DNA from: Ilumatobacteraceae bacterium
Lineage (GTDB): Bacteria; Actinomycetota; Acidimicrobiia; Acidimicrobiales; Ilumatobacteraceae
Length of the DNA: 64,000 nucleotides
Reading direction: 5' to 3'
Assembly (NCBI GenBank): GCA_044362135.1
Contig: JBIKHN010000001.1
Coordinates: forward strand, 111-64,110
Part shown: positions 1 to 64,000 of the stretch, in pieces
How positions within the stretch are numbered: position 1 is the stretch's first letter
Layout of the letters: each line of letters opens with the position of its first letter
Position numbers and translations under genes: made by a program
The notes under the pieces: generated by a model
The model's input: only the letters and a program-made list of their open reading frames with translations
What the model was told of the DNA's origin: nothing
The model's database searches: none

Positions 1-753
1 TTCGTGGTGCGCAATGTGCAAGTTGTTATTCAGCATCAGCAAACTCATGAAACGACCGGCCATGATCATTGCGGTTCGAGTTTCAACACCGCTCTGATAT
101 TTGTGTTCAGGGAACGGCCGAATGGCATTAAGAATACGACCGCCATATAACGTGCCAAGCGCAAACTGCCACAACGGCATATTGGACAGCGACACGAGAT
201 ACACCACGAGCACCACACCAACGATGTGCAAGGTAATGGCAAGTCGGTCACCCTTTTCGCCACGAATTGCTCGCTTTACAACCGAAAGTACATACGTAAT
301 CGTGCTGACGATTGTCCAGACAAACATGCGGAACAAAATGGTGCGGTTAGCAGTCCATGCAGCACGCCGAATTTTTCCCGCCTTGTCCCACTGCTGTTGC
401 GTCACGTAATAGCTCTCGTTATCGAGCGCCGGGTTTGTTAGGTCGGAAAGGTGATGTTCGTGGTGGTCTTTTTTGAACGCCAAATAAGGAATCCACAACG
501 TGACTGGAATGCCACCAATTGCGTCATTAATGAACTGATTCTTAAACGGATGACCGTGCAATACCTCGTGCTGCATGCTCAGGTGCCAAGCACCAAGCAC
601 GGCCAACATTGGAACTGCAAGCCATGGTGTCAGCACGTCGTAGCGCACCACAGTGAGCACCGTTAACCCATATACGGCAACAATGACGGCAAGCGTTCTC
701 CACTCACCGGCTTCCTTCAACACTCTGGATGTCGATGAGTCGGTTACAGGCAT
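1..753 (-). CDS. membrane fatty-acid desaturase (3' end cut by window edge)
   Basis: Absent from the ORF track because it runs off the left edge. Manual minus-strand translation in the frame of nt 1-3 is open from a stop at 763-765 down to nt 1: MPVTDSS..EWRTLAVIVAVYGL.. Three His boxes: HEVLHGH, DHHEHH (nt 451-468) and NLHIAHH (nt 4-24). Start is ATG 751-753 or GTG 721-723. Confidence 0.75.
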   Translation of the reverse strand, partial: MPVTDSSTSRVLKEAGEWRTLAVIVAVYGLTVLTVVRYDVLTPWLAVPMLAVLGAWHLSMQHEVLHGHPFKNQFINDAIGGIPVTLWIPYLAFKKDHHEHHLSDLTNPALDNESYYVTQQQWDKAGKIRRAAWTANRTILFRMFVWTIVSTITYVLSVVKRAIRGEKGDRLAITLHIVGVVLVVYLVSLSNMPLWQFALGTLYGGRILNAIRPFPEHKYQSGVETRTAMIMAGRFMSLLMLNNNLHIAHHE

Positions 754-1774
754 GTTCAAATTCTACAATTGGCAGGTGCTCCATGTCGCCCGCAGGTACG
801 GTCCCGGCCTGTTTTTTGCATTGGCCGTGACCGCCGTCGGTTTCGCAGTTCACGAGCGTTTCGACACCATCTCCCCACTGGTTGCCTCGCTCGTCATTGG
901 GGTACTCATCGGCAATCTAGGAGTCATCCCCAAGGCATGTGCCCCTGGCCAGAAGTTTGCAGCAAAGAAAATCCTCCGCCTGGGCATCGTGCTGCTTGGT
1001 ACCCAACTAGCGGTGTCTCAAGTGATCGATATGGGAGGAAAGGAACTACTCGTTGTTGTCGGCGTTGTTGGAATCACATTTTTTGGAACCACATGGCTTG
1101 GCCCAAAGATTGGGGTTTCTCCGTCACTTTCGCTGCTCATTGCAACAGGGTTTTCGATTTGCGGAGCATCAGCAGTTGCGGCAATGGACGGCGTCGTTGA
1201 AGCTGACGAAGAGGAGGTGACGTATTCAATTGCACTCGTCACCCTGTGCGGCAGCTTGGCCATCATCTTGCTTCCTCTGCTGCGCAACGTTGTTGGCTTG
1301 CAAGATGCCAGCCAGTTTGGCGCATGGGTTGGGGCGAGCGTTCATGACGTTGCCCAGGTCGTTGCAACGTCATCTACCGCCGGCAGAGACGCAGTTGAAT
1401 CAGCAACCGTGGTAAAACTCTCCCGCGTTGTCCTGCTTGCACCACTTGTTGCCATGATGGGTTTCTGGGTGAAGCGAAGTACCAGTCGATACACCGCTAA
1501 GGCAACAACGACAAAAGTAAGTGCAGTTCCCCTGTTTGTTGTTGGCTTCTTGGCAATGATTGCGCTCCGTACAAGCGGAGTCATCCCCGATGGTTGGCTG
1601 TCGACACTAAAGACCATCGAACAGTGGTGCTTGGCAATTGCATTGGTAGGGCTTGGATCTGAAGTGAAGTTCACCAAGTTATTCAAAGTTGGTGGACGGC
1701 CATTGTTGCTCGCACTTATTTCATGGTCGGGAATCGCAGTTATTTCACTTCTTGGTGTCACCTTCATTGCATAA
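752..1774 (+). CDS. YeiH/UPF0324-family integral membrane protein (putative sulfate-exporter family)
   Basis: ORF 653..1774, polytopic, with a GFSICGASAVAA segment typical of the family. Start trimmed to ATG 752 (MFKFYNWQ..) or GTG 776 because the upstream part overlaps the divergent desaturase gene. Confidence 0.65.
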   Translation: MFKFYNWQVLHVARRYGPGLFFALAVTAVGFAVHERFDTISPLVASLVIGVLIGNLGVIPKACAPGQKFAAKKILRLGIVLLGTQLAVSQVIDMGGKELLVVVGVVGITFFGTTWLGPKIGVSPSLSLLIATGFSICGASAVAAMDGVVEADEEEVTYSIALVTLCGSLAIILLPLLRNVVGLQDASQFGAWVGASVHDVAQVVATSSTAGRDAVESATVVKLSRVVLLAPLVAMMGFWVKRSTSRYTAKATTTKVSAVPLFVVGFLAMIALRTSGVIPDGWLSTLKTIEQWCLAIALVGLGSEVKFTKLFKVGGRPLLLALISWSGIAVISLLGVTFIA

Positions 1775-1849
1775 CTGTTGGCTTTACAGTTTGTAAATGT
1801 AGGTTTTACTTATTGCGGAGTCAATCCCACTTCGGTCTAGTCTGAGAAC

Positions 1850-2350
1850 GTGACACAACAACCATCTCCAATTGTGTGTGTCGTAATGGGCTCAACTTCC
1901 GATTGGCCAGTGATGTCAAAAACAGTGGAGATGTTGAATCGTTTTCAAGTTCCACACGAGGTACAAGTTCTCTCAGCGCATCGAATGCCCGATGAATTGT
2001 TTGCATACGCAGAAACGGCATCTACCCGTGGGGTACGGGCAATCATCGCTGGTGCTGGCGGTGCTGCGCACCTTCCTGGCATGCTCGCAGCAAAGACAAC
2101 TGTTCCTGTGCTTGGTGTTCCCATTCCGACAACCCATTTGGCAGGTGCAGATTCGTTGTACTCAATTGTTCAGATGCCTGCGGGAATTCCTGTGGCTACT
2201 TTTGCGATCGGTGAGGCAGGCGCAACGAACGCTGCGCTGTTTGCTATCCAATTGCTTGCCCACGAAGACAAGCAACTTCACGCTGCTCTTTTTGAATACC
2301 GTCGAACACGCCATGACGAGGCAGTATCAAGCGTTCTTCCACCTGCTTAA
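1850..2350 (+). CDS. purE: N5-carboxyaminoimidazole ribonucleotide mutase
   Basis: 166 aa. VMGSTSDWPVM, AGGAAHLPGM and LGVPI motifs of class I PurE. GTG start. Confidence 0.95.
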   Translation: MTQQPSPIVCVVMGSTSDWPVMSKTVEMLNRFQVPHEVQVLSAHRMPDELFAYAETASTRGVRAIIAGAGGAAHLPGMLAAKTTVPVLGVPIPTTHLAGADSLYSIVQMPAGIPVATFAIGEAGATNAALFAIQLLAHEDKQLHAALFEYRRTRHDEAVSSVLPPA

Positions 2351-3495
2351 TGACAGCAATGCTCGGTGTTCTTGGTGGTGGCCAACTTGGAAACTATTTC
2401 GTGCTCGCTGCCAACAACATGGGTTACAAAACAGCAGTTCTGGATCCTGACCCACATGCACCTGCGGGTGTGAACTCAGACGTTCATATCGTTGCTCCAT
2501 TCGACGATCTTGATGCTCTCAATCAACTTGCATCACTGTGCAGTGCTGTAACTGTCGAATTTGAGAACCCACCCGTGAAGTCACTCGCGTTTCTTGCGCA
2601 ATACGTAGTAGTCCGTCCCTCCCCTTTGTCGGTTGCAATTGCTCAAAATCGCCGTGAAGAAAAGCAGTTCTGTCAATCCATTGGGTTATCTGTTGCGCCA
2701 TACGAAGTACTCGAAACACAAGAAGACGTCGCAAGAATCATCAGCAACGGAGTCGCCCAGACGCATCTTGATCCGTTCAGCACTCCGCTCATCATGAAAA
2801 CGTGTCGAAATGGGTACGACGGCAAAGGGCAGCAGATCGTTCAGCAACTTTCCGACACCATGGAACATTGGAATTTGCTCGGAAAGGTCCCGTGCATTGT
2901 TGAACAAAAGATAGATCTTGATGCTGAGTTCTCCGTCATCATCGCTCGTGGTGAAAATGGCGAGATTGCCTCGTTCATGCCAACAGAGAATGTGCACGTT
3001 GATGGCATTCTGGATGTCAGCACTGCCCCATCGCATCTCGATTCTTATCTACTAGAACAAGGTCAATTAGCGGCAATCAACATTGCAGAGAGGCTCAACT
3101 ACATCGGCGTACTTGCTGTTGAGTTCTTTGTCTCAGACAACAAACTTTTTGTCAACGAACTTGCACCTCGCCCTCACAACAGCGGTCACTGGACTCTCGA
3201 TGCAGCCCGCACTAGCCAATTTGAACAGCAGGTGAGAGCGCTTGTTGGTGAGCCTCTCGGAGATCCATCCATGACCTGTTCTGCAGTTGCAATGGTCAAT
3301 CTTCTTGGTGAGCGATGGGCTAACGGAGAACCACTCTTTGAACTTGCTGCTGGCAATTCTTCTGCCCACTTACATCTTTACGGCAAGAAAAACGCTCGAG
3401 CAGGACGCAAAATGGGACACCTCACCGTTACGGGCGACCATGCAGATGCTGTAGTCCACAGCGCCGCGTCACTGCGCCAAGCCCTCACTCGCTAA
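2350..3495 (+). CDS. purK: N5-carboxyaminoimidazole ribonucleotide synthase (ATP-grasp)
   Basis: 381 aa. [11 protein letters not shown]-terminus and ATP-grasp body ([14 protein letters not shown]). TAATG overlap with purE. Confidence 0.9.
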
Positions 3496-4673
3496 ACGGA
3501 GCCGACGACGGTTTTCCCGCCGCGGATAACTGCTCGTACTTGCTGCACGCCTGGCCTGTACGCCAAGTGAATGTGGCTTTGCGCATCGAGAACCACCATG
3601 TCGGCTCGCGAGCCAACGCGCAGGTTTCCTACGTCGCTTCGGCGTAATGCTTGAGCGCCACCAGCCGTTGCCGACCACAGCGCTTGATCGCACGTCATGC
3701 CCATGTTGATCACTGCGAGTGCAATTACTAGCGGCATCGATGACGTGTACGACGAGCCAGGGTTGCAATCCGATGCCAAGGCAACTGTTACGCCGGCATC
3801 AATCAGTTTTCGTGCGTCAGGAAATGGTGAGCGCGTGCACAGTTCTGCCGTTGGAAGCAGCGTTGCCACAGTGGTTGCACGAGCGCCTGAAAGCGCATCG
3901 ATGTCTTGTTGTGAAAGGTGCGTGCAGTGATCGCACGATGCAACGCCTAGTTCCACTCCAAGTTGCACTCCTCCGCCCTGCTGCAACTGATTGGCGTGAA
4001 TACGCGTACCCAAACCTGCGGCCACACCGGTTTGCAGAATCGCACGAGCCTGGTCCACATCAAATGCACCACGGTCACAAAACACGTCAATCCACTTGGC
4101 ATTGCCCTTGCAGGCATCAAGCATTTCGCCTTGCACCAAAGCCACATAATCATCAGCGTTGGTGTCCGGCGGAACAACGTGGGCGCCCAAGAAGGTGGTT
4201 TCTGATGTTGCGGTTTTTGCGGCAACCAATGAACGCGCTTCGTCACGTACGGAAAGTCCGTAACCAGACTTCACCTCGAGCGTGGTGGTTCCCGATGCAA
4301 GCGCCTCGCTTGCCAACCGTGCAACATTTGCAGCAAGCAAATCGTCCGACGCGGCTCGTGTTGCTGCCATAGTGGTTTTGATGCCACCGGCCGCGTATGG
4401 CTTACCCTGCATGCGCGATTCAAACTCACGCGCACGGTCACCAGCAAATACCAAGTGCGTATGGCTATCAACAAAACCTGGAATCACAGCTCGGCCACCA
4501 ACATCAGTTGGCTTGCCGTCAAAGTGATTTGCTAATTCAGATTGCTTGCCAACCCACGAAATGTTTCCGGAGCTATCGGCAACCAAAGCCACATCGTGCA
4601 GTACGCCAAGCTTTCCTTGGCCAGCGGTTTCGTCGTTCGTTACTAAATGACCGATTCCGGTCAATGCAAACAT
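3492..4673 (-). CDS. hutI: imidazolonepropionase
   Basis: 393 aa amidohydrolase-fold protein. [22 protein letters not shown] and the rest match HutI. Last gene of the hut operon. Confidence 0.9.
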
Positions 4674-5248
4674 TACGAACCGTGTTTAGCAACCAGCGCT
4701 TTTGCACGCGCAACGAATGCGTCGTGGTGAAACTGGTTAAACGAATCCCATGTGGTGAGCGTGCCTGGGTCGGTCACTTTGTCAAGGAACAACAAACCAT
4801 CCAGGTGATCGAACTCATGCTGGTAGGTGCACGCCGTGAGGCCACGAACTTCGGCGTCGATGTCGTTGCCATGGCGGTCCCATGCCTTCACATGAATGCG
4901 AGTGTTACGTGCAACCTGACCACGAATACCCGGCACTGACAAACAGCCTTCCATGTTGTCGAACTTGTCGTCATCGAGGAACGTGACAACCGGGTTCACC
5001 AAAACGGTCAGTGGTACGCGCGGCTTGTATGGGTAACGCGGGTTGTTCTCTACTTCAACAGCACAAATGCGCTGGTGGCGAAGCACTTGCGTTGCTGCAA
5101 GACCAGCACCATTTGCATGACGCATGGTTTCGATCAAGTCATCAATGAATTGCTGCACTTCAGCAGATGCAAGCTCTTCGCGAGTTACTTCTTTCGCGAC
5201 AATTTTCAATTCTGGGTGACCAACAGTTGCAATTGGGAGAATAGCCAT
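4673..5248 (-). CDS. def: peptide deformylase homologue embedded in hut operon
   Basis: 191 aa with all three PDF motifs: [25 protein letters not shown]. 5 nt downstream of hutF and 1-nt overlap (TAATG) with hutI. Confidence 0.85.
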
Positions 5249-5253
5249 AGTGC

Positions 5254-6585
5254 TTACAGTGTAACGACAGCGGCAATTGCGTTGCGAAGCCCGGCAACTA
5301 CATCGCCAATCTCAGCGTGCTGGAAGTTGGCCACCACTTGCTTGCCTCCCACCCACACGTCACGCACGTCGCTTGGCGCAGCGGAATGCACAATGTGTGC
5401 TGCCCCATTGGCGCCATCGAACGAAGCAAGTCGCACCGAATCAAGCGACAGCGCAATGAAGTCGGCTGGCGCGCCAACCTGAATGCCATGAGTTCCCCAG
5501 CCAAGTGACGTTGCACCAACCGAAGTAGCGGCCGCAAGCAACGAGCTTGGCGTATGCAATCCACGCTTACCGGTAACTAGGCGTTCGTCGGTTTCAATAG
5601 CGCGTGTTTCTTCAAACATGTCAATGAATGCATTCGAATCGGTGCCTAGCGACAACGTGGCTCCCGCATCTCGGAGTGCCGCAGCAGGACCAACGCCATC
5701 GGCAAGGTCACGCTCGGTGGTTGGGCACAAGCACACGCATGTACGCGAACTTCCAAGCAACGCAATGTCGGTATCGGTGAGGTGCGTTGCGTGCACAGCG
5801 GTCATATGCGGGCCAAGCAGGCCAACATTGTCGAGCACTTGCGTCGGCGTCATTCCCGTTGCCGCAACACATGCAGCATTTTCTGCCGGCTGTTCGGACA
5901 CATGCAGGTGCACCACTTTGCCGTGACGATTAGCGACTACTTCTTCCAACTCTCGTGGGTGAACCGCGCGCACGCTGTGAGGCGCCATGCCAACGGTCCA
6001 GCCGTCGCCGCCTTCGCCAAGTGCGTCAACTCGGTCGAGCCAAGCATCAATGTTGCCGTCCGAGAATCGCTTCTGTTCCGCAAGCGGCTCTGGCTTGTCG
6101 AGTGCTGCGTGCAAGTACGCGACATCAAGCAACGCAAGTCGAATTCCTGCACGCTGTGCTGCTTGCACCATCGCAAGACCCATCTCATTCGGGTTCTTGT
6201 ACTTCGTACCGTCTGTGTTGTGGTGAATGTAATGGAACTCGCCCACTCCAGTAATTCCGGACAGCGCCATTTCAGCAAACGTCATGGTGGCAAGTTCACG
6301 ATACGAATCTGGTGTTAAACGATTCGCAATTTCATACATCGGCGTACGCCACGACCAGAAGTCACCAGTGCCGCCATGTGTGCGCCCACGCAATGCCCGA
6401 TGGAACGCATGGCTGTGTGCATTCACTAGTCCAGGCATCACCAAGCCATTTACAGCAACATCGCCGTCTTGCTTTGTGGCGTTGTCCTCAACCGCACTAA
6501 TCACACCGTTCGACACGGTGATACGCACGTTGGCAACAGCATGCTCGGCACCACGCCAAGCCCACTGTGCGAAATAGGTGGTCAT
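5254..6585 (-). CDS. hutF: formimidoylglutamate deiminase
   Basis: 443 aa amidohydrolase-superfamily protein. NAHSHAFHRALRGRTH near the N-terminus, as in HutF. Sits between hutU and hutI. Confidence 0.8.
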   Translation of the reverse strand: MTTYFAQWAWRGAEHAVANVRITVSNGVISAVEDNATKQDGDVAVNGLVMPGLVNAHSHAFHRALRGRTHGGTGDFWSWRTPMYEIANRLTPDSYRELATMTFAEMALSGITGVGEFHYIHHNTDGTKYKNPNEMGLAMVQAAQRAGIRLALLDVAYLHAALDKPEPLAEQKRFSDGNIDAWLDRVDALGEGGDGWTVGMAPHSVRAVHPRELEEVVANRHGKVVHLHVSEQPAENAACVAATGMTPTQVLDNVGLLGPHMTAVHATHLTDTDIALLGSSRTCVCLCPTTERDLADGVGPAAALRDAGATLSLGTDSNAFIDMFEETRAIETDERLVTGKRGLHTPSSLLAAATSVGATSLGWGTHGIQVGAPADFIALSLDSVRLASFDGANGAAHIVHSAAPSDVRDVWVGGKQVVANFQHAEIGDVVAGLRNAIAAVVTL

Positions 6586-6594
6586 CAGTACGGT

Positions 6595-8250
6595 TTAGCT
6601 CTCTCGCATTGGCAAGCGCACACCACGCTCGTCGGCAACGTCGATTGCTCGCTGGTAACCGGCATCGGCATGGCGAATAACGCCCATGCCAGGGTCGGAC
6701 AGCAACACGCGTGACAGTTTCTCGGCGGCCAAGTCGGTGCCGTCGGCAACAGCCACCATGCCTGCGTGAATACTGCGACCAATACCAACACCGCCACCGT
6801 GGTGAATGCTCACCCACGTTGCGCCTGCTGCCGTATTCACCAATGCATTCAGCAATGGCCAGTCGGCAATGGCGTCTGAGCCATCGATCATGGCTTCGGT
6901 TTCGCGATATGGCGAAGCAACTGAACCAGAGTCCAAATGGTCGCGACCAATCACGATTGGTGCCTTCAATTGACCCTTGCGCACCATTTCGTTGAAGCGA
7001 AGTCCAAGGCGATGGCGCTCGCCATAACCCAACCAACAAATTCGTGCAGGTAAGCCCTGGAATGCAACGCGCTCTTTGGCTAAGCGCATCCACTTATGCA
7101 AGCCATCGTCGTCAGGAAATTCTTCGAGCACTGCTTTATCGGTTGCAGCAATGTCTTCTGGGTCTCCTGAAAGCGCAACCCAACGGAATGGCCCACGACC
7201 TTCGCAGAACAACGGACGAATGTATGCAGGCAAGAAACCTGGGTAGTCGAACGCGCGGTCGTAACCACCAAGTTGTGCTTCACGACGCAACGAGTTGCCG
7301 TAGTCAAAAACTTCGGCGCCAGCATCCATGAATCCCACCATTGCTTGACAATGTGCAGCCATTGCTGCGCGCGAACGACGAATGAACTCTTCTGGGTTCT
7401 TCTTCAACATTTCTTGGGCAGCATCGTCGCTCAAGTCGTTTGGCATATATGACAACGGGTCATGCGCACTGGTTTGGTCAGTCACAATGTCGGCGGCGAA
7501 ACCCATCTGCAACAACTTCGGAAACATGTCTGCGGCATTGCCAACAACACCAACTGAAAGCCTGCGCTTTTCTGCTTTTGCTTTTTCACATCGTGCAACT
7601 GCATCTTCAAGCGAGTCGGCAACTTCATCGAGGTAACGAGTTTCAACGCGACGATTTACACGCCATGCGTCAACGTCAATGCATAATGCAACACCGTCGT
7701 TCATGGTGACAGCGAGTGGTTGCGCTCCACCCATTCCACCAAGACCTGCAGTCAGCGTGATGGTTCCAGCAAGTGTTCCATTGAACTTGCGACGTGCAAT
7801 TTCGGCGAAGCACTCGTATGTGCCCTGCAAAATTCCTTGCGTACCGATGTAGATCCATGAACCGGCAGTCATTTGGCCGTACATGGTGAGACCCATTTGT
7901 TCTAAGCGACGGAACTCGTCCCATGTTGCCCAGTCGCCCACCAAGTTGGAGTTCGCCAACAACACGCGTGGCGCCCATTCGTGCGTGCGGAACACACCGA
8001 CAGGTTTGCCCGACTGCACCAACATGGTTTCGTCTGGCTTCATGGTTTGCATGGTGCGCAACATGGCGTCGTATGCGTCCCAACTGCGTGCAGCGCGACC
8101 CGTTCCGCCGTACACCACCAGGTCGTCTGGTCGCTCGGCAACGTCGGGATCGAGGTTGTTCTGCAACATTCGATAGGGGGCTTCAATTTGCCAGTTGGCA
8201 CATGACAACTGGGTTCCGCGTGGGGCAATTACAGGGCGTGGTCCGGACAT
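6595..8250 (-). CDS. hutU: urocanate hydratase
   Basis: 551 aa. Full-length similarity to urocanase recognisable ([19 protein letters not shown] segments). Confidence 0.95.
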
Positions 8251-8274
8251 AAGGCTTCTAGTCTCGCCTATTGC

Positions 8275-9081
8275 CTAGCGTCGGGGCAATACGGCTTGCG
8301 CCCGAGCAACTAGCGCCGGAATGAGCGAATAGTCGCTTGCGCTCATTGCCACTGCGCCATCAATACCAATATCGGCACGCGCGCCAGCCAGTTCGGGACG
8401 TGAAAAAACTTCAAGCACCGCAGATTGCAGTGCGCCAAATTCGGCAGTTCGCACTTTTGATATGTGCATAGGCGTGGCGGGCACAAGTGGCCCATGGCCA
8501 ATAACGCGCAAACCCGCAGTGAGCGCTGGACGATGTCGTTGCAACAACTGAAACGTGCCCGGATCAATAGAGGCAAAGTCGGCACGCTTGTCTTGTAAGA
8601 ACTGCAGGCTCTTGGCGTGTCCTTCGCTTTCGACGTACGGCAACACGAACGATACATCAGCACCTATATCGCTCAGCGCGACGCCAAGACTGCACCACCC
8701 ACTCAAACTTTGCATGTTCGTAATGACGGGTTGCAGGCCACCCACTTCGCTCAGTGATGTGACGCCGAGCTCTTCTCGCGCGACAATAACCGTTTGATAC
8801 CAACCGCGCTCATCGCTGATGCCAGTCCACTTCAACGTGGCGACGATGTCTACGTAATCATGCAGGTCTTCCACAAACGGCAATCCACATGACTGGCTGA
8901 ACAACGTTGCATCGTTTTTCCACATGTGCATCAGGTCGGCATGAATTGAACTCTCAGGAAATGCTGGCTGCGATGCACCTCCAAGTTTCGTGAATGTAAT
9001 GCTCAGTGCGTCAAGTATTGCCTTCGTTGAAGCCTGGACTTCAGGAAAGTCGTACATCGGCAGCGAATTGCTGCGCGTCAT
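8275..9081 (-). CDS. cytosolic PhnD/SsuA-like (type 2 binding-protein fold) protein, function unknown
   Basis: 268 aa, starts ..LPMYDFPE.., has SQSCGLPFV. No signal peptide or lipobox. Family call from memory of similarly annotated proteins. Confidence 0.5.
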   Translation of the reverse strand: MTRSNSLPMYDFPEVQASTKAILDALSITFTKLGGASQPAFPESSIHADLMHMWKNDATLFSQSCGLPFVEDLHDYVDIVATLKWTGISDERGWYQTVIVAREELGVTSLSEVGGLQPVITNMQSLSGWCSLGVALSDIGADVSFVLPYVESEGHAKSLQFLQDKRADFASIDPGTFQLLQRHRPALTAGLRVIGHGPLVPATPMHISKVRTAEFGALQSAVLEVFSRPELAGARADIGIDGAVAMSASDYSLIPALVARAQAVLPRR

Positions 9082-9642
9082 TTAATCAGCCGCAACAAAT
9101 TTTGCTTTGGCAAACACTGCACGCACTCGGTCTTCAAAGTGCTCTAGTGGCAATGTGTCGTAGTTCGGGTCAAATGCCTTCTGATCCCATTCGTCGGCAA
9201 ACTTTGCTGCCAAGTCGTATGCAGGGTGACCTTCGTGCTTCGTGCGCGCATCGGGGTTCATGCCGAAGTGACCGTAGTAATGACGTCCCTGAAAATCTTG
9301 ATGCGCCTCAATCATGAAATGCACTTCTGGTCGAACATATGGCTTCAAAATTGCCGCTGCAATAGCCGGGTGATTCGGAACACTGATGGCCTTGCCAATG
9401 TCGTGACACAACGCGGCAACTACTACTTCATCGTCTGCTCCTGCGCGCTCTGCCATGGTGGCGGTTTGCAGCGCGTGCGTGAGTTGGTCGGTGACGAAAC
9501 CGTCGATGATTGTGTCCATGCCACGCAGCATGTTCAAAATTCCTTCGGCTACTCGCGGCTGATTTTTTGCGGTCTCAGCGCCAATATTGAGCCACTCTTC
9601 TTTTGTCGACACATCCATGCTGGTGAAGGTTGCATTAGCCAT
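9082..9642 (-). CDS. HD-domain protein, COG4341/PhnZ-like family
   Basis: 186 aa. HALQTATMAERAGADDEVVVAALCHDIGK (HD motif) and C-terminal ..WDQKAFDP.. Its stop abuts the ATG of the next gene. Confidence 0.6.
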   Translation of the reverse strand: MANATFTSMDVSTKEEWLNIGAETAKNQPRVAEGILNMLRGMDTIIDGFVTDQLTHALQTATMAERAGADDEVVVAALCHDIGKAISVPNHPAIAAAILKPYVRPEVHFMIEAHQDFQGRHYYGHFGMNPDARTKHEGHPAYDLAAKFADEWDQKAFDPNYDTLPLEHFEDRVRAVFAKAKFVAAD

Positions 9643-9721
9643 CCCCTTATTCCACCACCATCACCACCATTAGTCAAGGTCAATCCATCATGCTGTCTGA
9701 AGCACTCATAGAGTCATTGGT

Positions 9722-10876
9722 GTGAAGCGTCTATACGTCATCATCTGCCTAGCAATTGGGCTTACCGCTTGTACACAGCCCGAAACCACTCAGGCTCCTA
9801 TTTCAACACTTGCCGAAACCACAACGACTACAACGACCACAACCCTCGTACCACCAGACGGAAAAGGTTCAGATGAACGAGAGCTTGTCTTGGTTGACAC
9901 CCTCTCAAGCGATGAGTTGCAGCCGAAGAGCATCGTGCACTCAGGAAATGGGTTGTTCTTTTCACAGAACATGATGTACCGACACAACATCAGCGTGTTT
10001 GATCGTCAAGGAAAGTTGGTCACCACGATTGACGACAAGGTCGATCTCAAAGCCTTCGGCGTCGACATTGCCGGTCGATCTTCGGTAGTGCGCGGTTCAC
10101 CTGTTGAAGCAGCATTTTCTCCTGATTCACAATTTGGTTACATCTCTAACTACGTGATGTATGGCAAAGGATGGGACCCAAGCGCAGATGACAAATGCCA
10201 AGGCAAAGACCGCGATCAAAGTTTTGTCTATCGCGTAAATACTTCAACGTTTGCAATTGATCGTGTCATCGGAGTTGGCGCTGTTCCCAAGTACCTAGCG
10301 GTTTCTCCAAATAACAAATTTGTCGTTGTCTCCAATTTTTGCTCGCTCGATGTATCCATTATTGATGTTGCAACCAACTCTGAAATCAAGCGCATAGAAG
10401 TCGGGCTACACCCGCGAGGTATTGCAATCACCAATGATTCATCGATTGCCTATGTCACCGTAATGGGTGGTGGCGTCATCGTTGCCATTAACTTGAACGA
10501 CTACTCAACTCGAACGTTAGAGAGTGCTGGCTACACACCAAGACATCTCGTGCTATCTCCAGACAATTCAATTCTGTATGTTTCAAATAACTTGGCTGGT
10601 CAAGTTCGTGCTATCGATCCAATCTCCGACACGCTCTTGCAATCCGTTACGACGGGAACTCAACCGCGCACGATGGTCATGTCTGACGATGGTCTCAGTC
10701 TGTACGTTGTTAATTACCGAAGTGACAATTTGGTCAAATTGCGCACCAGCGACATGCAGATCATTCAAACGATCAAAACAGGGCATCATCCAGTTGGCAT
10801 TACCTACGATGCAGAAATGCGTCGTGTGTGGGTTGCTAATTACTCAGGAACGCTGAGTATTTTTGAGGATCGATAA
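9722..10876 (+). CDS. lipoprotein with YVTN/YncE-like beta-propeller repeats
   Basis: 384 aa. GTG start, lipobox GLTAC, poly-Thr linker (TTTTTTTTT). Repeated ..P(R/V)G(I/M)a.s.D...(L)YV.N.. units. Confidence 0.6.
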   Translation: MKRLYVIICLAIGLTACTQPETTQAPISTLAETTTTTTTTTLVPPDGKGSDERELVLVDTLSSDELQPKSIVHSGNGLFFSQNMMYRHNISVFDRQGKLVTTIDDKVDLKAFGVDIAGRSSVVRGSPVEAAFSPDSQFGYISNYVMYGKGWDPSADDKCQGKDRDQSFVYRVNTSTFAIDRVIGVGAVPKYLAVSPNNKFVVVSNFCSLDVSIIDVATNSEIKRIEVGLHPRGIAITNDSSIAYVTVMGGGVIVAINLNDYSTRTLESAGYTPRHLVLSPDNSILYVSNNLAGQVRAIDPISDTLLQSVTTGTQPRTMVMSDDGLSLYVVNYRSDNLVKLRTSDMQIIQTIKTGHHPVGITYDAEMRRVWVANYSGTLSIFEDR

Positions 10877-10895
10877 CAAGTCAGTTCGGTGCTTG

Positions 10896-11810
10896 TTATG
10901 CATCAACGCGGTCGCCCGCAAGGCGCTTGCCCACTTTTTGGGTGCGAGCCATCTGCTTAAAGATGTTCTCGCGGGCACGCTCGGCCTCATCGCTCAGGCC
11001 TGTTATTTCTTCCAACTTCCAGTGACGCCTAACGCAGGGCTCAAGAATTTGATCGTGATGGATCAGCAAGTCGTAAATGCCAACCTTGGCAACGGCCTTT
11101 GAAATGCGATCAAAGTCTGGAATGCCAAGACCAGGCATTGCGAACGTGCTGACTGCGCGATCGAGACCAAGCACTGTTGCTGACGGATCAATTTCAAATG
11201 CGGCAGCAGTGAGGTCGCGGTAAAACAAGTAGTGCAAGTTCTCGTCATTACCCACCCGCGACATGATGTCGGTGCCAATTGGGTCGGTCATGAACTTGCC
11301 GGTGTTGCGATGAGAAATACGCGTGGCAAGTTCTTGCATGCTGACGTACGACAAAGCCTCAAACGCGTCGTGTGGTGCGGGAACCTGACCGGAGCGAACT
11401 TGAATCATGCGAGCACGCTCTAGTTGCACAGGGTCAACTGCGCGAGTCACGGTGAAATAGTCGCGCATCACAATGCTGTGACGGCCTTCTTCTGCCGTCC
11501 AGTTGCGAGCCCATGTGCCGAACGCTGTGTCGCTGCCGAACAGGCGGTCGATATCGCGGAAGTAATACGGCAAGTTGTCTTCGGTGAGCAAGTTCAAATA
11601 CAACGCACCACGAACCGCTTCATCAATGTCGCTACCAGCGTCGCCAAAGTCGGCGTCTTCTGGAACCCATTGGTGATTCGGATCAAAATCTTTGCCACGG
11701 CTGTACGGCACCATTTCGTGCGGAAACCATTCTTTAGCAACACCCATGTGACGCTCAAGCAATTTCTCGGCTACTGGCTCGAGTTCAGCAATCAACGTCA
11801 GGTCGTTCAT
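10896..11810 (-). CDS. soluble diiron acyl-ACP desaturase (DesA-type)
   Basis: 304 aa. LTEDNLPYY, WTAEEGRHS, QELATRISHRNTG and DENLHYLFYRD match mycobacterial DesA1/2-type desaturases. Confidence 0.8.
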   Translation of the reverse strand: MNDLTLIAELEPVAEKLLERHMGVAKEWFPHEMVPYSRGKDFDPNHQWVPEDADFGDAGSDIDEAVRGALYLNLLTEDNLPYYFRDIDRLFGSDTAFGTWARNWTAEEGRHSIVMRDYFTVTRAVDPVQLERARMIQVRSGQVPAPHDAFEALSYVSMQELATRISHRNTGKFMTDPIGTDIMSRVGNDENLHYLFYRDLTAAAFEIDPSATVLGLDRAVSTFAMPGLGIPDFDRISKAVAKVGIYDLLIHHDQILEPCVRRHWKLEEITGLSDEAERARENIFKQMARTQKVGKRLAGDRVDA

Positions 11811-11819
11811 ATGTCAACC

Positions 11820-12677
11820 TTACTCGCCTGTTTCAGCCAGAAGGCGTCGCACTAAACGTGCAAGTGGCTCACGAAAATCTGGCAACAATGCAACGCCTTC
11901 CTCAATCATGCGTCCGTTATGCAATACCGAGTTGGCTGGCCGTTGTGCAGGACGAGGTGGTTGCAAGTCACTCGTAGAAATTGGTTTCACTTTTGCTGCA
12001 TCCATTCCTGCAGTTAGGAGTACCTCACGCGCAAACTCGTACCAACTGACCACACCTTGATTCGTCACGTGCCATATTCCGCCAAGACCACTTGTTGCAA
12101 TGTGCACAATTGCTTTTGCTGCATCGTCGGCAAAAGTTGGATTACCAATTTGATCATCAACAAATTTCAGCTCGGGCATCGTTGCACCAAGCTTCAAAAT
12201 GGTCTTCACCATGTTGGCACCATGGAAACCACACACCCAAGAAATGCGTACGATCGCATCTTGCTCACCCATTGCTTGTTCGCCAGCAAGCTTGCTGGCG
12301 CCGTACGCGCTTTGTGGATTGGGCACATCGTCTTCGTTGTACGGCGTTGGCTTGCTGCCGTCAAATACATAGTCGGTACTGATGTACACCACTCGTGCGC
12401 CTACCGCATGCGCGGCATCGGCAACATACTGCGAAGCAGTTCCATTCACATTCATGGCTTTGGCAATATCGCCTTCGCATGCATCTACTGCAGTCCATGC
12501 AGCCCCATGAATCACAACATCAGGTTTTGCTGAGCCAATTGCAATACGCACTGCTTCTTCATCAGTGATATCGAGTTGCGCGTGTGTGGTGGCAATTGCT
12601 TCGTGCCCTACAGCACGAATGGCATCGACTAGTTCATGCCCAAGCTGGCCACCTGCTCCGGTGACAAATAGCTTCAT
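11820..12677 (-). CDS. rmlD: dTDP-4-dehydrorhamnose reductase
   Basis: ORF 11820..12707 trimmed to MKLFVTGAGGQLG. That ATG overlaps the rmlB stop (TAATG). Confidence 0.9.
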   Translation of the reverse strand: MKLFVTGAGGQLGHELVDAIRAVGHEAIATTHAQLDITDEEAVRIAIGSAKPDVVIHGAAWTAVDACEGDIAKAMNVNGTASQYVADAAHAVGARVVYISTDYVFDGSKPTPYNEDDVPNPQSAYGASKLAGEQAMGEQDAIVRISWVCGFHGANMVKTILKLGATMPELKFVDDQIGNPTFADDAAKAIVHIATSGLGGIWHVTNQGVVSWYEFAREVLLTAGMDAAKVKPISTSDLQPPRPAQRPANSVLHNGRMIEEGVALLPDFREPLARLVRRLLAETGE

Positions 12678-13636
12678 TACTTTTTGCCCTTGAGAGGCTC
12701 CCACCACCAGCGATTATCGCGGTACCACTTCACAGTTTCTTCAAGTGCTTCGTCGAGTGAGCGCTCGCGCTTCCAACCCAACGTGGTGATCTTGGCAATG
12801 TCTACCGAATACCTGCGATCGTGACCCTTGCGGTCTTCAACGTATTGCACGCTTGATTCATCTTTGCCATGTAGTGCGAGCAGCTTGTCCACCAATACAC
12901 GGTTTGCAGTTTCGTTTCCTGCGCCAATGTTGTAGATCTCGCCAACATTGCCCTTTTCCAACACCAAATGCACGCCTGTGCAATGGTCGTCTACATACAA
13001 CCAGTCGCGCTCGTTCAAGCCATCGCCGTACAACGGAATCTGCTTGCCATCAAGCAAGTTAGTGGTGAACAACGGAATTGCTTTTTCTGGGTATTGGTAC
13101 GGACCAAAATTGTTGGTGCATCGAGTAACCGCGACTGGCAAACCGTGTGTTGCGTGATACGACAACGCAATCAGGTCACTACCCGCTTTACTTGCCGAAT
13201 ACGGCGAGCGCGGCTCAAGTCCGTCGGTTTCTTTCGACGAGCCAACTTCAACCGAACCGTACACCTCATCAGTGCCAATGTGCACCACACGCTGCATGTC
13301 TAAACGTCGCGCTGCGTCCATGATCACGTTGGTACCGAAACAGTTGGTGAGAATGAAGTCTTCGCTGCCCTCGATTGAACGATCCACGTGGCTTTCTGCA
13401 GCAAAGTGAACCACTGCATCGTGCCCACGCATTGCGGCATCTACATCGCCAGGTTGGCAAATATTGCCCTTCACGAATGAGTAACGCTTGTTGTCGTCAA
13501 CATCTTTCAATGTGGACAAGTTGCCTGCGTAGGTAAGTGAGTCAAACACGGTGACTTCGTGGTCGGAATTTGCAAGCACCCAGCGCACGTAGTTTGAGCC
13601 AATAAAGCCGGCGCCGCCGGTAACAAAAATCTTCAT
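12677..13636 (-). CDS. rmlB: dTDP-glucose 4,6-dehydratase
   Basis: 319 aa. MKIFVTGGAGFIGSNYV, YSASKAGSD catalytic YxxxK. Confidence 0.95.
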   Translation of the reverse strand: MKIFVTGGAGFIGSNYVRWVLANSDHEVTVFDSLTYAGNLSTLKDVDDNKRYSFVKGNICQPGDVDAAMRGHDAVVHFAAESHVDRSIEGSEDFILTNCFGTNVIMDAARRLDMQRVVHIGTDEVYGSVEVGSSKETDGLEPRSPYSASKAGSDLIALSYHATHGLPVAVTRCTNNFGPYQYPEKAIPLFTTNLLDGKQIPLYGDGLNERDWLYVDDHCTGVHLVLEKGNVGEIYNIGAGNETANRVLVDKLLALHGKDESSVQYVEDRKGHDRRYSVDIAKITTLGWKRERSLDEALEETVKWYRDNRWWWEPLKGKK

Positions 13637-13644
13637 GTGCTAGA

Positions 13645-14211
13645 TCAGGTCCTGAGTGAAAAGTGCGGCTGAAACTGCGGGTCAATGTTGTCGCGCGTGG
13701 GGTTGTCCTGATCGCGCTTGCTCAAAATTGGGTTTGCAAAGCCCCAGTCGGCCTTCACTGCTGGGTCGTTGTACGCAAGGCCACGCTCGTCGGCCGGGTT
13801 GTAATAGCTGTCCACCAAATAGGTAATGGTCATGTCGGTAAGCGAAGCAAAACCGTGCGCAACACCTGGTGGAATGAAAATGCCGCGGTGATCATGCGAG
13901 CCGTCTGCCTGAGTTCCTAAATCGATTACCTGTGTTGCGCCATCGGTTGGCGAACCTGTGCGCAAGTCATGCAACACCACGCGGCACGAACCATATGGCA
14001 CGTACCAGTAGTCGCTTTGGTGCAAGTGATAGTGCAATCCAACAACGCATCCCGCTTGACGATCGCCGCGGTTGCCCTGAATCATTTCGCGGCCGAGTGG
14101 AAACCACTGGCGACGATACGTTTCGATAAAGAAGCCACGCTCGTCTTTGAACATGGCAGGTTCAACAATCTGCACGTCTTTGATCACGGTTGATTCAGTA
14201 ATGACAGCCAT
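13645..14211 (-). CDS. rmlC: dTDP-4-dehydrorhamnose 3,5-epimerase
   Basis: 188 aa cupin. DERGFF, RGLHYH-like (VVGLHYHLHQ) and GVAHGF motifs. Confidence 0.9.
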   Translation of the reverse strand: MAVITESTVIKDVQIVEPAMFKDERGFFIETYRRQWFPLGREMIQGNRGDRQAGCVVGLHYHLHQSDYWYVPYGSCRVVLHDLRTGSPTDGATQVIDLGTQADGSHDHRGIFIPPGVAHGFASLTDMTITYLVDSYYNPADERGLAYNDPAVKADWGFANPILSKRDQDNPTRDNIDPQFQPHFSLRT

Positions 14212-15296
14212 TATTCAAGTTCTACTTTCGAGTCGTCGCCCAACATGAGGCGTAGTGCACGAGGTTTCTGCTCCGAACGCGTTACTTGCACATCGCGACC
14301 AATGAGCGAGTCGGTGAGACGTTCAATGCCAACAATGCTAGAACCATCCAACACCACGCTGTGCTCCATTTCGGAATGTTCAACTTTGCAATTGCGACCA
14401 AGCGACGTATATGGCCCGATGTATGCGTGATCAATAACTGACCCAGCACCAATAACTACTGGTCCGCGAATGCGCGAGTTGCGAACAACCGCACCCTTTT
14501 CAATTACCACACGACCTTCAATTTGTGACGAGGCATCAACGTCGCCTTCGTTGCGTGCCTGCAAGACTTCAAGCACCAGACGATTACATTCAAGCAACGG
14601 GTCTTTTTTGCCGGTGTCAATCCACCAACCTTCAAGCACCTTGTGATTCACCACATAGCCCTGTTCAACAATCCATTGAATGGCATCGGTGATTTCAAGT
14701 TCACCGCGAGGCGATGGCTTAATTGCACGCACTGCATCGTTAATGGTTTTGTCAAACAAGTACACACCAACGAGCGCCAAGTCGGACGGTGGGTTCTGTG
14801 GCTTTTCCACCAACCGAACAACGTGACCTTCGGCTGTTACTTCGGCAACACCAAACTGACGCGGGTCGTCAACATGGCACAACAAAATTTGTGCGGTTGG
14901 CGCCTTTGGTCCGCCTGCTTTGCGTGCAGCTTCAAACTCATCAACAAACTCATTCAACCCTTGCTCGAGCATGTTGTCGCCCAAGTACATGACGAAATCG
15001 TCGTCGCCCAAGAAGTCGTGTGCAATAAGTACGCAGTGCGCCAAACCAAGCGGAGCATCTTGCGGGATGTAGGTGACCTGTACGCCAAACTGCGAGCCAT
15101 CACCTACTGCTGCACGAATCTCTTTGCCCGTCTCGCCAATAATGATGCCGATCTCGCGAATGCCCGCCTTGGCCATTGCCTCAATGCCATAGAACAAAAT
15201 GGGCTTGTTGGCGATTGGCACCAGTTGTTTGGCGCTGGTGTGGGTGATGGGCCTAAGGCGCGTTCCCGCACCGCCCGAAAGAATGAGACCCTTCAT
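14211..15296 (-). CDS. rmlA: glucose-1-phosphate thymidylyltransferase, long form with C-terminal left-handed beta-helix
   Basis: 361 aa. MKGLILSGGAGTRLRPITHTSAKQLVPIANKP. C-terminal hexapeptide-repeat region. 1-nt overlap with rmlC. Confidence 0.85.
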   Translation of the reverse strand: MKGLILSGGAGTRLRPITHTSAKQLVPIANKPILFYGIEAMAKAGIREIGIIIGETGKEIRAAVGDGSQFGVQVTYIPQDAPLGLAHCVLIAHDFLGDDDFVMYLGDNMLEQGLNEFVDEFEAARKAGGPKAPTAQILLCHVDDPRQFGVAEVTAEGHVVRLVEKPQNPPSDLALVGVYLFDKTINDAVRAIKPSPRGELEITDAIQWIVEQGYVVNHKVLEGWWIDTGKKDPLLECNRLVLEVLQARNEGDVDASSQIEGRVVIEKGAVVRNSRIRGPVVIGAGSVIDHAYIGPYTSLGRNCKVEHSEMEHSVVLDGSSIVGIERLTDSLIGRDVQVTRSEQKPRALRLMLGDDSKVELE

Positions 15297-15331
15297 ATCG
15301 GGTCTAGGTTAGGCGAACTAGCGTCGTATCC

Positions 15332-16549
15332 ATGGCCGAACCGCTACTTCACGCCTTTGCCAAGCCCACCAAGACCGATTTCATTCGCATCGTGCGTGGA
15401 AGTGGAGCCCTGCTATGGGACGACAAGGGCAACGAGTACATCGATGCAATTGGGAGTTTGTGGTACAGCCAAGTCGGTCACGGCAATGCAGAAATTGCCG
15501 ATGCTGTTGCTGAACAAATTCGCACGCTCGAGACATATTCAATCTTTGATCCATTCACGAATGAGATGGCCGAACAATTGGCTGCCAAGTTGGTATCTCT
15601 CTCGCCTCTTCCCGAATCACGCGTATTTTTGTGCGGCAGTGGATCAGAAGCTATTGACACGGCTATGAAACTTGCGCGTGTTGCTCACGTACAAGCTGGC
15701 CATCCAGAAAAGACCATCATCATTTCACGCAACCGCGGCTACCACGGCACCAACTACGGCGGCACCAGCGCCCAAGGTTTGCCACTCAACAAAATTGGTT
15801 ACGGTCAATTACTTCCAGAAGTCGTGCAAGTAGACAGCGACAACATTGAAGACCTCGCAACATTTATGAAAGATAACGGCGCACGTGTTGCTGCAATCAT
15901 CACCGAGCCATTGCAAGGTGCGGGCGGCGTGTATCCACCAGCAGACGGATACTTAGAAGGCGCACGAAAGTTGTGCGATCAATACGGGGCGCTACTTATT
16001 TTTGACGAAGTGATTACCGGCTTTGGTCGACTAGGCACATGGTTCGCCGCTAACTACTACAACGTTGTTCCCGACCTGCTGTGCTTCGCAAAGGGTGTTA
16101 CTTCCGGGTATCAACCACTTGGCGGCGTATTCGTCGGCCGCACTGCATTGAACGCACTCGAGCGCGACCCAGATTTCTTTTTGCGACATGGCTACACCTA
16201 TTCGGGACACTCTGCCGTATGTGCTGCAGCGTTGAAGAATCTGGAAATCATTGAACGTGACGGATTGATTGAGCGTGCCAAGCATGTTGGAAAGCGTTTG
16301 AGCGATGGGTTGCACTCACTGGCTGCTGACGGCGTAATCGATTCTGTTCGCGGTGCCGGCGCAATCTGGGCAGCGGCTTTAAAGCCAGATCAAAACTGTG
16401 TAACCATTCGCGACAATATGATTAAGCGCGGAGTCATTGCCCGCTCCATCAACGCAGACACCAACGCATTTTGCCCGCCTTTCGTCATTACCGATCAACA
16501 AATAGACACTCTGCTCGACGTCTTTGCCGCAGCAGCACAAGGAAAGTAG
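15332..16549 (+). CDS. class III (omega-type) PLP aminotransferase
   Basis: 405 aa. GSGSEAIDTAMKLAR, DEVITGFGRLG and a FAKGVTSGYQPLG lysine motif. Confidence 0.8.
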   Translation: MAEPLLHAFAKPTKTDFIRIVRGSGALLWDDKGNEYIDAIGSLWYSQVGHGNAEIADAVAEQIRTLETYSIFDPFTNEMAEQLAAKLVSLSPLPESRVFLCGSGSEAIDTAMKLARVAHVQAGHPEKTIIISRNRGYHGTNYGGTSAQGLPLNKIGYGQLLPEVVQVDSDNIEDLATFMKDNGARVAAIITEPLQGAGGVYPPADGYLEGARKLCDQYGALLIFDEVITGFGRLGTWFAANYYNVVPDLLCFAKGVTSGYQPLGGVFVGRTALNALERDPDFFLRHGYTYSGHSAVCAAALKNLEIIERDGLIERAKHVGKRLSDGLHSLAADGVIDSVRGAGAIWAAALKPDQNCVTIRDNMIKRGVIARSINADTNAFCPPFVITDQQIDTLLDVFAAAAQGK

Positions 16550-16555
16550 AACATC

Positions 16556-17308
16556 ATGGGTCAACTCACAGGTCAGCGTGCATTCATTACTGGCGGGGCA
16601 AGTGGAATTGGTGCCGAAATGGCCCGTCGCTTCACGAAGGAAGGCGCAACTGTTGTCGTTGCCGACGTGAATGACACCCTCGGCAAGCAAGTAGCAGCCG
16701 AAGTTGGTGGCGAATACGTACACCTAGACGTAACCAGCGCCAAGGCATGGGAAGAGCAGTACGAAATTGACAACAACTTCGACATCGTGTGTTTAAACGC
16801 TGGCGTTTCCACGCATCAGAACGTGCTTGGCGACCCAAGCACCTACCCGCTTGAACGCGTTGACAATGATTCGTACTACCGCATTATGAGCATCAACGTG
16901 GATGGTGTGGTGTTTGGCGCTCGCGGAATTGTTCCGCACATGGTTGCCCGCAAAAGCGGTCACATTTTGGTGACAGCTTCACTTGCTGGAATTATCCCAA
17001 TTGCTCCAGACCCGATTTATGGTCTTACCAAGCACGCAATGGTTGGTTTTGTAAAGAGCATGGGACAAGCGCTTGAACCACACGGCGTATGCATCAGCGC
17101 GTTGTGCCCAGGGTTCCTCGACACGCCATTGGTGAGTCCGCTCGCTCGTGAGTTCGCATCAACATTTAGCCTTGGCGTCATGCCAGTAGAAGTTGCAGGC
17201 GACCTCGCCATGCGCGCACTCACCGAACGTATCAACGGTTCGCAGTGGGTGGTGTCGGCAGGCTTCCCTATCGCTCGGTACGAACACAAAGATCCGTTCC
17301 TCGGCTAA
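16556..17308 (+). CDS. short-chain dehydrogenase/reductase
   Basis: 250 aa. ITGGASGIG Rossmann motif, YGLTKHA catalytic YxxxK. Confidence 0.8.
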   Translation: MGQLTGQRAFITGGASGIGAEMARRFTKEGATVVVADVNDTLGKQVAAEVGGEYVHLDVTSAKAWEEQYEIDNNFDIVCLNAGVSTHQNVLGDPSTYPLERVDNDSYYRIMSINVDGVVFGARGIVPHMVARKSGHILVTASLAGIIPIAPDPIYGLTKHAMVGFVKSMGQALEPHGVCISALCPGFLDTPLVSPLAREFASTFSLGVMPVEVAGDLAMRALTERINGSQWVVSAGFPIARYEHKDPFLG

Positions 17309-17312
17309 CTAC

Positions 17313-18524
17313 GTGAGTAAGCCAGAGTTCAATCCGTTTAACCCGGAGTTTCGCGCTCATCCGTACCCGTTTTACGACGCACTGCGTTCGCACGAACCTG
17401 TGCACACCACCGAGTTCGGTATGGTGGTACTAACGCGTTACGAGGATGTCTCGACAACGCTGAAAAGCGCAGACTTCAGTCGCGACATTGAAAGGTATTC
17501 AACGCAAGCAACTTCAGAAGCGCGTCAGCGCCGACGTGAAATGCAGCGCGAACGTACAAAGTCCATTCTGAACCTCGACCCACCAGACCACACTCGCTTG
17601 CGTCGCATCGTGTCGAAATCGTTTACGCCAAGCGCAATGGAAAAACTTCGCGGTCGCATTCAGCAATTAGTTGACACAGTTCTTGATGCCGCTCAAGAGC
17701 GCGGGTCCATTGAACTGATCGACGACCTTGCATTCCCGGTTCCATTTCAAGTGATTTCCGACTTGCTCGCCATGCCAACTGAGCGCGCCGACGAAATGCG
17801 TGAATGGTCGCAGATCATTACCAATTCACTCGAGCCAACTGCAACCGATGAAGAACTCGCACAGTCCGATGCAGCAGTTGCCCAACTGGTTCCCTACCTC
17901 ACATCAATCATTGAAGAGCGTCGCAAGAATTTGGGCGACGACATGTTGTCGAGTTTGATTACCGCAGAAGAAGCGGGCGACAAAATGACCACTGATGAAC
18001 TGATGGCATTCCTCGTGTTGCTGTACATCGCCGGTCATGAAACCACAGTGAACCTCATTGGCAACTCAACACTTGCGCTGTTGCGCCACCCTGACCAAGC
18101 TTCACTCGTGCATCAACACGGGCTCAATTCGCAAGCGATTGATGAGTTGTTGCGCTTTGACGGACCAGTGCAACACACCGTGCGTATTCCGCTAAAGCCA
18201 GTGCAGTACAAAGCACAAGGCAACACCTTCACCATCGAGCCTGGAACCGTGGTGCTCACTTCACTTGGCGCCGCGAATCACGACCCCTCGATTTTTGAAG
18301 CGCCACATGAGTTGCGCCTCGACCGCCCTAACTCGCATCGCCATATGGCATTTGCTTCAGGCATTCACTATTGCTTGGGTTCAGCACTCGCCAAACTGGA
18401 AACCGAAGTTGCTGTTGGATCGCTCTTTCAACGCTTCCCCGGCATGCAGATTGTTGGCACGCCTTCATGGCGCGATCGCCTCACCATTCGAGGCGTAAAC
18501 CAGTTGCAGCTCAGTCTTTTGTAA
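17313..18524 (+). CDS. cytochrome P450
   Basis: ORF 17193..18524 trimmed to the in-frame GTG 17313 just after the SDR stop. AGHETT I-helix, ELLRF (ExxR) and heme loop FASGIHYCLGSALA. Confidence 0.85.
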   Translation: MSKPEFNPFNPEFRAHPYPFYDALRSHEPVHTTEFGMVVLTRYEDVSTTLKSADFSRDIERYSTQATSEARQRRREMQRERTKSILNLDPPDHTRLRRIVSKSFTPSAMEKLRGRIQQLVDTVLDAAQERGSIELIDDLAFPVPFQVISDLLAMPTERADEMREWSQIITNSLEPTATDEELAQSDAAVAQLVPYLTSIIEERRKNLGDDMLSSLITAEEAGDKMTTDELMAFLVLLYIAGHETTVNLIGNSTLALLRHPDQASLVHQHGLNSQAIDELLRFDGPVQHTVRIPLKPVQYKAQGNTFTIEPGTVVLTSLGAANHDPSIFEAPHELRLDRPNSHRHMAFASGIHYCLGSALAKLETEVAVGSLFQRFPGMQIVGTPSWRDRLTIRGVNQLQLSLL

Positions 18525-19383
18525 GACGAGCAATCAAACTGCTGGTGTCCCAGCGCTTGCCGCCCATGGCAATGACTTCTTCGTAAAACTTGTCGACCAT
18601 TTCGGTCATGGCTAGCTGTGCCCCATTGCGCTTTGCTTCATCAAAACAAATAGCCAAGTCTTTGCGCATCCATTCCACGGCAAACCCAAATTCAAATTCG
18701 TCGCGGACCATTGTCTTTGCGCGATTCTCCATTTGCCACGACTGTGCGGCGCCTTTGGAAATGACATCAACGACATCGTCTGGGTTCAACCCTGCGCGCA
18801 TGGCGAAGTTCAACGCTTCAGACAAGCCTTGCGCAATACCAGCGATGCAAATTTGATTGACCATCTTTGCCAACTGGCCAGAGCCCGCATTGCCCAACAA
18901 TTGACAACGCTTGGCATACGCATCGATAACAGTGTTCACGAGGTCAAACGATGTCTGGTCGTTGCTTCCACACATCACGGTGAGTTGTCCGTTTTCAGCA
19001 CCTGCTTGACCACCAGAAACTGGAGCATCGACAAACCCTGCGCCAACAGCAGCACATGCATCGGCCAATTCGCGCGCAAGCGTTGCAGATGCTGTGGTGT
19101 GATCAACAAGTACTGAACCAGATTTCAATCCGGCAAGCACGCCATCATGGCCAAAGACCACCGAGCGAACGTCGTTGTCGTTACCGACACACATGAACAC
19201 GATGTCGCTCTGTTGTGCAACTTCGCGCGGAGTCAATGCCCGCGAACCACCATGCTCGGCAACCCACGCATCTGCTTTCTCAGTTGTGCGGTTGTACACC
19301 ACAACGTCGTGACCGGCTTTTGCAAGATGGCGAGCCATTGGCCCACCCATAATTCCTAAACCGACGTAGCCAATGTTTGCCAC
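18511..19383 (-). CDS. NAD(P)-dependent 3-hydroxyisobutyrate dehydrogenase-family oxidoreductase
   Basis: 290 aa. IGYVGLGIMGGPMARHL N-terminus, 6-PGDH-like C-domain. 14-nt convergent overlap with the P450 gene. Confidence 0.8.
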   Translation of the reverse strand: MANIGYVGLGIMGGPMARHLAKAGHDVVVYNRTTEKADAWVAEHGGSRALTPREVAQQSDIVFMCVGNDNDVRSVVFGHDGVLAGLKSGSVLVDHTTASATLARELADACAAVGAGFVDAPVSGGQAGAENGQLTVMCGSNDQTSFDLVNTVIDAYAKRCQLLGNAGSGQLAKMVNQICIAGIAQGLSEALNFAMRAGLNPDDVVDVISKGAAQSWQMENRAKTMVRDEFEFGFAVEWMRKDLAICFDEAKRNGAQLAMTEMVDKFYEEVIAMGGKRWDTSSLIARLTKD

Positions 19384-19385
19384 GT

Positions 19386-20036
19386 CTACTTCTTTTTCGC
19401 TACGGCCTTAGCAGGAGCTTTCGCAGCTTTGGCAACCTTTGCAGCTTTAGCAACTGGCTTTGCTGCATCCTTTGCAACGGCTTTAGAAACAGGCTTGGCG
19501 TCATCTTTTGGAATCTGCTTCACGATCTTTGCGCCCTTTGAAGGCTTCAACACACCCTGCTCAAGTGCTGCATCTAGCCACACTTCTGCAGCATCGGTTG
19601 AAACTTTGAGCGCAGGTGAAATTTCTGAAATCAAGTTGATACGAGCGCGGTCGTACATGGTTTTTTCTGCTGCCGACAATGCACTGTCACGGTCACGTGC
19701 AGCCAAGTTACGCACCACTTCGGCAACTTGATACACGTCGCCACTCTTCAACTTTTCTTGGTGGTTCTTAAAACGACGCGACCAGTTTGCTGGCACGCGT
19801 GGGTCGGCCTTTGAAAGCACTGAACGCAAGTCCTCAAGTTCGGACTTCGAAACCGGCGGGCGCACACCAACTTGGTTGGCCATTGCGGTTGGTACCGAAA
19901 GGGTCATCTCATTGATGACGGTCTTCAAAATGAGGTACTCCTGAACCGCGCCAAATGCCTTCATTCGCTTAATGCCGTGCACAATGCAGGCACCGTGTTG
20001 GGGATAAATGACGGTGTCACCTTTTTTGAATTTCAC
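19386..20036 (-). CDS. carD: CarD/CdnL-family RNAP-binding regulator with Lys/Ala-rich C-terminal tail
   Basis: 216 aa. MKFKKGDTVIYPQHGACIV.. Tudor-like N-domain. The last ~55 aa are KPSKGAKIV..AKPVAKAAKVAKAAKAPAKAVAKKK. Confidence 0.85.
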   Translation of the reverse strand: MKFKKGDTVIYPQHGACIVHGIKRMKAFGAVQEYLILKTVINEMTLSVPTAMANQVGVRPPVSKSELEDLRSVLSKADPRVPANWSRRFKNHQEKLKSGDVYQVAEVVRNLAARDRDSALSAAEKTMYDRARINLISEISPALKVSTDAAEVWLDAALEQGVLKPSKGAKIVKQIPKDDAKPVSKAVAKDAAKPVAKAAKVAKAAKAPAKAVAKKK

Positions 20037-20131
20037 TGAAGCGACCTCTCTACAGACTGACCCCGAAAGGATAGGCGTTCAGAGCCCCCAACCCACAATG
20101 CGCGCGATTTTTACTGGTGAAAATGCAATTG

Positions 20132-20205
20132 CGCCCCCGGTAGGAATCGAACCTACGACCTACGGATTAGAAGTCCGCCGCTCTATCCATCTGAGCTACG
20201 GGAGC
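20132..20205 (-). tRNA. tRNA-Arg (anticodon TCT)
   Basis: Hand-folded 74-nt cloverleaf: acceptor GCTCCCG/CGGGGGC, D arm GCTC..GAGC, anticodon stem GCGGA/TCCGT with loop CTTCTAA, T arm GTAGG-TTCGATT-CCTAC. Confidence 0.9.
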
Positions 20206-20250
20206 AATCTGCTTGCTCAAATCTACCGCCCACTCAACTACCGTTTAGCC

Positions 20251-21123
20251 GTGCGTTCACGACTGTTAGTGCTGTTTGCGGCAATCTGTTTCGCCACAAC
20301 TGGCACATCACGCGCACTAGGACCAGACAGCGCAACCTCCCTTGGCGTTGCGGCCATCCGATTCTTTGTTGGCGCCATCGCACTTTTCGCAATTACCACG
20401 CTTATCCGTAAGCCACATGTCACCACGGCAACTCTCCCCTTATATATATGGATCATTGCTGGTTTCGGTCAGGCGATGTATGGGGCAACATTCTTTGCCG
20501 CCGTCCACGAGACTGGAGTGGCCATTGGAACAGTTGTGGCTCTTGGCTCGGCACCAATTCTTACAGGCGTGTTGTCTGCAATCTTGTTTCGTTCACTTCC
20601 CACTCAAACGTGGATACTGGCAACCGCTGCTGCAATCGGAGGAATGTCGCTCATTGTGCTGTCAGGTAACGACACAAACGTTTCAGTAATTGGAATTCTG
20701 TACGCGCTTGGCGCAGGGTTGGGTTACGCACTCTTCGCACTCGCCAGTAAACGCATTGTCCAGTCAGGCGTTGCGAGCGATGTAGCCATGTCACGCGTGT
20801 TCGGCATTGCTGCAGTCATGCTTGCTCCAACATTATTTTTTGTCAACACTGATTGGGTATTTACGCAAGGTGGAATCTCACTCGGGCTATGGCTTGGAAT
20901 TGTGACTGTGGCACTGGCGTACTGGGCATATGCAAGCGGACTTGCACACCTAGAACCGCGTGAAACAACGATGATCACCCTTGCCGAACCAGTTGTTGCA
21001 ACGATGCTTGGCGCCATTGTTCTTGATGAGCGACCAGCAACACTTGCATGGATTGGCATTGTTGTCGTCATCGTTGCACTGGCATACGAGTCGCTAAACA
21101 ATTCATCAAATGTGAAACACTAA
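20251..21123 (+). CDS. EamA/DMT-family transporter
   Basis: ORF 20008..21123 overlaps the tRNA, so it is trimmed to the in-frame GTG 20251 (VRSRLLVLFAAICFATTG..). About 10 TM segments in two EamA-like halves. Ends 4 nt before purH. Confidence 0.65.
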   Translation: MRSRLLVLFAAICFATTGTSRALGPDSATSLGVAAIRFFVGAIALFAITTLIRKPHVTTATLPLYIWIIAGFGQAMYGATFFAAVHETGVAIGTVVALGSAPILTGVLSAILFRSLPTQTWILATAAAIGGMSLIVLSGNDTNVSVIGILYALGAGLGYALFALASKRIVQSGVASDVAMSRVFGIAAVMLAPTLFFVNTDWVFTQGGISLGLWLGIVTVALAYWAYASGLAHLEPRETTMITLAEPVVATMLGAIVLDERPATLAWIGIVVVIVALAYESLNNSSNVKH

Positions 21124-21127
21124 GCAC

Positions 21128-22621
21128 ATGCCTCGCGCGCTGCTCAGTGTGTACGACAAAACTGGAATAGTTGAATTCGCGCAACAACTGCACGAACTTG
21201 GCTGGGAACTTATTTCTAGTGGCGGCACCGCAACAGTCATTTCTGCCGCTGGTATTCCGGTCGTTGATGTCGCTGAAATAACCGGTTATCCCGCCATTCT
21301 CGGACATCGCGTTGTCACGCTGCATCCATCCATCCATGGTGCACTTCTTGGAGATGTCAGTGATCCCGCACATGTTGCCGAGATGCAGCGACTGAATATT
21401 TCACCCATCTCACTAGCAGTCGTCAACTTGTATCCGTTTTCCAGCAATCCCAGTATCGAACTCATCGATGTTGGCGGCCCTGCCATGGTTCGCGCTGCCG
21501 CCAAGAACCACACCCATGTAGCAGTAGTTACTAATCCTTCTCAATACACCGAGGTGCTTGCTGCATTGGCAACGGAGTTGGGCATTGATGCACCTCTGCG
21601 CAAGAGGTTGGCCGCACAAGCATTTGCCGTCACTGCTGAATACGACGCACAAGTAGCGCGGTGGTTTAGCGATGAAACTGCAGCTCTTCCCGAACGAATG
21701 AGCATTCACCTAGTACGTGAAGACGTATTGCGGTACGGCGAGAACCCACATCAACAAGGCGCTCGTTACCGAATTGTTGGTAACACCAGTTGGTGGAGCA
21801 CCGCAAAACAATTGGGTGGCAAAGAGATGAGCTACTTAAATGTGCTTGACAGCGAAGCTGCGTGGAATTTGGTGTCCAATTTTGACAGCCCGTGTGTTGC
21901 CATCATCAAACATGCAAACCCGTGTGGAATGGCCATTGCAAAAACCATTGACATGGCTTACAAGAATGCGTTGGCTTGCGACCCAGTAAGTGCATTTGGA
22001 GGAATCGTCGCCCTGAATCGCACGGTGAATTTAGCGGTTGCCGAACAAGTAGTAGACACATTCACCGAAGTCGTCATTGCTCCAGAATTCACCCCGGACG
22101 CTTTGGTACTTCTGGAGTCGAAAAAGAACTTGCGCATCATTGCTGCCGAGCAGCCAGTGGGCGGACATGTCCATATGCGTTCTATCGATGGCGGAATGCT
22201 TGTGCAGGACGTGGATGTGGTGGAAACTCCCACCGAGTCTTGGCGAGTGGTGTCAACCACTACCCCAACTGAGGAGCAACTTGCCGATGCAGTTGTGGCA
22301 TGGGTTGCGTGTGCATCGGTGTCTTCGAATGCCATCACACTGGTTCGCAACGGTCAAACTGTGGGAATAGGTGGAGGCCAACAGAACCGTATTGATGCAG
22401 CACGACTTGCATGCGAACGTGCTGGTGATCGCGCTCACGGCGCAGTGGCAGCCAGCGATGCGTTCTTTCCATTCCGCGACGGACCAGACCTACTTGCTCG
22501 TCATGGAGTTGCAGTCATCGTGCAGCCTGGCGGAAGTCAGCGCGACGAAGAATCAATCGCCGCCGCCAACGAACATGGCATGGTCATGATCTTCACCGGC
22601 ACGCGACATTTTCGTCATTGA
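21128..22621 (+). CDS. purH: bifunctional AICAR transformylase / IMP cyclohydrolase
   Basis: 497 aa. ALLSVYDKTG, SSGGTA and KHANPCG motifs. Confidence 0.95.
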   Translation: MPRALLSVYDKTGIVEFAQQLHELGWELISSGGTATVISAAGIPVVDVAEITGYPAILGHRVVTLHPSIHGALLGDVSDPAHVAEMQRLNISPISLAVVNLYPFSSNPSIELIDVGGPAMVRAAAKNHTHVAVVTNPSQYTEVLAALATELGIDAPLRKRLAAQAFAVTAEYDAQVARWFSDETAALPERMSIHLVREDVLRYGENPHQQGARYRIVGNTSWWSTAKQLGGKEMSYLNVLDSEAAWNLVSNFDSPCVAIIKHANPCGMAIAKTIDMAYKNALACDPVSAFGGIVALNRTVNLAVAEQVVDTFTEVVIAPEFTPDALVLLESKKNLRIIAAEQPVGGHVHMRSIDGGMLVQDVDVVETPTESWRVVSTTTPTEEQLADAVVAWVACASVSSNAITLVRNGQTVGIGGGQQNRIDAARLACERAGDRAHGAVAASDAFFPFRDGPDLLARHGVAVIVQPGGSQRDEESIAAANEHGMVMIFTGTRHFRH

Positions 22622-22707
22622 ACATTTTGTAAAGCATGTGACAACCGCTCGTTGACTTTTTGTTCAAACCAAGGCTTGAAAAAAGTTCCGACAACTAATG
22701 TCACGCT

Positions 22708-25530
22708 ATGGGAGGCGGTGCGGGCTCAAAATTGACGTCCGAGCACTTGTGTGTCACTTCTCAAAATACCGATCCCCGCGCCATTGCATTACTGCGCTCA
22801 GCACATGATTTAGGAATCACATCCCTCACGGAAATCAATGTTTCCGACTTAGTGTTCTTCCGCGGAAATATTCACGACAACAACAAACATCTGCTTGAGT
22901 CTCTATTAGTCGATTCGTTGCTGCAGCAAGGCTCATGGAACGTCAGTAGCACCGCCCATACGCATGTTGTTGAAACAGCACTACACCCCGGTGTCACCGA
23001 CTCCACCACCGATGAGTTGCAGCGCGTCATTCGTCGCATGAGATTACCCATTGATGGCGTCGCTAGTGGCAAGCGCTATGCACTTCACGGTTCGCTTTCA
23101 TCCAACGAATTAGAGCGGCTCATCTCTGCGCTATTGGCAAACCCAATCATTGAACGTTGGAGCGTAGATTCCCCGATAGAGCCGCTGTTTGTCGACACGC
23201 ACGCGATTGCGACAATTGCAGTGCATCGCGTACCTATTGATGCCGCAACCACTCCAGAACAACTAGCCGTCATCAACAAGGAACGCGGCCTTGCTCTTGA
23301 CCCAGAAGAGTTGATCGCTGTGCGCGAACACTTTTCACAGCGTGGCGTTCACCCCACTGACGTTGAGCTTGAAACCATCGCTCAAACATGGAGCGAGCAT
23401 TGTGCTCACAAAACATTCCGTGCAAATATCACTACCGAAAGCGGCTCTACTCGTCCATCTCTCTTAAACCAATTGCGCGCAAGCACTGACCAAATTAACG
23501 CGCCATACGTTGTCAGCTCATTTGTGGGCAATGCAGGAATTGTCAGCTTTACTCCTGGTCGCACACTGGCGCTGAAATGTGAAACACATAATCACCCAAG
23601 CGCAATTGAACCATTCGGTGGAGCAAACACTGGAGTAGGCGGAGTTATCCGCGACATCATGGGTGCACAACACACGCCCATTGCATGCACCAATATTTTG
23701 TGCTTTGGCCCTCCCGATACCGACACGTTCACTTTGCCCGAAGGCGTGTTTCCGCCTCGGCGCACACGCGATGGAGTGATTGACGGAATTGCCGATTACG
23801 GAAACAAAATTGGCCTTCCCACAGTTGCTGGAGCCGTGTTGTACGACCCCGGGTATACGGCAAATCCACTGGTGTACGCAGGTTGCATCGGCACATCAAA
23901 CTCATTCGTCAACCAAGTTGTGCCACAACCACGTGACCGCATTGTTGTGCTGGGTGGTCGCACGGGTCGCGACGGCCTTCGCGGTGCAACGTTTTCGTCG
24001 ATGACCATGGATGCAACAACAGGTGATGTGTCTGGTGCGAGCGTGCAAATTGGCGACCCAATTACCGAAAAATTGGTGATTGATGTTCTTGTTGACGCAC
24101 AGCATTTGTATCGCACCATTACCGATTGCGGTGCAGGTGGATTGTCTTCTGCAATTGGCGAAATGGCAGAAGGCGTTGGTGCACGCGTTGAATTGACTCA
24201 TGCGCCACTGAAATACCCGGGCCTGGCACCGTGGGAAATCTGGTTGTCAGAAGCTCAAGAGCGAATGGTGCTGGCTGTTGCCCCGCAACAGTGCGATGAA
24301 TTACGCACGCTGTGTGCGCAGCATGGTGTGGAGTACACCGACATGGGTGAGTTCACAGGTGACAACCAACTTGTTGTCACCTATAACGACGAACCAGTAC
24401 TGCAACTGGACACCAATTTTCTATACAACGGCCGACCGCAGCGAAACATGCGTGCAGTGATGCCGAAACCAAACCGAAGAGCAGATCAAAGCGCACCGAA
24501 GTGGCTTTCCCAACACAACGCTGCAGACGTGTTGATGGCGTTGCTCGGTCATCCAAATATTGCAAGCAAGGCTTCGGTCATTCATCGCTACGACCATGAA
24601 ATTCGTGGAGCAACAGCAGTGCGTCCTCTTGTTGGCCAAGTTGGTGATGGTCACGGTGACGGCGTAGTGATTGCCGAACCACTTGATAATTTTGGCTTTG
24701 CCATTGGCATTGGAGTGAACCCCTGGTTTGGCATTCACGATGCAGAACGCATGGCCCTTGCCTGCATCGACGAAGCAATGCGCAACGTTGTAGCCGTTGG
24801 TGCCGACCCCGACAAAGCAGTGTTGCTCGACAACTTTTCGTGGGGCGACCCGCGCCGCGAGACCACACTTGGCGAACTCGCGGCCGCAGTAGATGGTTGT
24901 GTTGCTGGCGCACACGCATTTGCCGCACCATTCGTGTCTGGTAAAGACTCACTGAATAACGAATACCTCGGCAGCGATGGCGAACGCCATTCCGTACCAC
25001 CCACTCTGGTGATTACCGCAGTCGCTCACGTACCAAACGCCGATCTCACCGTTACCGCCGACCTAAAAACCGCAGGAAACACACTCATTTTGGTCGGGCG
25101 AACGCTGCCTGAGTTTGGTGGAAGCCACGCATCCATGGTGTGCCATACGCAATCAACTTGCGTGCCATCCTTTGACGAACGATCGCCTGAAAATTACCGA
25201 ACAGTGCATGCGCTGATGCTGCAACAGAAAATTCGTGCATGCCATGACTGCAGCGAAGGTGGCCTTGGGGTAGCGGTCGCAGAAATGGCAATGGCAGGTC
25301 GACTTGGTGTCGCCCTGCGTGCCACTTCCGACGTTCATACTCACCTATTCAGCGAATCACTAGGGCGTTTAGTTCTTGAAATTGAGGCTGCACACGTAAG
25401 CGACGTGTTGGCAGCACTCCCTGGCGCACAAATCATTGGCTCTGTAACTACAACACCATTCCTTGTGCTTCCAGACAACAGTGCACTTTCAATCGAAGCA
25501 ATGTTGAATGTGTGGCAGGCACCACAATGA
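22708..25530 (+). CDS. purL: FGAM synthase subunit PurL carrying an N-terminal tandem PurS-like domain (PurS-PurL fusion)
   Basis: 940 aa versus ~740 for stand-alone PurL. aa ~85-165, ALHPGVTDSTTDEL..GKRYALHG..LLANPIIERWSV, looks like PurS and is preceded by a second degenerate copy. PurL core starts at ..WSEHCAHKTF. No glutaminase domain. Confidence 0.85.
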   Translation: MGGGAGSKLTSEHLCVTSQNTDPRAIALLRSAHDLGITSLTEINVSDLVFFRGNIHDNNKHLLESLLVDSLLQQGSWNVSSTAHTHVVETALHPGVTDSTTDELQRVIRRMRLPIDGVASGKRYALHGSLSSNELERLISALLANPIIERWSVDSPIEPLFVDTHAIATIAVHRVPIDAATTPEQLAVINKERGLALDPEELIAVREHFSQRGVHPTDVELETIAQTWSEHCAHKTFRANITTESGSTRPSLLNQLRASTDQINAPYVVSSFVGNAGIVSFTPGRTLALKCETHNHPSAIEPFGGANTGVGGVIRDIMGAQHTPIACTNILCFGPPDTDTFTLPEGVFPPRRTRDGVIDGIADYGNKIGLPTVAGAVLYDPGYTANPLVYAGCIGTSNSFVNQVVPQPRDRIVVLGGRTGRDGLRGATFSSMTMDATTGDVSGASVQIGDPITEKLVIDVLVDAQHLYRTITDCGAGGLSSAIGEMAEGVGARVELTHAPLKYPGLAPWEIWLSEAQERMVLAVAPQQCDELRTLCAQHGVEYTDMGEFTGDNQLVVTYNDEPVLQLDTNFLYNGRPQRNMRAVMPKPNRRADQSAPKWLSQHNAADVLMALLGHPNIASKASVIHRYDHEIRGATAVRPLVGQVGDGHGDGVVIAEPLDNFGFAIGIGVNPWFGIHDAERMALACIDEAMRNVVAVGADPDKAVLLDNFSWGDPRRETTLGELAAAVDGCVAGAHAFAAPFVSGKDSLNNEYLGSDGERHSVPPTLVITAVAHVPNADLTVTADLKTAGNTLILVGRTLPEFGGSHASMVCHTQSTCVPSFDERSPENYRTVHALMLQQKIRACHDCSEGGLGVAVAEMAMAGRLGVALRATSDVHTHLFSESLGRLVLEIEAAHVSDVLAALPGAQIIGSVTTTPFLVLPDNSALSIEAMLNVWQAPQ

Positions 25531-26255
25531 GCGCACCACATGCACTCGTACTTACCGCCCCAGGCACTAATCGCCACCCCGACGTGATGTTCGCGTTGCA
25601 ACAGGCTGGTGCAACAACGTCAGCCCTCAACATGCACCAACTTCGCAATCAACCAAGCGCCATCAACAATGCACAAATGGTGGTGGTCGCTGGAGGGTTT
25701 TCATTTGCCGACGCTCTTGGTGCAGGAAGATTATTTGCACTCGAGCTTTCAGAAATTGTTGGAAACGCAATTCAGGTTGCAGCCCAAGCAGGTAAACCCG
25801 TAATTGGTATTTGCAACGGTTTCCAAACTCTTGTGCGACTGGGCGTGTTGCCAGGTAAGCATCGTGCAGCACTTGGACACAATGAAGTCGGTGGATTTCA
25901 ATGCAGTTGGATCTCGATGAAGCCAACGTCGAAACGCAGTGTGTGGACACGAAACCTCACCGAAGATATCTATTGCCCTATCGCACACGGCGAGGGTCGG
26001 TTCACTGCAAGCGACGAAACACTTTCACATCTACGTGATAACGATCAGATTGCACTGACCTATATGGGGCGCAACCCAAATGGAAGCCGAGACGACATCG
26101 CTGGCATCTGCGACGAAACCGGTTTCGTGCTTGGCCTGATGCCCCATCCTGAAAATCATGTCGTTGCGCGCCAGCACCCTCAATACCACCGTGGCCAACT
26201 AAATGGTCTCGGACTTGTACTCTTCGAGCAGGGAGTAGCAATTGCTCGTAGTTGA
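25527..26255 (+). CDS. purQ: FGAM synthase glutaminase subunit
   Basis: ORF 25512..26255 trimmed to the ATG in an ATGA overlap with purL. IGICNGFQ catalytic Cys, MPHPE. Confidence 0.9.
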   Translation: MSAPHALVLTAPGTNRHPDVMFALQQAGATTSALNMHQLRNQPSAINNAQMVVVAGGFSFADALGAGRLFALELSEIVGNAIQVAAQAGKPVIGICNGFQTLVRLGVLPGKHRAALGHNEVGGFQCSWISMKPTSKRSVWTRNLTEDIYCPIAHGEGRFTASDETLSHLRDNDQIALTYMGRNPNGSRDDIAGICDETGFVLGLMPHPENHVVARQHPQYHRGQLNGLGLVLFEQGVAIARS

Positions 26256-27189
26256 CCCGTGTACAGATATTTCGTTGCCGCTTCCCGGTCGCACAGTAGG
26301 CAAGGTGCGAGTGGCCTACGCCCTACCCAATAACGAGCGACTATTTATCACTACCGATCGACTATCTGCTTTTGACCAGATCGTTGCCGCAGTTCCCTAT
26401 AAAGGCCAAGTACTGAATCAGCTCGCGGCATGGTGGTTTGCCAACACAACCGACATCATCAGCAACCACATCGTCTCGTTACCTGATCACAATGCAACCA
26501 TTGCTCAAGGTGCAAAGCCGCTGCCAGTTGAAGTCATTGTGCGTGGCGCCATGACCGGATCAACAAGCACCAGCATCTGGAAACAATACGAACAGGGAAA
26601 TCGCAGCATTTACGGATACTCGTTTGCAGATGGAATTGCCAAAAACACGCTGCTCCCTGAAGCAATCATTACGCCAACCACAAAAGGCGATGCAGGCGCT
26701 CACGACGAACCGCTTACCAATGCTGAAGTTGTAGACCGCGGGCTCGTTGATACAGCGACATGGACAACGGTGCAAAAAGCCGCTCTCGCACTCTTTGCAC
26801 GAGGTCAGCAAGTTGCTCAACGCGCAGGGCTAATGCTCGCCGACACAAAGTACGAATTCGGCACATTGCCGAATGGCGAAGTGATCATCATCGACGAAAT
26901 GCATACTCCCGACTCATCGCGCTTCTGGGAACTTTCGTCATACGAAGAGCGTCTTGCTGCAGCCGAAGAACCAGAGAGCCTGGACAAAGAACCAATTCGT
27001 TTGGCGCTTGATGCTATTGGTTATCGCGGCGACGAAATTCCTCCCGTGCTTGACGAGGCTGTCATTACAGCGACGACCAGGCGTTACATCGCCGCATACG
27101 AACGCCTCACTGGAACCGCGTTTGTTCCAGGCGAATACCCAGTTCAACAACGACTCACATTGGCTCTACAGAAAGCAAACATCATATGA
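26242..27189 (+). CDS. purC: SAICAR synthetase (long form)
   Basis: 315 aa. GKVRVAY, TDRLSAFD and LADTKYEFG motifs. Start is TTG 26242 or TTG 26275 (uncertain). Confidence 0.9.
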   Translation: MLVVDPCTDISLPLPGRTVGKVRVAYALPNNERLFITTDRLSAFDQIVAAVPYKGQVLNQLAAWWFANTTDIISNHIVSLPDHNATIAQGAKPLPVEVIVRGAMTGSTSTSIWKQYEQGNRSIYGYSFADGIAKNTLLPEAIITPTTKGDAGAHDEPLTNAEVVDRGLVDTATWTTVQKAALALFARGQQVAQRAGLMLADTKYEFGTLPNGEVIIIDEMHTPDSSRFWELSSYEERLAAAEEPESLDKEPIRLALDAIGYRGDEIPPVLDEAVITATTRRYIAAYERLTGTAFVPGEYPVQQRLTLALQKANII

Positions 27190-28613
27190 AACGTCAGCAC
27201 CCTTTTTCAGGAGATGCTCCGCGCGAAGAATGCGGAGTTCTCGCCATTTCGTCAACAGAATCAGATGCGGCTCAACTCTCTTTCTTTGGATTGTTCGCTT
27301 TGCAGCATCGAGGCCAAGAAGCAGCCGGCATTGCAGTTGCCGATGGCAAACAAGCACGGCTACATAAAGACGTTGGTCTTGTTGGTCAGGTTTTTACTCC
27401 GCACACACTTGCGCCACTCGTTGGCCAACATGCAATTGGCCACACGCGCTATTCCACAACCGGCGCACCTGGCGCCCGCAATGCTCAACCATTCCTGGTC
27501 GAAACCATTCATGGCCCACTTGCCGTTGCACACAATGGCAACCTGGTGAACGCAGCGGAACTGCGCGAGGAGTTGCTCACTAAAGGTTTCGGGCTTACTG
27601 CAAGCAGCGATACCGAAGTGATCACGCTCATGCTTGCAAGCGCAGGTGGCTCTTCATGGGAAACACGCCTCGAACGCACACTTCCAGCTTGGCAAGGGGC
27701 GTATTCATTGGTCATCCTTGCCGAAAATCGTGTAATTGGCGTACGTGACCCGTGGGGTTTCCGTCCTTTGTCTCTTGGCAAGTTGCCAAATGGCGGATGG
27801 GCGTTTGCATCGGAAACATGCGCGCTACGAACACTGGATTGCACCGACATTAGTGAGGTGCAGCCTGGCGAAATCGTGACAGCCCAAGGCACCGAACTCA
27901 TTCGCAAACAGGCACAAATTCCACACGTGCCGCAGGCACGATGCACATTTGAATTTGTCTACTTCTCGCGACCCGATTCTCAGTGGGATAACCGCAGCGT
28001 GCACTCGGTTCGCCAACGACTAGGTGAACAACTGGCCATAGAGGCACTAGTTGATGCAGACGTCGTTGTACCAGTGCCCGACTCGTCTATTCCCGCAGCC
28101 GTAGGTTTCTCTCGCGTCAGCGGAATTCCGTACAACGACGGTCTCATTAAGAATCGATACATCGGTCGCACATTTATTGAACCAACTCAAAGCATGCGAG
28201 CAAAGGGTGTGGCGATGAAGTTCAACGCTCTTGCCGAAAATTTAGAAGGCAAGCGCGTCATCATGATTGATGATTCGCTGGTTCGTGGAACTACTGCTGG
28301 TCGACTTGTCTCACTACTTCGCGATGCAGGAGCCACCGAAGTGCACGTGCGTATTACCTGCCCACCCATTACACACGCATGTCACTTTGGTGTTGATATG
28401 GGTCACGATGATGACCTGATTTCATCGCGACTTTCATTAGAGGAACTGCGCAAAGAAATTGGTGCAGACTCACTTGCATTCTTATCGCTTGAGGGAATGA
28501 TGAAGGCTGTAGGCAAAGAAGATGGCTATTGCAATGCGTGCTTCACCGGCGACTACCCGATCACCATTACAAAGCGATTGAGCAAAGGAATGTTTGATCA
28601 GGTGTTGGCATGA
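27186..28613 (+). CDS. purF: amidophosphoribosyltransferase
   Basis: 475 aa. N-terminal nucleophile Cys (EECGVLAI), PRTase motif VIMIDDSLVRGTT. Confidence 0.95.
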   Translation: MKRQHPFSGDAPREECGVLAISSTESDAAQLSFFGLFALQHRGQEAAGIAVADGKQARLHKDVGLVGQVFTPHTLAPLVGQHAIGHTRYSTTGAPGARNAQPFLVETIHGPLAVAHNGNLVNAAELREELLTKGFGLTASSDTEVITLMLASAGGSSWETRLERTLPAWQGAYSLVILAENRVIGVRDPWGFRPLSLGKLPNGGWAFASETCALRTLDCTDISEVQPGEIVTAQGTELIRKQAQIPHVPQARCTFEFVYFSRPDSQWDNRSVHSVRQRLGEQLAIEALVDADVVVPVPDSSIPAAVGFSRVSGIPYNDGLIKNRYIGRTFIEPTQSMRAKGVAMKFNALAENLEGKRVIMIDDSLVRGTTAGRLVSLLRDAGATEVHVRITCPPITHACHFGVDMGHDDDLISSRLSLEELRKEIGADSLAFLSLEGMMKAVGKEDGYCNACFTGDYPITITKRLSKGMFDQVLA

Positions 28614-30871
28614 CCAACACGCTGAATATTTTGGTGGTTGGCAGTGGGGCGCGCGAACACGCACTCGCTTCAAAGATCAGTGAGTCACCACGGTGCGCAC
28701 ATCTGCACGTAACTCCTGGCAACGCAGGTACCCCGGGAACACGTCACAATGTTTCAGCAACCGATATCGACGGCATCATTGCGCTGTGCAATACCAACCG
28801 CATCTCACTCGTTGTCGTGGGCCCAGAAGCACCGCTTGCGGCAGGGCTAGTCGATTCGTTACTCGCCGCCGGAATTGCAGCATTTGGTCCAAAACAGGCT
28901 CTCGCCCGCCTCGAATCCGACAAGTCGTACGCACGAACCATTGCCCGCACCCTGAACTTGCCTAGTCCCCGTTTTGCTTCATTCACACAAGGAAATGAAG
29001 CGGCAGCAATTGCATGGTGGAAGAACTTTGGCGCACACATTGTGGTGAAACAGTCTGGGCTTGCGGGCGGAAAGGGTGTGGTCGTTCCAGATTCTGTCGA
29101 AGAGACCCTTCTCGCTATTCGCGATGCGATTGCAATTGGCGACATCGTGCTGGAAGAACGTCTCGTTGGCACAGAATGTTCCCTCATTGCACTGAGCGAC
29201 GGTGTAACCAGTGTTGCGTTTCCACTTGCGCAAGACCACAAACGAATCGGCGAAGGCGATACAGGGCTGAACACAGGAGGCATGGGTGCATACGCACCAG
29301 CGCCAGTGCAATTGTCGGCCAATGAACTGCACGACATGTTCATCGCCCCTGTTGTTCAGCATTTTGCTTCGGCTGGAACACCATTTGTCGGCGTACTCTT
29401 TGCCGGAATCATGTTGACGAAAGATGGTCCTCGTCTTCTTGAATACAACTGTCGTTTTGGCGACCCTGAAGCTCAGGTCTTGCTTTCCTTGCTCGACTCA
29501 GACCTTGTTGAGCTACTGCTCGCGTGCACCACCGGTTCACTGAAACCAAGCCATCTTTCGATTCGGGAAGGTAGCGCACTTGGCGTAGTACTGGCATCAA
29601 GCAACTACCCCAACACTCCTCGCACGGGCGACACCATTACTAACCTGCCAACGACCAACCCAATGTGTTCTGTTTTTCATGGCGGAACCGAAATCCAAAA
29701 CGGAAATATGGTGACCGCAGGAGGACGCGTGCTCACCTGCGTGGGGGTAGGCGCAACACTTGAAGAAGCACGAACGCATGCGTACTCCGCTGCTTCGCGC
29801 ATTTCATTTGACGGCTCACAGATGCGTCGAGATATTGCGTGGCGTGCACCTGGAGCAACAATTAAGTCCTATGCATCTACCGGCGTAGACATTGATGAAG
29901 GAACTCGCGCAGTTGAACTCATCAAGGCAAGCGTTGCCAAAACCACAACATCGCAAGTGCTTCGCGGTGTTGGTTCTTTCGGCGGTGCTCTCGATGTTTC
30001 CTTTCTTAAAGAGTTCGATCACCCTGTGCTCGTTGGCTCAACCGATGGCGTTGGAACAAAGGTTGAACTTGCAGCGCGAACTGGTCGTATTCGCGGAACT
30101 GGCCACGACATTGTGAATCACTGCGTGAATGATGTACTCGTACAACGTGCATATCCGCTGTTCTTCTTGGACTACCTCGCTTCATCGCACCTCAATGCCG
30201 ACAATGTGGCAGAAGTTGTTGGTGGAATGGCCGATGCGTGTGCCACTGCGGGATGCGTACTGCTTGGCGGCGAAACTGCCGAAATGCCCGGGGTGTATGC
30301 CGAAGGCGCTTTCGACATTGCGGGAACCCTTGTTGGAGTAGCGGAACGCGACCAACTGCTGCCTCTCCCCACTATCGCCTCGGGTGACGTATTAATTGGC
30401 GTTGCCTCTAATGGACCACACACCAACGGGTATTCATACCTCCGCAAACTCTTCGCCTGGATTCCCATGGAATCACAACCCGCGCCACTTGACCGCCCAC
30501 TGGTTGAAGCACTATTGGAACCGCATCGCAACTATTTACCAGTGCTAAAAGATGCACTGGACACCGAACTGGTGAAAGCGCTCGTGCACATTACGGGCGG
30601 CGGGTTGCCAGAAAATATGCCTCGAGTTCTGCCACAAGGAATCGGCGCCAACATCAACCTCGGTTCGTGGCCAATGCCACCACTTTTCCAAATCGTCAGC
30701 GAACTGAGCACGCTTGACACCGACGAGCTGTATCGAACGCTCAACATGGGTGTTGGCATGGTGGTCATCGTGGCGCCCGAACATGTGCAAGCCGTTCAAA
30801 AATCAATTCTTGAAGACACGTGGATTATTGGTGAACTCACCAACGATCACAACAAGGTATTACTGAAGTGA
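28610..30871 (+). CDS. purD-purM: fused GAR synthetase (PurD) - AIR synthetase (PurM)
   Basis: 753 aa. aa 1-~415 are PurD (ILVVGSGAREHALA, ATP-grasp, RRDIAWRA end). aa ~420-753 are PurM (GSFGGALDV, VGSTDGVGTKVELA, GGETAEMPG). The junction is near nt 29870. Confidence 0.9.
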   Translation: MTNTLNILVVGSGAREHALASKISESPRCAHLHVTPGNAGTPGTRHNVSATDIDGIIALCNTNRISLVVVGPEAPLAAGLVDSLLAAGIAAFGPKQALARLESDKSYARTIARTLNLPSPRFASFTQGNEAAAIAWWKNFGAHIVVKQSGLAGGKGVVVPDSVEETLLAIRDAIAIGDIVLEERLVGTECSLIALSDGVTSVAFPLAQDHKRIGEGDTGLNTGGMGAYAPAPVQLSANELHDMFIAPVVQHFASAGTPFVGVLFAGIMLTKDGPRLLEYNCRFGDPEAQVLLSLLDSDLVELLLACTTGSLKPSHLSIREGSALGVVLASSNYPNTPRTGDTITNLPTTNPMCSVFHGGTEIQNGNMVTAGGRVLTCVGVGATLEEARTHAYSAASRISFDGSQMRRDIAWRAPGATIKSYASTGVDIDEGTRAVELIKASVAKTTTSQVLRGVGSFGGALDVSFLKEFDHPVLVGSTDGVGTKVELAARTGRIRGTGHDIVNHCVNDVLVQRAYPLFFLDYLASSHLNADNVAEVVGGMADACATAGCVLLGGETAEMPGVYAEGAFDIAGTLVGVAERDQLLPLPTIASGDVLIGVASNGPHTNGYSYLRKLFAWIPMESQPAPLDRPLVEALLEPHRNYLPVLKDALDTELVKALVHITGGGLPENMPRVLPQGIGANINLGSWPMPPLFQIVSELSTLDTDELYRTLNMGVGMVVIVAPEHVQAVQKSILEDTWIIGELTNDHNKVLLK

Positions 30872-31458
30872 CCACGCGGCTTGTGGTGTTGGCATCGGGA
30901 AACGGTTCTAATCTGCAGGCCATTATTGACGCGTGTGAAACTGGATCATTGAACGCGCAAGTTGTTGCGGTCATCTCAGACAACAGCAATGCCTACGCAT
31001 TGCAGCGAGCCGCATCACACAACGCTGCTTGCCGCGTAGTGAACACCACAAATACCAGCCGAAATGAATTCAATGTTCAACTTGCTCATACAGTGAATGA
31101 ATTCAAACCAGACATCGTTGTGCTCGCGGGGTTCATGCGGTTGCTCACTTTGGACTTTCTCACACACTTTCCAAATCGCGTGGTCAATATTCACCCAGCG
31201 TTACCTGGCGAACTACCGGGAACCAATGCCATTGCTCGAGCCTTTGACGAATTCACTGCGGGCAAGCGCACACATACCGGCGTGATGGTGCATTTTGTGC
31301 CCAATGAAGGTGTTGACAACGGCCCTGTCATTGATAGCGCCGTTGTTCCTATTTACCCAACAGACTCGCTTGCCGACTTAGAACAACGCATGCATGCAAC
31401 CGAGCACCAACTTCTTATTACCGCACTCATCCAACTGACCAAGGAGCACACCCCATGA
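30868..31458 (+). CDS. purN: GAR formyltransferase
   Basis: 196 aa. [26 protein letters not shown]-like (NIHPALPGE). GTGA overlap with purD-purM. Confidence 0.9.
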
Positions 31459-32942
31459 GCAACAATGAATTTTTCAACCGTTTTGAAGGTCTTACATTCG
31501 ACGATGTCGTCGTTGTGCCTGGCTACAGCGATGTGCTTCCAGACATGGTGAACACCACCACCACGTTTGCCCGCGATATTGAACTGACCGTTCCTTTGGT
31601 GTCTGCGGCCATGGACAAAGTGACCGAAGCACGGTTGGCAATTGCCATTGCCCGTAACGGTGGGCTCGGCATAATCCATCGCAACCTCACCATCGAAGAC
31701 CAGGCCACAGAAGTTCGTCGCGTAAAGCGTTCGCAGTCGGGAATGATTACCGACCCAGTCACCCTCTCACCCACTGCAACTCTTGCCGAAGCAGAACAAC
31801 TGATGAACCGTTACCACTTCTCGGGCGTGCCCATTACAGACAGCAATGGAGTTCTTGTTGGCATTTTGACCAATCGCGACATTCGCTTCTGCAAGCAAAG
31901 CGACTACACACGCTCGGTCACCGAGTTCATGACCAGCACTGGCTTAGTCACTGCTTCTGAAGGCACATCGTTAGACGATGCTCGGTCAATCTTGCAAGAG
32001 CACCGCATTGAAAAGCTTCCACTTGTGGACAGCGCAGGAAAACTACGCGGGCTTATCACTGTGAAAGACATTATGAAGAGACAAGAGTTCCCCAATGCCA
32101 CTCGCGATTCTGGCGGTCGGCTACGCGCAGGCGCTGCAGTCGGAGTTGGCGACGACTTGGAAGAACGCGTCAACGCACTGGTTGCTGCTGGAGTTGATGC
32201 CGTCGTTGTCGACACCGCACACGGTCACTCGGCAGGCGTCATGAATGCTGTACAACGCATTAAGTCGGCATGGCCAGACTTGGCTGTTGTTGCCGGCAAT
32301 GTGGTGACCGAAGAAGGTGTAGATGCTTTGCATAGCGTAGGTGTTGATGCGGTAAAGGTTGGAGTTGGTGCTGGTTCAATCTGCACCACACGTGTAGTTG
32401 CAGGTGCAGGCATGCCACAACTTTCCGCAATTTGGCACACAGCACAGCGCGCGAAACAACTTGGTATTCCACTCATCGCAGACGGTGGCGTCACCTACTC
32501 GGGCGACCTTGTGAAAGCATTCGCCGCGGGCGCAACCGTCGTCATGTTGGGAAGTTTGTTGGCAGGTACCGATGAGGCACCTGGCGAAGTCGAACTGTTT
32601 GAAGGACGTCGTTATAAGAGCTATCGCGGCATGGGTTCGCTCGGTGCAATGCAAGGGCTCGGTGCCGACCGTTACGGTTCTGCACAGGGAGACGGCGCAA
32701 AGCGAAACAAGTTGGTTCCAGAAGGCATTGAAGGTCGTGTTGCCTATGCGGGATCGATCACCGATGTGATCTACCAACTTGTTGGCGGTCTACGTTCGGG
32801 AATGGGTTATGCAGGTGCAGCAAACTTGGCCGACCTGCACGCACGTGCACGATTTATGCGTGTTACCACCGCGGGTCGCGAGGAGAGCCACCCGCATGAT
32901 GTGACGATCACGCACGAGGCCCCGAATTACCACAGCAGCTAA
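31455..32942 (+). CDS. guaB: IMP dehydrogenase
   Basis: 495 aa. CBS pair, [11 protein letters not shown] catalytic loop, GSLLAG. ATGA overlap with purN. Confidence 0.95.
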
Positions 32943-33024
32943 GCCGAGTCACGACACACATGAGTGCATGACAGTTTCAATAAAGGTTATACCATTAGTT
33001 ATACCAATTTGCTATGCTGATCGA

Positions 33025-33240
33025 ATGGCACAAAAAGTTGGACCCAAGGGTCAAGTAGTTATTCCTAAAAAGTTTCGCGCCGAACTTGGAATTGAACCGG
33101 GTGACGAAGTTGTAGTTTCGCTTTCTGAAAATGGGGTACTCATTCAGTCCGTTCATGCGACTCAATCTCTTCGTGGCATGTTTGCTGGTTCTGGCATGCT
33201 CAAAATGCTCATGGATGATCGCCGCAAAGAGGCTCGATGA
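33025..33240 (+). CDS. vapB: AbrB/SpoVT-fold antitoxin (VapB-like)
   Basis: ORF 32968..33240 trimmed to MAQKVGPKGQVVIPKKFRAELGIEPGDEV (swapped-hairpin AbrB motif). ATGA overlap with the PIN gene. Confidence 0.7.
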   Translation: MAQKVGPKGQVVIPKKFRAELGIEPGDEVVVSLSENGVLIQSVHATQSLRGMFAGSGMLKMLMDDRRKEAR

Positions 33241-33614
33241 ACATATGTCTCGACTCATGGGCAGTAATCAATTGGCTTGAAGACGGACCTTCTGCTGCTG
33301 CCGTAGAAAAAACAATTCCATTTCGCCCAGTGATCAGCCTTGTCAATGTTTGTGAAGTTCTGTACATCCTCTCCAGAAAGCAAGGAGATAATGCCATCCA
33401 GCAGGTTCTCCCAGCACTACGCCAAAAACTTGCCTTCATTGAAGTTGATGAAGAGCTCACACTTTCAGCATCAAAGATTAAGGCGGCATACAAAATGGCT
33501 CTCGGTGACGCCTTTTGTGTAGCAACCGCACTCGCCAATAACGCGAAGATCCTCACCGGAGACCCTGAAATTATCAATGCAAAGGGAAATTGGAAAGTTC
33601 AGGATCTACGCTAA
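33237..33614 (+). CDS. vapC: PIN-domain toxin (VapC-like)
   Basis: 125 aa. Acidic PIN residues at expected spacing: CLDSW, NVCEVLY, GDAFCVATA, LTGDPEI. Confidence 0.75.
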   Translation: MNICLDSWAVINWLEDGPSAAAVEKTIPFRPVISLVNVCEVLYILSRKQGDNAIQQVLPALRQKLAFIEVDEELTLSASKIKAAYKMALGDAFCVATALANNAKILTGDPEIINAKGNWKVQDLR

Positions 33615-33618
33615 ACAC

Positions 33619-34455
33619 GTGATTTTGCATTTGTTGTCGCGTGAGAGTTGGGCCGAGGCTCAAGCACACGGACAGCTTGTCGCACCATCAATTGCCACCG
33701 AAGGCTTTGCTCACTGCTCGACCGAGCACCAAATGGTTGATGTGGCAAACAAGTACTACAGCGGCGCAAACAACATGGTGTTACTGAACATTGATCCATC
33801 GAAACTCACAAGCCAACTGAAGTTTGAACCACCTGCGCACCCTGACGGTTCGCCTGCGCTTCCCCACGAACCGCTGTTCCCCCACATTTATGGGCCAATC
33901 AATTTGGGCGCTGTTATTGAAGTCATTGACTTCCCATGCCGCTCAAACGGCGAGTTTGTTGCTCCGCCACAATTGAATACCTTCAGCATTGTCAATATTG
34001 CAGACGCACCACACCACTGGCAACGTGCCGCCGAACTTTCGGTAACCGAGTGGAAGAAATACTTCCCTAACGACACGGCGCAGACATATTTTGATCTCTA
34101 CGGTCTCACGGGGCAATATGACGGACACTTTGCAGAAACATACGTTGCATTAAATGCCAACGATGAACTACTCGGAATGGCAACTCTTGTTGACGATGAC
34201 GAACTACCCGAGTCAAACGAACCCGGACCATGGCTGGCAGCAGTGCTCACTTTGCCGTCCACACGGCTTAACGGTATTGGCTCCACTCTCGTTCAACGGA
34301 TTGTGCAACGCGCTCACCAACTCGGGCATCACGAACTGTTTCTCTACACCTCAGATCGGCAAGAGTGGTACGCGAATAAGGGCTGGCTGCCCATTCGCGA
34401 AACTCCATTAAATGGCATTGCACATACTGTGATGCGCTTGCCACTTGGCAAATAG
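33619..34455 (+). CDS. DUF952-like domain fused to GNAT N-acetyltransferase
   Basis: ORF 33577..34455 trimmed to GTG 33619. The N-terminal ~110 aa (..EGFAHCST..LLNIDPSKL..PLFPHIYGPINL) resemble DUF952. The C-terminal half has a GNAT acetyl-CoA motif (LNGIGSTLVQRIVQRAHQLG). Confidence 0.55.
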   Translation: MILHLLSRESWAEAQAHGQLVAPSIATEGFAHCSTEHQMVDVANKYYSGANNMVLLNIDPSKLTSQLKFEPPAHPDGSPALPHEPLFPHIYGPINLGAVIEVIDFPCRSNGEFVAPPQLNTFSIVNIADAPHHWQRAAELSVTEWKKYFPNDTAQTYFDLYGLTGQYDGHFAETYVALNANDELLGMATLVDDDELPESNEPGPWLAAVLTLPSTRLNGIGSTLVQRIVQRAHQLGHHELFLYTSDRQEWYANKGWLPIRETPLNGIAHTVMRLPLGK

Positions 34456-35217
34456 TTAGTCAAGGCTCCAGCGAACTTCGACTGTTACCGAAACGTCTTG
34501 AGTTCCAAGATTGATTTCGGTTTTTGCCATCGGCGATGTTGAGGTTGCCGAATCACCAACCATTAACGGGAACGACGAACTTGGTGAACTCACTTCGGTT
34601 ACATACACCACGGAGCCGAGATCTTCGTCAACCAATCCTGCGTAATCTTTGGCCTTTTCCTTCGCGCTCTTCATAGCAACCTCACGAGCCTGCGCAACTG
34701 CAGCGTCGGTATCAAGCAACGTTGGTGTTACGCCATATACCTGCAATGAGTTTCCACCCGCTGCAATTACCGCGTCCACAACTTCGCCGGCCTTTGCTGT
34801 GTCGCGCAACGTAACCGTAAACACCTGCTGTGCGCGATAACCACTGAGCGTTTGTGTTCCTGTTGAACTTGAGAGATATTCGGGGTACACGCTGACGTTC
34901 TGGGTTGCAATGTCTTCCTTGGCAACTCCCGCTGCCTCTAACGCTGCGCGAACAAGTTCTGCTGTGGCGCTTGCATCTGACATTGCAGATTCCGACGACT
35001 GTGCCAATACTGAGACTGCGAAATTGAAACTCACTCCGTCTGGCACAACCTTCACAGTTCCCGTTGCCTGAACCGTCACACCCTGAGCGGATTTCGAACC
35101 ATGACCATCATGATCGTCGTGGTCTCGCCCCATGCCTTCGCCAACTCCACAGCCTCGAAGGACTAACAATGCAAGCACAACGATGGCGGCTATTGCAGCA
35201 ATCTTTCTTAGTGTCAT
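34456..35217 (-). CDS. SIMPL/DUF541-domain secreted or membrane-anchored protein
   Basis: 253 aa. N-terminal hydrophobic anchor ending LRGCG, His/Asp-rich stretch RDHDDHDGHG, then a SIMPL-like body (VSVYPEY.., GYRAQQVFTVTLRD). Its stop abuts the convergent gene's stop. Confidence 0.55.
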   Translation of the reverse strand: MTLRKIAAIAAIVVLALLVLRGCGVGEGMGRDHDDHDGHGSKSAQGVTVQATGTVKVVPDGVSFNFAVSVLAQSSESAMSDASATAELVRAALEAAGVAKEDIATQNVSVYPEYLSSSTGTQTLSGYRAQQVFTVTLRDTAKAGEVVDAVIAAGGNSLQVYGVTPTLLDTDAAVAQAREVAMKSAKEKAKDYAGLVDEDLGSVVYVTEVSSPSSSFPLMVGDSATSTSPMAKTEINLGTQDVSVTVEVRWSLD

Positions 35218-35282
35218 ACATCCAGTCTGCCCGAAATATCACACAATTTCAGGTCACCGAAAGGCACTAAGTTCTAAGAGAT

Positions 35283-36383
35283 ATGAGTGCTCTCGACCCA
35301 GACAAACTGAAGATGTTCTCGTTCCTTCTGTTCACAAAACTAGAAGGAGCCGTTACCTCAGGAATGGTGCACTTGGGCGACCAACTTGGTTTGTATTCCG
35401 CTCTTGCTCAATCACCAACTGCAATGACCACCACGCAACTTGCACATGCAACGCATCTGAATGAACGTTGGGTACGTGAGTGGGCATACAACCAAGCATC
35501 TGCTCGATTGATTTCGGTAAACAACACGCCTTCAGAGATTCCCGAGATTGAAGACGACCAGTTCTTTCTCTCACCAGAACAAGTAGCAGTACTTGCCGAC
35601 CCAAACAGTCCGGCATTTGGCATGGGCATGTTTCACCGTCTGCCACAAACCATGGCAGCACTCAATAAAATGCCAGAGAGTTTCCGCACTGGTGTTGGCC
35701 ACGACTACGACAGTCACGGACCAGAAGGCGCAGTGGGTATTGAACGCAGTTTCGAACCCTGGACAAACGCAAACCTCATCGACACCGTGCTACCAGCTAT
35801 CAACGGCATCAGTGAAACTCTCGCGAGTGGCGCAACAGTTGCCGACATTGGATGTGGTGCAGGAAGCGCAGTACTCCTCCTGGGCAGACACTTTCCAAAA
35901 AGTTCATTTGTTGGTTACGACATCAGCCAATACGCACTTGATCGCGCCGCAGACAAGCTCAACGCATCGGGTTTGAAAAACGTTTCCTTTCATGACCCAC
36001 GCAACCAGCCCTTGCCTACGGACAACTCAATTGACTTCATCACCACATTTGACTGCATTCACGACATGACTCACCCAGCAGAAATGATGCACGCCATCCG
36101 CGCAGCACTTAAACCAACCGGCACTTGGCTACTCGTCGATATCAAAGCCCACGACACATTTGCGATGAACGCTCAGAAAAACCCTATGGCTTCGTTGATG
36201 TATGGCATCAGCGTGTTGTCGTGCATGTCCTCGGCTATGTCATCTCCAGATGGAGCTGGTCTTGGCACCCTTGGCTTTTCGGCCAATACCGCAGAAGCCA
36301 TGGCCAAGGACGCGGGATTCAGTCACTTCGCACGTCTTGATGTGGATCATTCCATTAACGCGTTCTACGAAATTCGCCCGTAG
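35283..36383 (+). CDS. class I SAM-dependent methyltransferase with N-terminal winged-helix-like dimerisation domain
   Basis: 366 aa. SAM motif I VADIGCGAGSAVLLLG. Overall layout resembles Rv2258c-type methyltransferases. Confidence 0.7.
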   Translation: MSALDPDKLKMFSFLLFTKLEGAVTSGMVHLGDQLGLYSALAQSPTAMTTTQLAHATHLNERWVREWAYNQASARLISVNNTPSEIPEIEDDQFFLSPEQVAVLADPNSPAFGMGMFHRLPQTMAALNKMPESFRTGVGHDYDSHGPEGAVGIERSFEPWTNANLIDTVLPAINGISETLASGATVADIGCGAGSAVLLLGRHFPKSSFVGYDISQYALDRAADKLNASGLKNVSFHDPRNQPLPTDNSIDFITTFDCIHDMTHPAEMMHAIRAALKPTGTWLLVDIKAHDTFAMNAQKNPMASLMYGISVLSCMSSAMSSPDGAGLGTLGFSANTAEAMAKDAGFSHFARLDVDHSINAFYEIRP

Positions 36384-36419
36384 TTACGCACTCAACTCGC
36401 CACTATTATGTGGTGACCA

Positions 36420-36492
36420 GCGTTCGTAGCTCAATGGATAGAGCATCTGACTTCGGATCAGAGGGTTGGCGGTTCGAGTCCGTCCGAGCGCG
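36420..36492 (+). tRNA. tRNA-Arg (anticodon TCG)
   Basis: Hand-folded 73-nt cloverleaf: acceptor GCGTTCG/CGAGCGC, D arm GCTC..GAGC, anticodon stem TCTGA/TCAGA with loop CTTCGGA, T arm GGCGG-TTCGAGT-CCGTC. Confidence 0.85.
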
Positions 36493-36496
36493 CTGA
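36465..36496 (+). repeat. 32-bp direct repeat, copy 1 (T arm to 3' end of tRNA-Arg plus 4 nt)
   Basis: GTTGGCGGTTCGAGTCCGTCCGAGCGCGCTGA, identical to 38018..38049. Confidence 0.85.
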
Positions 36497-36505
36497 AAGT
36501 AAGAC

Positions 36506-37804
36506 TCAGACTCTGAACTGTGAAGACGTCCAGGTACCGAGGTCGGTCCCCGTTGCCGAGACTGCCTTCACCGCAATCGTCCATATGCCCTTTTTCAGAT
36601 TGGTGAACTGACTACGGACGACTCCAGCAGAGGTTGGCGCAAGCATTGACTTGCTAATGCTTCCACCACCAATTCGACTAGCCACTACTTGATACGTACG
36701 AACATCGGGGCTTGCAGAATTTCCTGGAGTTGAAACAGCAACAGTCATCCCTTTTGCACGCACACCAACGTGAACCTCGCATGCAAATGTCGCAGAAGGA
36801 AGTTGTGAAACTGCTGACTTGACGGATTGCACCAGTTGACCGCCAATCGATGCGGCAACACACTGAGACTGGCTTCCACTGGCCGGAACCGTGCCGCCTG
36901 TAGTGGCAATGGACATCGTTACTGTTGCAGTTGCCGTCTTCGCACCGTCGTTTGCAGTCACGGTAAACACCGTTGACGCCATGGCCGAAGTTGGAATTCC
37001 GTAGATAATTCCCTTCGTCGGGTGTAATACAAGACCAGATGGAAGGGCTGGTCTAACAGTGAATGCCTTACTCGCTGCTAATGAACTTGAAGCAAGTATG
37101 GCGGTGTCAACAATTGCTTTACCCACTTGTCCATTCACGGTCTGCACAGCAGGAGTTAACTTCAACGGGCCTTCAACAACAATACGGATCACTGAAAAAC
37201 CATATTTTGCACCATCTGAAACCGTGATGATGTAGACACCTGAGCTCGCTGCATTAATCGGTGTTCCCGAAATAACACCAGTTGCAGTATTGATTGAAAT
37301 GCCATCAGGCAGTTTTGGAGTGACCGAGAAATACTTTGTTCCCGTAATGAGTGGAGCCGACAGTGCCGTCGTTGCAGTAAGCGCTGTGCCCACTTTCCCA
37401 CCTACTGATTGGGAAGCCGGAGTTACGGCAACATTTTGACTGGACACTTCAGCAACCGTGAGTGTCAGCGTTGCCATGGCCGAAGATGCGCCGTCGGAGG
37501 CAACAATTGAAAACGTCGTTGCTGCCAATGAGACCGTTGGCGTGCCACTGACTACACCTGTTGTTGAATTTAATGACAGTCCCGCAGGAAGTGCCGGCGT
37601 AATCGTGAAGGTTTTGGTACCAACAATTTCGGTTGACACGAATGCGGTCGTCGCCGTCATTGCCTCACCCACCGAAACCGTTGCGGTTTGCGTGGCCGGG
37701 GCAAGCGATGGGGCTGCGCCAACATAGCTGGTTGCTACAGGAAGAGTAACTACCAAAGATGTCAAACCAACCATTGCAATAACTCGAAGTAATTTCTTTC
37801 GCAT
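36506..37804 (-). CDS. secreted protein with three He_PIG/cadherin-like 'putative Ig' repeats and a FN3-like C-terminal domain
   Basis: 432 aa. Signal peptide MRKKLLRVIAMVGLTSLVV. Repeats TPALPAGLSLNSTTGVVSGTP, TPKLPDGISINTATGVISGTP and RPALPSGLVLHPTKGIIYGIP. RBS GGAGAG upstream. Confidence 0.6.
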   Translation of the reverse strand: MRKKLLRVIAMVGLTSLVVTLPVATSYVGAAPSLAPATQTATVSVGEAMTATTAFVSTEIVGTKTFTITPALPAGLSLNSTTGVVSGTPTVSLAATTFSIVASDGASSAMATLTLTVAEVSSQNVAVTPASQSVGGKVGTALTATTALSAPLITGTKYFSVTPKLPDGISINTATGVISGTPINAASSGVYIITVSDGAKYGFSVIRIVVEGPLKLTPAVQTVNGQVGKAIVDTAILASSSLAASKAFTVRPALPSGLVLHPTKGIIYGIPTSAMASTVFTVTANDGAKTATATVTMSIATTGGTVPASGSQSQCVAASIGGQLVQSVKSAVSQLPSATFACEVHVGVRAKGMTVAVSTPGNSASPDVRTYQVVASRIGGGSISKSMLAPTSAGVVRSQFTNLKKGIWTIAVKAVSATGTDLGTWTSSQFRV

Positions 37805-38010
37805 ATGACTCTCCTACCAATCAGGGGGTACAACTCAACTAGTCAGGACAGTATCTCACTTACGGTGTTGAATACTTGATGCACTCAGATATTTCTCTTG
37901 TATCGCATATCGCACAAGTCTTAGATTTTTTCTGAACGTCCATGGTTGCTCAGCGAGCAATACAGAATGAAGTCACAACTGGGCAACACTGCTATCAACT
38001 TGTTATCAGT

Positions 38011-38994
38011 TCAGATTGTTGGCGGTTCGAGTCCGTCCGAGCGCGCTGATTTGTTTAATTCCTTCAACGTGGTTCCCGATGGCACACTTTGCCGCACAAC
38101 TCCACCAGGGAAAAATGCTTGAGTGTCAGAACGTTCATTAACTTCAGCCAATGCTCGTGCCAATTCTTCTGGAGTCCACGCTTCATGCGTTGTCCAATCT
38201 TGCTCGACACTGAACGATTTGTAGATCGCCACATCGGGGCCTTCTACTGCAAATACTCGACCCGTGAACCGACACAACGAACTTGCCAAATACACCACGA
38301 GTGGTGCAACGTGTTCAGGCGCGTGTCGATCAAAACCCTCAACTTTTGGCATCATTGCAAGCACTGTTGGTGATTCTTTTACCATCCGTGTTCGAGCGCA
38401 GGGCGCTACTGCATTTACACGCACACCAAGTCGAGCAAGTTCTTGTGCGTGGCTCATTGTGAGTGCGGCAACTGCCGACTTAGTTGCGCCATACACACCC
38501 CCACCTGCGGTCGGGTGTAAACCAACAGCAGAAGTTGTGTTGACAATCGCTCTGTGTGCATCAACCCCTACTTCATCCCAGTAAGCCGCAGCGAAGTGGC
38601 TTACTGCAAGCGTCCCTTTCAGGTGAACACCGATTTGTGAGTCAATGTCTTGTTCGGTGAGATCGACAAGCGATGAGGGCCGATTATTGCCAGCGTTGTT
38701 AACGACGATGTCAAGACGACCAAAATGCCGTGTCGCTGTGTCAATGATTGACTTTGCACCATTCCAGTCGGCGACGCTCGCAGTATTCGCCACAGCTTTC
38801 CCACCGCGCGAGATTATTTCCTCCACAACTACATCGGCAGAGTTTGACTGCATTCGTTCGCCGTCCACGCTTACGCCAAAATCATTGACAATGACTGCTG
38901 CACCGTTGAGGGCAAAAGAAATTGCATACTCACGACCCAGACCACTGGCCGCACCAGTAACGACCGCGACCTTGCCTTCAAAAAGTCTCATCAA
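38011..38994 (-). CDS. SDR-family oxidoreductase (MFE-2/Rv0148-like)
   Basis: 327 aa. VVTGAASGLGREYA, NNAG, YGATKSA. The C-terminal ..SARSDGLEPPTI is encoded antisense to the tRNA fragment. Confidence 0.75.
   Translation of the reverse strand: MMRLFEGKVAVVTGAASGLGREYAISFALNGAAVIVNDFGVSVDGERMQSNSADVVVEEIISRGGKAVANTASVADWNGAKSIIDTATRHFGRLDIVVNNAGNNRPSSLVDLTEQDIDSQIGVHLKGTLAVSHFAAAYWDEVGVDAHRAIVNTTSAVGLHPTAGGGVYGATKSAVAALTMSHAQELARLGVRVNAVAPCARTRMVKESPTVLAMMPKVEGFDRHAPEHVAPLVVYLASSLCRFTGRVFAVEGPDVAIYKSFSVEQDWTTHEAWTPEELARALAEVNERSDTQAFFPGGVVRQSVPSGTTLKELNKSARSDGLEPPTI
38018..38049 (+). repeat. 32-bp direct repeat, copy 2 (orphan tRNA-Arg 3' fragment)
   Basis: Identical to 36465..36496. No 5' half of a tRNA precedes it. 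Lies antisense inside the last 12 codons of the SDR gene. Confidence 0.85.
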
Positions 38995-39055
38995 TTCAAT
39001 ACCGTAATCAAGAAATTGCGGTATTCGCTGTCCGCCAGCTTTCTCAGGACCCGTT

Positions 39056-39078
39056 CCAAAGCATGAATCATGCTTTGG
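39056..39078. promoter_or_regulatory. perfect 10-bp inverted repeat CCAAAGCATG-AAT-CATGCTTTGG in divergent intergenic region
   Basis: Read directly. Lies between the SDR start (38994) and the ndh start (39148). Candidate operator. Confidence 0.4.
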
Positions 39079-39147
39079 TGCACTCGATTCGTACTGATTT
39101 CAGGGCTTCACACCACCTCAGCGAACCACAAGTCGTAGGTTTAACTC

Positions 39148-40383
39148 ATGGTTATGGATCGTGGTGGACTAACGCCGAGGAAACATGCGGTTGTCATCGG
39201 CGCTGGCTTTGGCGGCTTGGCTTGTGCAAAAAAATTACGTAAGTCGCCTTCTTACTCGGTGACGCTCATTGACCGAAATCCCTATCAATTATTCTCGCCA
39301 CTTCTTTACCAAGTATCGACAGCATCGCTACCAGAAGATGACATTGCATTTCCGGTTCGCACTGCGTATCGAGATGTGCAATTTGTGCGTGCAGAAGTGA
39401 CAAACATTGATGCAACTAAAAATGAAATCATGCTGTCAAACGGTAAGACAATTTCCTACGATGATTTGATTCTTGCGGTTGGCTCAGAAGGCACAACATT
39501 TGGAATACCAGGTGTTGCGGAAAACGTGTTTCAAATGAAATCGGTCAGTGATGCCAGAGCGATCCGACATTCGTTGCTGAGTGCATATGAAAGTGTTGAA
39601 GACGGATTACTGCCTCTTGAGAGTCTTAACGTTGTGATTGTTGGTGGTGGCCCAACTGGTGTCGAGCTTGCTGGAGCCGTAAAGGAACTACAGCATGAAA
39701 TTCGCCGTGAGTTTGAGCACATCGCCCCGAAAGCAACTGTGACACTGCTTGAAGCGGGTCCTCGATTATTGCCAACCTTTCATCCGAGCTCAAGTAATTA
39801 CACTCTCAAAACCCTCACCAAAATGGGCGTGCATGTTCAAGTAGATGCCGCCGTTGTTGAGGCAACTCCCCGGTCGCTCATATTGAAAGATGGCAGTGAG
39901 ATCGTCGCTGGTACCCGAATTTGGGCAGCGGGCGTTGTTGCACCCCCACACTGGAAATTCCTTGGTGAAACAGATCGTGGAAATCGAATCAAGGTCAATT
40001 CACATTTGCAAATCAGCGACTCAATTTGGATCGTTGGCGATGTAGCAAGTTTCCCCAACAGTGATGGCCGCCCACTTCCAATGGTTGCGCCAGTGGCAAT
40101 TCAGCAAGGAAAACATGTCGCGCGCCAGATTCGGCGACGCGAGGCAAATACTTCTCTTGAGGTTTTCAAATATCGCGACAAGGGCCAAATGGCGACTATT
40201 GGTCGTCGCAAAGCCGTTGTTGAGATGCGTTCATGGCTGCGGTTTCAAGGTTCACTCGCCTGGCTGACATGGCTTGCACTTCATCTCGCATACCTATCAG
40301 GCGGTCGAAACCGAACAAGTATTTTTGCCGACTGGATCTGGAACTACATCGTCTGGACGCCACGCCGAACGATTATTGACTAA
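39148..40383 (+). CDS. ndh: type II NADH dehydrogenase (NDH-2)
   Basis: 411 aa. Two dinucleotide folds (VVIGAGFGGLA, VIVGGGPTGVELAG), GDVA motif, C-terminal amphipathic/membrane segment. Confidence 0.85.
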   Translation: MVMDRGGLTPRKHAVVIGAGFGGLACAKKLRKSPSYSVTLIDRNPYQLFSPLLYQVSTASLPEDDIAFPVRTAYRDVQFVRAEVTNIDATKNEIMLSNGKTISYDDLILAVGSEGTTFGIPGVAENVFQMKSVSDARAIRHSLLSAYESVEDGLLPLESLNVVIVGGGPTGVELAGAVKELQHEIRREFEHIAPKATVTLLEAGPRLLPTFHPSSSNYTLKTLTKMGVHVQVDAAVVEATPRSLILKDGSEIVAGTRIWAAGVVAPPHWKFLGETDRGNRIKVNSHLQISDSIWIVGDVASFPNSDGRPLPMVAPVAIQQGKHVARQIRRREANTSLEVFKYRDKGQMATIGRRKAVVEMRSWLRFQGSLAWLTWLALHLAYLSGGRNRTSIFADWIWNYIVWTPRRTIID

Positions 40384-40447
40384 TGGCTTCCGATTAGAGA
40401 GTTTGCTACTGCAATTCATAGTTGATTGAAGTGTTACAGTACCACTA

Positions 40448-41824
40448 GTGCCTCTCAACGCCGCTAATTTCTTTGCAGGTCGTCGGTTTATCGCACTTTG
40501 CAGTGGCGCCATGGTTCTCTATGTGTTTGGATGGATCACTAAATGGTCTTTTGATCCATCAGTTGCGTCGAACTTACGAACAGATTTTTTCTTTACAGCT
40601 CAGGCAGATGCCCTGCTTCGCGGTCGCCTTTGGGTTGACCCGAATTCATTTGCAGAAAGCATTTCTGGAGAATGTTTTTACATTGCAGATAAGTGCTACG
40701 GCTATTTTGGTTTGACGCCGAGCATCCTTCGTATCCCGATCTTGCTTGTGATCGGGCAAACCACCCAAAGTTTCGCATTTTTGATGATCCCAATTGCATC
40801 AGGTCTGGCTTTTGGTGCATCACTTGACTTGTGTCGACAGTTTGCGAAGCCGATTGCGCACCAACTTCGTGGTGTTGTGTTTATGTGTGTTGCAGCGTTA
40901 GCGCTTGGGCCTGGCAGCGTTCTTGTCCTCCTTGCCGACCCCTTCTTATATCAGGAAGCAATTGTTTGGTCTATTGCTGGGGTGATGCTGGCAGTCAATT
41001 GTTATTGGCGTTGGCTACACAGCGACAATAATCGCTATCTCTGGTTTTCTGTCTTTTTCTGCATCTTTGCAGCAGGCGCACGACCAACCACTGTTCTTGT
41101 CGGAGTCGTTCTTGGTGCTTCGTTACTCATTGCACACCGCAACTATTTGAGTTTGCGTTCTAATGTTGCAGTTGCGGCTTTAGGCTTCATCGTCTTGCCA
41201 GCACTCTTTTCGTTCGGCACACTTTTTGCAAAGTTTGGTCAACCTTCACCACCGCCCCGCGCATGGAATAACCCAACCAGTAATCCGGAGGGAGGAACGT
41301 TTCTGTGCGGTCAGATGTTTGAGACCCACCCGAAATTCATGCCCACTAATCTGTTTGCATATTTTCGCCCTGACGCAGTTCGCCTCTATAGAGAATGGCC
41401 AAATGTTCGCTTCAGATTCAACGGATGCAACGGATCCAATCGCCCAACATATCTTTGGCCACTAAAAGTTGGCGATATGCATGTGGAAAAAACCACAAGC
41501 CTTCCAAACACCATGCCAATCCCCTTGTTGGCTGCGGGAATTACATCATGGGTAGCAATTCGCCAACGGCGAACCACAGAACTAGCGCTCCTCATCGCCG
41601 TAGCAACTAGTGGCCTACTGGCGAGTTCCGCCGTGGGGATGGCATCACGATATTTAGGGGACTTTTACCCACTACTGGCAGTCGGAATGGCATTTTCGGC
41701 AACCATGCTTGGGTCAGCCAAACGAAAGTCAACTCTGGTTGCGTTGACCTGTGTCGTGCTGGTGCTCATCCCCTGGTCGCTACTTGCCAACGCAAGTCTC
41801 CTCACACGACATCGATGGCTGTAG
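40448..41824 (+). CDS. polytopic membrane protein, paralogue A (GT-C-like glycosyltransferase suspected)
   Basis: 458 aa, ~10 hydrophobic segments. The first extracytoplasmic loop carries DFFFTAQADALLRGRLWVD. GTG start aligned with the ATG of paralogue B. Confidence 0.45.
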   Translation: MPLNAANFFAGRRFIALCSGAMVLYVFGWITKWSFDPSVASNLRTDFFFTAQADALLRGRLWVDPNSFAESISGECFYIADKCYGYFGLTPSILRIPILLVIGQTTQSFAFLMIPIASGLAFGASLDLCRQFAKPIAHQLRGVVFMCVAALALGPGSVLVLLADPFLYQEAIVWSIAGVMLAVNCYWRWLHSDNNRYLWFSVFFCIFAAGARPTTVLVGVVLGASLLIAHRNYLSLRSNVAVAALGFIVLPALFSFGTLFAKFGQPSPPPRAWNNPTSNPEGGTFLCGQMFETHPKFMPTNLFAYFRPDAVRLYREWPNVRFRFNGCNGSNRPTYLWPLKVGDMHVEKTTSLPNTMPIPLLAAGITSWVAIRQRRTTELALLIAVATSGLLASSAVGMASRYLGDFYPLLAVGMAFSATMLGSAKRKSTLVALTCVVLVLIPWSLLANASLLTRHRWL

Positions 41825-41855
41825 AGATAATGAATAAGCATCAGGAATTCGCTTT

Positions 41856-43226
41856 ATGTCTCTGAATGCCACACATTTCTTTGCAGGTCGCCGGTTCATT
41901 GCATTTTGCAGTGGCGCCATGGCTTTCTACATGTATGGATGGATCACAAAATGGTCGTTTGATCCATCGGTTACACCGAACATACAACCAGACTTTTTCT
42001 TCACAGCTCAGGCAGACGCGCTGCTTCGTGGACGCCTCTGGGTCGACCCGATTTCGATGGATTCAGTTAGCGAGTGCTTTTATTTTGCAGGTAAGTGCTA
42101 CGGATATTTTGGTTTGACGCCAAGCATCCTTCGTATCCCGATCTTGCTCGTGATCGGGCCTACTACCCAAAGTTTCGCAGTTTTTATGATCCCAATTGCA
42201 TCAGGTTTAGCATTAGGTGCATCACTTGACTTGTGCCGACAATTTGCGAAACCGATGACTCGGCAACTTCGTGGTGTTGTGTTCATGTGTATTGCAGCGT
42301 TAGCGCTTGGGCCTGGCAGTGTTCTTGTTATCCTTGCCGACCCTTGGTTGTATCAGGAAGCAATAGTTTGGTCGATTGCTGGGGTGATGCTTGCACTCAA
42401 TTGTTATTGGCGCTGGCTCCACAGCGACAACAATCGCTATCTCGGGTTATCTGTCTTTTTCTGTATATTTGCAGCAGGTGCTCGACCAACCACTGTTTTT
42501 GTTGGAGTGGTGATCGGATTTTCGCTGTTTATCGCACACCGAAAACGTGTTAGCCTTCGCTCCAACATTGCTGTGGCAGCTTTAGGCTTCATCATCTTGC
42601 CAGCGCTCTTTTCTTTCGGCGCACTCTTCGTAAAGTTCGGCCAGCCTTCGCTACCAACAAACGCATACAGGAGCCCAACCGGAATCCAGGTTGAACGTTC
42701 TGGTTCCTGCGATCTCCCACTTGACAACCAGCCAAAATATATGCCAACGAATCTGTTTGCATATTTTCGCCCTGATGCTGTTCGACTTTATCGAGAATGG
42801 CCAAACGTTCGCTTCAGATTCAATATATGTGACGGACCGAACCACCCAACATATCTTTGGCCACTAAAAGTTGGCGATATGTATGTGGAAAAAACCACAA
42901 GCCTCACAAACACGATGCCAATCCCCTTGTTAGCTGCGGGAATTGCTTCGTTTGCAGCGATCCGCCAACGGCGAACCACAGAACTAGCGCTCCTCATCGC
43001 CGTCGCAACCAGTGGCCTGCTGTTGAGCTTGAGCTTTGCGATGACATCGCGTTATTTAGGGGACTTTTACCCACTACTAGCCACGGGAATGGCAATGTCA
43101 GCAACCATGCTCGGGTCAGCCAAACGAAAGTCAACCCTGGTTGCGTTGACCTGTGTAGTGCTGGTGCTCATCCCCTGGTCGCTACTCGCAAACGCAAGTC
43201 TCCTCACGCGATATCGATGGTTGTAG
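41856..43226 (+). CDS. polytopic membrane protein, paralogue B (tandem duplicate of 40448..41824)
   Basis: 456 aa, roughly 85% identical to paralogue A by eye. The last 37 aa differ from A at only one residue (H/Y). Confidence 0.45.
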   Translation: MSLNATHFFAGRRFIAFCSGAMAFYMYGWITKWSFDPSVTPNIQPDFFFTAQADALLRGRLWVDPISMDSVSECFYFAGKCYGYFGLTPSILRIPILLVIGPTTQSFAVFMIPIASGLALGASLDLCRQFAKPMTRQLRGVVFMCIAALALGPGSVLVILADPWLYQEAIVWSIAGVMLALNCYWRWLHSDNNRYLGLSVFFCIFAAGARPTTVFVGVVIGFSLFIAHRKRVSLRSNIAVAALGFIILPALFSFGALFVKFGQPSLPTNAYRSPTGIQVERSGSCDLPLDNQPKYMPTNLFAYFRPDAVRLYREWPNVRFRFNICDGPNHPTYLWPLKVGDMYVEKTTSLTNTMPIPLLAAGIASFAAIRQRRTTELALLIAVATSGLLLSLSFAMTSRYLGDFYPLLATGMAMSATMLGSAKRKSTLVALTCVVLVLIPWSLLANASLLTRYRWL

Positions 43227-43384
43227 AGGAACTGATCAATTCAATTGATGGCGAGGTGCCAGATAACGGATATGCATGAGAGGGTGACGGCTCGACTAAT
43301 CCCAGAACGCTGTATTCTGCAGTTATGACCTAATTCCCTTCGCGGCGCGAATTTTTCACTGCCACCGTTGCATCCATTGCATGG

Positions 43385-43870
43385 ATGCTGACAGGTGGAA
43401 ATGCCGATGCGGCAGCACCATCTATTTCTGTTGGCTCCCCGTGCAAAGTCGCTGGTCGAGAGCGAACAGTCAATGGAGTCACATTCGTTTGTCGGAAAGA
43501 GAAAGCAAAGCTGGTCTGGCGGCGGAAAAAGTTTCCAACGGTGAGCCAAGTGACCACCGAGCGCGTGCTGGAAACCAGCAACCTTGTAATTGGTGAAACA
43601 AAGATTGTCAATGTGCTCATCGCAGGTGGAGGTAGCACTGGTGTAGTACTTACGCGCACCGAATCCGGAATCACTGCTTTGCGCGTCAATTGTTCACATC
43701 AGGGATTCCCTGTAACTCGAGTCAAGAACGTTCTTGAATGTGACTTACACGGCTCTCAGTTCGACCCTGCGCCTGGCGCTGCCATTCTTGGACCTGCAGT
43801 TAACCCACTACTCCGATACGAAGCGTCGGAATCAAACGGTGGAATTTACGTCACGATTCGACCCAACTGA
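43385..43870 (+). CDS. Rieske [2Fe-2S] domain protein (possibly 5'-disrupted, see finding)
   Basis: 161 aa. CSHQG and CDLHGS cluster-binding boxes. The upstream in-frame sequence encodes a Tat signal interrupted by TAA. Confidence 0.7.
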   Translation: MLTGGNADAAAPSISVGSPCKVAGRERTVNGVTFVCRKEKAKLVWRRKKFPTVSQVTTERVLETSNLVIGETKIVNVLIAGGGSTGVVLTRTESGITALRVNCSHQGFPVTRVKNVLECDLHGSQFDPAPGAAILGPAVNPLLRYEASESNGGIYVTIRPN

Positions 43871-43874
43871 TCGG

Positions 43875-44579
43875 TTAACGCGAAAAACGAAGTAGAAACT
43901 CCAATAATCCGGAAGGCTCTGCAGAAATGCCCGAAACACTTGGATCGGGTATCTGCCAGTCTGCAAAGACAATTTCAATTTTTCCATTGATCTCAATCAG
44001 ACCGTCAATAAGTCGTGCCACTATTTCAACATTGACATCTTTTGTCACTCCACGCAGTGTGAGCTTTCCTGCTGCAGACACAGGGAACTCTGCTCCCGAT
44101 ACCGCCTCGGGTGTAAGCGCTATCGGAGATGTCAGAGTGAAAACCGATACTGGGAATGATGCGGTGTCAAGAATCCGACCATTTACTTGTCGATCCCTGC
44201 GATCGCTGTCGCTCATCAATGTTGCCATCGCTACTTTGAACTCCGCGCTCACCACTGAGTTTTCTGAAATCGTCAACGATCCATCAATTTCACTTGTTTG
44301 CCCAACACCTTCGGTGCTTTGACCAAACAAAATTTCCTTGACTCGATAACCAACTACCGAATCTGGCCCCAACAACGATTCGCCTTCCAATTCGTTTTCA
44401 TTGTTGTTTACTGAAGTATCCACAGGCAACGAAGTGCTTACTGGCTCCAGGCTCAAGACATCGGGGGCATCGTCCTTGATCACATTGATATAGACCCACG
44501 GCACACCAACAATCCCTACCAAAACCACTAATAGCCCAACTACTCCACGAAACATCCAAAGCTTCACTGTTTGATTCAT
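43875..44579 (-). CDS. YceI-family protein with N-terminal membrane anchor
   Basis: 234 aa. TM VVGLLVVLVGIVGVPWVYI. YceI-like beta-barrel segments (..LTLRGVTKDVNVEIVA..). Confidence 0.7.
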   Translation of the reverse strand: MNQTVKLWMFRGVVGLLVVLVGIVGVPWVYINVIKDDAPDVLSLEPVSTSLPVDTSVNNNENELEGESLLGPDSVVGYRVKEILFGQSTEGVGQTSEIDGSLTISENSVVSAEFKVAMATLMSDSDRRDRQVNGRILDTASFPVSVFTLTSPIALTPEAVSGAEFPVSAAGKLTLRGVTKDVNVEIVARLIDGLIEINGKIEIVFADWQIPDPSVSGISAEPSGLLEFLLRFSR

Positions 44580-44616
44580 AACAAGCGAGTTAGATCAAAA
44601 ATCTGAGATTCGCCAT

Positions 44617-44645
44617 GCAGAGATGCACCTCATTCGCATCTCTGC
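44617..44645 (-). terminator. hairpin GCAGAGATGC-(9 nt)-GCATCTCTGC downstream of Mo-oxidoreductase gene
   Basis: Perfect 10-bp stem read directly, 30 nt after the stop at 44675. No immediate U-tract, so either a U-tract-less terminator or a processing/operator site. Confidence 0.35.
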
Positions 44646-44674
44646 CAATCAAATGATCGAGGGGTCTGCAGTTG

Positions 44675-46270
44675 CTATACAACCGTTACATTGCGCGTGT
44701 GCCATCCAGTGGCACCGTCCGGATCCACACGTCGCACTTCCTCCGTTTGGGTGTAGCCGCTTTTGTCAGTCGTACGAACTTGAATCGTGTGCTCGCCCAC
44801 CGTTGCGTCCCAGTCAAAAATCCATTGCCGCCACGCATCATCGGAAAGGTCTATTCCTAAATCGCAGGTATTCCATGCACCGCGGTCTATCCGTATCTCA
44901 ACCCGTTGGACCCCGGTGTGTTGCGCCCAAGCAACACCCGCGAGACGAAACTTACCTGCCGAGATTGATTCACCCTGTCTTGGTACATCAATGCGTGACT
45001 GAGTTTTGATTGGTGCATCTCTCGACCAACCGCGTGGAATCCAATAACCCTGCTCCGCCGACCATGTGGTGATGTGTATTTCGGATAACCATTTTGTTGC
45101 TGATACATACCCATACAGTCCGGGAACAACAAGTCGAGCGGGATACCCATGCATCAATGGCAATGATTTTCCATTCATTCCGATTGCAATGAGCGCATCA
45201 CGACCATCCATTGCGGCTGATACGGGGAAACCTGATGTCCAGCCATCCAAGCTGGTGCTGAAAACTTGTTCAGCATTTCTTTTGATACCGCAAGATTCCA
45301 ATACATCTTTTAGCAACACACCACGCCACACCGCGTTCCCGATTAACGGGCCACCAACTTGATTCGAGACACAACAAAGAGTGATAATTCGTTCTACTTG
45401 TGGAAGCGCCAAGAGGTCATCCATGGAAAAACGCTTTTCGCGCTCAACGAGCCCGTGAATCCTGAGTTTCCAATTTGCTAGATCAACTCGTGGAAACGAC
45501 AGTGCCGTATCAATCCGATAAAATCTTTCATTGGGTGTGATGTATGGATCGGTGGGATGAAAATCAGACTGCGGAATGACAGCTACGTTGCCCGATGTGA
45601 GCGGTGGCAGAGGAATATTTGTCAGATCCTGAATCTGCTGTAACTCTGATTGTTCGCGGCTTCGCGAAAACAGAAGTCCACCTCCACTGAGAGCGCCAAG
45701 AGTTCCCACTGTGCGAATGAACCTTCTACGGTCCCAACCAAGTGGCACACGAGACTGCTGCGGCATACGCGACATTCTCCGTTGCATAGTGAGGTGGCTA
45801 TGAAGACGGTTGGCGGCGAACAGACCTGCAACTACCCCACATAAAGGGGCAACGCTTGACATTACGCCGGTTCCAACATGTTCAAGTGCCGACACCGCTC
45901 CAAGAATGCCAAAACCAACGATGCCCGCCTGAAGAGGAGCAAGCCGTTTGCGACTAAGCAATCCCAACACCACAGAGGCAGTGAGAAGCACTGCAAGCAT
46001 TCCTACTTGTAGTGCAATCTTATTTTTGGTCCCAAAAGTCTGGATCGCGAGTTCTTTCAGCCACAACGGAGTTCGATCAATGAACGAACTTCCCACGAGA
46101 TCAAGCGAAGTCCGAGATTTGCCAAGCGCACTCACAACGGTGCCAACTGATACCGCAAATAGCCCACTGGAAAGCCCAACGACACCACCGATCCAACGCG
46201 GTATTGGTGCGATTACTCCCCCGCGTGGCGCAAGTGGATCGGTTTCACCGAACTCTGGATAAGTGTCCAT
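44675..46270 (-). CDS. molybdopterin-dependent oxidoreductase (sulfite-oxidase fold) with N-terminal polytopic membrane domain
   Basis: 531 aa. ITLCCVSNQVGG (Mo-ligand Cys region), HGYPARLVVPGLYGYVSATKWL, C-terminal Ig-like dimerisation domain. Confidence 0.8.
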   Translation of the reverse strand: MDTYPEFGETDPLAPRGGVIAPIPRWIGGVVGLSSGLFAVSVGTVVSALGKSRTSLDLVGSSFIDRTPLWLKELAIQTFGTKNKIALQVGMLAVLLTASVVLGLLSRKRLAPLQAGIVGFGILGAVSALEHVGTGVMSSVAPLCGVVAGLFAANRLHSHLTMQRRMSRMPQQSRVPLGWDRRRFIRTVGTLGALSGGGLLFSRSREQSELQQIQDLTNIPLPPLTSGNVAVIPQSDFHPTDPYITPNERFYRIDTALSFPRVDLANWKLRIHGLVEREKRFSMDDLLALPQVERIITLCCVSNQVGGPLIGNAVWRGVLLKDVLESCGIKRNAEQVFSTSLDGWTSGFPVSAAMDGRDALIAIGMNGKSLPLMHGYPARLVVPGLYGYVSATKWLSEIHITTWSAEQGYWIPRGWSRDAPIKTQSRIDVPRQGESISAGKFRLAGVAWAQHTGVQRVEIRIDRGAWNTCDLGIDLSDDAWRQWIFDWDATVGEHTIQVRTTDKSGYTQTEEVRRVDPDGATGWHTRNVTVV

Positions 46271-46459
46271 GATCAGTGCTTACCGTAGCCATCAAGATTG
46301 GCGCGAGCCGGTTTACACGCCCAATGCATATACCCGTGAGGGATACCCCTAGATGTACTCAAGTATTTTCATGTCTCTCCGATACATAGGCATCAAATGA
46401 CAATCGTTTGATAATCGGGCTTTTCACACAGATCAGCTCATTTAGCAAAGGAGAAAATC

Positions 46460-46639
46460 ATGAAACGCATCGCAATCAAAACAATCAGTCGAATTCACAT
46501 GCTTCAAGACACCAAGGATCAAGGTGGCGTAGCCGCTGAATACGGTGTTTTGCTGGCTGGAATTGTTGGAGTCGTAGCTGTTGCTGCTGCCACGTTGGGC
46601 AGTCGCATCGGTGGCCTTTTCGACACGATTCTTCCTTAA
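46460..46639 (+). CDS. flp: Flp-family type IVb prepilin
   Basis: 59 aa, below the ORF-track cutoff, translated by hand: MKRIAIKTISRIHMLQDTKDQGGVAAEYGVLLAGIVGVVAVAAATLGSRIGGLFDTILP. G/xxxxEY processing motif. RBS AAGGAG 8 nt upstream. Confidence 0.8.
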   Translation: MKRIAIKTISRIHMLQDTKDQGGVAAEYGVLLAGIVGVVAVAAATLGSRIGGLFDTILP

Positions 46640-46641
46640 TT

Positions 46642-47034
46642 ATGAAATGCCCGGACGTCAATCGACGCTTCGAGCATGATCAAGACGACCAAGGAGTGGC
46701 AGCAGTGGAGTTTTCTCTCATTCTGCCCCTCCTGGTCGTTTTGTTATTCGTCATTGTTAATAGCGGACTGATTTACCTCAATCAATTGCAATTGCAATCA
46801 ACTGCCAGGAACGCGGCACGAATTGCTTCCGTTGATCCAACACAAGCGTGTGCAAACGCGCTGGATGAACTATCGACAAAGAACATCAGCAACCCGCAAT
46901 GTGATCTTGTTGAAAACTGTTCATCAAAGACAGCTGAAATACAGCTATCTGCATTTCAGCAAATTTCAATTCCATTCCTCGGAGAAAGGTCGGTACACCT
47001 AAATGCTAACTCAACATTTCTTTGCTCTCCGTAA
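46642..47034 (+). CDS. tadE: TadE-like pseudopilin
   Basis: 130 aa. DQGVAAVEFSLILPLLVVLLF TadE N-terminal motif. Confidence 0.75.
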   Translation: MKCPDVNRRFEHDQDDQGVAAVEFSLILPLLVVLLFVIVNSGLIYLNQLQLQSTARNAARIASVDPTQACANALDELSTKNISNPQCDLVENCSSKTAEIQLSAFQQISIPFLGERSVHLNANSTFLCSP

Positions 47035-47977
47035 GCAGAACCAATCCAATGCGCAACATGATCGTGGGTCAATTGCGCTCATTACCGCTGTCGCATTCTT
47101 GCCACTCTCACTTTCGTTTGCTGTTGTGGCAGATGGGGGTCGCATCTGGTCCCAGAAAACTTCAATTCAAAATGAAGTTGAAGCATCAGCGCTTGCCGTT
47201 GCTCAAAAATGGACGACTAACCGCACGGTGTGCAATACATCCGAACTCTCGCTAACGCCAAACACCAGCAGCGAAACAGTCAGTTGTGCGGTAATACCTC
47301 GAACCAATGGCGTCATCGCAACAGTCTCAGCATCTAGCTCAGTTGACCTTTACTTTGCCCAACTTTTTGGTCGCGACACTTCAAGCATTGCTTCCACTGC
47401 ATCAGTACGTGTTGGTCCAACGTCACGAGGAGTCAATGTTCTTCCCATCGCAATTAGCAAAGACAATTCATCACTCCTGAGTTGGATCAAAACCGGAATG
47501 ACCTCTACACAGGTCTACAAGATCAGTATTCAATCCGACGATGACGATTGCAGCGAAAGCGCCCCTGGGAACTGGGCTCTCCTCGATCTCAACGGCGGTT
47601 CCAACTCAACAAGTGAAACGCAGGCATGGATAGCAAATGGATATCCAGGAGTAATCAGCTCCGGAGAATCTGTTAACGGCAAACCTGGCATTCCATCTCC
47701 TGGTCTCAAGTTTGACAGTCTTATTGGCAAGTCTGCACTGCTTCCAGTATTCAAGAGCTTGAAACTCTCTGGTTCAAATGCAAGGTATGAAATCGCAGGA
47801 TTTGTGAAGGTAAAAATTACTGCAATCAGGTTGCATGGCGATTCCGAATATCGACATATGAAAGTAGTTTTTCAAAAGGATTCAATTCCCGGAGACCCTG
47901 GTTCAACGAGTACGCAGAATTTTGGACTCACCTCCTGGTCCGTCTGTTCATTTGACGGCAACGGAGACTGCTCGTGA
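47003..47977 (+). CDS. tadG: TadG-like pilus assembly protein
   Basis: 324 aa. HDRGSIALITAVAFLPL N-terminal Tad motif. C-terminal ..YEIAGFVKVKI.. region as in TadG-related proteins. Confidence 0.6.
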   Translation: MLTQHFFALRKQNQSNAQHDRGSIALITAVAFLPLSLSFAVVADGGRIWSQKTSIQNEVEASALAVAQKWTTNRTVCNTSELSLTPNTSSETVSCAVIPRTNGVIATVSASSSVDLYFAQLFGRDTSSIASTASVRVGPTSRGVNVLPIAISKDNSSLLSWIKTGMTSTQVYKISIQSDDDDCSESAPGNWALLDLNGGSNSTSETQAWIANGYPGVISSGESVNGKPGIPSPGLKFDSLIGKSALLPVFKSLKLSGSNARYEIAGFVKVKITAIRLHGDSEYRHMKVVFQKDSIPGDPGSTSTQNFGLTSWSVCSFDGNGDCS

Positions 47978-48585
47978 AGATCAGCAGGAAGATTAAGAGA
48001 TTCATTCCAGCGACGGCAATTTTCTTGCTCGTCACCTTAGGACTGCTTCAGTTGATTCCAAATGAACAGAATGCCGTGGTTGCTACCGAATTGACTCCCA
48101 CAGTTGTATTCACACAGATCGCTACTGCTGGAACAAATAGTTCAGATCTACGGGCTCAAATTGAAATCCGAATGCTGGAGCCGCAGTCTCGCGCAAGTGG
48201 ATCACTCTCTTCATTTGACGAAATACCAGAGGGCGTATTGGTTTCGGACCACGTTGAAGGACAACAGCTATTGATCAGTTCAATTGCAGCAAACGCCGTA
48301 GAGGGTCTCGGAGCTGGATTCGTCGCAATTTCTGTCGCCATGGATAGCCAACGTTGGCTTGGACCTTTGCTCTCTACGGGCACAACGGTTGACGTGTATG
48401 AAATTGTTGGAGACGTGTCAACTCGAATTGCTCAGAACGCTGTAATTCTCAACGAGCCATCAACAGATGACCCCGCTTCAAACGATCAGCAAATTGTCTC
48501 ACTAGCAGTCCCAGGAACATCACTTAATCAAGTACTCGTCGCCGCGAATGAAAACCGCTTGTGGCTAGTAGGAGTTGGAAAGTAG
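47974..48585 (+). CDS. cpaB: CpaB/RcpC-like Flp pilus assembly protein
   Basis: 203 aa. N-terminal TM, SAF-like segment, then an RcpC-like GFVAISVAMD..GTTVDVYE..VSLAVPGTSLNQVLVAANE region. Confidence 0.6.
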   Translation: MKISRKIKRFIPATAIFLLVTLGLLQLIPNEQNAVVATELTPTVVFTQIATAGTNSSDLRAQIEIRMLEPQSRASGSLSSFDEIPEGVLVSDHVEGQQLLISSIAANAVEGLGAGFVAISVAMDSQRWLGPLLSTGTTVDVYEIVGDVSTRIAQNAVILNEPSTDDPASNDQQIVSLAVPGTSLNQVLVAANENRLWLVGVGK

Positions 48586-48587
48586 TC

Positions 48588-49367
48588 ATGAACATTTTAC
48601 AAAAGTCACCGGTCATTGCAGTTGTATCTCCAAAAGGTGGAAATGGAAAGAGCACCGTTTCTGCGAGTTTGGCAGTCGCCATTGCCCGACATAGACCTGC
48701 ATTCTTGATTGACTTAGATATTCATTTCGGCGATGTTGAATATGCATTGAGGTTTCAACCTGCACATCGACTCAATGACGCTGTCAATCGACTTGCTTCA
48801 AATCGACAGGCCGATATCGCATCGCTTCTCACTTCGCATCCAACTGGAGTTGATGCCCTCTGTGCCCCAAACAGTCCTATTGAAGCAGACCGCTTAAGCA
48901 CCCAAGATGTTTTCAATGTGGTGGACAACCTCATTGCTATCGGACGCCCTCTGATTTTGGACACAGCAAGCGGAATCAGCGATTTTGCACTTGGCGCATT
49001 AGACCGTGCCACGCACATACTGCTTGTCAGCGGAACGGACGTTCCTTCGGTGCAAGCTGGACGCAAACTTCTTGAGACTATGAAGCAGCTGGAAATGCCG
49101 ATGGATCGGATTCAGCTCGTCGTCAATCGCTCCACCACACAAATTGGCCTGTCAGTTAAAGATGTGGAGAAAGTGCTTGGACTTCCCGCATCGCTTGAAA
49201 TTCCGGAACATCAAAGTGTTGCCGCAGCAATGAACCAAGGCTCTCCAGTTACCGAGTCTTCGCCTAATGGTTCAATTGCGAAGTCTTTTTATAACTTTTC
49301 AGAGTCAATTTTAGGAATAAAGGAGTCTGCGCAACGTAAGCGCCTGCTTATTGGGAACAGAGCATGA
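48588..49367 (+). CDS. tadZ: TadZ/CpaE-like ParA/MinD-family ATPase
   Basis: ORF 48561..49367 trimmed to ATG 48588. Deviant Walker A VVSPKGGNGKST. Confidence 0.7.
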   Translation: MNILQKSPVIAVVSPKGGNGKSTVSASLAVAIARHRPAFLIDLDIHFGDVEYALRFQPAHRLNDAVNRLASNRQADIASLLTSHPTGVDALCAPNSPIEADRLSTQDVFNVVDNLIAIGRPLILDTASGISDFALGALDRATHILLVSGTDVPSVQAGRKLLETMKQLEMPMDRIQLVVNRSTTQIGLSVKDVEKVLGLPASLEIPEHQSVAAAMNQGSPVTESSPNGSIAKSFYNFSESILGIKESAQRKRLLIGNRA

Positions 49368-50653
49368 GTCTTGCAACTCGCGCCGACAGAGTTGCATCAA
49401 CCGGAACAAAACCTCAGTTAGTCGATAACCGTTCCATTGGGTACGAGCCACCACCAAAAGAATCCGTTCTCATCGTCGTTGACACAGTACGCGAGCGCCT
49501 TTCTGAAGTTCCAGAACGCGTGTCGATGAATGACGAACAGTTACGTGCATTAGTGGAAAGCCACATAAACACAGTGATGTCCCAGTCAACCGAAATTCAC
49601 AGTCGCGAGGACAGTGCTCGCATCCGTGCATCAGCCTTGGACGAATTGTTGGGTTTTGGACCACTTCAAGATCTTTTGAATGACGCAAACATCTCAGAGA
49701 TCATGGTGAACGGCCTTGAGAAAATATTCGTCGAAACCAAAGGCACTATCCAAATCTCTAATCGCAAGTTTGATTCAATTGAACAGCTCATCAGAGTGAT
49801 TGACCGTATGGTACGCACATCTGGAAGAAGAGTCGATCAATCATCTCCAATCGTTGATGCACGACTTCCCGATGGGTCGCGATTGAACGTCGTCTTGCCG
49901 CCATTGGCAATTGATGGACCATCAATAACGATTCGAAAATTTACATCCGACAAATTGGCGCTCACAAACCTTGTGGAACAAGGCTCAATATCAGCTGATG
50001 CTGCGGTGTTCATGCAACAAGCAGTCTCAAAAAAAGCGAACATCCTGGTAAGCGGTGGAACCGGAACTGGAAAAACCACAATTCTCAATATCTTGTCTTC
50101 ATGCATTGCTCGCCACGAGCGAGTCATCACGGTTGAAGATGCAGTCGAACTTACGTTGGACCTTCCAAATCTGATCCGACTTGAAACACGGCCTGCTAAT
50201 TCCGAAGGATCTGGTGAAGTATCTATTCGGGACCTCGTTAAGAACTCCCTCCGAATGCGGCCAGATCGAATCATTGTTGGAGAAGTCCGCGGAGCCGAAG
50301 CGTTAGACATGCTCCAGGCGATGAATACCGGTCACGAAGGTTCCCTCTCAACATTGCACGCCAACACCTCTCGAGATGCGCTTCGCCGCCTTGAAACCAT
50401 GGTACTGCTCGGTGGAGTCGACCTCCCCTTGCGCGCAATTCGGGAACAGATCGCATCTGCCGTCGACATCATTGTTCAACTCACTCGAGACGCAACCGGA
50501 AAGCGATTTGTCTCATCAATTACTGAGATTGTTGGCATGGAAGGTGATGTTGTATCAACAGCAGAACTATTTCATCGAGGCTCGGGGGGAGCTAACTCCC
50601 CACTCATCTCAACAGGAATCTCCTCACGCAAGTTTGCTGGCGGAGATCAATGA
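49364..50653 (+). CDS. tadA: TadA/CpaF secretion ATPase
   Basis: 429 aa. Walker A GGTGTGKTT, Walker B/Asp box and His box (GHEGSLSTLHAN). Confidence 0.9.
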   Translation: MSLATRADRVASTGTKPQLVDNRSIGYEPPPKESVLIVVDTVRERLSEVPERVSMNDEQLRALVESHINTVMSQSTEIHSREDSARIRASALDELLGFGPLQDLLNDANISEIMVNGLEKIFVETKGTIQISNRKFDSIEQLIRVIDRMVRTSGRRVDQSSPIVDARLPDGSRLNVVLPPLAIDGPSITIRKFTSDKLALTNLVEQGSISADAAVFMQQAVSKKANILVSGGTGTGKTTILNILSSCIARHERVITVEDAVELTLDLPNLIRLETRPANSEGSGEVSIRDLVKNSLRMRPDRIIVGEVRGAEALDMLQAMNTGHEGSLSTLHANTSRDALRRLETMVLLGGVDLPLRAIREQIASAVDIIVQLTRDATGKRFVSSITEIVGMEGDVVSTAELFHRGSGGANSPLISTGISSRKFAGGDQ

Positions 50654-51492
50654 ACATCACCACCTCATTGGCATTTGGTGCAGCGGCATTCATCTTGGTG
50701 CACGAGATCGAACGTGCTCGTAATCGAGCTCAGGCCATCACTATTGTTCGACAACAAGTTGGTATCGCCCAATTGAACAAGGTCAGCCGCCTACACCTAC
50801 TTACCTCCACGAAATCCAAACTCATCGCTGCGGGAGTAGTTCTCTCGCTCATTACCGCGATATTCGTTGGACCTCTGGGTTACTTCGTTGGGTTTGCCCC
50901 CTGGTTTATCTGGCGATCTATTGCAAAAAAAGCCCGTCGCAAACGCGCCGATCAACTTGTCAATCAACTCTCTCCAGCCCTTGAGCAGATGATTGGCCAT
51001 CTAGCAATTGGTAGCAACGTTAATGCCGCACTCTCAGAGGTTTCAGAGAACTGCGCAGACCCACTTGGCGGATTACTTCGGGAAGTTTTGGCACAGGTGC
51101 GATTGGGGGATTCACTAGATGAGGTTCTCCAAACCATTTCAGACCGCGAGAACGATCGCCACCTCGGAGTTGTTGCATCGGCCATCGGTTTGCATAGCCG
51201 ACACGGAGGCTCATTGGTTGAAATTCTTGGCACCGTTGCTGAAACCATTGAAGAGGAAGATCGCTTGCGACGCGACATTCAAAGCATTACAGCGGACGGC
51301 AGGATCAGTGCACAAGTGCTTCTTGCAATGCCCATCATTATGTTTGTCGTCATTTCAGTTCTGAGCCCCGGATATACAACTCCACTCTTCAATAGTTCTC
51401 TCGGTCAAATGCTTTCAATTAGTGGCATTGTGCTCGGGACAGTTGGTTGGATGTGGCTCCGATCTCTGAGCACACCAAAGGTAATCGCATAA
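50650..51492 (+). CDS. tadB: TadB (type II secretion system F-family platform protein)
   Basis: 280 aa. T2SSF-type layout with a cytoplasmic helical domain flanked by TM segments. ATGA overlap with tadA. Confidence 0.8.
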   Translation: MNITTSLAFGAAAFILVHEIERARNRAQAITIVRQQVGIAQLNKVSRLHLLTSTKSKLIAAGVVLSLITAIFVGPLGYFVGFAPWFIWRSIAKKARRKRADQLVNQLSPALEQMIGHLAIGSNVNAALSEVSENCADPLGGLLREVLAQVRLGDSLDEVLQTISDRENDRHLGVVASAIGLHSRHGGSLVEILGTVAETIEEEDRLRRDIQSITADGRISAQVLLAMPIIMFVVISVLSPGYTTPLFNSSLGQMLSISGIVLGTVGWMWLRSLSTPKVIA

Positions 51493-52268
51493 TGCTTTCC
51501 ACATTTGCATTTGCCTCGGCGGCAGCGATCCTCTTCCACAACATTCCTTCGTCTTGGAAAATGAAGTATCGATACTCGATGAGCACCAATCGGCGCGCAA
51601 AGCTTCGCGAAGCAATTGGGCTTGTACACGGAAACGAAGATGGCCTGGCACGTGTTGCGAAGAATCAACTCATTTCAGCATCCGTTGCTGCAGCAATCAT
51701 GTTTTTCGTTATTGCTCCAGAATTGACTGCAACGAATGCTCTTGCAGGATGTTTGTTCATTGCGGCCGGTTGGCAAACCCCGCTTATCCTGTCTCGTTCA
51801 AAAGAAAAACGACGCCGAGCAGAGATTGAACTTGAACTGAGCGACGCGCTCGGAGCATTAGTCATGGGAGTTGAGGCAGGACTTACCCTTGAGGTCGTTA
51901 TGAATATGTATGCCTCCAAAAGATCTACATTTCTCGCCAATGAGTTTTCACACGTACTTGATCGAATTGGAGTGGGTGTTCCACGTTCAACAGCACTAAA
52001 CGAAATGCGCGATCGAACCCCAACAACTGGTGTTTCGATGTTCGTTGCTGCAGTTATCCAAAACCAGAAACTTGGCACACCCCTAGCCCGTGTCTTACGC
52101 CAACAAGGAGAAACTGCACGTCGCCGTCGCAGACAGGCAGTTGAGGAACACGCGGCGAAATTGTCGTTAAAGATGATTTTTCCGACCGTATTTTGCATCC
52201 TCCCTACGATCATTGTTGTAATTGTTGGGCCAGCAATCGTTCGGCTTGTTGAAGCACTTCCAAAATGA
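51492..52268 (+). CDS. tadC: TadC (type II secretion system F-family platform protein)
   Basis: ORF 51447..52268 trimmed to ATG 51492, which shares one base with the tadB stop. T2SSF layout. Confidence 0.8.
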   Translation: MLSTFAFASAAAILFHNIPSSWKMKYRYSMSTNRRAKLREAIGLVHGNEDGLARVAKNQLISASVAAAIMFFVIAPELTATNALAGCLFIAAGWQTPLILSRSKEKRRRAEIELELSDALGALVMGVEAGLTLEVVMNMYASKRSTFLANEFSHVLDRIGVGVPRSTALNEMRDRTPTTGVSMFVAAVIQNQKLGTPLARVLRQQGETARRRRRQAVEEHAAKLSLKMIFPTVFCILPTIIVVIVGPAIVRLVEALPK

Positions 52269-52882
52269 CGTGGATAGCTCTCGTTGCAGCAACCCTTACC
52301 GGTATGTGGTTGTGGAATCAGTTGCCTAGGTACACCAATGTCGCACTACGAAAATTGCTCCCTACGTGGTTTATCAGCGCAGCCGTATTTGCATGTGCAC
52401 TCACAATTTCAACTAATCGAGTCAGCCACCCACCAGCGATTTGGGCAATTTGGTGCGTCGTTGCACTGACTGTTGGCGCCCTTTTTGCAATTGACATTTT
52501 CGAACGAAGACTTCCCCGTCAAATCAGTCTTCCGTGCTTCGTAGTAACAGTTTTGGGGCTAATCGCAACGACAAGTCATTCTCCGATTGGGCGCTGGGGA
52601 CCAATTACCGGTGCAGTCCTCTTCACCTCTTGCATCTATTTCTTGCATCGAGTTTCTCGCCGATCCCTCGGCGTCGGCGACGTGCTTGTTTCACCTCTGC
52701 TTGGATGCATAATCGGCTGGTTCAACCCATGGCTTATTGGATCAAGCCTGGTTTTCGCTTCACTGTCTGGCGGAATCTACGCAGTGTTCCTTCTCGTGCG
52801 TGGAACAAAACGAGGCGACTTCTTTGCCTATGGTCCGTTCCTTTTTTTAGGAACTGCCCTCGCAATCATCTCGCCACTGTGA
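52265..52882 (+). CDS. tadV: A24-family prepilin peptidase (TadV/CpaA-like)
   Basis: 205 aa polytopic protein. Two catalytic Asp contexts: AIDIFERRLP and LGVGDVLVSPLLG. Confidence 0.75.
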   Translation: MTWIALVAATLTGMWLWNQLPRYTNVALRKLLPTWFISAAVFACALTISTNRVSHPPAIWAIWCVVALTVGALFAIDIFERRLPRQISLPCFVVTVLGLIATTSHSPIGRWGPITGAVLFTSCIYFLHRVSRRSLGVGDVLVSPLLGCIIGWFNPWLIGSSLVFASLSGGIYAVFLLVRGTKRGDFFAYGPFLFLGTALAIISPL

Positions 52883-52905
52883 TTTACCAAGACTCCTTGT
52901 GAGAG

Positions 52906-54333
52906 TTAGAGCTGCAGGCTCTTTATCTGCAAGAACTCCTCAAAGCCGTACTCACCCAATTCGCGTCCAATTCCTGACTGCTTGTAACCACCAAATGGCG
53001 CATTGGGGTTAAAGGCTCCACCATTGACCTCCACCTGACCGGTTCGCATGCGCTTGGCAATGGCAATGGCCTTGTCTTTGTCGGCCGAGAACACTGCACC
53101 CGCTAGTCCGTATGGCGAATCATTTGCAATCGCCACCGCATCGTCTTCGGTGTCGTATGGAATCATGACCAACACTGGTCCGAAGATTTCCTCCTGAGCA
53201 ATGGTCATCGAGTTGTTTACTTCCGAGAACACGGTTGGCTTAACGTAGTAACCATTGGTCAAACCTTCAGGAGCACCAGGGCCACCAAAGATCAACTTCG
53301 CTCCTTCGTCTATGCCCTTGTTAATGTAGGACTGCACGCGATCACGTTGAGCAGCCGATGCCAATGGCCCAAGGTTTGATCCTTCAGCAAAAGGATCGCC
53401 CACTTTCATTCCACCCGCCGCGGTGACTACTGCTTTTTCGGCTTCGGCAAGTCGTGCTCGCGGCACCAACATGCGTGTGAGGGCTGAACATGTTTGGCCG
53501 CTATTCAGAAACGCCTTGCCAACTCCGCCCATTACCGCTTTAGTGAATGTTGCATCATCTAAATCAGCACAAATAATGTTCGCACTCTTTCCACCAAGTT
53601 CAAGTGCAATTTTCTTAATTGTCTCGGCACCAACTTGTGCAACGCGCTTACCTGCTCGTGTTGAACCAGTGAACGAAACCATGTCAATGTCAGCACTTGC
53701 CGCAATCGCCTCTCCAACTACCGGACCAGTTCCCGTAACCAGGTTAAACACACCTTTCGGCAGTCCTGCTTCGTGAATAATTTCCGCCAACATGAATGCA
53801 TCAACAGGTGCTACTTCACTTGGCTTCAATACCACTGTGCAACCTGCAGCCATCGCAAATGCAACCTTTGCGGCAATTTGATGCAACGGGTAATTCCAAG
53901 GAGTAATACAGCCCACGACGCCTACTGGTTCGCGCACCACACTTGAACTTCCAATTTGGCGCGAGTACTCAAAAGACTGAGCAACTGCAGCAGCTTGTTT
54001 GAAGGAGTTGATTGGTAGACCAACCTGAATCATGTTTGAGAAAGGTTTGTTCATTCCGGTTTCACGGGAAATGACCGAACCAATTTCGTCCATGCGAGCC
54101 GCCAATGCATCACCAATCTTGTTCATATATTCAGCGCGATCTGCAGGAGTTAACGAACTCCAAGATTCAAATGCAGCCTTTGCCGCTGCAGCCGCCTTCT
54201 CTACATCATCTGCCGTGCCTTCAGGAATGGTTGCCATAACTTGTTCGTTAGTTGAGTCAAAAACCGATATGGAACCTGTGCCAGTTGAAGCAACCCACTG
54301 ACCGTTGATATACACCTGCGAGTAATTGGTCAT
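52906..54333 (-). CDS. NAD(P)-dependent aldehyde dehydrogenase
   Basis: ORF 52906..54627 trimmed to [14 protein letters not shown] (475 aa). ELGGKSA and [10 protein letters not shown] catalytic Glu/Cys motifs. Confidence 0.9.
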
Positions 54334-54466
54334 GTCAAACCTTTCGTTGAAGATAGGTACAAAATACACGCTTTCCCGGCCAGTTTGGCAGTCAGAAACG
54401 GTTCCCACTTTCAGGCGCTCGTTGGATATCTCGTAGTGTTTGGCAGAGACGACAAAGGAGCATCCA

Positions 54467-55615
54467 ATGAGTCGAGCCGCGCACACCATTCCCTCCACAC
54501 ACACGGGAAGCCTTCCCCGCCCTGATGATTTGATCCAGATCATGTGGGCAGTTGGCGACGGCATACCCGTGGACGCCAAAGCACTCGACCAGCGCGTTTG
54601 CAGCGCGATAGACGAAGTAGTGCGCAAGCAGGTTGAAGCCGGAGTGACGATTATTAACGACGGTGAAATGTCAAAGCCATCGTACGCAACTTATGTAAAA
54701 GATCGATTGTCTGGTTTCACTGGCGAATCCGTGCAGTCGTATTTCTTTGAAGACCTTGTGGACTTCCCGCGCAGCGCCGAGGCCGTTGCAGGAAACCCTG
54801 GAAGACGTAAGCGAAGCGCGCCTGCGTGCACATCACCGATTGACGTGATTGACAAAGACGCCGCAGTCAAAGACATGACCGAACTGCGTCGTGCAGCAAC
54901 TGCAAATAAGCATCAAGATATTTTTACGAGCGCTGCATCACCTGGAGTTGTTTCGCTGTTTTTCGGCAACGAGTACTACAAGACTCGCGAAGAATACGTA
55001 TATGCAATTGCTGAAGCAATGCGTTTTGAGTATGAAGCAATCGCAGCGGCAGGTGCCGTAGTACAGGTGGACTGCCCCGACTTAGCAATGGGTCGTCACA
55101 GCGCATATGCAAAACAGACCAAAGAAGAGTTTCGCGCCACCATTCGCACCAACATTGAGGCATTGAACCACGCTGTACGCAACATTCCTGCTGAACAACT
55201 GCGCATGCATTTGTGTTGGGGCAACTACCCCGGCCCACACCACCACGACATTTCTATTGCCGACATCATTGACATTGTGTGGACAGCAAAGCCACAAACC
55301 GTGTTGTTCGAGGGCGCGAATCCGCGCCACTCTCACGAATGGGCAGTGATGAAAGAACTTGGTGTTCCGAAAGACAAGTTCATTTGTCCAGGCGTAATCG
55401 AACCGCAATCCAATTACATTGAACACCCAGAAGTTGTCGCACAACGCTTAGAGCGTTGGGGTGAAGTAGTTGAACCAGATCGTTTGCTTGCCGGTGTTGA
55501 CTGTGGCTTCTCGGTCCACGTTGGTACCACCACCATCGACCCTGACGTGGTGTTTGCAAAACTTGGTTCGCTTGCGCAAGGCTCAGAGCTTGCTGCCAAG
55601 CGTTTGTTTAAGTAA
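54467..55615 (+). CDS. cobalamin-independent methionine synthase II-family (MetE C-terminal-like) protein
   Basis: ORF 54440..55615 trimmed to ATG 54467, preceded by [17 protein letters not shown]-terminus typical of short MetE-like proteins. Confidence 0.7.
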
Positions 55616-55628
55616 TTCAGAAAACACA

Positions 55629-55662
55629 AAAGCCCGACCCAGTTTTCACTGAGCCGGGCTTT
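55629..55662. terminator. bidirectional intrinsic terminator
   Basis: AAAGCCCG...CGGGCTTT stem (8 bp, with inner CAG/CTG pairing), flanked by A-run and T-run. Lies between convergent genes ending at 55615 and 55693. Confidence 0.55.
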
Positions 55663-55692
55663 TGCTAATTCTTTCCGCTTATGCGGGGATGA

Positions 55693-56256
55693 CTAGTTGT
55701 CGTCCTTTGGCTGATAGAGCATTCCGATCATGCCACCATAAACAAGGTGCCATACCAAGATGCCGAATGGAAGTTTCCAACCATCTGGGCCGTCGAACAA
55801 GAAGAGGCCATAGCCCTGCTCGGCAACGTATGCGTAAGGAACAAGCACACCAGCACTAATGATGGTCATGATGATTCCGTAGATAAGTCCCTTAGCAACG
55901 TGACCCTTCACTGGAATTTGCTTATGAGCAAAAATGCCGAACAACATCGCAAACACGATTCCGTTTACGAAGTGAAGTGCCTGTCCTGAGAAGAACAACC
56001 AACCAGCATTCGTACCAGCGATGGTGAAGTCTGCGTTGAAGTAGCTACCCCAGCTTGGGCCATTGATACCGAGTGCCAAAGCACCGTTGTACATTGGCCA
56101 AGGAAGCGTCGGAAGACCGAACGCTGGAAACACGTAACCGAAGTACGTGCCGAGTTGGGTTGCAATCAAACCAATGACGGCAAGGCCGCCTACTGGATGA
56201 CTCTCAACCCATTTGTGCCAACGCTGTGAGGCGCTAGGCGCAAGTGAATTACCCAT
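55693..56256 (-). CDS. hypothetical integral membrane protein
   Basis: 187 aa, ~5 hydrophobic segments, Gly/aromatic rich. No family recognised. Confidence 0.45.
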   Translation of the reverse strand: MGNSLAPSASQRWHKWVESHPVGGLAVIGLIATQLGTYFGYVFPAFGLPTLPWPMYNGALALGINGPSWGSYFNADFTIAGTNAGWLFFSGQALHFVNGIVFAMLFGIFAHKQIPVKGHVAKGLIYGIIMTIISAGVLVPYAYVAEQGYGLFLFDGPDGWKLPFGILVWHLVYGGMIGMLYQPKDDN

Positions 56257-56288
56257 AATGAATTACCCCCAATATGTTCATGTCGGCG

Positions 56289-56311
56289 ATTTGTCCGACT
56301 AACGGACAAAT
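56289..56311. promoter_or_regulatory. perfect 9-bp inverted repeat ATTTGTCCG-ACTAA-CGGACAAAT
   Basis: Read directly. Lies 33-55 nt upstream of the membrane-protein start (56256) and downstream of the citryl-CoA-lyase-like gene. Confidence 0.35.
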
Positions 56312-56373
56312 TACCATAGAGCGGACTCGCAGTTGAGCAATCCACTCATGAGGGATACCCGAATGAATTCGGG

Positions 56374-57165
56374 CTATTTGGGTGGTTGGTAGTCGATATT
56401 GCGGTCGACATTCATATACACGTCAATGCCAATTGGGTCGGTCTGCTCTTCCACCAGGTGGCCCAACAAACCCGCACAACGCGCAAGCAGTGCTACCCCG
56501 CGCATCACGCCCATTGGGATGCCAGCGTCGGCCAGCACTGCACCACAGACTCCTGCGCCATTCAAAGGAAGCGTTTTGCCCAGCACTTGTGAGTGCACGC
56601 GTCCAATTGCTTCGAACAGCGACAGGTGCGAACCAAACAATCCCTGCTCGCGGGCCATCGCCATCAGTACAGGCGTGCGCGGGTCACCCTGCTTGTGCAC
56701 CGGGTGACCAAGACCTGGAACAAACTTGCCAATGTCACGCTGCTTTTGCACGGCGTTCAATGCAGCGGCGTCCCAACCATCTTGAGTAGTCGGCGCATCG
56801 CCAATTTCCTTCAACTCGCGAGCAAGAAAATGCGCACAGTCTTCGGTGACGCCCAAGAATCGCGATCCACCACCAAGCAATCCCGCAGCAAGTGCACCTT
56901 GCAGCGAATCTGGTGCGCTTGCATAGGTGAGTCGCGCCGCAATTGCAGTTGGCGTAAAGCCATGATCGGCAAGTGATGCAAGCACAGCCTCAAACATGAC
57001 CAACTGTCCTGGCGTCGGGCGACGCTTGGTGATCAAGTAGTACGACAATTCACCGAAGGAATACTTGCCAAGAATTTCAGTTGCCAGATCGTGGCCCAAT
57101 AACGTGATGCTGTCTGCATCTGAAGTTCCGAGACCAGTTTTGTAAGTTTGTTTTGTCGTCATCAT
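56374..57165 (-). CDS. citryl-CoA lyase-like protein (short citrate-synthase-fold family)
   Basis: 263 aa. ..VPGLGHPVHKQGDPRTPVL.. citrate-synthase catalytic His region. Size and layout match proteins annotated citryl-CoA lyase. Confidence 0.65.
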   Translation of the reverse strand: MMTTKQTYKTGLGTSDADSITLLGHDLATEILGKYSFGELSYYLITKRRPTPGQLVMFEAVLASLADHGFTPTAIAARLTYASAPDSLQGALAAGLLGGGSRFLGVTEDCAHFLARELKEIGDAPTTQDGWDAAALNAVQKQRDIGKFVPGLGHPVHKQGDPRTPVLMAMAREQGLFGSHLSLFEAIGRVHSQVLGKTLPLNGAGVCGAVLADAGIPMGVMRGVALLARCAGLLGHLVEEQTDPIGIDVYMNVDRNIDYQPPK

Positions 57166-58325
57166 TACCCCTTTGTAGAAAGCCAGTTGCGAATCTCAGC
57201 GGTGTGCTCACCAAGGTGCGGCGGCGGCATTGTGTAATTCAATTCTCCATTGCTAAACGTAATTGGGTTACGCACCAAGTCTGCTTGACGGTCGCCCTCA
57301 CCAACCGAAACACGCGGGCGAAGACCAAGCTTTTCGGCAAGTTCAACACCATCTCCAATGGAGTTGATTGGCCCACATGGCACACCGACATCGTTCAACG
57401 CGTAGAACAAATCATCTGAATTCCATTTGGCAAGTTGTTCCAACAGCATTGGACGTAGTTCTTCACGATTCTTTGTTCGGTCAGCATTGATTTTGAATCG
57501 TGGATCATCAGCCACATGCTCAATACCCAGCACTTTGGCCAACGCGCGAAATTGCTTGTCGTTACCCGCAGCAATAATGAGATCGCGGTCTTTCGTCGGC
57601 AACGCTTCATACGGGAACAAACTTGGATGCGCATTGCCCATGCGGAATGGAACTACGTCGGCAAGTGTGTACGCAGCGGTTTGATTCACCAAGCCCGACA
57701 TGGCCGACGACAGCAGGTTCACTTCTACGTGTTGACCTTTTCCAGTTTTGTTTTTCTCGTTCAATGCGGCGAGCACACCAATGGTTCCGTGCAACCCAGC
57801 CATCACATCGAACACTGAAATACCCGCACGATACGGAGGACCATCTGGTTCACCTGTCAGGCTCATCAGCCCAGAGACTGCCTGCACGATTAGGTCGTAC
57901 CCAGGAAGTTTTGCGCCTTTATCTGTGCCAAACCCCGAGATGGACAAGTACACGAGGCCTGGGTTGGACTTCGATGTCGCCTCGTAGTCCAATCCAAACT
58001 TCTTCAGGCCACCCACTTTGAAGTTCTCAACGCAGATATCGGCTCGTTGTACCAACTCGCGGGCCAATACGAGGTCTTCTTCTTTTCCGAAATCGAGAAC
58101 GACGGACTTCTTATTGCGATTGATCGACATGTAATAAGTTGCGACGTCGCCTTTTGTTGGTGGCACCCAGGTACGGGTGTCATCGCCTGCCGGACTTTCC
58201 ACTTTGATCACGGTGGCACCCATATCCGCCAACAGCATGGTGCAATACGGACCGGCGAGCACGCGGGAAAGGTCGGCCACCAAGAGACCCTCTAGTGGTC
58301 TTGCCGTGCCATTAGTTGTTGACAT
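57165..58325 (-). CDS. family III (CaiB/BaiF) CoA-transferase
   Basis: ORF 57165..58427 trimmed to MSTTNGTARPLEG. LVADLSRVLAGPYCTMLLADMGATVIKVE signature. 1-nt overlap with the downstream gene. Confidence 0.85.
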   Translation of the reverse strand: MSTTNGTARPLEGLLVADLSRVLAGPYCTMLLADMGATVIKVESPAGDDTRTWVPPTKGDVATYYMSINRNKKSVVLDFGKEEDLVLARELVQRADICVENFKVGGLKKFGLDYEATSKSNPGLVYLSISGFGTDKGAKLPGYDLIVQAVSGLMSLTGEPDGPPYRAGISVFDVMAGLHGTIGVLAALNEKNKTGKGQHVEVNLLSSAMSGLVNQTAAYTLADVVPFRMGNAHPSLFPYEALPTKDRDLIIAAGNDKQFRALAKVLGIEHVADDPRFKINADRTKNREELRPMLLEQLAKWNSDDLFYALNDVGVPCGPINSIGDGVELAEKLGLRPRVSVGEGDRQADLVRNPITFSNGELNYTMPPPHLGEHTAEIRNWLSTKG

Positions 58326-58387
58326 GAATAAAGGGCCTTTCTTGTTGAACCAATTGTTTGTGCCACAGTTGAGGCGGAGAAACTTGC

Positions 58388-59194
58388 ATGAGACCAAAGC
58401 CAAATGAACCAGATTTTGTCGAAGCACTTGCGCGCGGCTTAAAGGTCATCAGCGCATTTTCACTTTCACACTTGGCGTTGTCGGTTAGCGATGTTGCTGC
58501 CGCAACAAAGCTTGCGCGCCCTACTACTCGCCGATTACTGCTTACTCTTGAATCACTGGGGTATGTGCGTGTGGTCAATGGCATGTACATGCTTACGCCA
58601 AAAGTTTTAGAACTTGGAACTGCATACATCAGCGCACAAGGCATGTGGGATATCGCACGCCCCCACTTAGAGGCTCTTGTTGAACAGACAAAGGAATCAA
58701 GCTCTATGTCACAACTTGTTGGCAGCGACATTGTGTACACAGCGCGCGTTCCAGTTCCAAAGATCATTGGTATGTCAGTGCACATTGGGACTCGGTTCCC
58801 TGCGTATGCAACCAGCATGGGGCGTGTGCTTCTTTCAGATTTGTCTGTAAAAGAACTTGATGCCGTCCTAAAAGTTCCTTCGGAGTCTGGCGTCGTACCG
58901 CGGCTGAAGTTTGCTCGTAAAGAATTAGACGAATCAATCATCGAGATCCGCAAGCGCGGATGGGCGCTTTCCGATGAACAACTGTCGTTTGGCATTCGCT
59001 CCATTGCTGCACCAGTAAGCGATGCATCCGGTCGCACCATTGCCGCCGTCAACGTGACTGTAAATGCCGCAGAGACGTCCATTGCAGTATTGAAGAAAGA
59101 CCATTTGCCACTATTGATTTCTACCGCTGCGGCGATCACTTCAGACTTTGCAAGCATGGCGTTATTGCCGACTACTCGGCCGCTGGCCCCTTGA
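58388..59194 (+). CDS. IclR-family transcriptional regulator (PcaR-like)
   Basis: 268 aa. N-terminal wHTH (FVEALARGLKVISAF..LSVSDVAAATKLARPTTRRLLLTLESLGYV), C-terminal IclR effector domain. Divergent from the CoA-transferase gene (62-nt spacer). Confidence 0.85.
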   Translation: MRPKPNEPDFVEALARGLKVISAFSLSHLALSVSDVAAATKLARPTTRRLLLTLESLGYVRVVNGMYMLTPKVLELGTAYISAQGMWDIARPHLEALVEQTKESSSMSQLVGSDIVYTARVPVPKIIGMSVHIGTRFPAYATSMGRVLLSDLSVKELDAVLKVPSESGVVPRLKFARKELDESIIEIRKRGWALSDEQLSFGIRSIAAPVSDASGRTIAAVNVTVNAAETSIAVLKKDHLPLLISTAAAITSDFASMALLPTTRPLAP

Positions 59195-59201
59195 TCCACC
59201 A

Positions 59202-59888
59202 CTAACCCCCAACCACTGCAAGGTGGGTTTCAAGAATAAAATCTGCTGATTGCTTTGGCGCCGAGAAAAATGGTGAGTGATCACAATCCATTTCAATTGA
59301 AAAGTCGGCCCACGCGGCGCGCATCCGCTGTTGTTCAATCTTGACAGCACGATCGTCGGTGCATACGAGATAACTACTCTTCATGCTTTTCCATGCAGGG
59401 TCTTTAATTGGCACGGAAGGAATTTCACTCTTCATGGACCGTCGATTGTTCATTGCATATTGGGACAAACTATGTGGACTCCTGTTAAAGAGAAAAGCAT
59501 CGGCGCCATCGGTCAACGACATCGTTCCATCTTCAGCGAACTCGAAGCATGACCGAAATTCGGGATTACCCCAGTCTTTGTTTAATTCCGATTGCGATTC
59601 ACCAATTGCCGGCATACGTGCAGCAATATGCACAATGTGTTGTGCACCATGGCCACCAACTGCAGCAGTAATGCCGGTGTAGCTATGGCACACCACCGTT
59701 ACAGGTCCAATCTTGGATGCTTCTGCAATTGCAGTGCGAAGCACATCGGCATCTTCCCCCAACGATGTAAGTGGAAGTTCAATAGCAGTTACATCTACAT
59801 CATGAGTATTTAGACGCTCGATTACTGGCACCCAAGTCCATGAAGAGAAGAACGAACCATGGACAAGAACGATCGACGACTCAGCCAT
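59202..59888 (-). CDS. alpha/beta hydrolase (SABP2/methylesterase-like)
   Basis: 228 aa. IVLVHGSFFSSWTW N-terminus, nucleophile elbow VVCHSYTGI. Confidence 0.65.
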   Translation of the reverse strand: MAESSIVLVHGSFFSSWTWVPVIERLNTHDVDVTAIELPLTSLGEDADVLRTAIAEASKIGPVTVVCHSYTGITAAVGGHGAQHIVHIAARMPAIGESQSELNKDWGNPEFRSCFEFAEDGTMSLTDGADAFLFNRSPHSLSQYAMNNRRSMKSEIPSVPIKDPAWKSMKSSYLVCTDDRAVKIEQQRMRAAWADFSIEMDCDHSPFFSAPKQSADFILETHLAVVGG

Positions 59889-59909
59889 GTTGCAGGGGGT
59901 GCTTCCGTT

Positions 59910-60443
59910 CTAGCGGTAGGTGTTGTTGCTGGTGTGATCGCCTGCAAGCCAACGCTTCAGCGTTTCGTGCGCATCATCCTTGCGAGCAGCATTGATCTTT
60001 TCGGCACCAGGTGCATCTGCAGTGAACTCCAACAACATGCCGTTCGGATCTTCGGTGTATAGCGAACGGCAGTAACCGTGCTCCAACACGTAAGTTCCCT
60101 CTGGCTTCCACTGTGCCTTTTGGAGGCGGTCAAAGATTTCGTCTTGTGACTTTGCAGAAACGTTCAATGCAATGTGACGAAATGGCGATGGTGTGAGTTG
60201 TGGGTCAAACAAGTCTTGATCGGACTTGTTTGCAAACTGGAAGAAGGCAAGTGCACTACCATCTGGCATACCGAAGAAGCAATGGCAATACACACGCTCT
60301 GCGCCAAATAGCTCGTCGGTCTCAGACCACGTTGCAACGAGTGGAAGTCCGACTAGGTCCTCGTAAAAGGCACGGGTGGCTTCAAGATCTTTTGATAGAT
60401 ACGCAGTGTGATGAAGTCGAGTTGGTGAGTCAGTTGCAGACAT
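59910..60443 (-). CDS. VOC-family (glyoxalase/dioxygenase-fold) protein
   Basis: ORF 59910..60551 trimmed to MSATDSPTRLHHTAYLSKDLEATRAFYEDLVGLPL (177 aa). Confidence 0.65.
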   Translation of the reverse strand: MSATDSPTRLHHTAYLSKDLEATRAFYEDLVGLPLVATWSETDELFGAERVYCHCFFGMPDGSALAFFQFANKSDQDLFDPQLTPSPFRHIALNVSAKSQDEIFDRLQKAQWKPEGTYVLEHGYCRSLYTEDPNGMLLEFTADAPGAEKINAARKDDAHETLKRWLAGDHTSNNTYR

Positions 60444-60595
60444 GTGCAGTCTCCTTGGCAGGTGGTGTCTCGTAATAGTTGTTTGGGCCCCGACAGATTG
60501 TCCGCTTGACGGACACTCTCCCGTATTGCGTACATTAGACCATTTTTCCATTCCCGTACAAGCAGGGGCTGATTGATTGCTGCACTAAAGTCGGA

Positions 60596-62011
60596 GTGAA
60601 CATGACGTCTAAGCCCCCACTCCCCCCAGAGCTAGAACGCCTAAACCGCATCTACATCGAGACGTGCGACGCGTTCGACAACAACGAGATTTCTGCTGAA
60701 ATCGCGCGCACCACCATTTTGGGACTACGCGCAACCGATAGCCAAGGCCGCACCTGGGAAGTTGATCCGAAGAAGTCAGGCAAATGGGCATCATTCAAGC
60801 AAGTAGCGACAGTGTCAAACCTGGACGAAGAGTTCGCGCGAATGAACCGTGTGTATCAGGAAACGTGTGCACAGTTTGATAGTGGTTTGATTTCAGCGAC
60901 GCAGGCGCGCACAAAGATTCTTGCAATTTCATACACCGATGAATCTGGACAGACATGGCGGGTGGATACCGATAACTCAGGAAGCCGTGCTTCGTTCACC
61001 TCTTCGCCAGCTGTTGCTCAGCCCGCAGCCATTCAGAATACGCAGCCACTTCCCGTTGTCATACCCGAGACCGCCGAAGTCACTATCGCTCCAGAAATCG
61101 AAGAAGAACCAGAAGTCATTTCGCGACGGAATTTTCTCAGTGATCTTTCTGCAAAATCAATTGTGCTCGGCGTGCTCTCTGCTGGCGTGCTGTACCAAGG
61201 AACGAAACTCTTCGCTGGAGGTTCGGATAATTCAGACTCAGTCGGCGATGCAAACGTTGACACTGTAAACCCCGACACTCCTGGCGAAACGGAATGGTTC
61301 AGCAAGTTTGGTGAAGTGCCGTTGAACACCGATATTGAATTTGGACGTTCCGTTCAAGGCGTCCCGCTCACCTTCTATCGTCGTCAAAGCGGAAGCGACG
61401 GCGCACGAGTACTCGTTATTGGCTGCATCCACGGTGACGAGTTTGTTGGAAACCGAGTTGTGGACATTCTTCGCGACATGCCACTTGAAGGAAACATTGA
61501 CCTCTGGATGGTTCGCTCGATGAATCCAGACGGCCAACAATTGCGAACGAGACAAAATGCCAACGGTGTTGACCTCAACAGAAATTTTCCCGGCAATTGG
61601 GTGGAAATTGGCAGACCAGGTTCATGGCAGTATTCGGGTCCGGACAGCGCAAGCGAACCAGAAGTGCAAGCGGTGGTAAAACTTGGCGAACTGGTCCAGC
61701 CGCAATTTGTCATTTGGTATCACCAGGACTACTTCCGTATCGGACCAGGGACGGGCTTCGACGGATTCGTGCGTGCGAAATATGCTTCGCTGGTTGGTTT
61801 ACCACTTCTTGAGTTGGACTGCCTTTGTGGTTACACAGGCGACAAACCATTGCTTGAAGCTGTATTCGGCGGTACGGGAGCCAACTGGACGAAGTCGTTC
61901 CAGGGCCCCAGGGGCGTCAGCATGACTGTTGAATTTGGACCCACATTAAGCGAAGAAGACGCGCAACGAAACGCGCAAGCAGTTGTTTCAGTGACTAACG
62001 AATTTTTCTAA
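60596..62011 (+). CDS. membrane-anchored M14 (MpaA-like) zinc carboxypeptidase with duplicated N-terminal cytoplasmic domain
   Basis: 471 aa. Two ~60-aa repeats, one TM (IVLGVLSAGVLY), then M14 motifs IHGDE, NPDG, GVDLNRNFP and WYHQ. Confidence 0.7.
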   Translation: MNMTSKPPLPPELERLNRIYIETCDAFDNNEISAEIARTTILGLRATDSQGRTWEVDPKKSGKWASFKQVATVSNLDEEFARMNRVYQETCAQFDSGLISATQARTKILAISYTDESGQTWRVDTDNSGSRASFTSSPAVAQPAAIQNTQPLPVVIPETAEVTIAPEIEEEPEVISRRNFLSDLSAKSIVLGVLSAGVLYQGTKLFAGGSDNSDSVGDANVDTVNPDTPGETEWFSKFGEVPLNTDIEFGRSVQGVPLTFYRRQSGSDGARVLVIGCIHGDEFVGNRVVDILRDMPLEGNIDLWMVRSMNPDGQQLRTRQNANGVDLNRNFPGNWVEIGRPGSWQYSGPDSASEPEVQAVVKLGELVQPQFVIWYHQDYFRIGPGTGFDGFVRAKYASLVGLPLLELDCLCGYTGDKPLLEAVFGGTGANWTKSFQGPRGVSMTVEFGPTLSEEDAQRNAQAVVSVTNEFF

Positions 62012-63972
62012 CTGCGCCTATCGGTAGTGCACGTTTTCTTGCGACTTTCGCCGTCTTCGTAACACTGAACTTTGGTCTCTTTTGCATTGAAGCGGGCGAT
62101 GAAATCAGTTGATTGCTTTAAGTTATTCATTGGCGCACACGGATACACGTTTGCGTACGGACACGGATTGTTGGTTGCTGTTGCAATAGACGTTGATATA
62201 AAGGCACCAAGGGCAAGTGTTCCCTTCACCGTCAGGTGAATGCCGTCTGACTTAAACCATGATGATTGACCCGCACTATAGGCATTCCACTCTGCTATCG
62301 ATAGCAAGCCAGAACTATCGCTTGCGGCTACTTCACGAAGTGCCGTGTTGAATTCGGCATATAGCGACTTCTTTCCTCGAGAACCAGGTGCAGGGAAACT
62401 CAAGGACTCTTTGTAAGTCAGAACAACAACAGGAGTATTTCTACTGCGAATTACTTTCAACAGTTCCCTGTATTCATCTGCAATTTTTCTCACGCTGCTG
62501 TCATATCCAGCCATGAGCACGATCAAATCAACTGGCTTGGTGGAATCTTTAAGCGCAGTGACCACATTCGTCGGAGTTCGGTACTCTCGCCCGTAGCAGG
62601 ACCACTCTGAAATCCTTCTGCACGACTCCGCATCCAGCGTGTACGAAAATCCTTTGAGTGACTTAGCGCCATCTTCGTACCATCTCAACGCTGCCAACGT
62701 TGAATCACCAAGTAGCAAAACATTTACAGGTCTTACCTCTGGCAATACTGCAAGCCCATTTGATGCATCACCAGCACTTCCTGTAACTCCTGCATCGCTT
62801 GCCAACTCTGCTTCAGCTAGTGCTAAAGACCCCGCATCAATCCGTGGGGACACGGCGAACAACACCACCACTGCGGAAAAGCTGAGTGCCAAAGCAATTC
62901 CTGCAGCCGACAAACTGCGAATCGAAACCGCCGATAGCCATGTATTGTGACGCACTGGCTGTTCAATTGCACGATATGAAATCGCTGACAGCACTAGTGC
63001 GGCAACAACGATCCACGCTTTCCCCCACGCAGATGGGGTTCCAAATCTTGCTTCAAGCAACACGAGTAACGGCCAATGCCACAGGTACAACGAGTAACTG
63101 CGAGCGCCAAGACTTTGCAGCGGTTCGATTGAAAGTAGAGAGACTGGACCAAACTTTGTACTCCCCGCAATGAGTATGAATACGGTGGCAACGATTGGAA
63201 GTAACGCTGCATAGCCAGGAAAGACTGTGGTCTCAGAAAAAATCACAGCAGCAGCAACAACTGCAGCGAGACCGGTCCAACCACCAACCGCCCTTGCCAC
63301 TTCAGGGATCTTGTCGAAACGCGATCCAGCAAGAGCAAGCAACGCTCCAGCACTTATTTCCCAAAACCGAGAATACGGAAGGTAGTAGCCGGCTCCTGGG
63401 TGACCCTTAGTGATCAGAATTGACGTGATCAATGAAGCAGCCCCTAAGACAACACCAACCCCAACAAGCCACTTCTTCCAATTGGCCTTTCCAAATTTCA
63501 CTGCAGCAACTACCACCAGTGGCCAGAACAGATAAAACTGTTCTTCAACCGCGAGCGACCAAAAATGTCGCAGCGAAGAAGGTGCTGTGACACCAGATAG
63601 ATAGTCAGATGTGCGAAAGAACAGCACGATGTTTGCGCAAAAACCAAGTGCACCAAGACCGACCGCGCTGAGCTCTCGGATTTTGCCCGGCTCGAGCATG
63701 AATAGCCCAGCGATGACCGTTACGAGCGTTACCAGAATTGACATCGGCAAGATTCGCCGCGCGCGTCTAGCCCAAAAATTCCGCAAATCAATCGAGTTGC
63801 GATCACCTGCTTCTTCAATGAGCAATTGGGTAATCAGGAATCCAGAAATAACGAAAAATACGTCTACACCTATATATCCACCAGTCAACCACGGCACCCC
63901 AGCATGGTTCAGCACCACCAGACCAACCGCTAGTGCGCGCATCCCCTCGATGTCGGTGCGGCGTGTTTTCAC
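62008..63972 (-). CDS. acyltransferase-3 (OafA/OatA-like) membrane O-acyltransferase with C-terminal SGNH domain
   Basis: 654 aa. DIEGMRALAVGLVVLNHAG..GVDVFFVISGFLIT N-terminus, ~10 TM, C-terminal LLLGDSTL (SGNH block I). Confidence 0.85.
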   Translation of the reverse strand: MKTRRTDIEGMRALAVGLVVLNHAGVPWLTGGYIGVDVFFVISGFLITQLLIEEAGDRNSIDLRNFWARRARRILPMSILVTLVTVIAGLFMLEPGKIRELSAVGLGALGFCANIVLFFRTSDYLSGVTAPSSLRHFWSLAVEEQFYLFWPLVVVAAVKFGKANWKKWLVGVGVVLGAASLITSILITKGHPGAGYYLPYSRFWEISAGALLALAGSRFDKIPEVARAVGGWTGLAAVVAAAVIFSETTVFPGYAALLPIVATVFILIAGSTKFGPVSLLSIEPLQSLGARSYSLYLWHWPLLVLLEARFGTPSAWGKAWIVVAALVLSAISYRAIEQPVRHNTWLSAVSIRSLSAAGIALALSFSAVVVLFAVSPRIDAGSLALAEAELASDAGVTGSAGDASNGLAVLPEVRPVNVLLLGDSTLAALRWYEDGAKSLKGFSYTLDAESCRRISEWSCYGREYRTPTNVVTALKDSTKPVDLIVLMAGYDSSVRKIADEYRELLKVIRSRNTPVVVLTYKESLSFPAPGSRGKKSLYAEFNTALREVAASDSSGLLSIAEWNAYSAGQSSWFKSDGIHLTVKGTLALGAFISTSIATATNNPCPYANVYPCAPMNNLKQSTDFIARFNAKETKVQCYEDGESRKKTCTTDRRS

Positions 63973-64000
63973 TAGAGAGACGCTACCAATCGGGGCTACA

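Follow-up and report, generated by a model that had tools for sequence, protein, structure and literature searches.

What function does a peptide deformylase (PDF) homologue perform when it is encoded between hutF and hutI? The HutF route of histidine degradation yields N-formyl-L-glutamate and needs an N-formylglutamate deformylase for its completion. The question is raised by the DNA of a freshwater Ilumatobacteraceae bacterium (acIV-type Acidimicrobiia), of which one stretch of 64,000 nucleotides, referred to here as the 64-kb window, was analysed. An earlier actinobacterial candidate for the deformylase, a COG0624/M20 protein, had no deformylase activity (PMC3223725), and therefore this step is still open in Actinobacteria.

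Organization of the hut operon

The genes of the locus are listed in table 1. On the minus strand hutU is followed after 9 nt by hutF, which is followed after 5 nt by the gene of the PDF homologue; the latter overlaps hutI by 1 nt, so that its stop codon and the hutI ATG share one base (gTAATGt). These coordinates, gaps and overlap, given in the initial annotation, match the open reading frames and the sequence exactly, and the three PDF metal/catalytic motifs noted there are all intact in the translation: GAGLAATQ (residues 47-54), EGCLSVPG (100-107) and QHEFDHLDG (143-151). The possibility that the window's hutF encodes some other amidohydrolase was ruled out, as the protein passes two hutF equivalog models.

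Table 1. Genes of the hut locus, with positions in the 64-kb window and the model matches on which the assignments are based
Gene	Product	Position	Strand	Matches
HD-domain gene	HD-domain protein, 186 aa	9082..9642	-	PF01966 32 bits; weak PhnZ/MIOX-type matches
PhnD-like gene	PhnD-like 'Phosphonate-bd' protein, 268 aa	8275..9081	-	PF12974 52 bits
hutU	Urocanate hydratase, 551 aa	6595..8250	-	TIGR01228 914 bits (cut-off 375); three Urocanase Pfam domains
hutF	Formimidoylglutamate deiminase, 443 aa	5254..6585	-	NF006681 573 bits (cut-off 362); TIGR02022 446 (cut-off 413)
PDF-subfamily gene	PDF-subfamily protein, 191 aa; candidate N-formyl-L-glutamate deformylase, HutG functional analogue	4673..5248	-	PF01327; TIGR00079
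hutI	Imidazolonepropionase, 393 aa	3492..4673	-	TIGR01224 369 bits (cut-off 298)

Two further genes on the same strand lie upstream of hutU. The PhnD-like gene, 24 nt from hutU, is possibly an extra member of the operon; most loci of the clade with PDF identities of 77% or more keep it at this place, and in the clade of 71-73% PDF identity it is absent and hutD occupies its position. The HD-domain gene abuts the PhnD-like gene without a gap, is also kept upstream in the clade of at least 77% identity, and is possibly the first gene of the transcription unit; beyond it there is a 79-nt divergent intergenic region (9643-9721). A promoter scan of positions 3300-9900, of a kind uninformative for an actinobacterium, gave no sigma-70-like sites, and the two terminator-like matches in the same region are fewer than in shuffled sequences. 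In metatranscriptomes both hutU and the HD-domain gene are transcribed, hutU in rivers and lakes, and transcript contigs bridge the hutU/hutF junction (6353-6698) and the hutF/PDF junction (5232-5463). The depth of transcripts over the PDF gene is 20-44 in X1 and X2 and 3-15 in X3 and X4.

The gap in the HutF route

The window was searched by tblastn with PDF and Fmt queries and by Pfam/NCBIfam scans of 39 ORFs, and within its 64 kb no FGase, M20 protein, arginase-type hutG, hutH, second PDF or fmt was detected, which bears out the earlier remark that the window holds no FGase-like ORF. The remaining genes are recognisable as pur, rml and tad genes, purN being the only one with a formyltransferase domain. 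The same gap recurs elsewhere: FGase, M20 and intact arginase-type hutG are missing from all the hut clusters studied, and the sole trace of the arginase family is an 85-aa fragment located 4 kb away in locus L169. The hutH gene, which is also not found within 10 kb in the window's clade, is part of the cluster in the sister clade and also in further lineages. In about 24 species the order hutD-hutU-hutF-PDF-hutI-x-hutH provides every hut function except the classical hutG.

Wherever the contig reaches, hutF accompanies the subfamily PDF in hut clusters. The partner amidohydrolases are true HutF proteins (564-612 bits, cut-off 362), which match the curated equivalog in four lineages, and N-formylglutamate is therefore the expected intermediate. 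Since hutF is present everywhere that contigs reach, N-formyl-L-glutamate is the only intermediate left without an enzyme in these clusters. This argues against a role of the PDF homologue in the hut pathway on another formyl or formimidoyl compound, such as N-formylisoglutamine, formimidoylglutamate or formamide, which we regard as highly improbable. It is true that the evidence from context points to the hut genes and not to one substrate, and that N-formylisoglutamine arises spontaneously from imidazolone propionate. Locus L086 moreover has an N,N-dimethylformamidase-like gene directly after hutI, which indicates that other formamide hydrolases can join hut clusters, but such a gene occurs in this one locus only.

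Family, fold and subfamily characteristics

The PDF homologue matches PF01327 with 154 bits (cut-off 22.8), NF001159 with 145.5 bits (cut-off 125) and TIGR00079 with 120.3 bits, the last by a narrow margin over the cut-off of 103.95; in Pfam and NCBIfam it matches PDF models only, and no match to the FGase family PF05013 was obtained. With TIGR00079 a canonical fmt-linked def scores 165 bits and the members of the subfamily score 107-124. The Cys, both His, Glu, Gln, Gly and Leu of the catalytic motifs are invariant in 113 hut-linked sequences. The AlphaFold2 model (pLDDT 95.5, pTM 0.91) has PDFs throughout as its top Foldseek matches, and it superposes on the Leptospira PDF 1sv2 with an rmsd of 1.0 Å (TM 0.87/0.97, 39% identity). 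The subfamily is a restricted one of proteins about 190 aa long, recognised by GAG in motif 1 and A-[G/C/A]-T-x-QHE in motif 3, by a loop into which N-x-RYPYKP is inserted, and by a T-W-x-x-F motif in the long C-terminal helix.

Could the protein be a normal peptide deformylase (the one housekeeping def of the cell, or an additional copy) whose position among the hut genes is functionally meaningless and due, for example, to hitch-hiking in compact genomes? The three motifs and the fold are intact, PF01327 and TIGR00079 are passed, and the nearest solved structure, that of the Leptospira enzyme, belongs to an active, genuine PDF. Some members of the subfamily, those of Myxococcota, are found without hut linkage, and from the loci looked up a second def was not established for any genome of Acidimicrobiia. 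Nevertheless, the genomic distribution of the subfamily makes this explanation unlikely.

Linkage to hut genes across lineages

The subfamily occurs in the hut clusters of many Acidimicrobiia. Its genomic context could be judged for 138 members, of which 113 are hut-linked, and later look-ups added three more. On the megabase contigs (L011, L053, L086 and L169-L171) the look-ups span 10 kb on either side, and in high-GC loci genes were defined by tblastn, because longest-ORF calling gave spurious antisense ORFs. In Ilumatobacteraceae/acIV the order hutF-PDF-hutI occurs in all 63 species sampled, wherever the contig extends, and this repeated adjacency places the arrangement far beyond chance. 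The flanks vary among these species: purK/purE are kept in the closest relatives only, and the HD-domain and PhnD-like genes are swapped for hutD.

In total the linkage is found in at least seven gene orders, that is, at least six besides that of Ilumatobacteraceae. The order hutH-hutU-PDF-hutF-hutI is found in L090, L099, L101, L105, L108 and L112; L110 and L111 share it but have hutU separated from PDF by a gap, and in two further loci of this type the contig stops before hutF (L115) or before hutI (L117). The others are hutH-PDF-hutF-hutI (L086), hutC-hutU-hutI-hutF-PDF-hutH (L088), hutH-hutU-hutF-hutI-PDF (L102), hutU-hutF-hutI-PDF-hutH (L171), hutU-hutF-hutI-DUF222-PDF (L170) and hutF-hutI-PDF (L169, on a 6.3-Mb contig that also bears TonB-receptor genes). 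As the linkage extends to distant members of the subfamily in these further orders, inherited synteny does not explain it. For an ordinary PDF such persistence is difficult to account for: the linkage is retained through at least seven gene orders while HutF diverges to about 46-50% identity between lineages, and this requires selection for co-location. In addition, the cluster of L088 begins with a GntR/UTRA HutC-type regulator, and a cluster regulated in this way is an unlikely site for an essential translation gene.

In a neighbour-joining tree the hut-linked copies constitute the backbone of a distinct PDF subfamily and the unlinked ones are derived. Both comparisons that the initial annotation had proposed, of synteny in related genomes and of PDF phylogeny, thus came out in favour of its reading. 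The unlinked members number 25, namely 24 in one derived clade, in which all named genomes are Myxococcota, and L087 from Acidimicrobiia. L087 adjoins genes for formate dehydrogenase, FdhD and formate-THF ligase, a neighbourhood that fits a formate-releasing enzyme. In the Myxococcota loci L073 and L144 the subfamily copy has a canonical def-fmt pair 4-5 kb away, and owing to this coexistence it does not represent the fmt-linked housekeeping lineage there. These are the only def-fmt pairs at the loci examined, and the def in them is a different, canonical one; none of the hut-linked copies has an fmt within 8-10 kb, which again speaks against an ordinary PDF. Around the unlinked copies of Myxococcota no neighbouring gene proved to be conserved, apart from antisense ORFs that are artefacts.

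Three other observations concern the wider PDF family and its surroundings. Five of the unlinked Myxococcota loci are divergent from nuoA-D, which is uninformative. Plasmid-borne copies were considered as proof of an accessory gene and were rejected, since the matches are all ordinary PDFs of less than 44% identity. Among 20 representative PDFs looked up there was no canonical Acidimicrobiia def; an Acidimicrobiia cluster, P0271, was found.

The S1' pocket

Good activity of PDFs depends on a peptide chain that extends beyond Met. In the subfamily alignment (E. coli numbering) Ile44 is replaced by Ala and Cys129 by Thr in 100% of the sequences, Ile128 by Cys, Gly or Ala, and Ile86 mostly by Asn. 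The equivalents of Ile44 and Ile128 have been named as key hydrophobic S1' residues (PMC3101196). Ala in position 44 is also present in 26 of the 81 nearest ordinary PDFs. Judged from the alignment, smaller or more polar residues have taken the place of those that hold the methionine side chain in ordinary PDFs, and in this respect the pocket is unlike that of classical PDFs. The S1' columns of the alignment contain no cationic residue for the carboxylates of glutamate; Arg71 and Lys75, both invariant in the loop insertion, are candidates for this role by their sequence position. The pocket signature is common to the hut-linked copies and the 25 unlinked members.

The pocket also bears on the suggestion that the protein is bifunctional, i.e. 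the only PDF of the cell, which deformylates N-formylglutamate as well and is retained in the hut cluster for that reason. Such moonlighting would suit streamlined genomes (the gene is carried by contigs of 1.86 and 2.02 Mb), the 8-10 kb around the hut-linked copies revealed no second PDF, and the catalytic apparatus is wholly PDF-like. On the other hand, the methionine pocket appears to be remodelled, and, given the need of PDFs for a chain beyond Met, dual specificity is not expected. Catabolic hut control of an essential gene, as it would be in L088, is improbable, and in Myxococcota a canonical def coexists with the subfamily. We therefore consider bifunctionality quite unlikely.

Proposed role

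The 191-aa protein belongs to a specialised branch of the PDF family and is probably the last enzyme of the five-step HutF route of histidine/urocanate degradation. HutU would hydrate urocanate, HutI would open imidazolone propionate to N-formimidoyl-L-glutamate, and HutF would deiminate the latter to N-formyl-L-glutamate, whose formamide bond the PDF-like enzyme would hydrolyse to give L-glutamate and formate. Catalysis would depend on a metal bound by Cys-His-His, an activated water and the catalytic Glu, the same chemistry that PDF applies to formyl-Met peptides, and the unrelated FGase-type HutG would have been replaced through non-orthologous displacement. We infer that N-formyl-L-glutamate is the substrate and that the enzyme is dedicated to it and does not double as the housekeeping PDF. 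The whole branch of about 190 aa with the RYPYKP loop may well be a family of N-formyl-L-glutamate deformylases. The recruitment of a PDF for this reaction, proposed in the initial annotation, thus gains support from comparative genomics (synteny, gene orders, phylogeny and the HutF partners). That annotation was not aware of any earlier description, and we likewise found no paper or curated model that covers the hut-linked PDF subfamily.

Implications

Our results provide a concrete candidate for the missing deformylase of the HutF route after the failure of the M20/COG0624 protein (PMC3223725). If the proposal is true, the gap in HutF-route Actinobacteria is filled, and the last step of histidine catabolism has a third unrelated solution after FGase-HutG and arginase-HutG. 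A fold associated with translation would have been drawn into amino-acid catabolism, a clear case of non-orthologous displacement, and the PDF fold, thought to be dedicated to nascent proteins, would have a physiological small-molecule substrate. Thousands of automatically annotated 'peptide deformylase' genes would then be misnamed, the stand-alone copies of Myxococcota included. The name is given by pipelines because TIGR00079 is passed by a few bits, and as a consequence the abundant Acidimicrobiia of freshwater and soil seem, in metabolic reconstructions, to lack part of the histidine/urocanate pathway and to possess an additional def. PDFs are targeted by antibiotics, and a paralogue whose S1' pocket appears to be remodelled can help in studying the determinants of specificity. 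Transcription of the operon in rivers and lakes makes the pathway relevant to the turnover of dissolved organic nitrogen by acIV Actinobacteria.

Comparison with known systems

The closest known system is Def (EC 3.5.1.88), represented by the Leptospira interrogans PDF (1sv2/1y6h/1szz). The fold, the metal ligands and the catalytic Cys, two His, Glu and Gln are shared, the enlarged CD-loop insertion of the Leptospira enzyme is common to the window protein, and the type of reaction, hydrolysis of an N-formyl amide, is predicted to be alike. Unlike Def, the window protein is embedded in hut clusters and not beside fmt, and its subfamily barely exceeds the equivalog cut-off, has the invariant RYPYKP loop and the long C-terminal T-W-x-x-F helix, and carries Ala, Cys/Gly/Ala, Thr and Asn in the S1' pocket where classical PDFs have Ile, Ile, Cys and Ile. 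The presumed substrate of the subfamily is a free N-formyl amino acid, whereas that of Def is a nascent peptide.

The FGase HutG of the Pseudomonas type (EC 3.5.1.68; PF05013, TIGR02017) performs the reaction proposed here at the same step downstream of HutF, and is likewise encoded amid hutU, hutI, hutF, hutH and hutC/hutD, but the window protein is unrelated to it in sequence and fold. The COG0624/M20 candidate was put forward earlier to fill the same gap, in the actinobacterial HutF route without FGase; the prediction was withdrawn when the Streptomyces avermitilis protein had no deformylase activity (PMC3223725). It belongs to a different protein family, which is absent from the clusters studied. 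The arginase-family HutG, the formimidoylglutamase of the four-step pathway in Bacillus and enterics, is also a terminal hut enzyme that gives glutamate; however, it takes formimidoylglutamate and makes HutF unnecessary, whereas the clusters described here have HutF.

The hut operon of the window

HutF converts N-formimidoyl-L-glutamate into N-formyl-L-glutamate, and glutamate is released only after hydrolysis of the formamide (EC 3.5.1.68), which in Pseudomonas is the task of HutG, an FGase-family enzyme; hydrolysis of the same type is performed by peptide deformylase (PDF) on N-formyl-Met peptides. The initial annotation had placed a PDF homologue between hutF and hutI in an operon headed by hutU, and the coordinates and junctions it gave for the four genes agree exactly with the ORF list and the minus-strand sequence (see table), as do the three PDF motifs. 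It had also claimed that the window lacks an FGase-like ORF, which holds: no FGase, M20 hydrolase, arginase-type HutG, HutH, second PDF or Fmt was seen within the 64 kb, where the sole formyltransferase-domain gene is purN.

In river and lake metatranscriptomes the PDF gene, hutU and the HD-domain gene further upstream have contig matches of 90-99% identity, with a word depth over the PDF gene of 20-44 in the two best runs. The hutF/PDF and hutU/hutF junctions are each bridged by a transcript contig, which fits co-transcription; the evidence is weak, since variants are lost from contigs and the data may include some DNA.

Elsewhere in the window, a purD-purM fusion encodes a single 753-aa protein (GARS_N/A/C plus AIRS/AIRS_C) and is followed by an overlapping purN, a domain order shared with the eukaryotic trifunctional GART. 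Two tandem paralogous membrane proteins of ~457 aa each have no Pfam match. The ORF of an EamA transporter contains a tRNA-Arg(TCT) gene in its 5′ part, and the true start of the transporter is therefore located further downstream. A protein similar to M14 zinc carboxypeptidases weakly matches the catalytic domain of succinylglutamate desuccinylase/aspartoacylase, whose family comprises N-acyl-amino-acid hydrolases. Its gene is 52 kb away from the hut operon, and it was not taken as a candidate for hutG.

Coordinates of features in the window and in loci (L) carrying subfamily copies; bit scores are followed by model cut-offs
Feature	Sequence	Position	Strand	Remarks
hutU	window	8250-6595	minus	551 aa; 9-nt gap to hutF; TIGR01228 914 bits (375)
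hutF	window	6585-5254	minus	443 aa; 5-nt gap to PDF homologue; NF006681 573 bits (362)
PDF homologue	window	5248-4673	minus	191 aa; 1-nt overlap with hutI (TAATG); PF01327 154 bits (22.8); TIGR00079 120 bits (104)
hutI	window	4673-3492	minus	393 aa; TIGR01224 369 bits (298)
Transcript contig, hutF/PDF junction	window	5232-5463		
Transcript contig, hutU/hutF junction	window	6353-6698		
HD-domain and PhnD-like genes	window	8275-9642	minus	head-to-tail; 24-nt gap to hutU
Desaturase-family gene (PF00487)	window	1-723	minus	partial copy at left edge
Desaturase-family gene (PF00487)	L134	9061-9972		
Desaturase-family gene (PF00487)	L001	11791-12672		
EamA transporter	window	20008-21123	plus	mechanical ORF
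tRNA-Arg(TCT)	window	20131-20205	minus	
purD-purM fusion	window	28610-31458	plus	
tRNA-Arg(TCG)	window	36420-36493		second tRNA-Arg
Tandem membrane proteins	window	40448-43226	plus	
M14 carboxypeptidase-like protein	window	60596-62011	plus	
Subfamily copy and formate-related genes	L087	1497-10615		
Split hutF	L088	8700-10000		
Histidinol-dehydrogenase paralogues / L086 dimethylformamidase-like gene	L086; L088	6808-8133, 13061-15211, 17530-18897; 3777-5078		jointly listed

Conservation among Ilumatobacteraceae

By the names that near-identical proteins carry, the window belongs to uncultured freshwater Ilumatobacteraceae, of the acIV type within the Acidimicrobiia. A species-level scan (one genome per GTDB species, the query being an alignment of closely related PDFs) gave 80 loci, 63 of them from Ilumatobacteraceae/acIV MAGs with PDF identities of 71-100%. 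The question raised by the initial annotation, whether the synteny is conserved in related genomes, is answered in the affirmative by tblastn: wherever the contig extends, the PDF gene has hutF as its immediate upstream neighbour and hutI as its immediate downstream neighbour in 63 of 63 loci, and hutU precedes hutF. The flanks are variable, with purK/purE after hutI in the closest relatives only, and with hutU preceded by HD-domain and PhnD-like genes in most loci from the clade of at least 77% PDF identity. The clade of 71-73% identity has the order hutD-hutU-hutF-PDF-hutI-(fatty-acid-desaturase-like)-hutH (HutD, PF05962, 116 bits), a cluster that comprises all hut functions bar the classical hutG.

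The HD-domain protein of the window has weak PhnZ/MIOX-like matches, and its PhnD-like partner (“Phosphonate-bd”) has no obvious signal peptide. In the sister clade hutD occupies the position of this pair, and the clade of at least 77% identity carrying the pair has no hutH nearby; the pair might, for example, help to provide urocanate or an imidazole compound related to it. Most Ilumatobacteraceae loci with long enough flanks also encode a PF00487 fatty-acid-desaturase-family membrane protein close to the hut genes: in the 71-73% clade its gene separates hutI from hutH, and in the window clade it lies downstream of hutI at a distance of 1-6 kb.

The other 17 of the 80 loci are all from Myxococcota, with 63-67% identity and no hut genes nearby, and the same absence is seen on two metagenomic contigs with a subfamily copy. 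Taken alone, these unlinked loci could be read as a sign of an ordinary PDF whose place among hut genes, in one family, is a coincidence.

Hut linkage in other gene orders

The subfamily is restricted, an exhaustive HMMER search giving 90 representative clusters at E ≤ 1e-30. One neighbouring cluster is named Acidimicrobiia, and wider contexts were collected by searching with this member, by context look-ups and by a metagenome scan. Even members that share only ~50% identity with the window protein lie within hut clusters, in different gene orders: besides hutU-hutF-PDF-hutI of the 63 Ilumatobacteraceae loci, there are hutH-hutU-PDF-hutF-hutI (many soil and sediment contigs), hutH-PDF-hutF-hutI (L086), hutC-hutU-hutI-hutF-PDF-hutH (L088), hutH-hutU-hutF-hutI-PDF (L102), hutU-hutF-hutI-PDF-hutH (L171), hutU-hutF-hutI-DUF222-PDF (L170) and hutF-hutI-PDF (L169, a 6.3-Mb contig also carrying TonB-receptor genes). 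Of the 138 copies whose flanks allow a judgement, 113 are linked to hut genes and 25 are not, many of the 113 being close relatives, so that the independent evidence lies in the distinct gene orders and deep lineages and not in the raw count; later look-ups added three linked cases. It is difficult to square a purely incidental location with at least seven gene orders showing hut linkage, or with the copy in L088, which sits within a HutC-type regulated cluster.

In three of the lineages with other orders the partner amidohydrolases are curated-equivalog HutF (564-612 bits). Genes within the hut clusters abut or overlap, with no space for a further hydrolase, and no FGase, M20 or intact arginase-family gene was found in hut clusters with a subfamily copy.

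In L088 hutF is split over three frames on a long-read-derived contig, probably by homopolymer sequencing errors and not as a true pseudogene. Histidinol-dehydrogenase paralogues flank the hut clusters of two lineages (L086 and L088), and the gene directly after hutI in L086 encodes an N,N-dimethylformamidase-beta-like protein (PF20254, 248 bits).

Phylogeny and unlinked copies

A neighbour-joining (distance) tree, which carries no support values, was built from 127 dereplicated sequences labelled by context. The initial annotation had asked whether hut-linked copies form their own clade: in the tree they make up the backbone of the subfamily, as several deep lineages with a different gene order in each, and the unlinked copies are one derived clade within it. 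This clade is sister to that of the Ilumatobacteraceae, and all its named genomes are Myxococcota, a placement that points to horizontal transfer between the phyla. Its members L073 and L144 carry a canonical def-fmt pair 4-5 kb from the subfamily copy, which is therefore an extra paralogue and not the fmt-linked housekeeping gene.

The stand-alone Myxococcota copies (L068-L085 except L071, L003, L005, L073 and L144) are 63-69% identical to the window protein and have no conserved neighbours. The single unlinked exception in Acidimicrobiia is L087, where the copy adjoins genes for subunits of formate dehydrogenase, for FdhD and for formate-tetrahydrofolate ligase; these genes handle formate, which the neighbouring enzyme presumably releases.

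Conserved features of the protein

Members of the subfamily share motif 1 (G-A-G-[IL]-A-A-x-Q), a loop insertion (N-x-R-Y-P-Y-K-P-x-x-P-L-T-V), the segment N-x-E-G-C-L-S-V-P, motif 3 (G-L-[ST]-A-[GCA]-T-x-Q-H-E-x-D-H-L) and a C-terminal helix of 20 residues containing T-W-x-x-F. None of the metal ligands or catalytic residues varies. The AlphaFold2 model of the window protein (pLDDT 95.5) superposes at 1.0 Å on the PDF of Leptospira interrogans, with which it has in common an enlarged mobile CD loop. Whereas the canonical def of L073 reaches 165 bits with TIGR00079, the subfamily reaches 107-124 bits (cut-off 104).

In plant PDF the hydrophobic S1′ pocket for the Met side chain comprises Ile42 (E. 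coli Ile44), Phe58 and Ile130 (Fieulaine et al., PMC3101196). In the subfamily E. coli Ile44 is replaced by Ala in all sequences covering the position, Ile128 by Cys, Gly or Ala, Cys129 by Thr in all context-resolved members, and Ile86 mostly by Asn, which makes for a wider and more polar pocket. Such remodelling is suggestive but not decisive: the pocket columns contain no cationic residue, a third of the closest ordinary PDFs also have Ala at position 44, and the unlinked Myxococcota clade carries the same signature.

Proposed function

This PDF branch is probably the N-formylglutamate deformylase of these organisms, a substrate specificity we infer because the only unexplained gene in otherwise complete hut clusters encodes a formyl-amide hydrolase, the sole step without an enzyme is formyl-amide hydrolysis, and the linkage survives many rearrangements, always including hutF where contigs reach. 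The enzyme would hydrolyse N-formyl-L-glutamate and release glutamate. If the subfamily protein were the cell's only PDF it could be moonlighting in the hut pathway, and even then the lasting co-location with hut genes would demand a function in that pathway.

The initial annotation was not aware of a description of such a role, and full-text literature searches likewise found no paper linking PDF with the hut pathway; NCBIfam (June 2026) and Pfam hold no model for the subfamily, whose proteins are named “peptide deformylase” in the sources. An earlier candidate for the same step in HutF-route Actinobacteria, a Streptomyces avermitilis protein, is reported to have had no deformylase activity (Gerdes et al., PMC3223725). 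Both the fold and the reaction are known; the proposed pairing of the PDF fold with N-formylglutamate deformylation is new.
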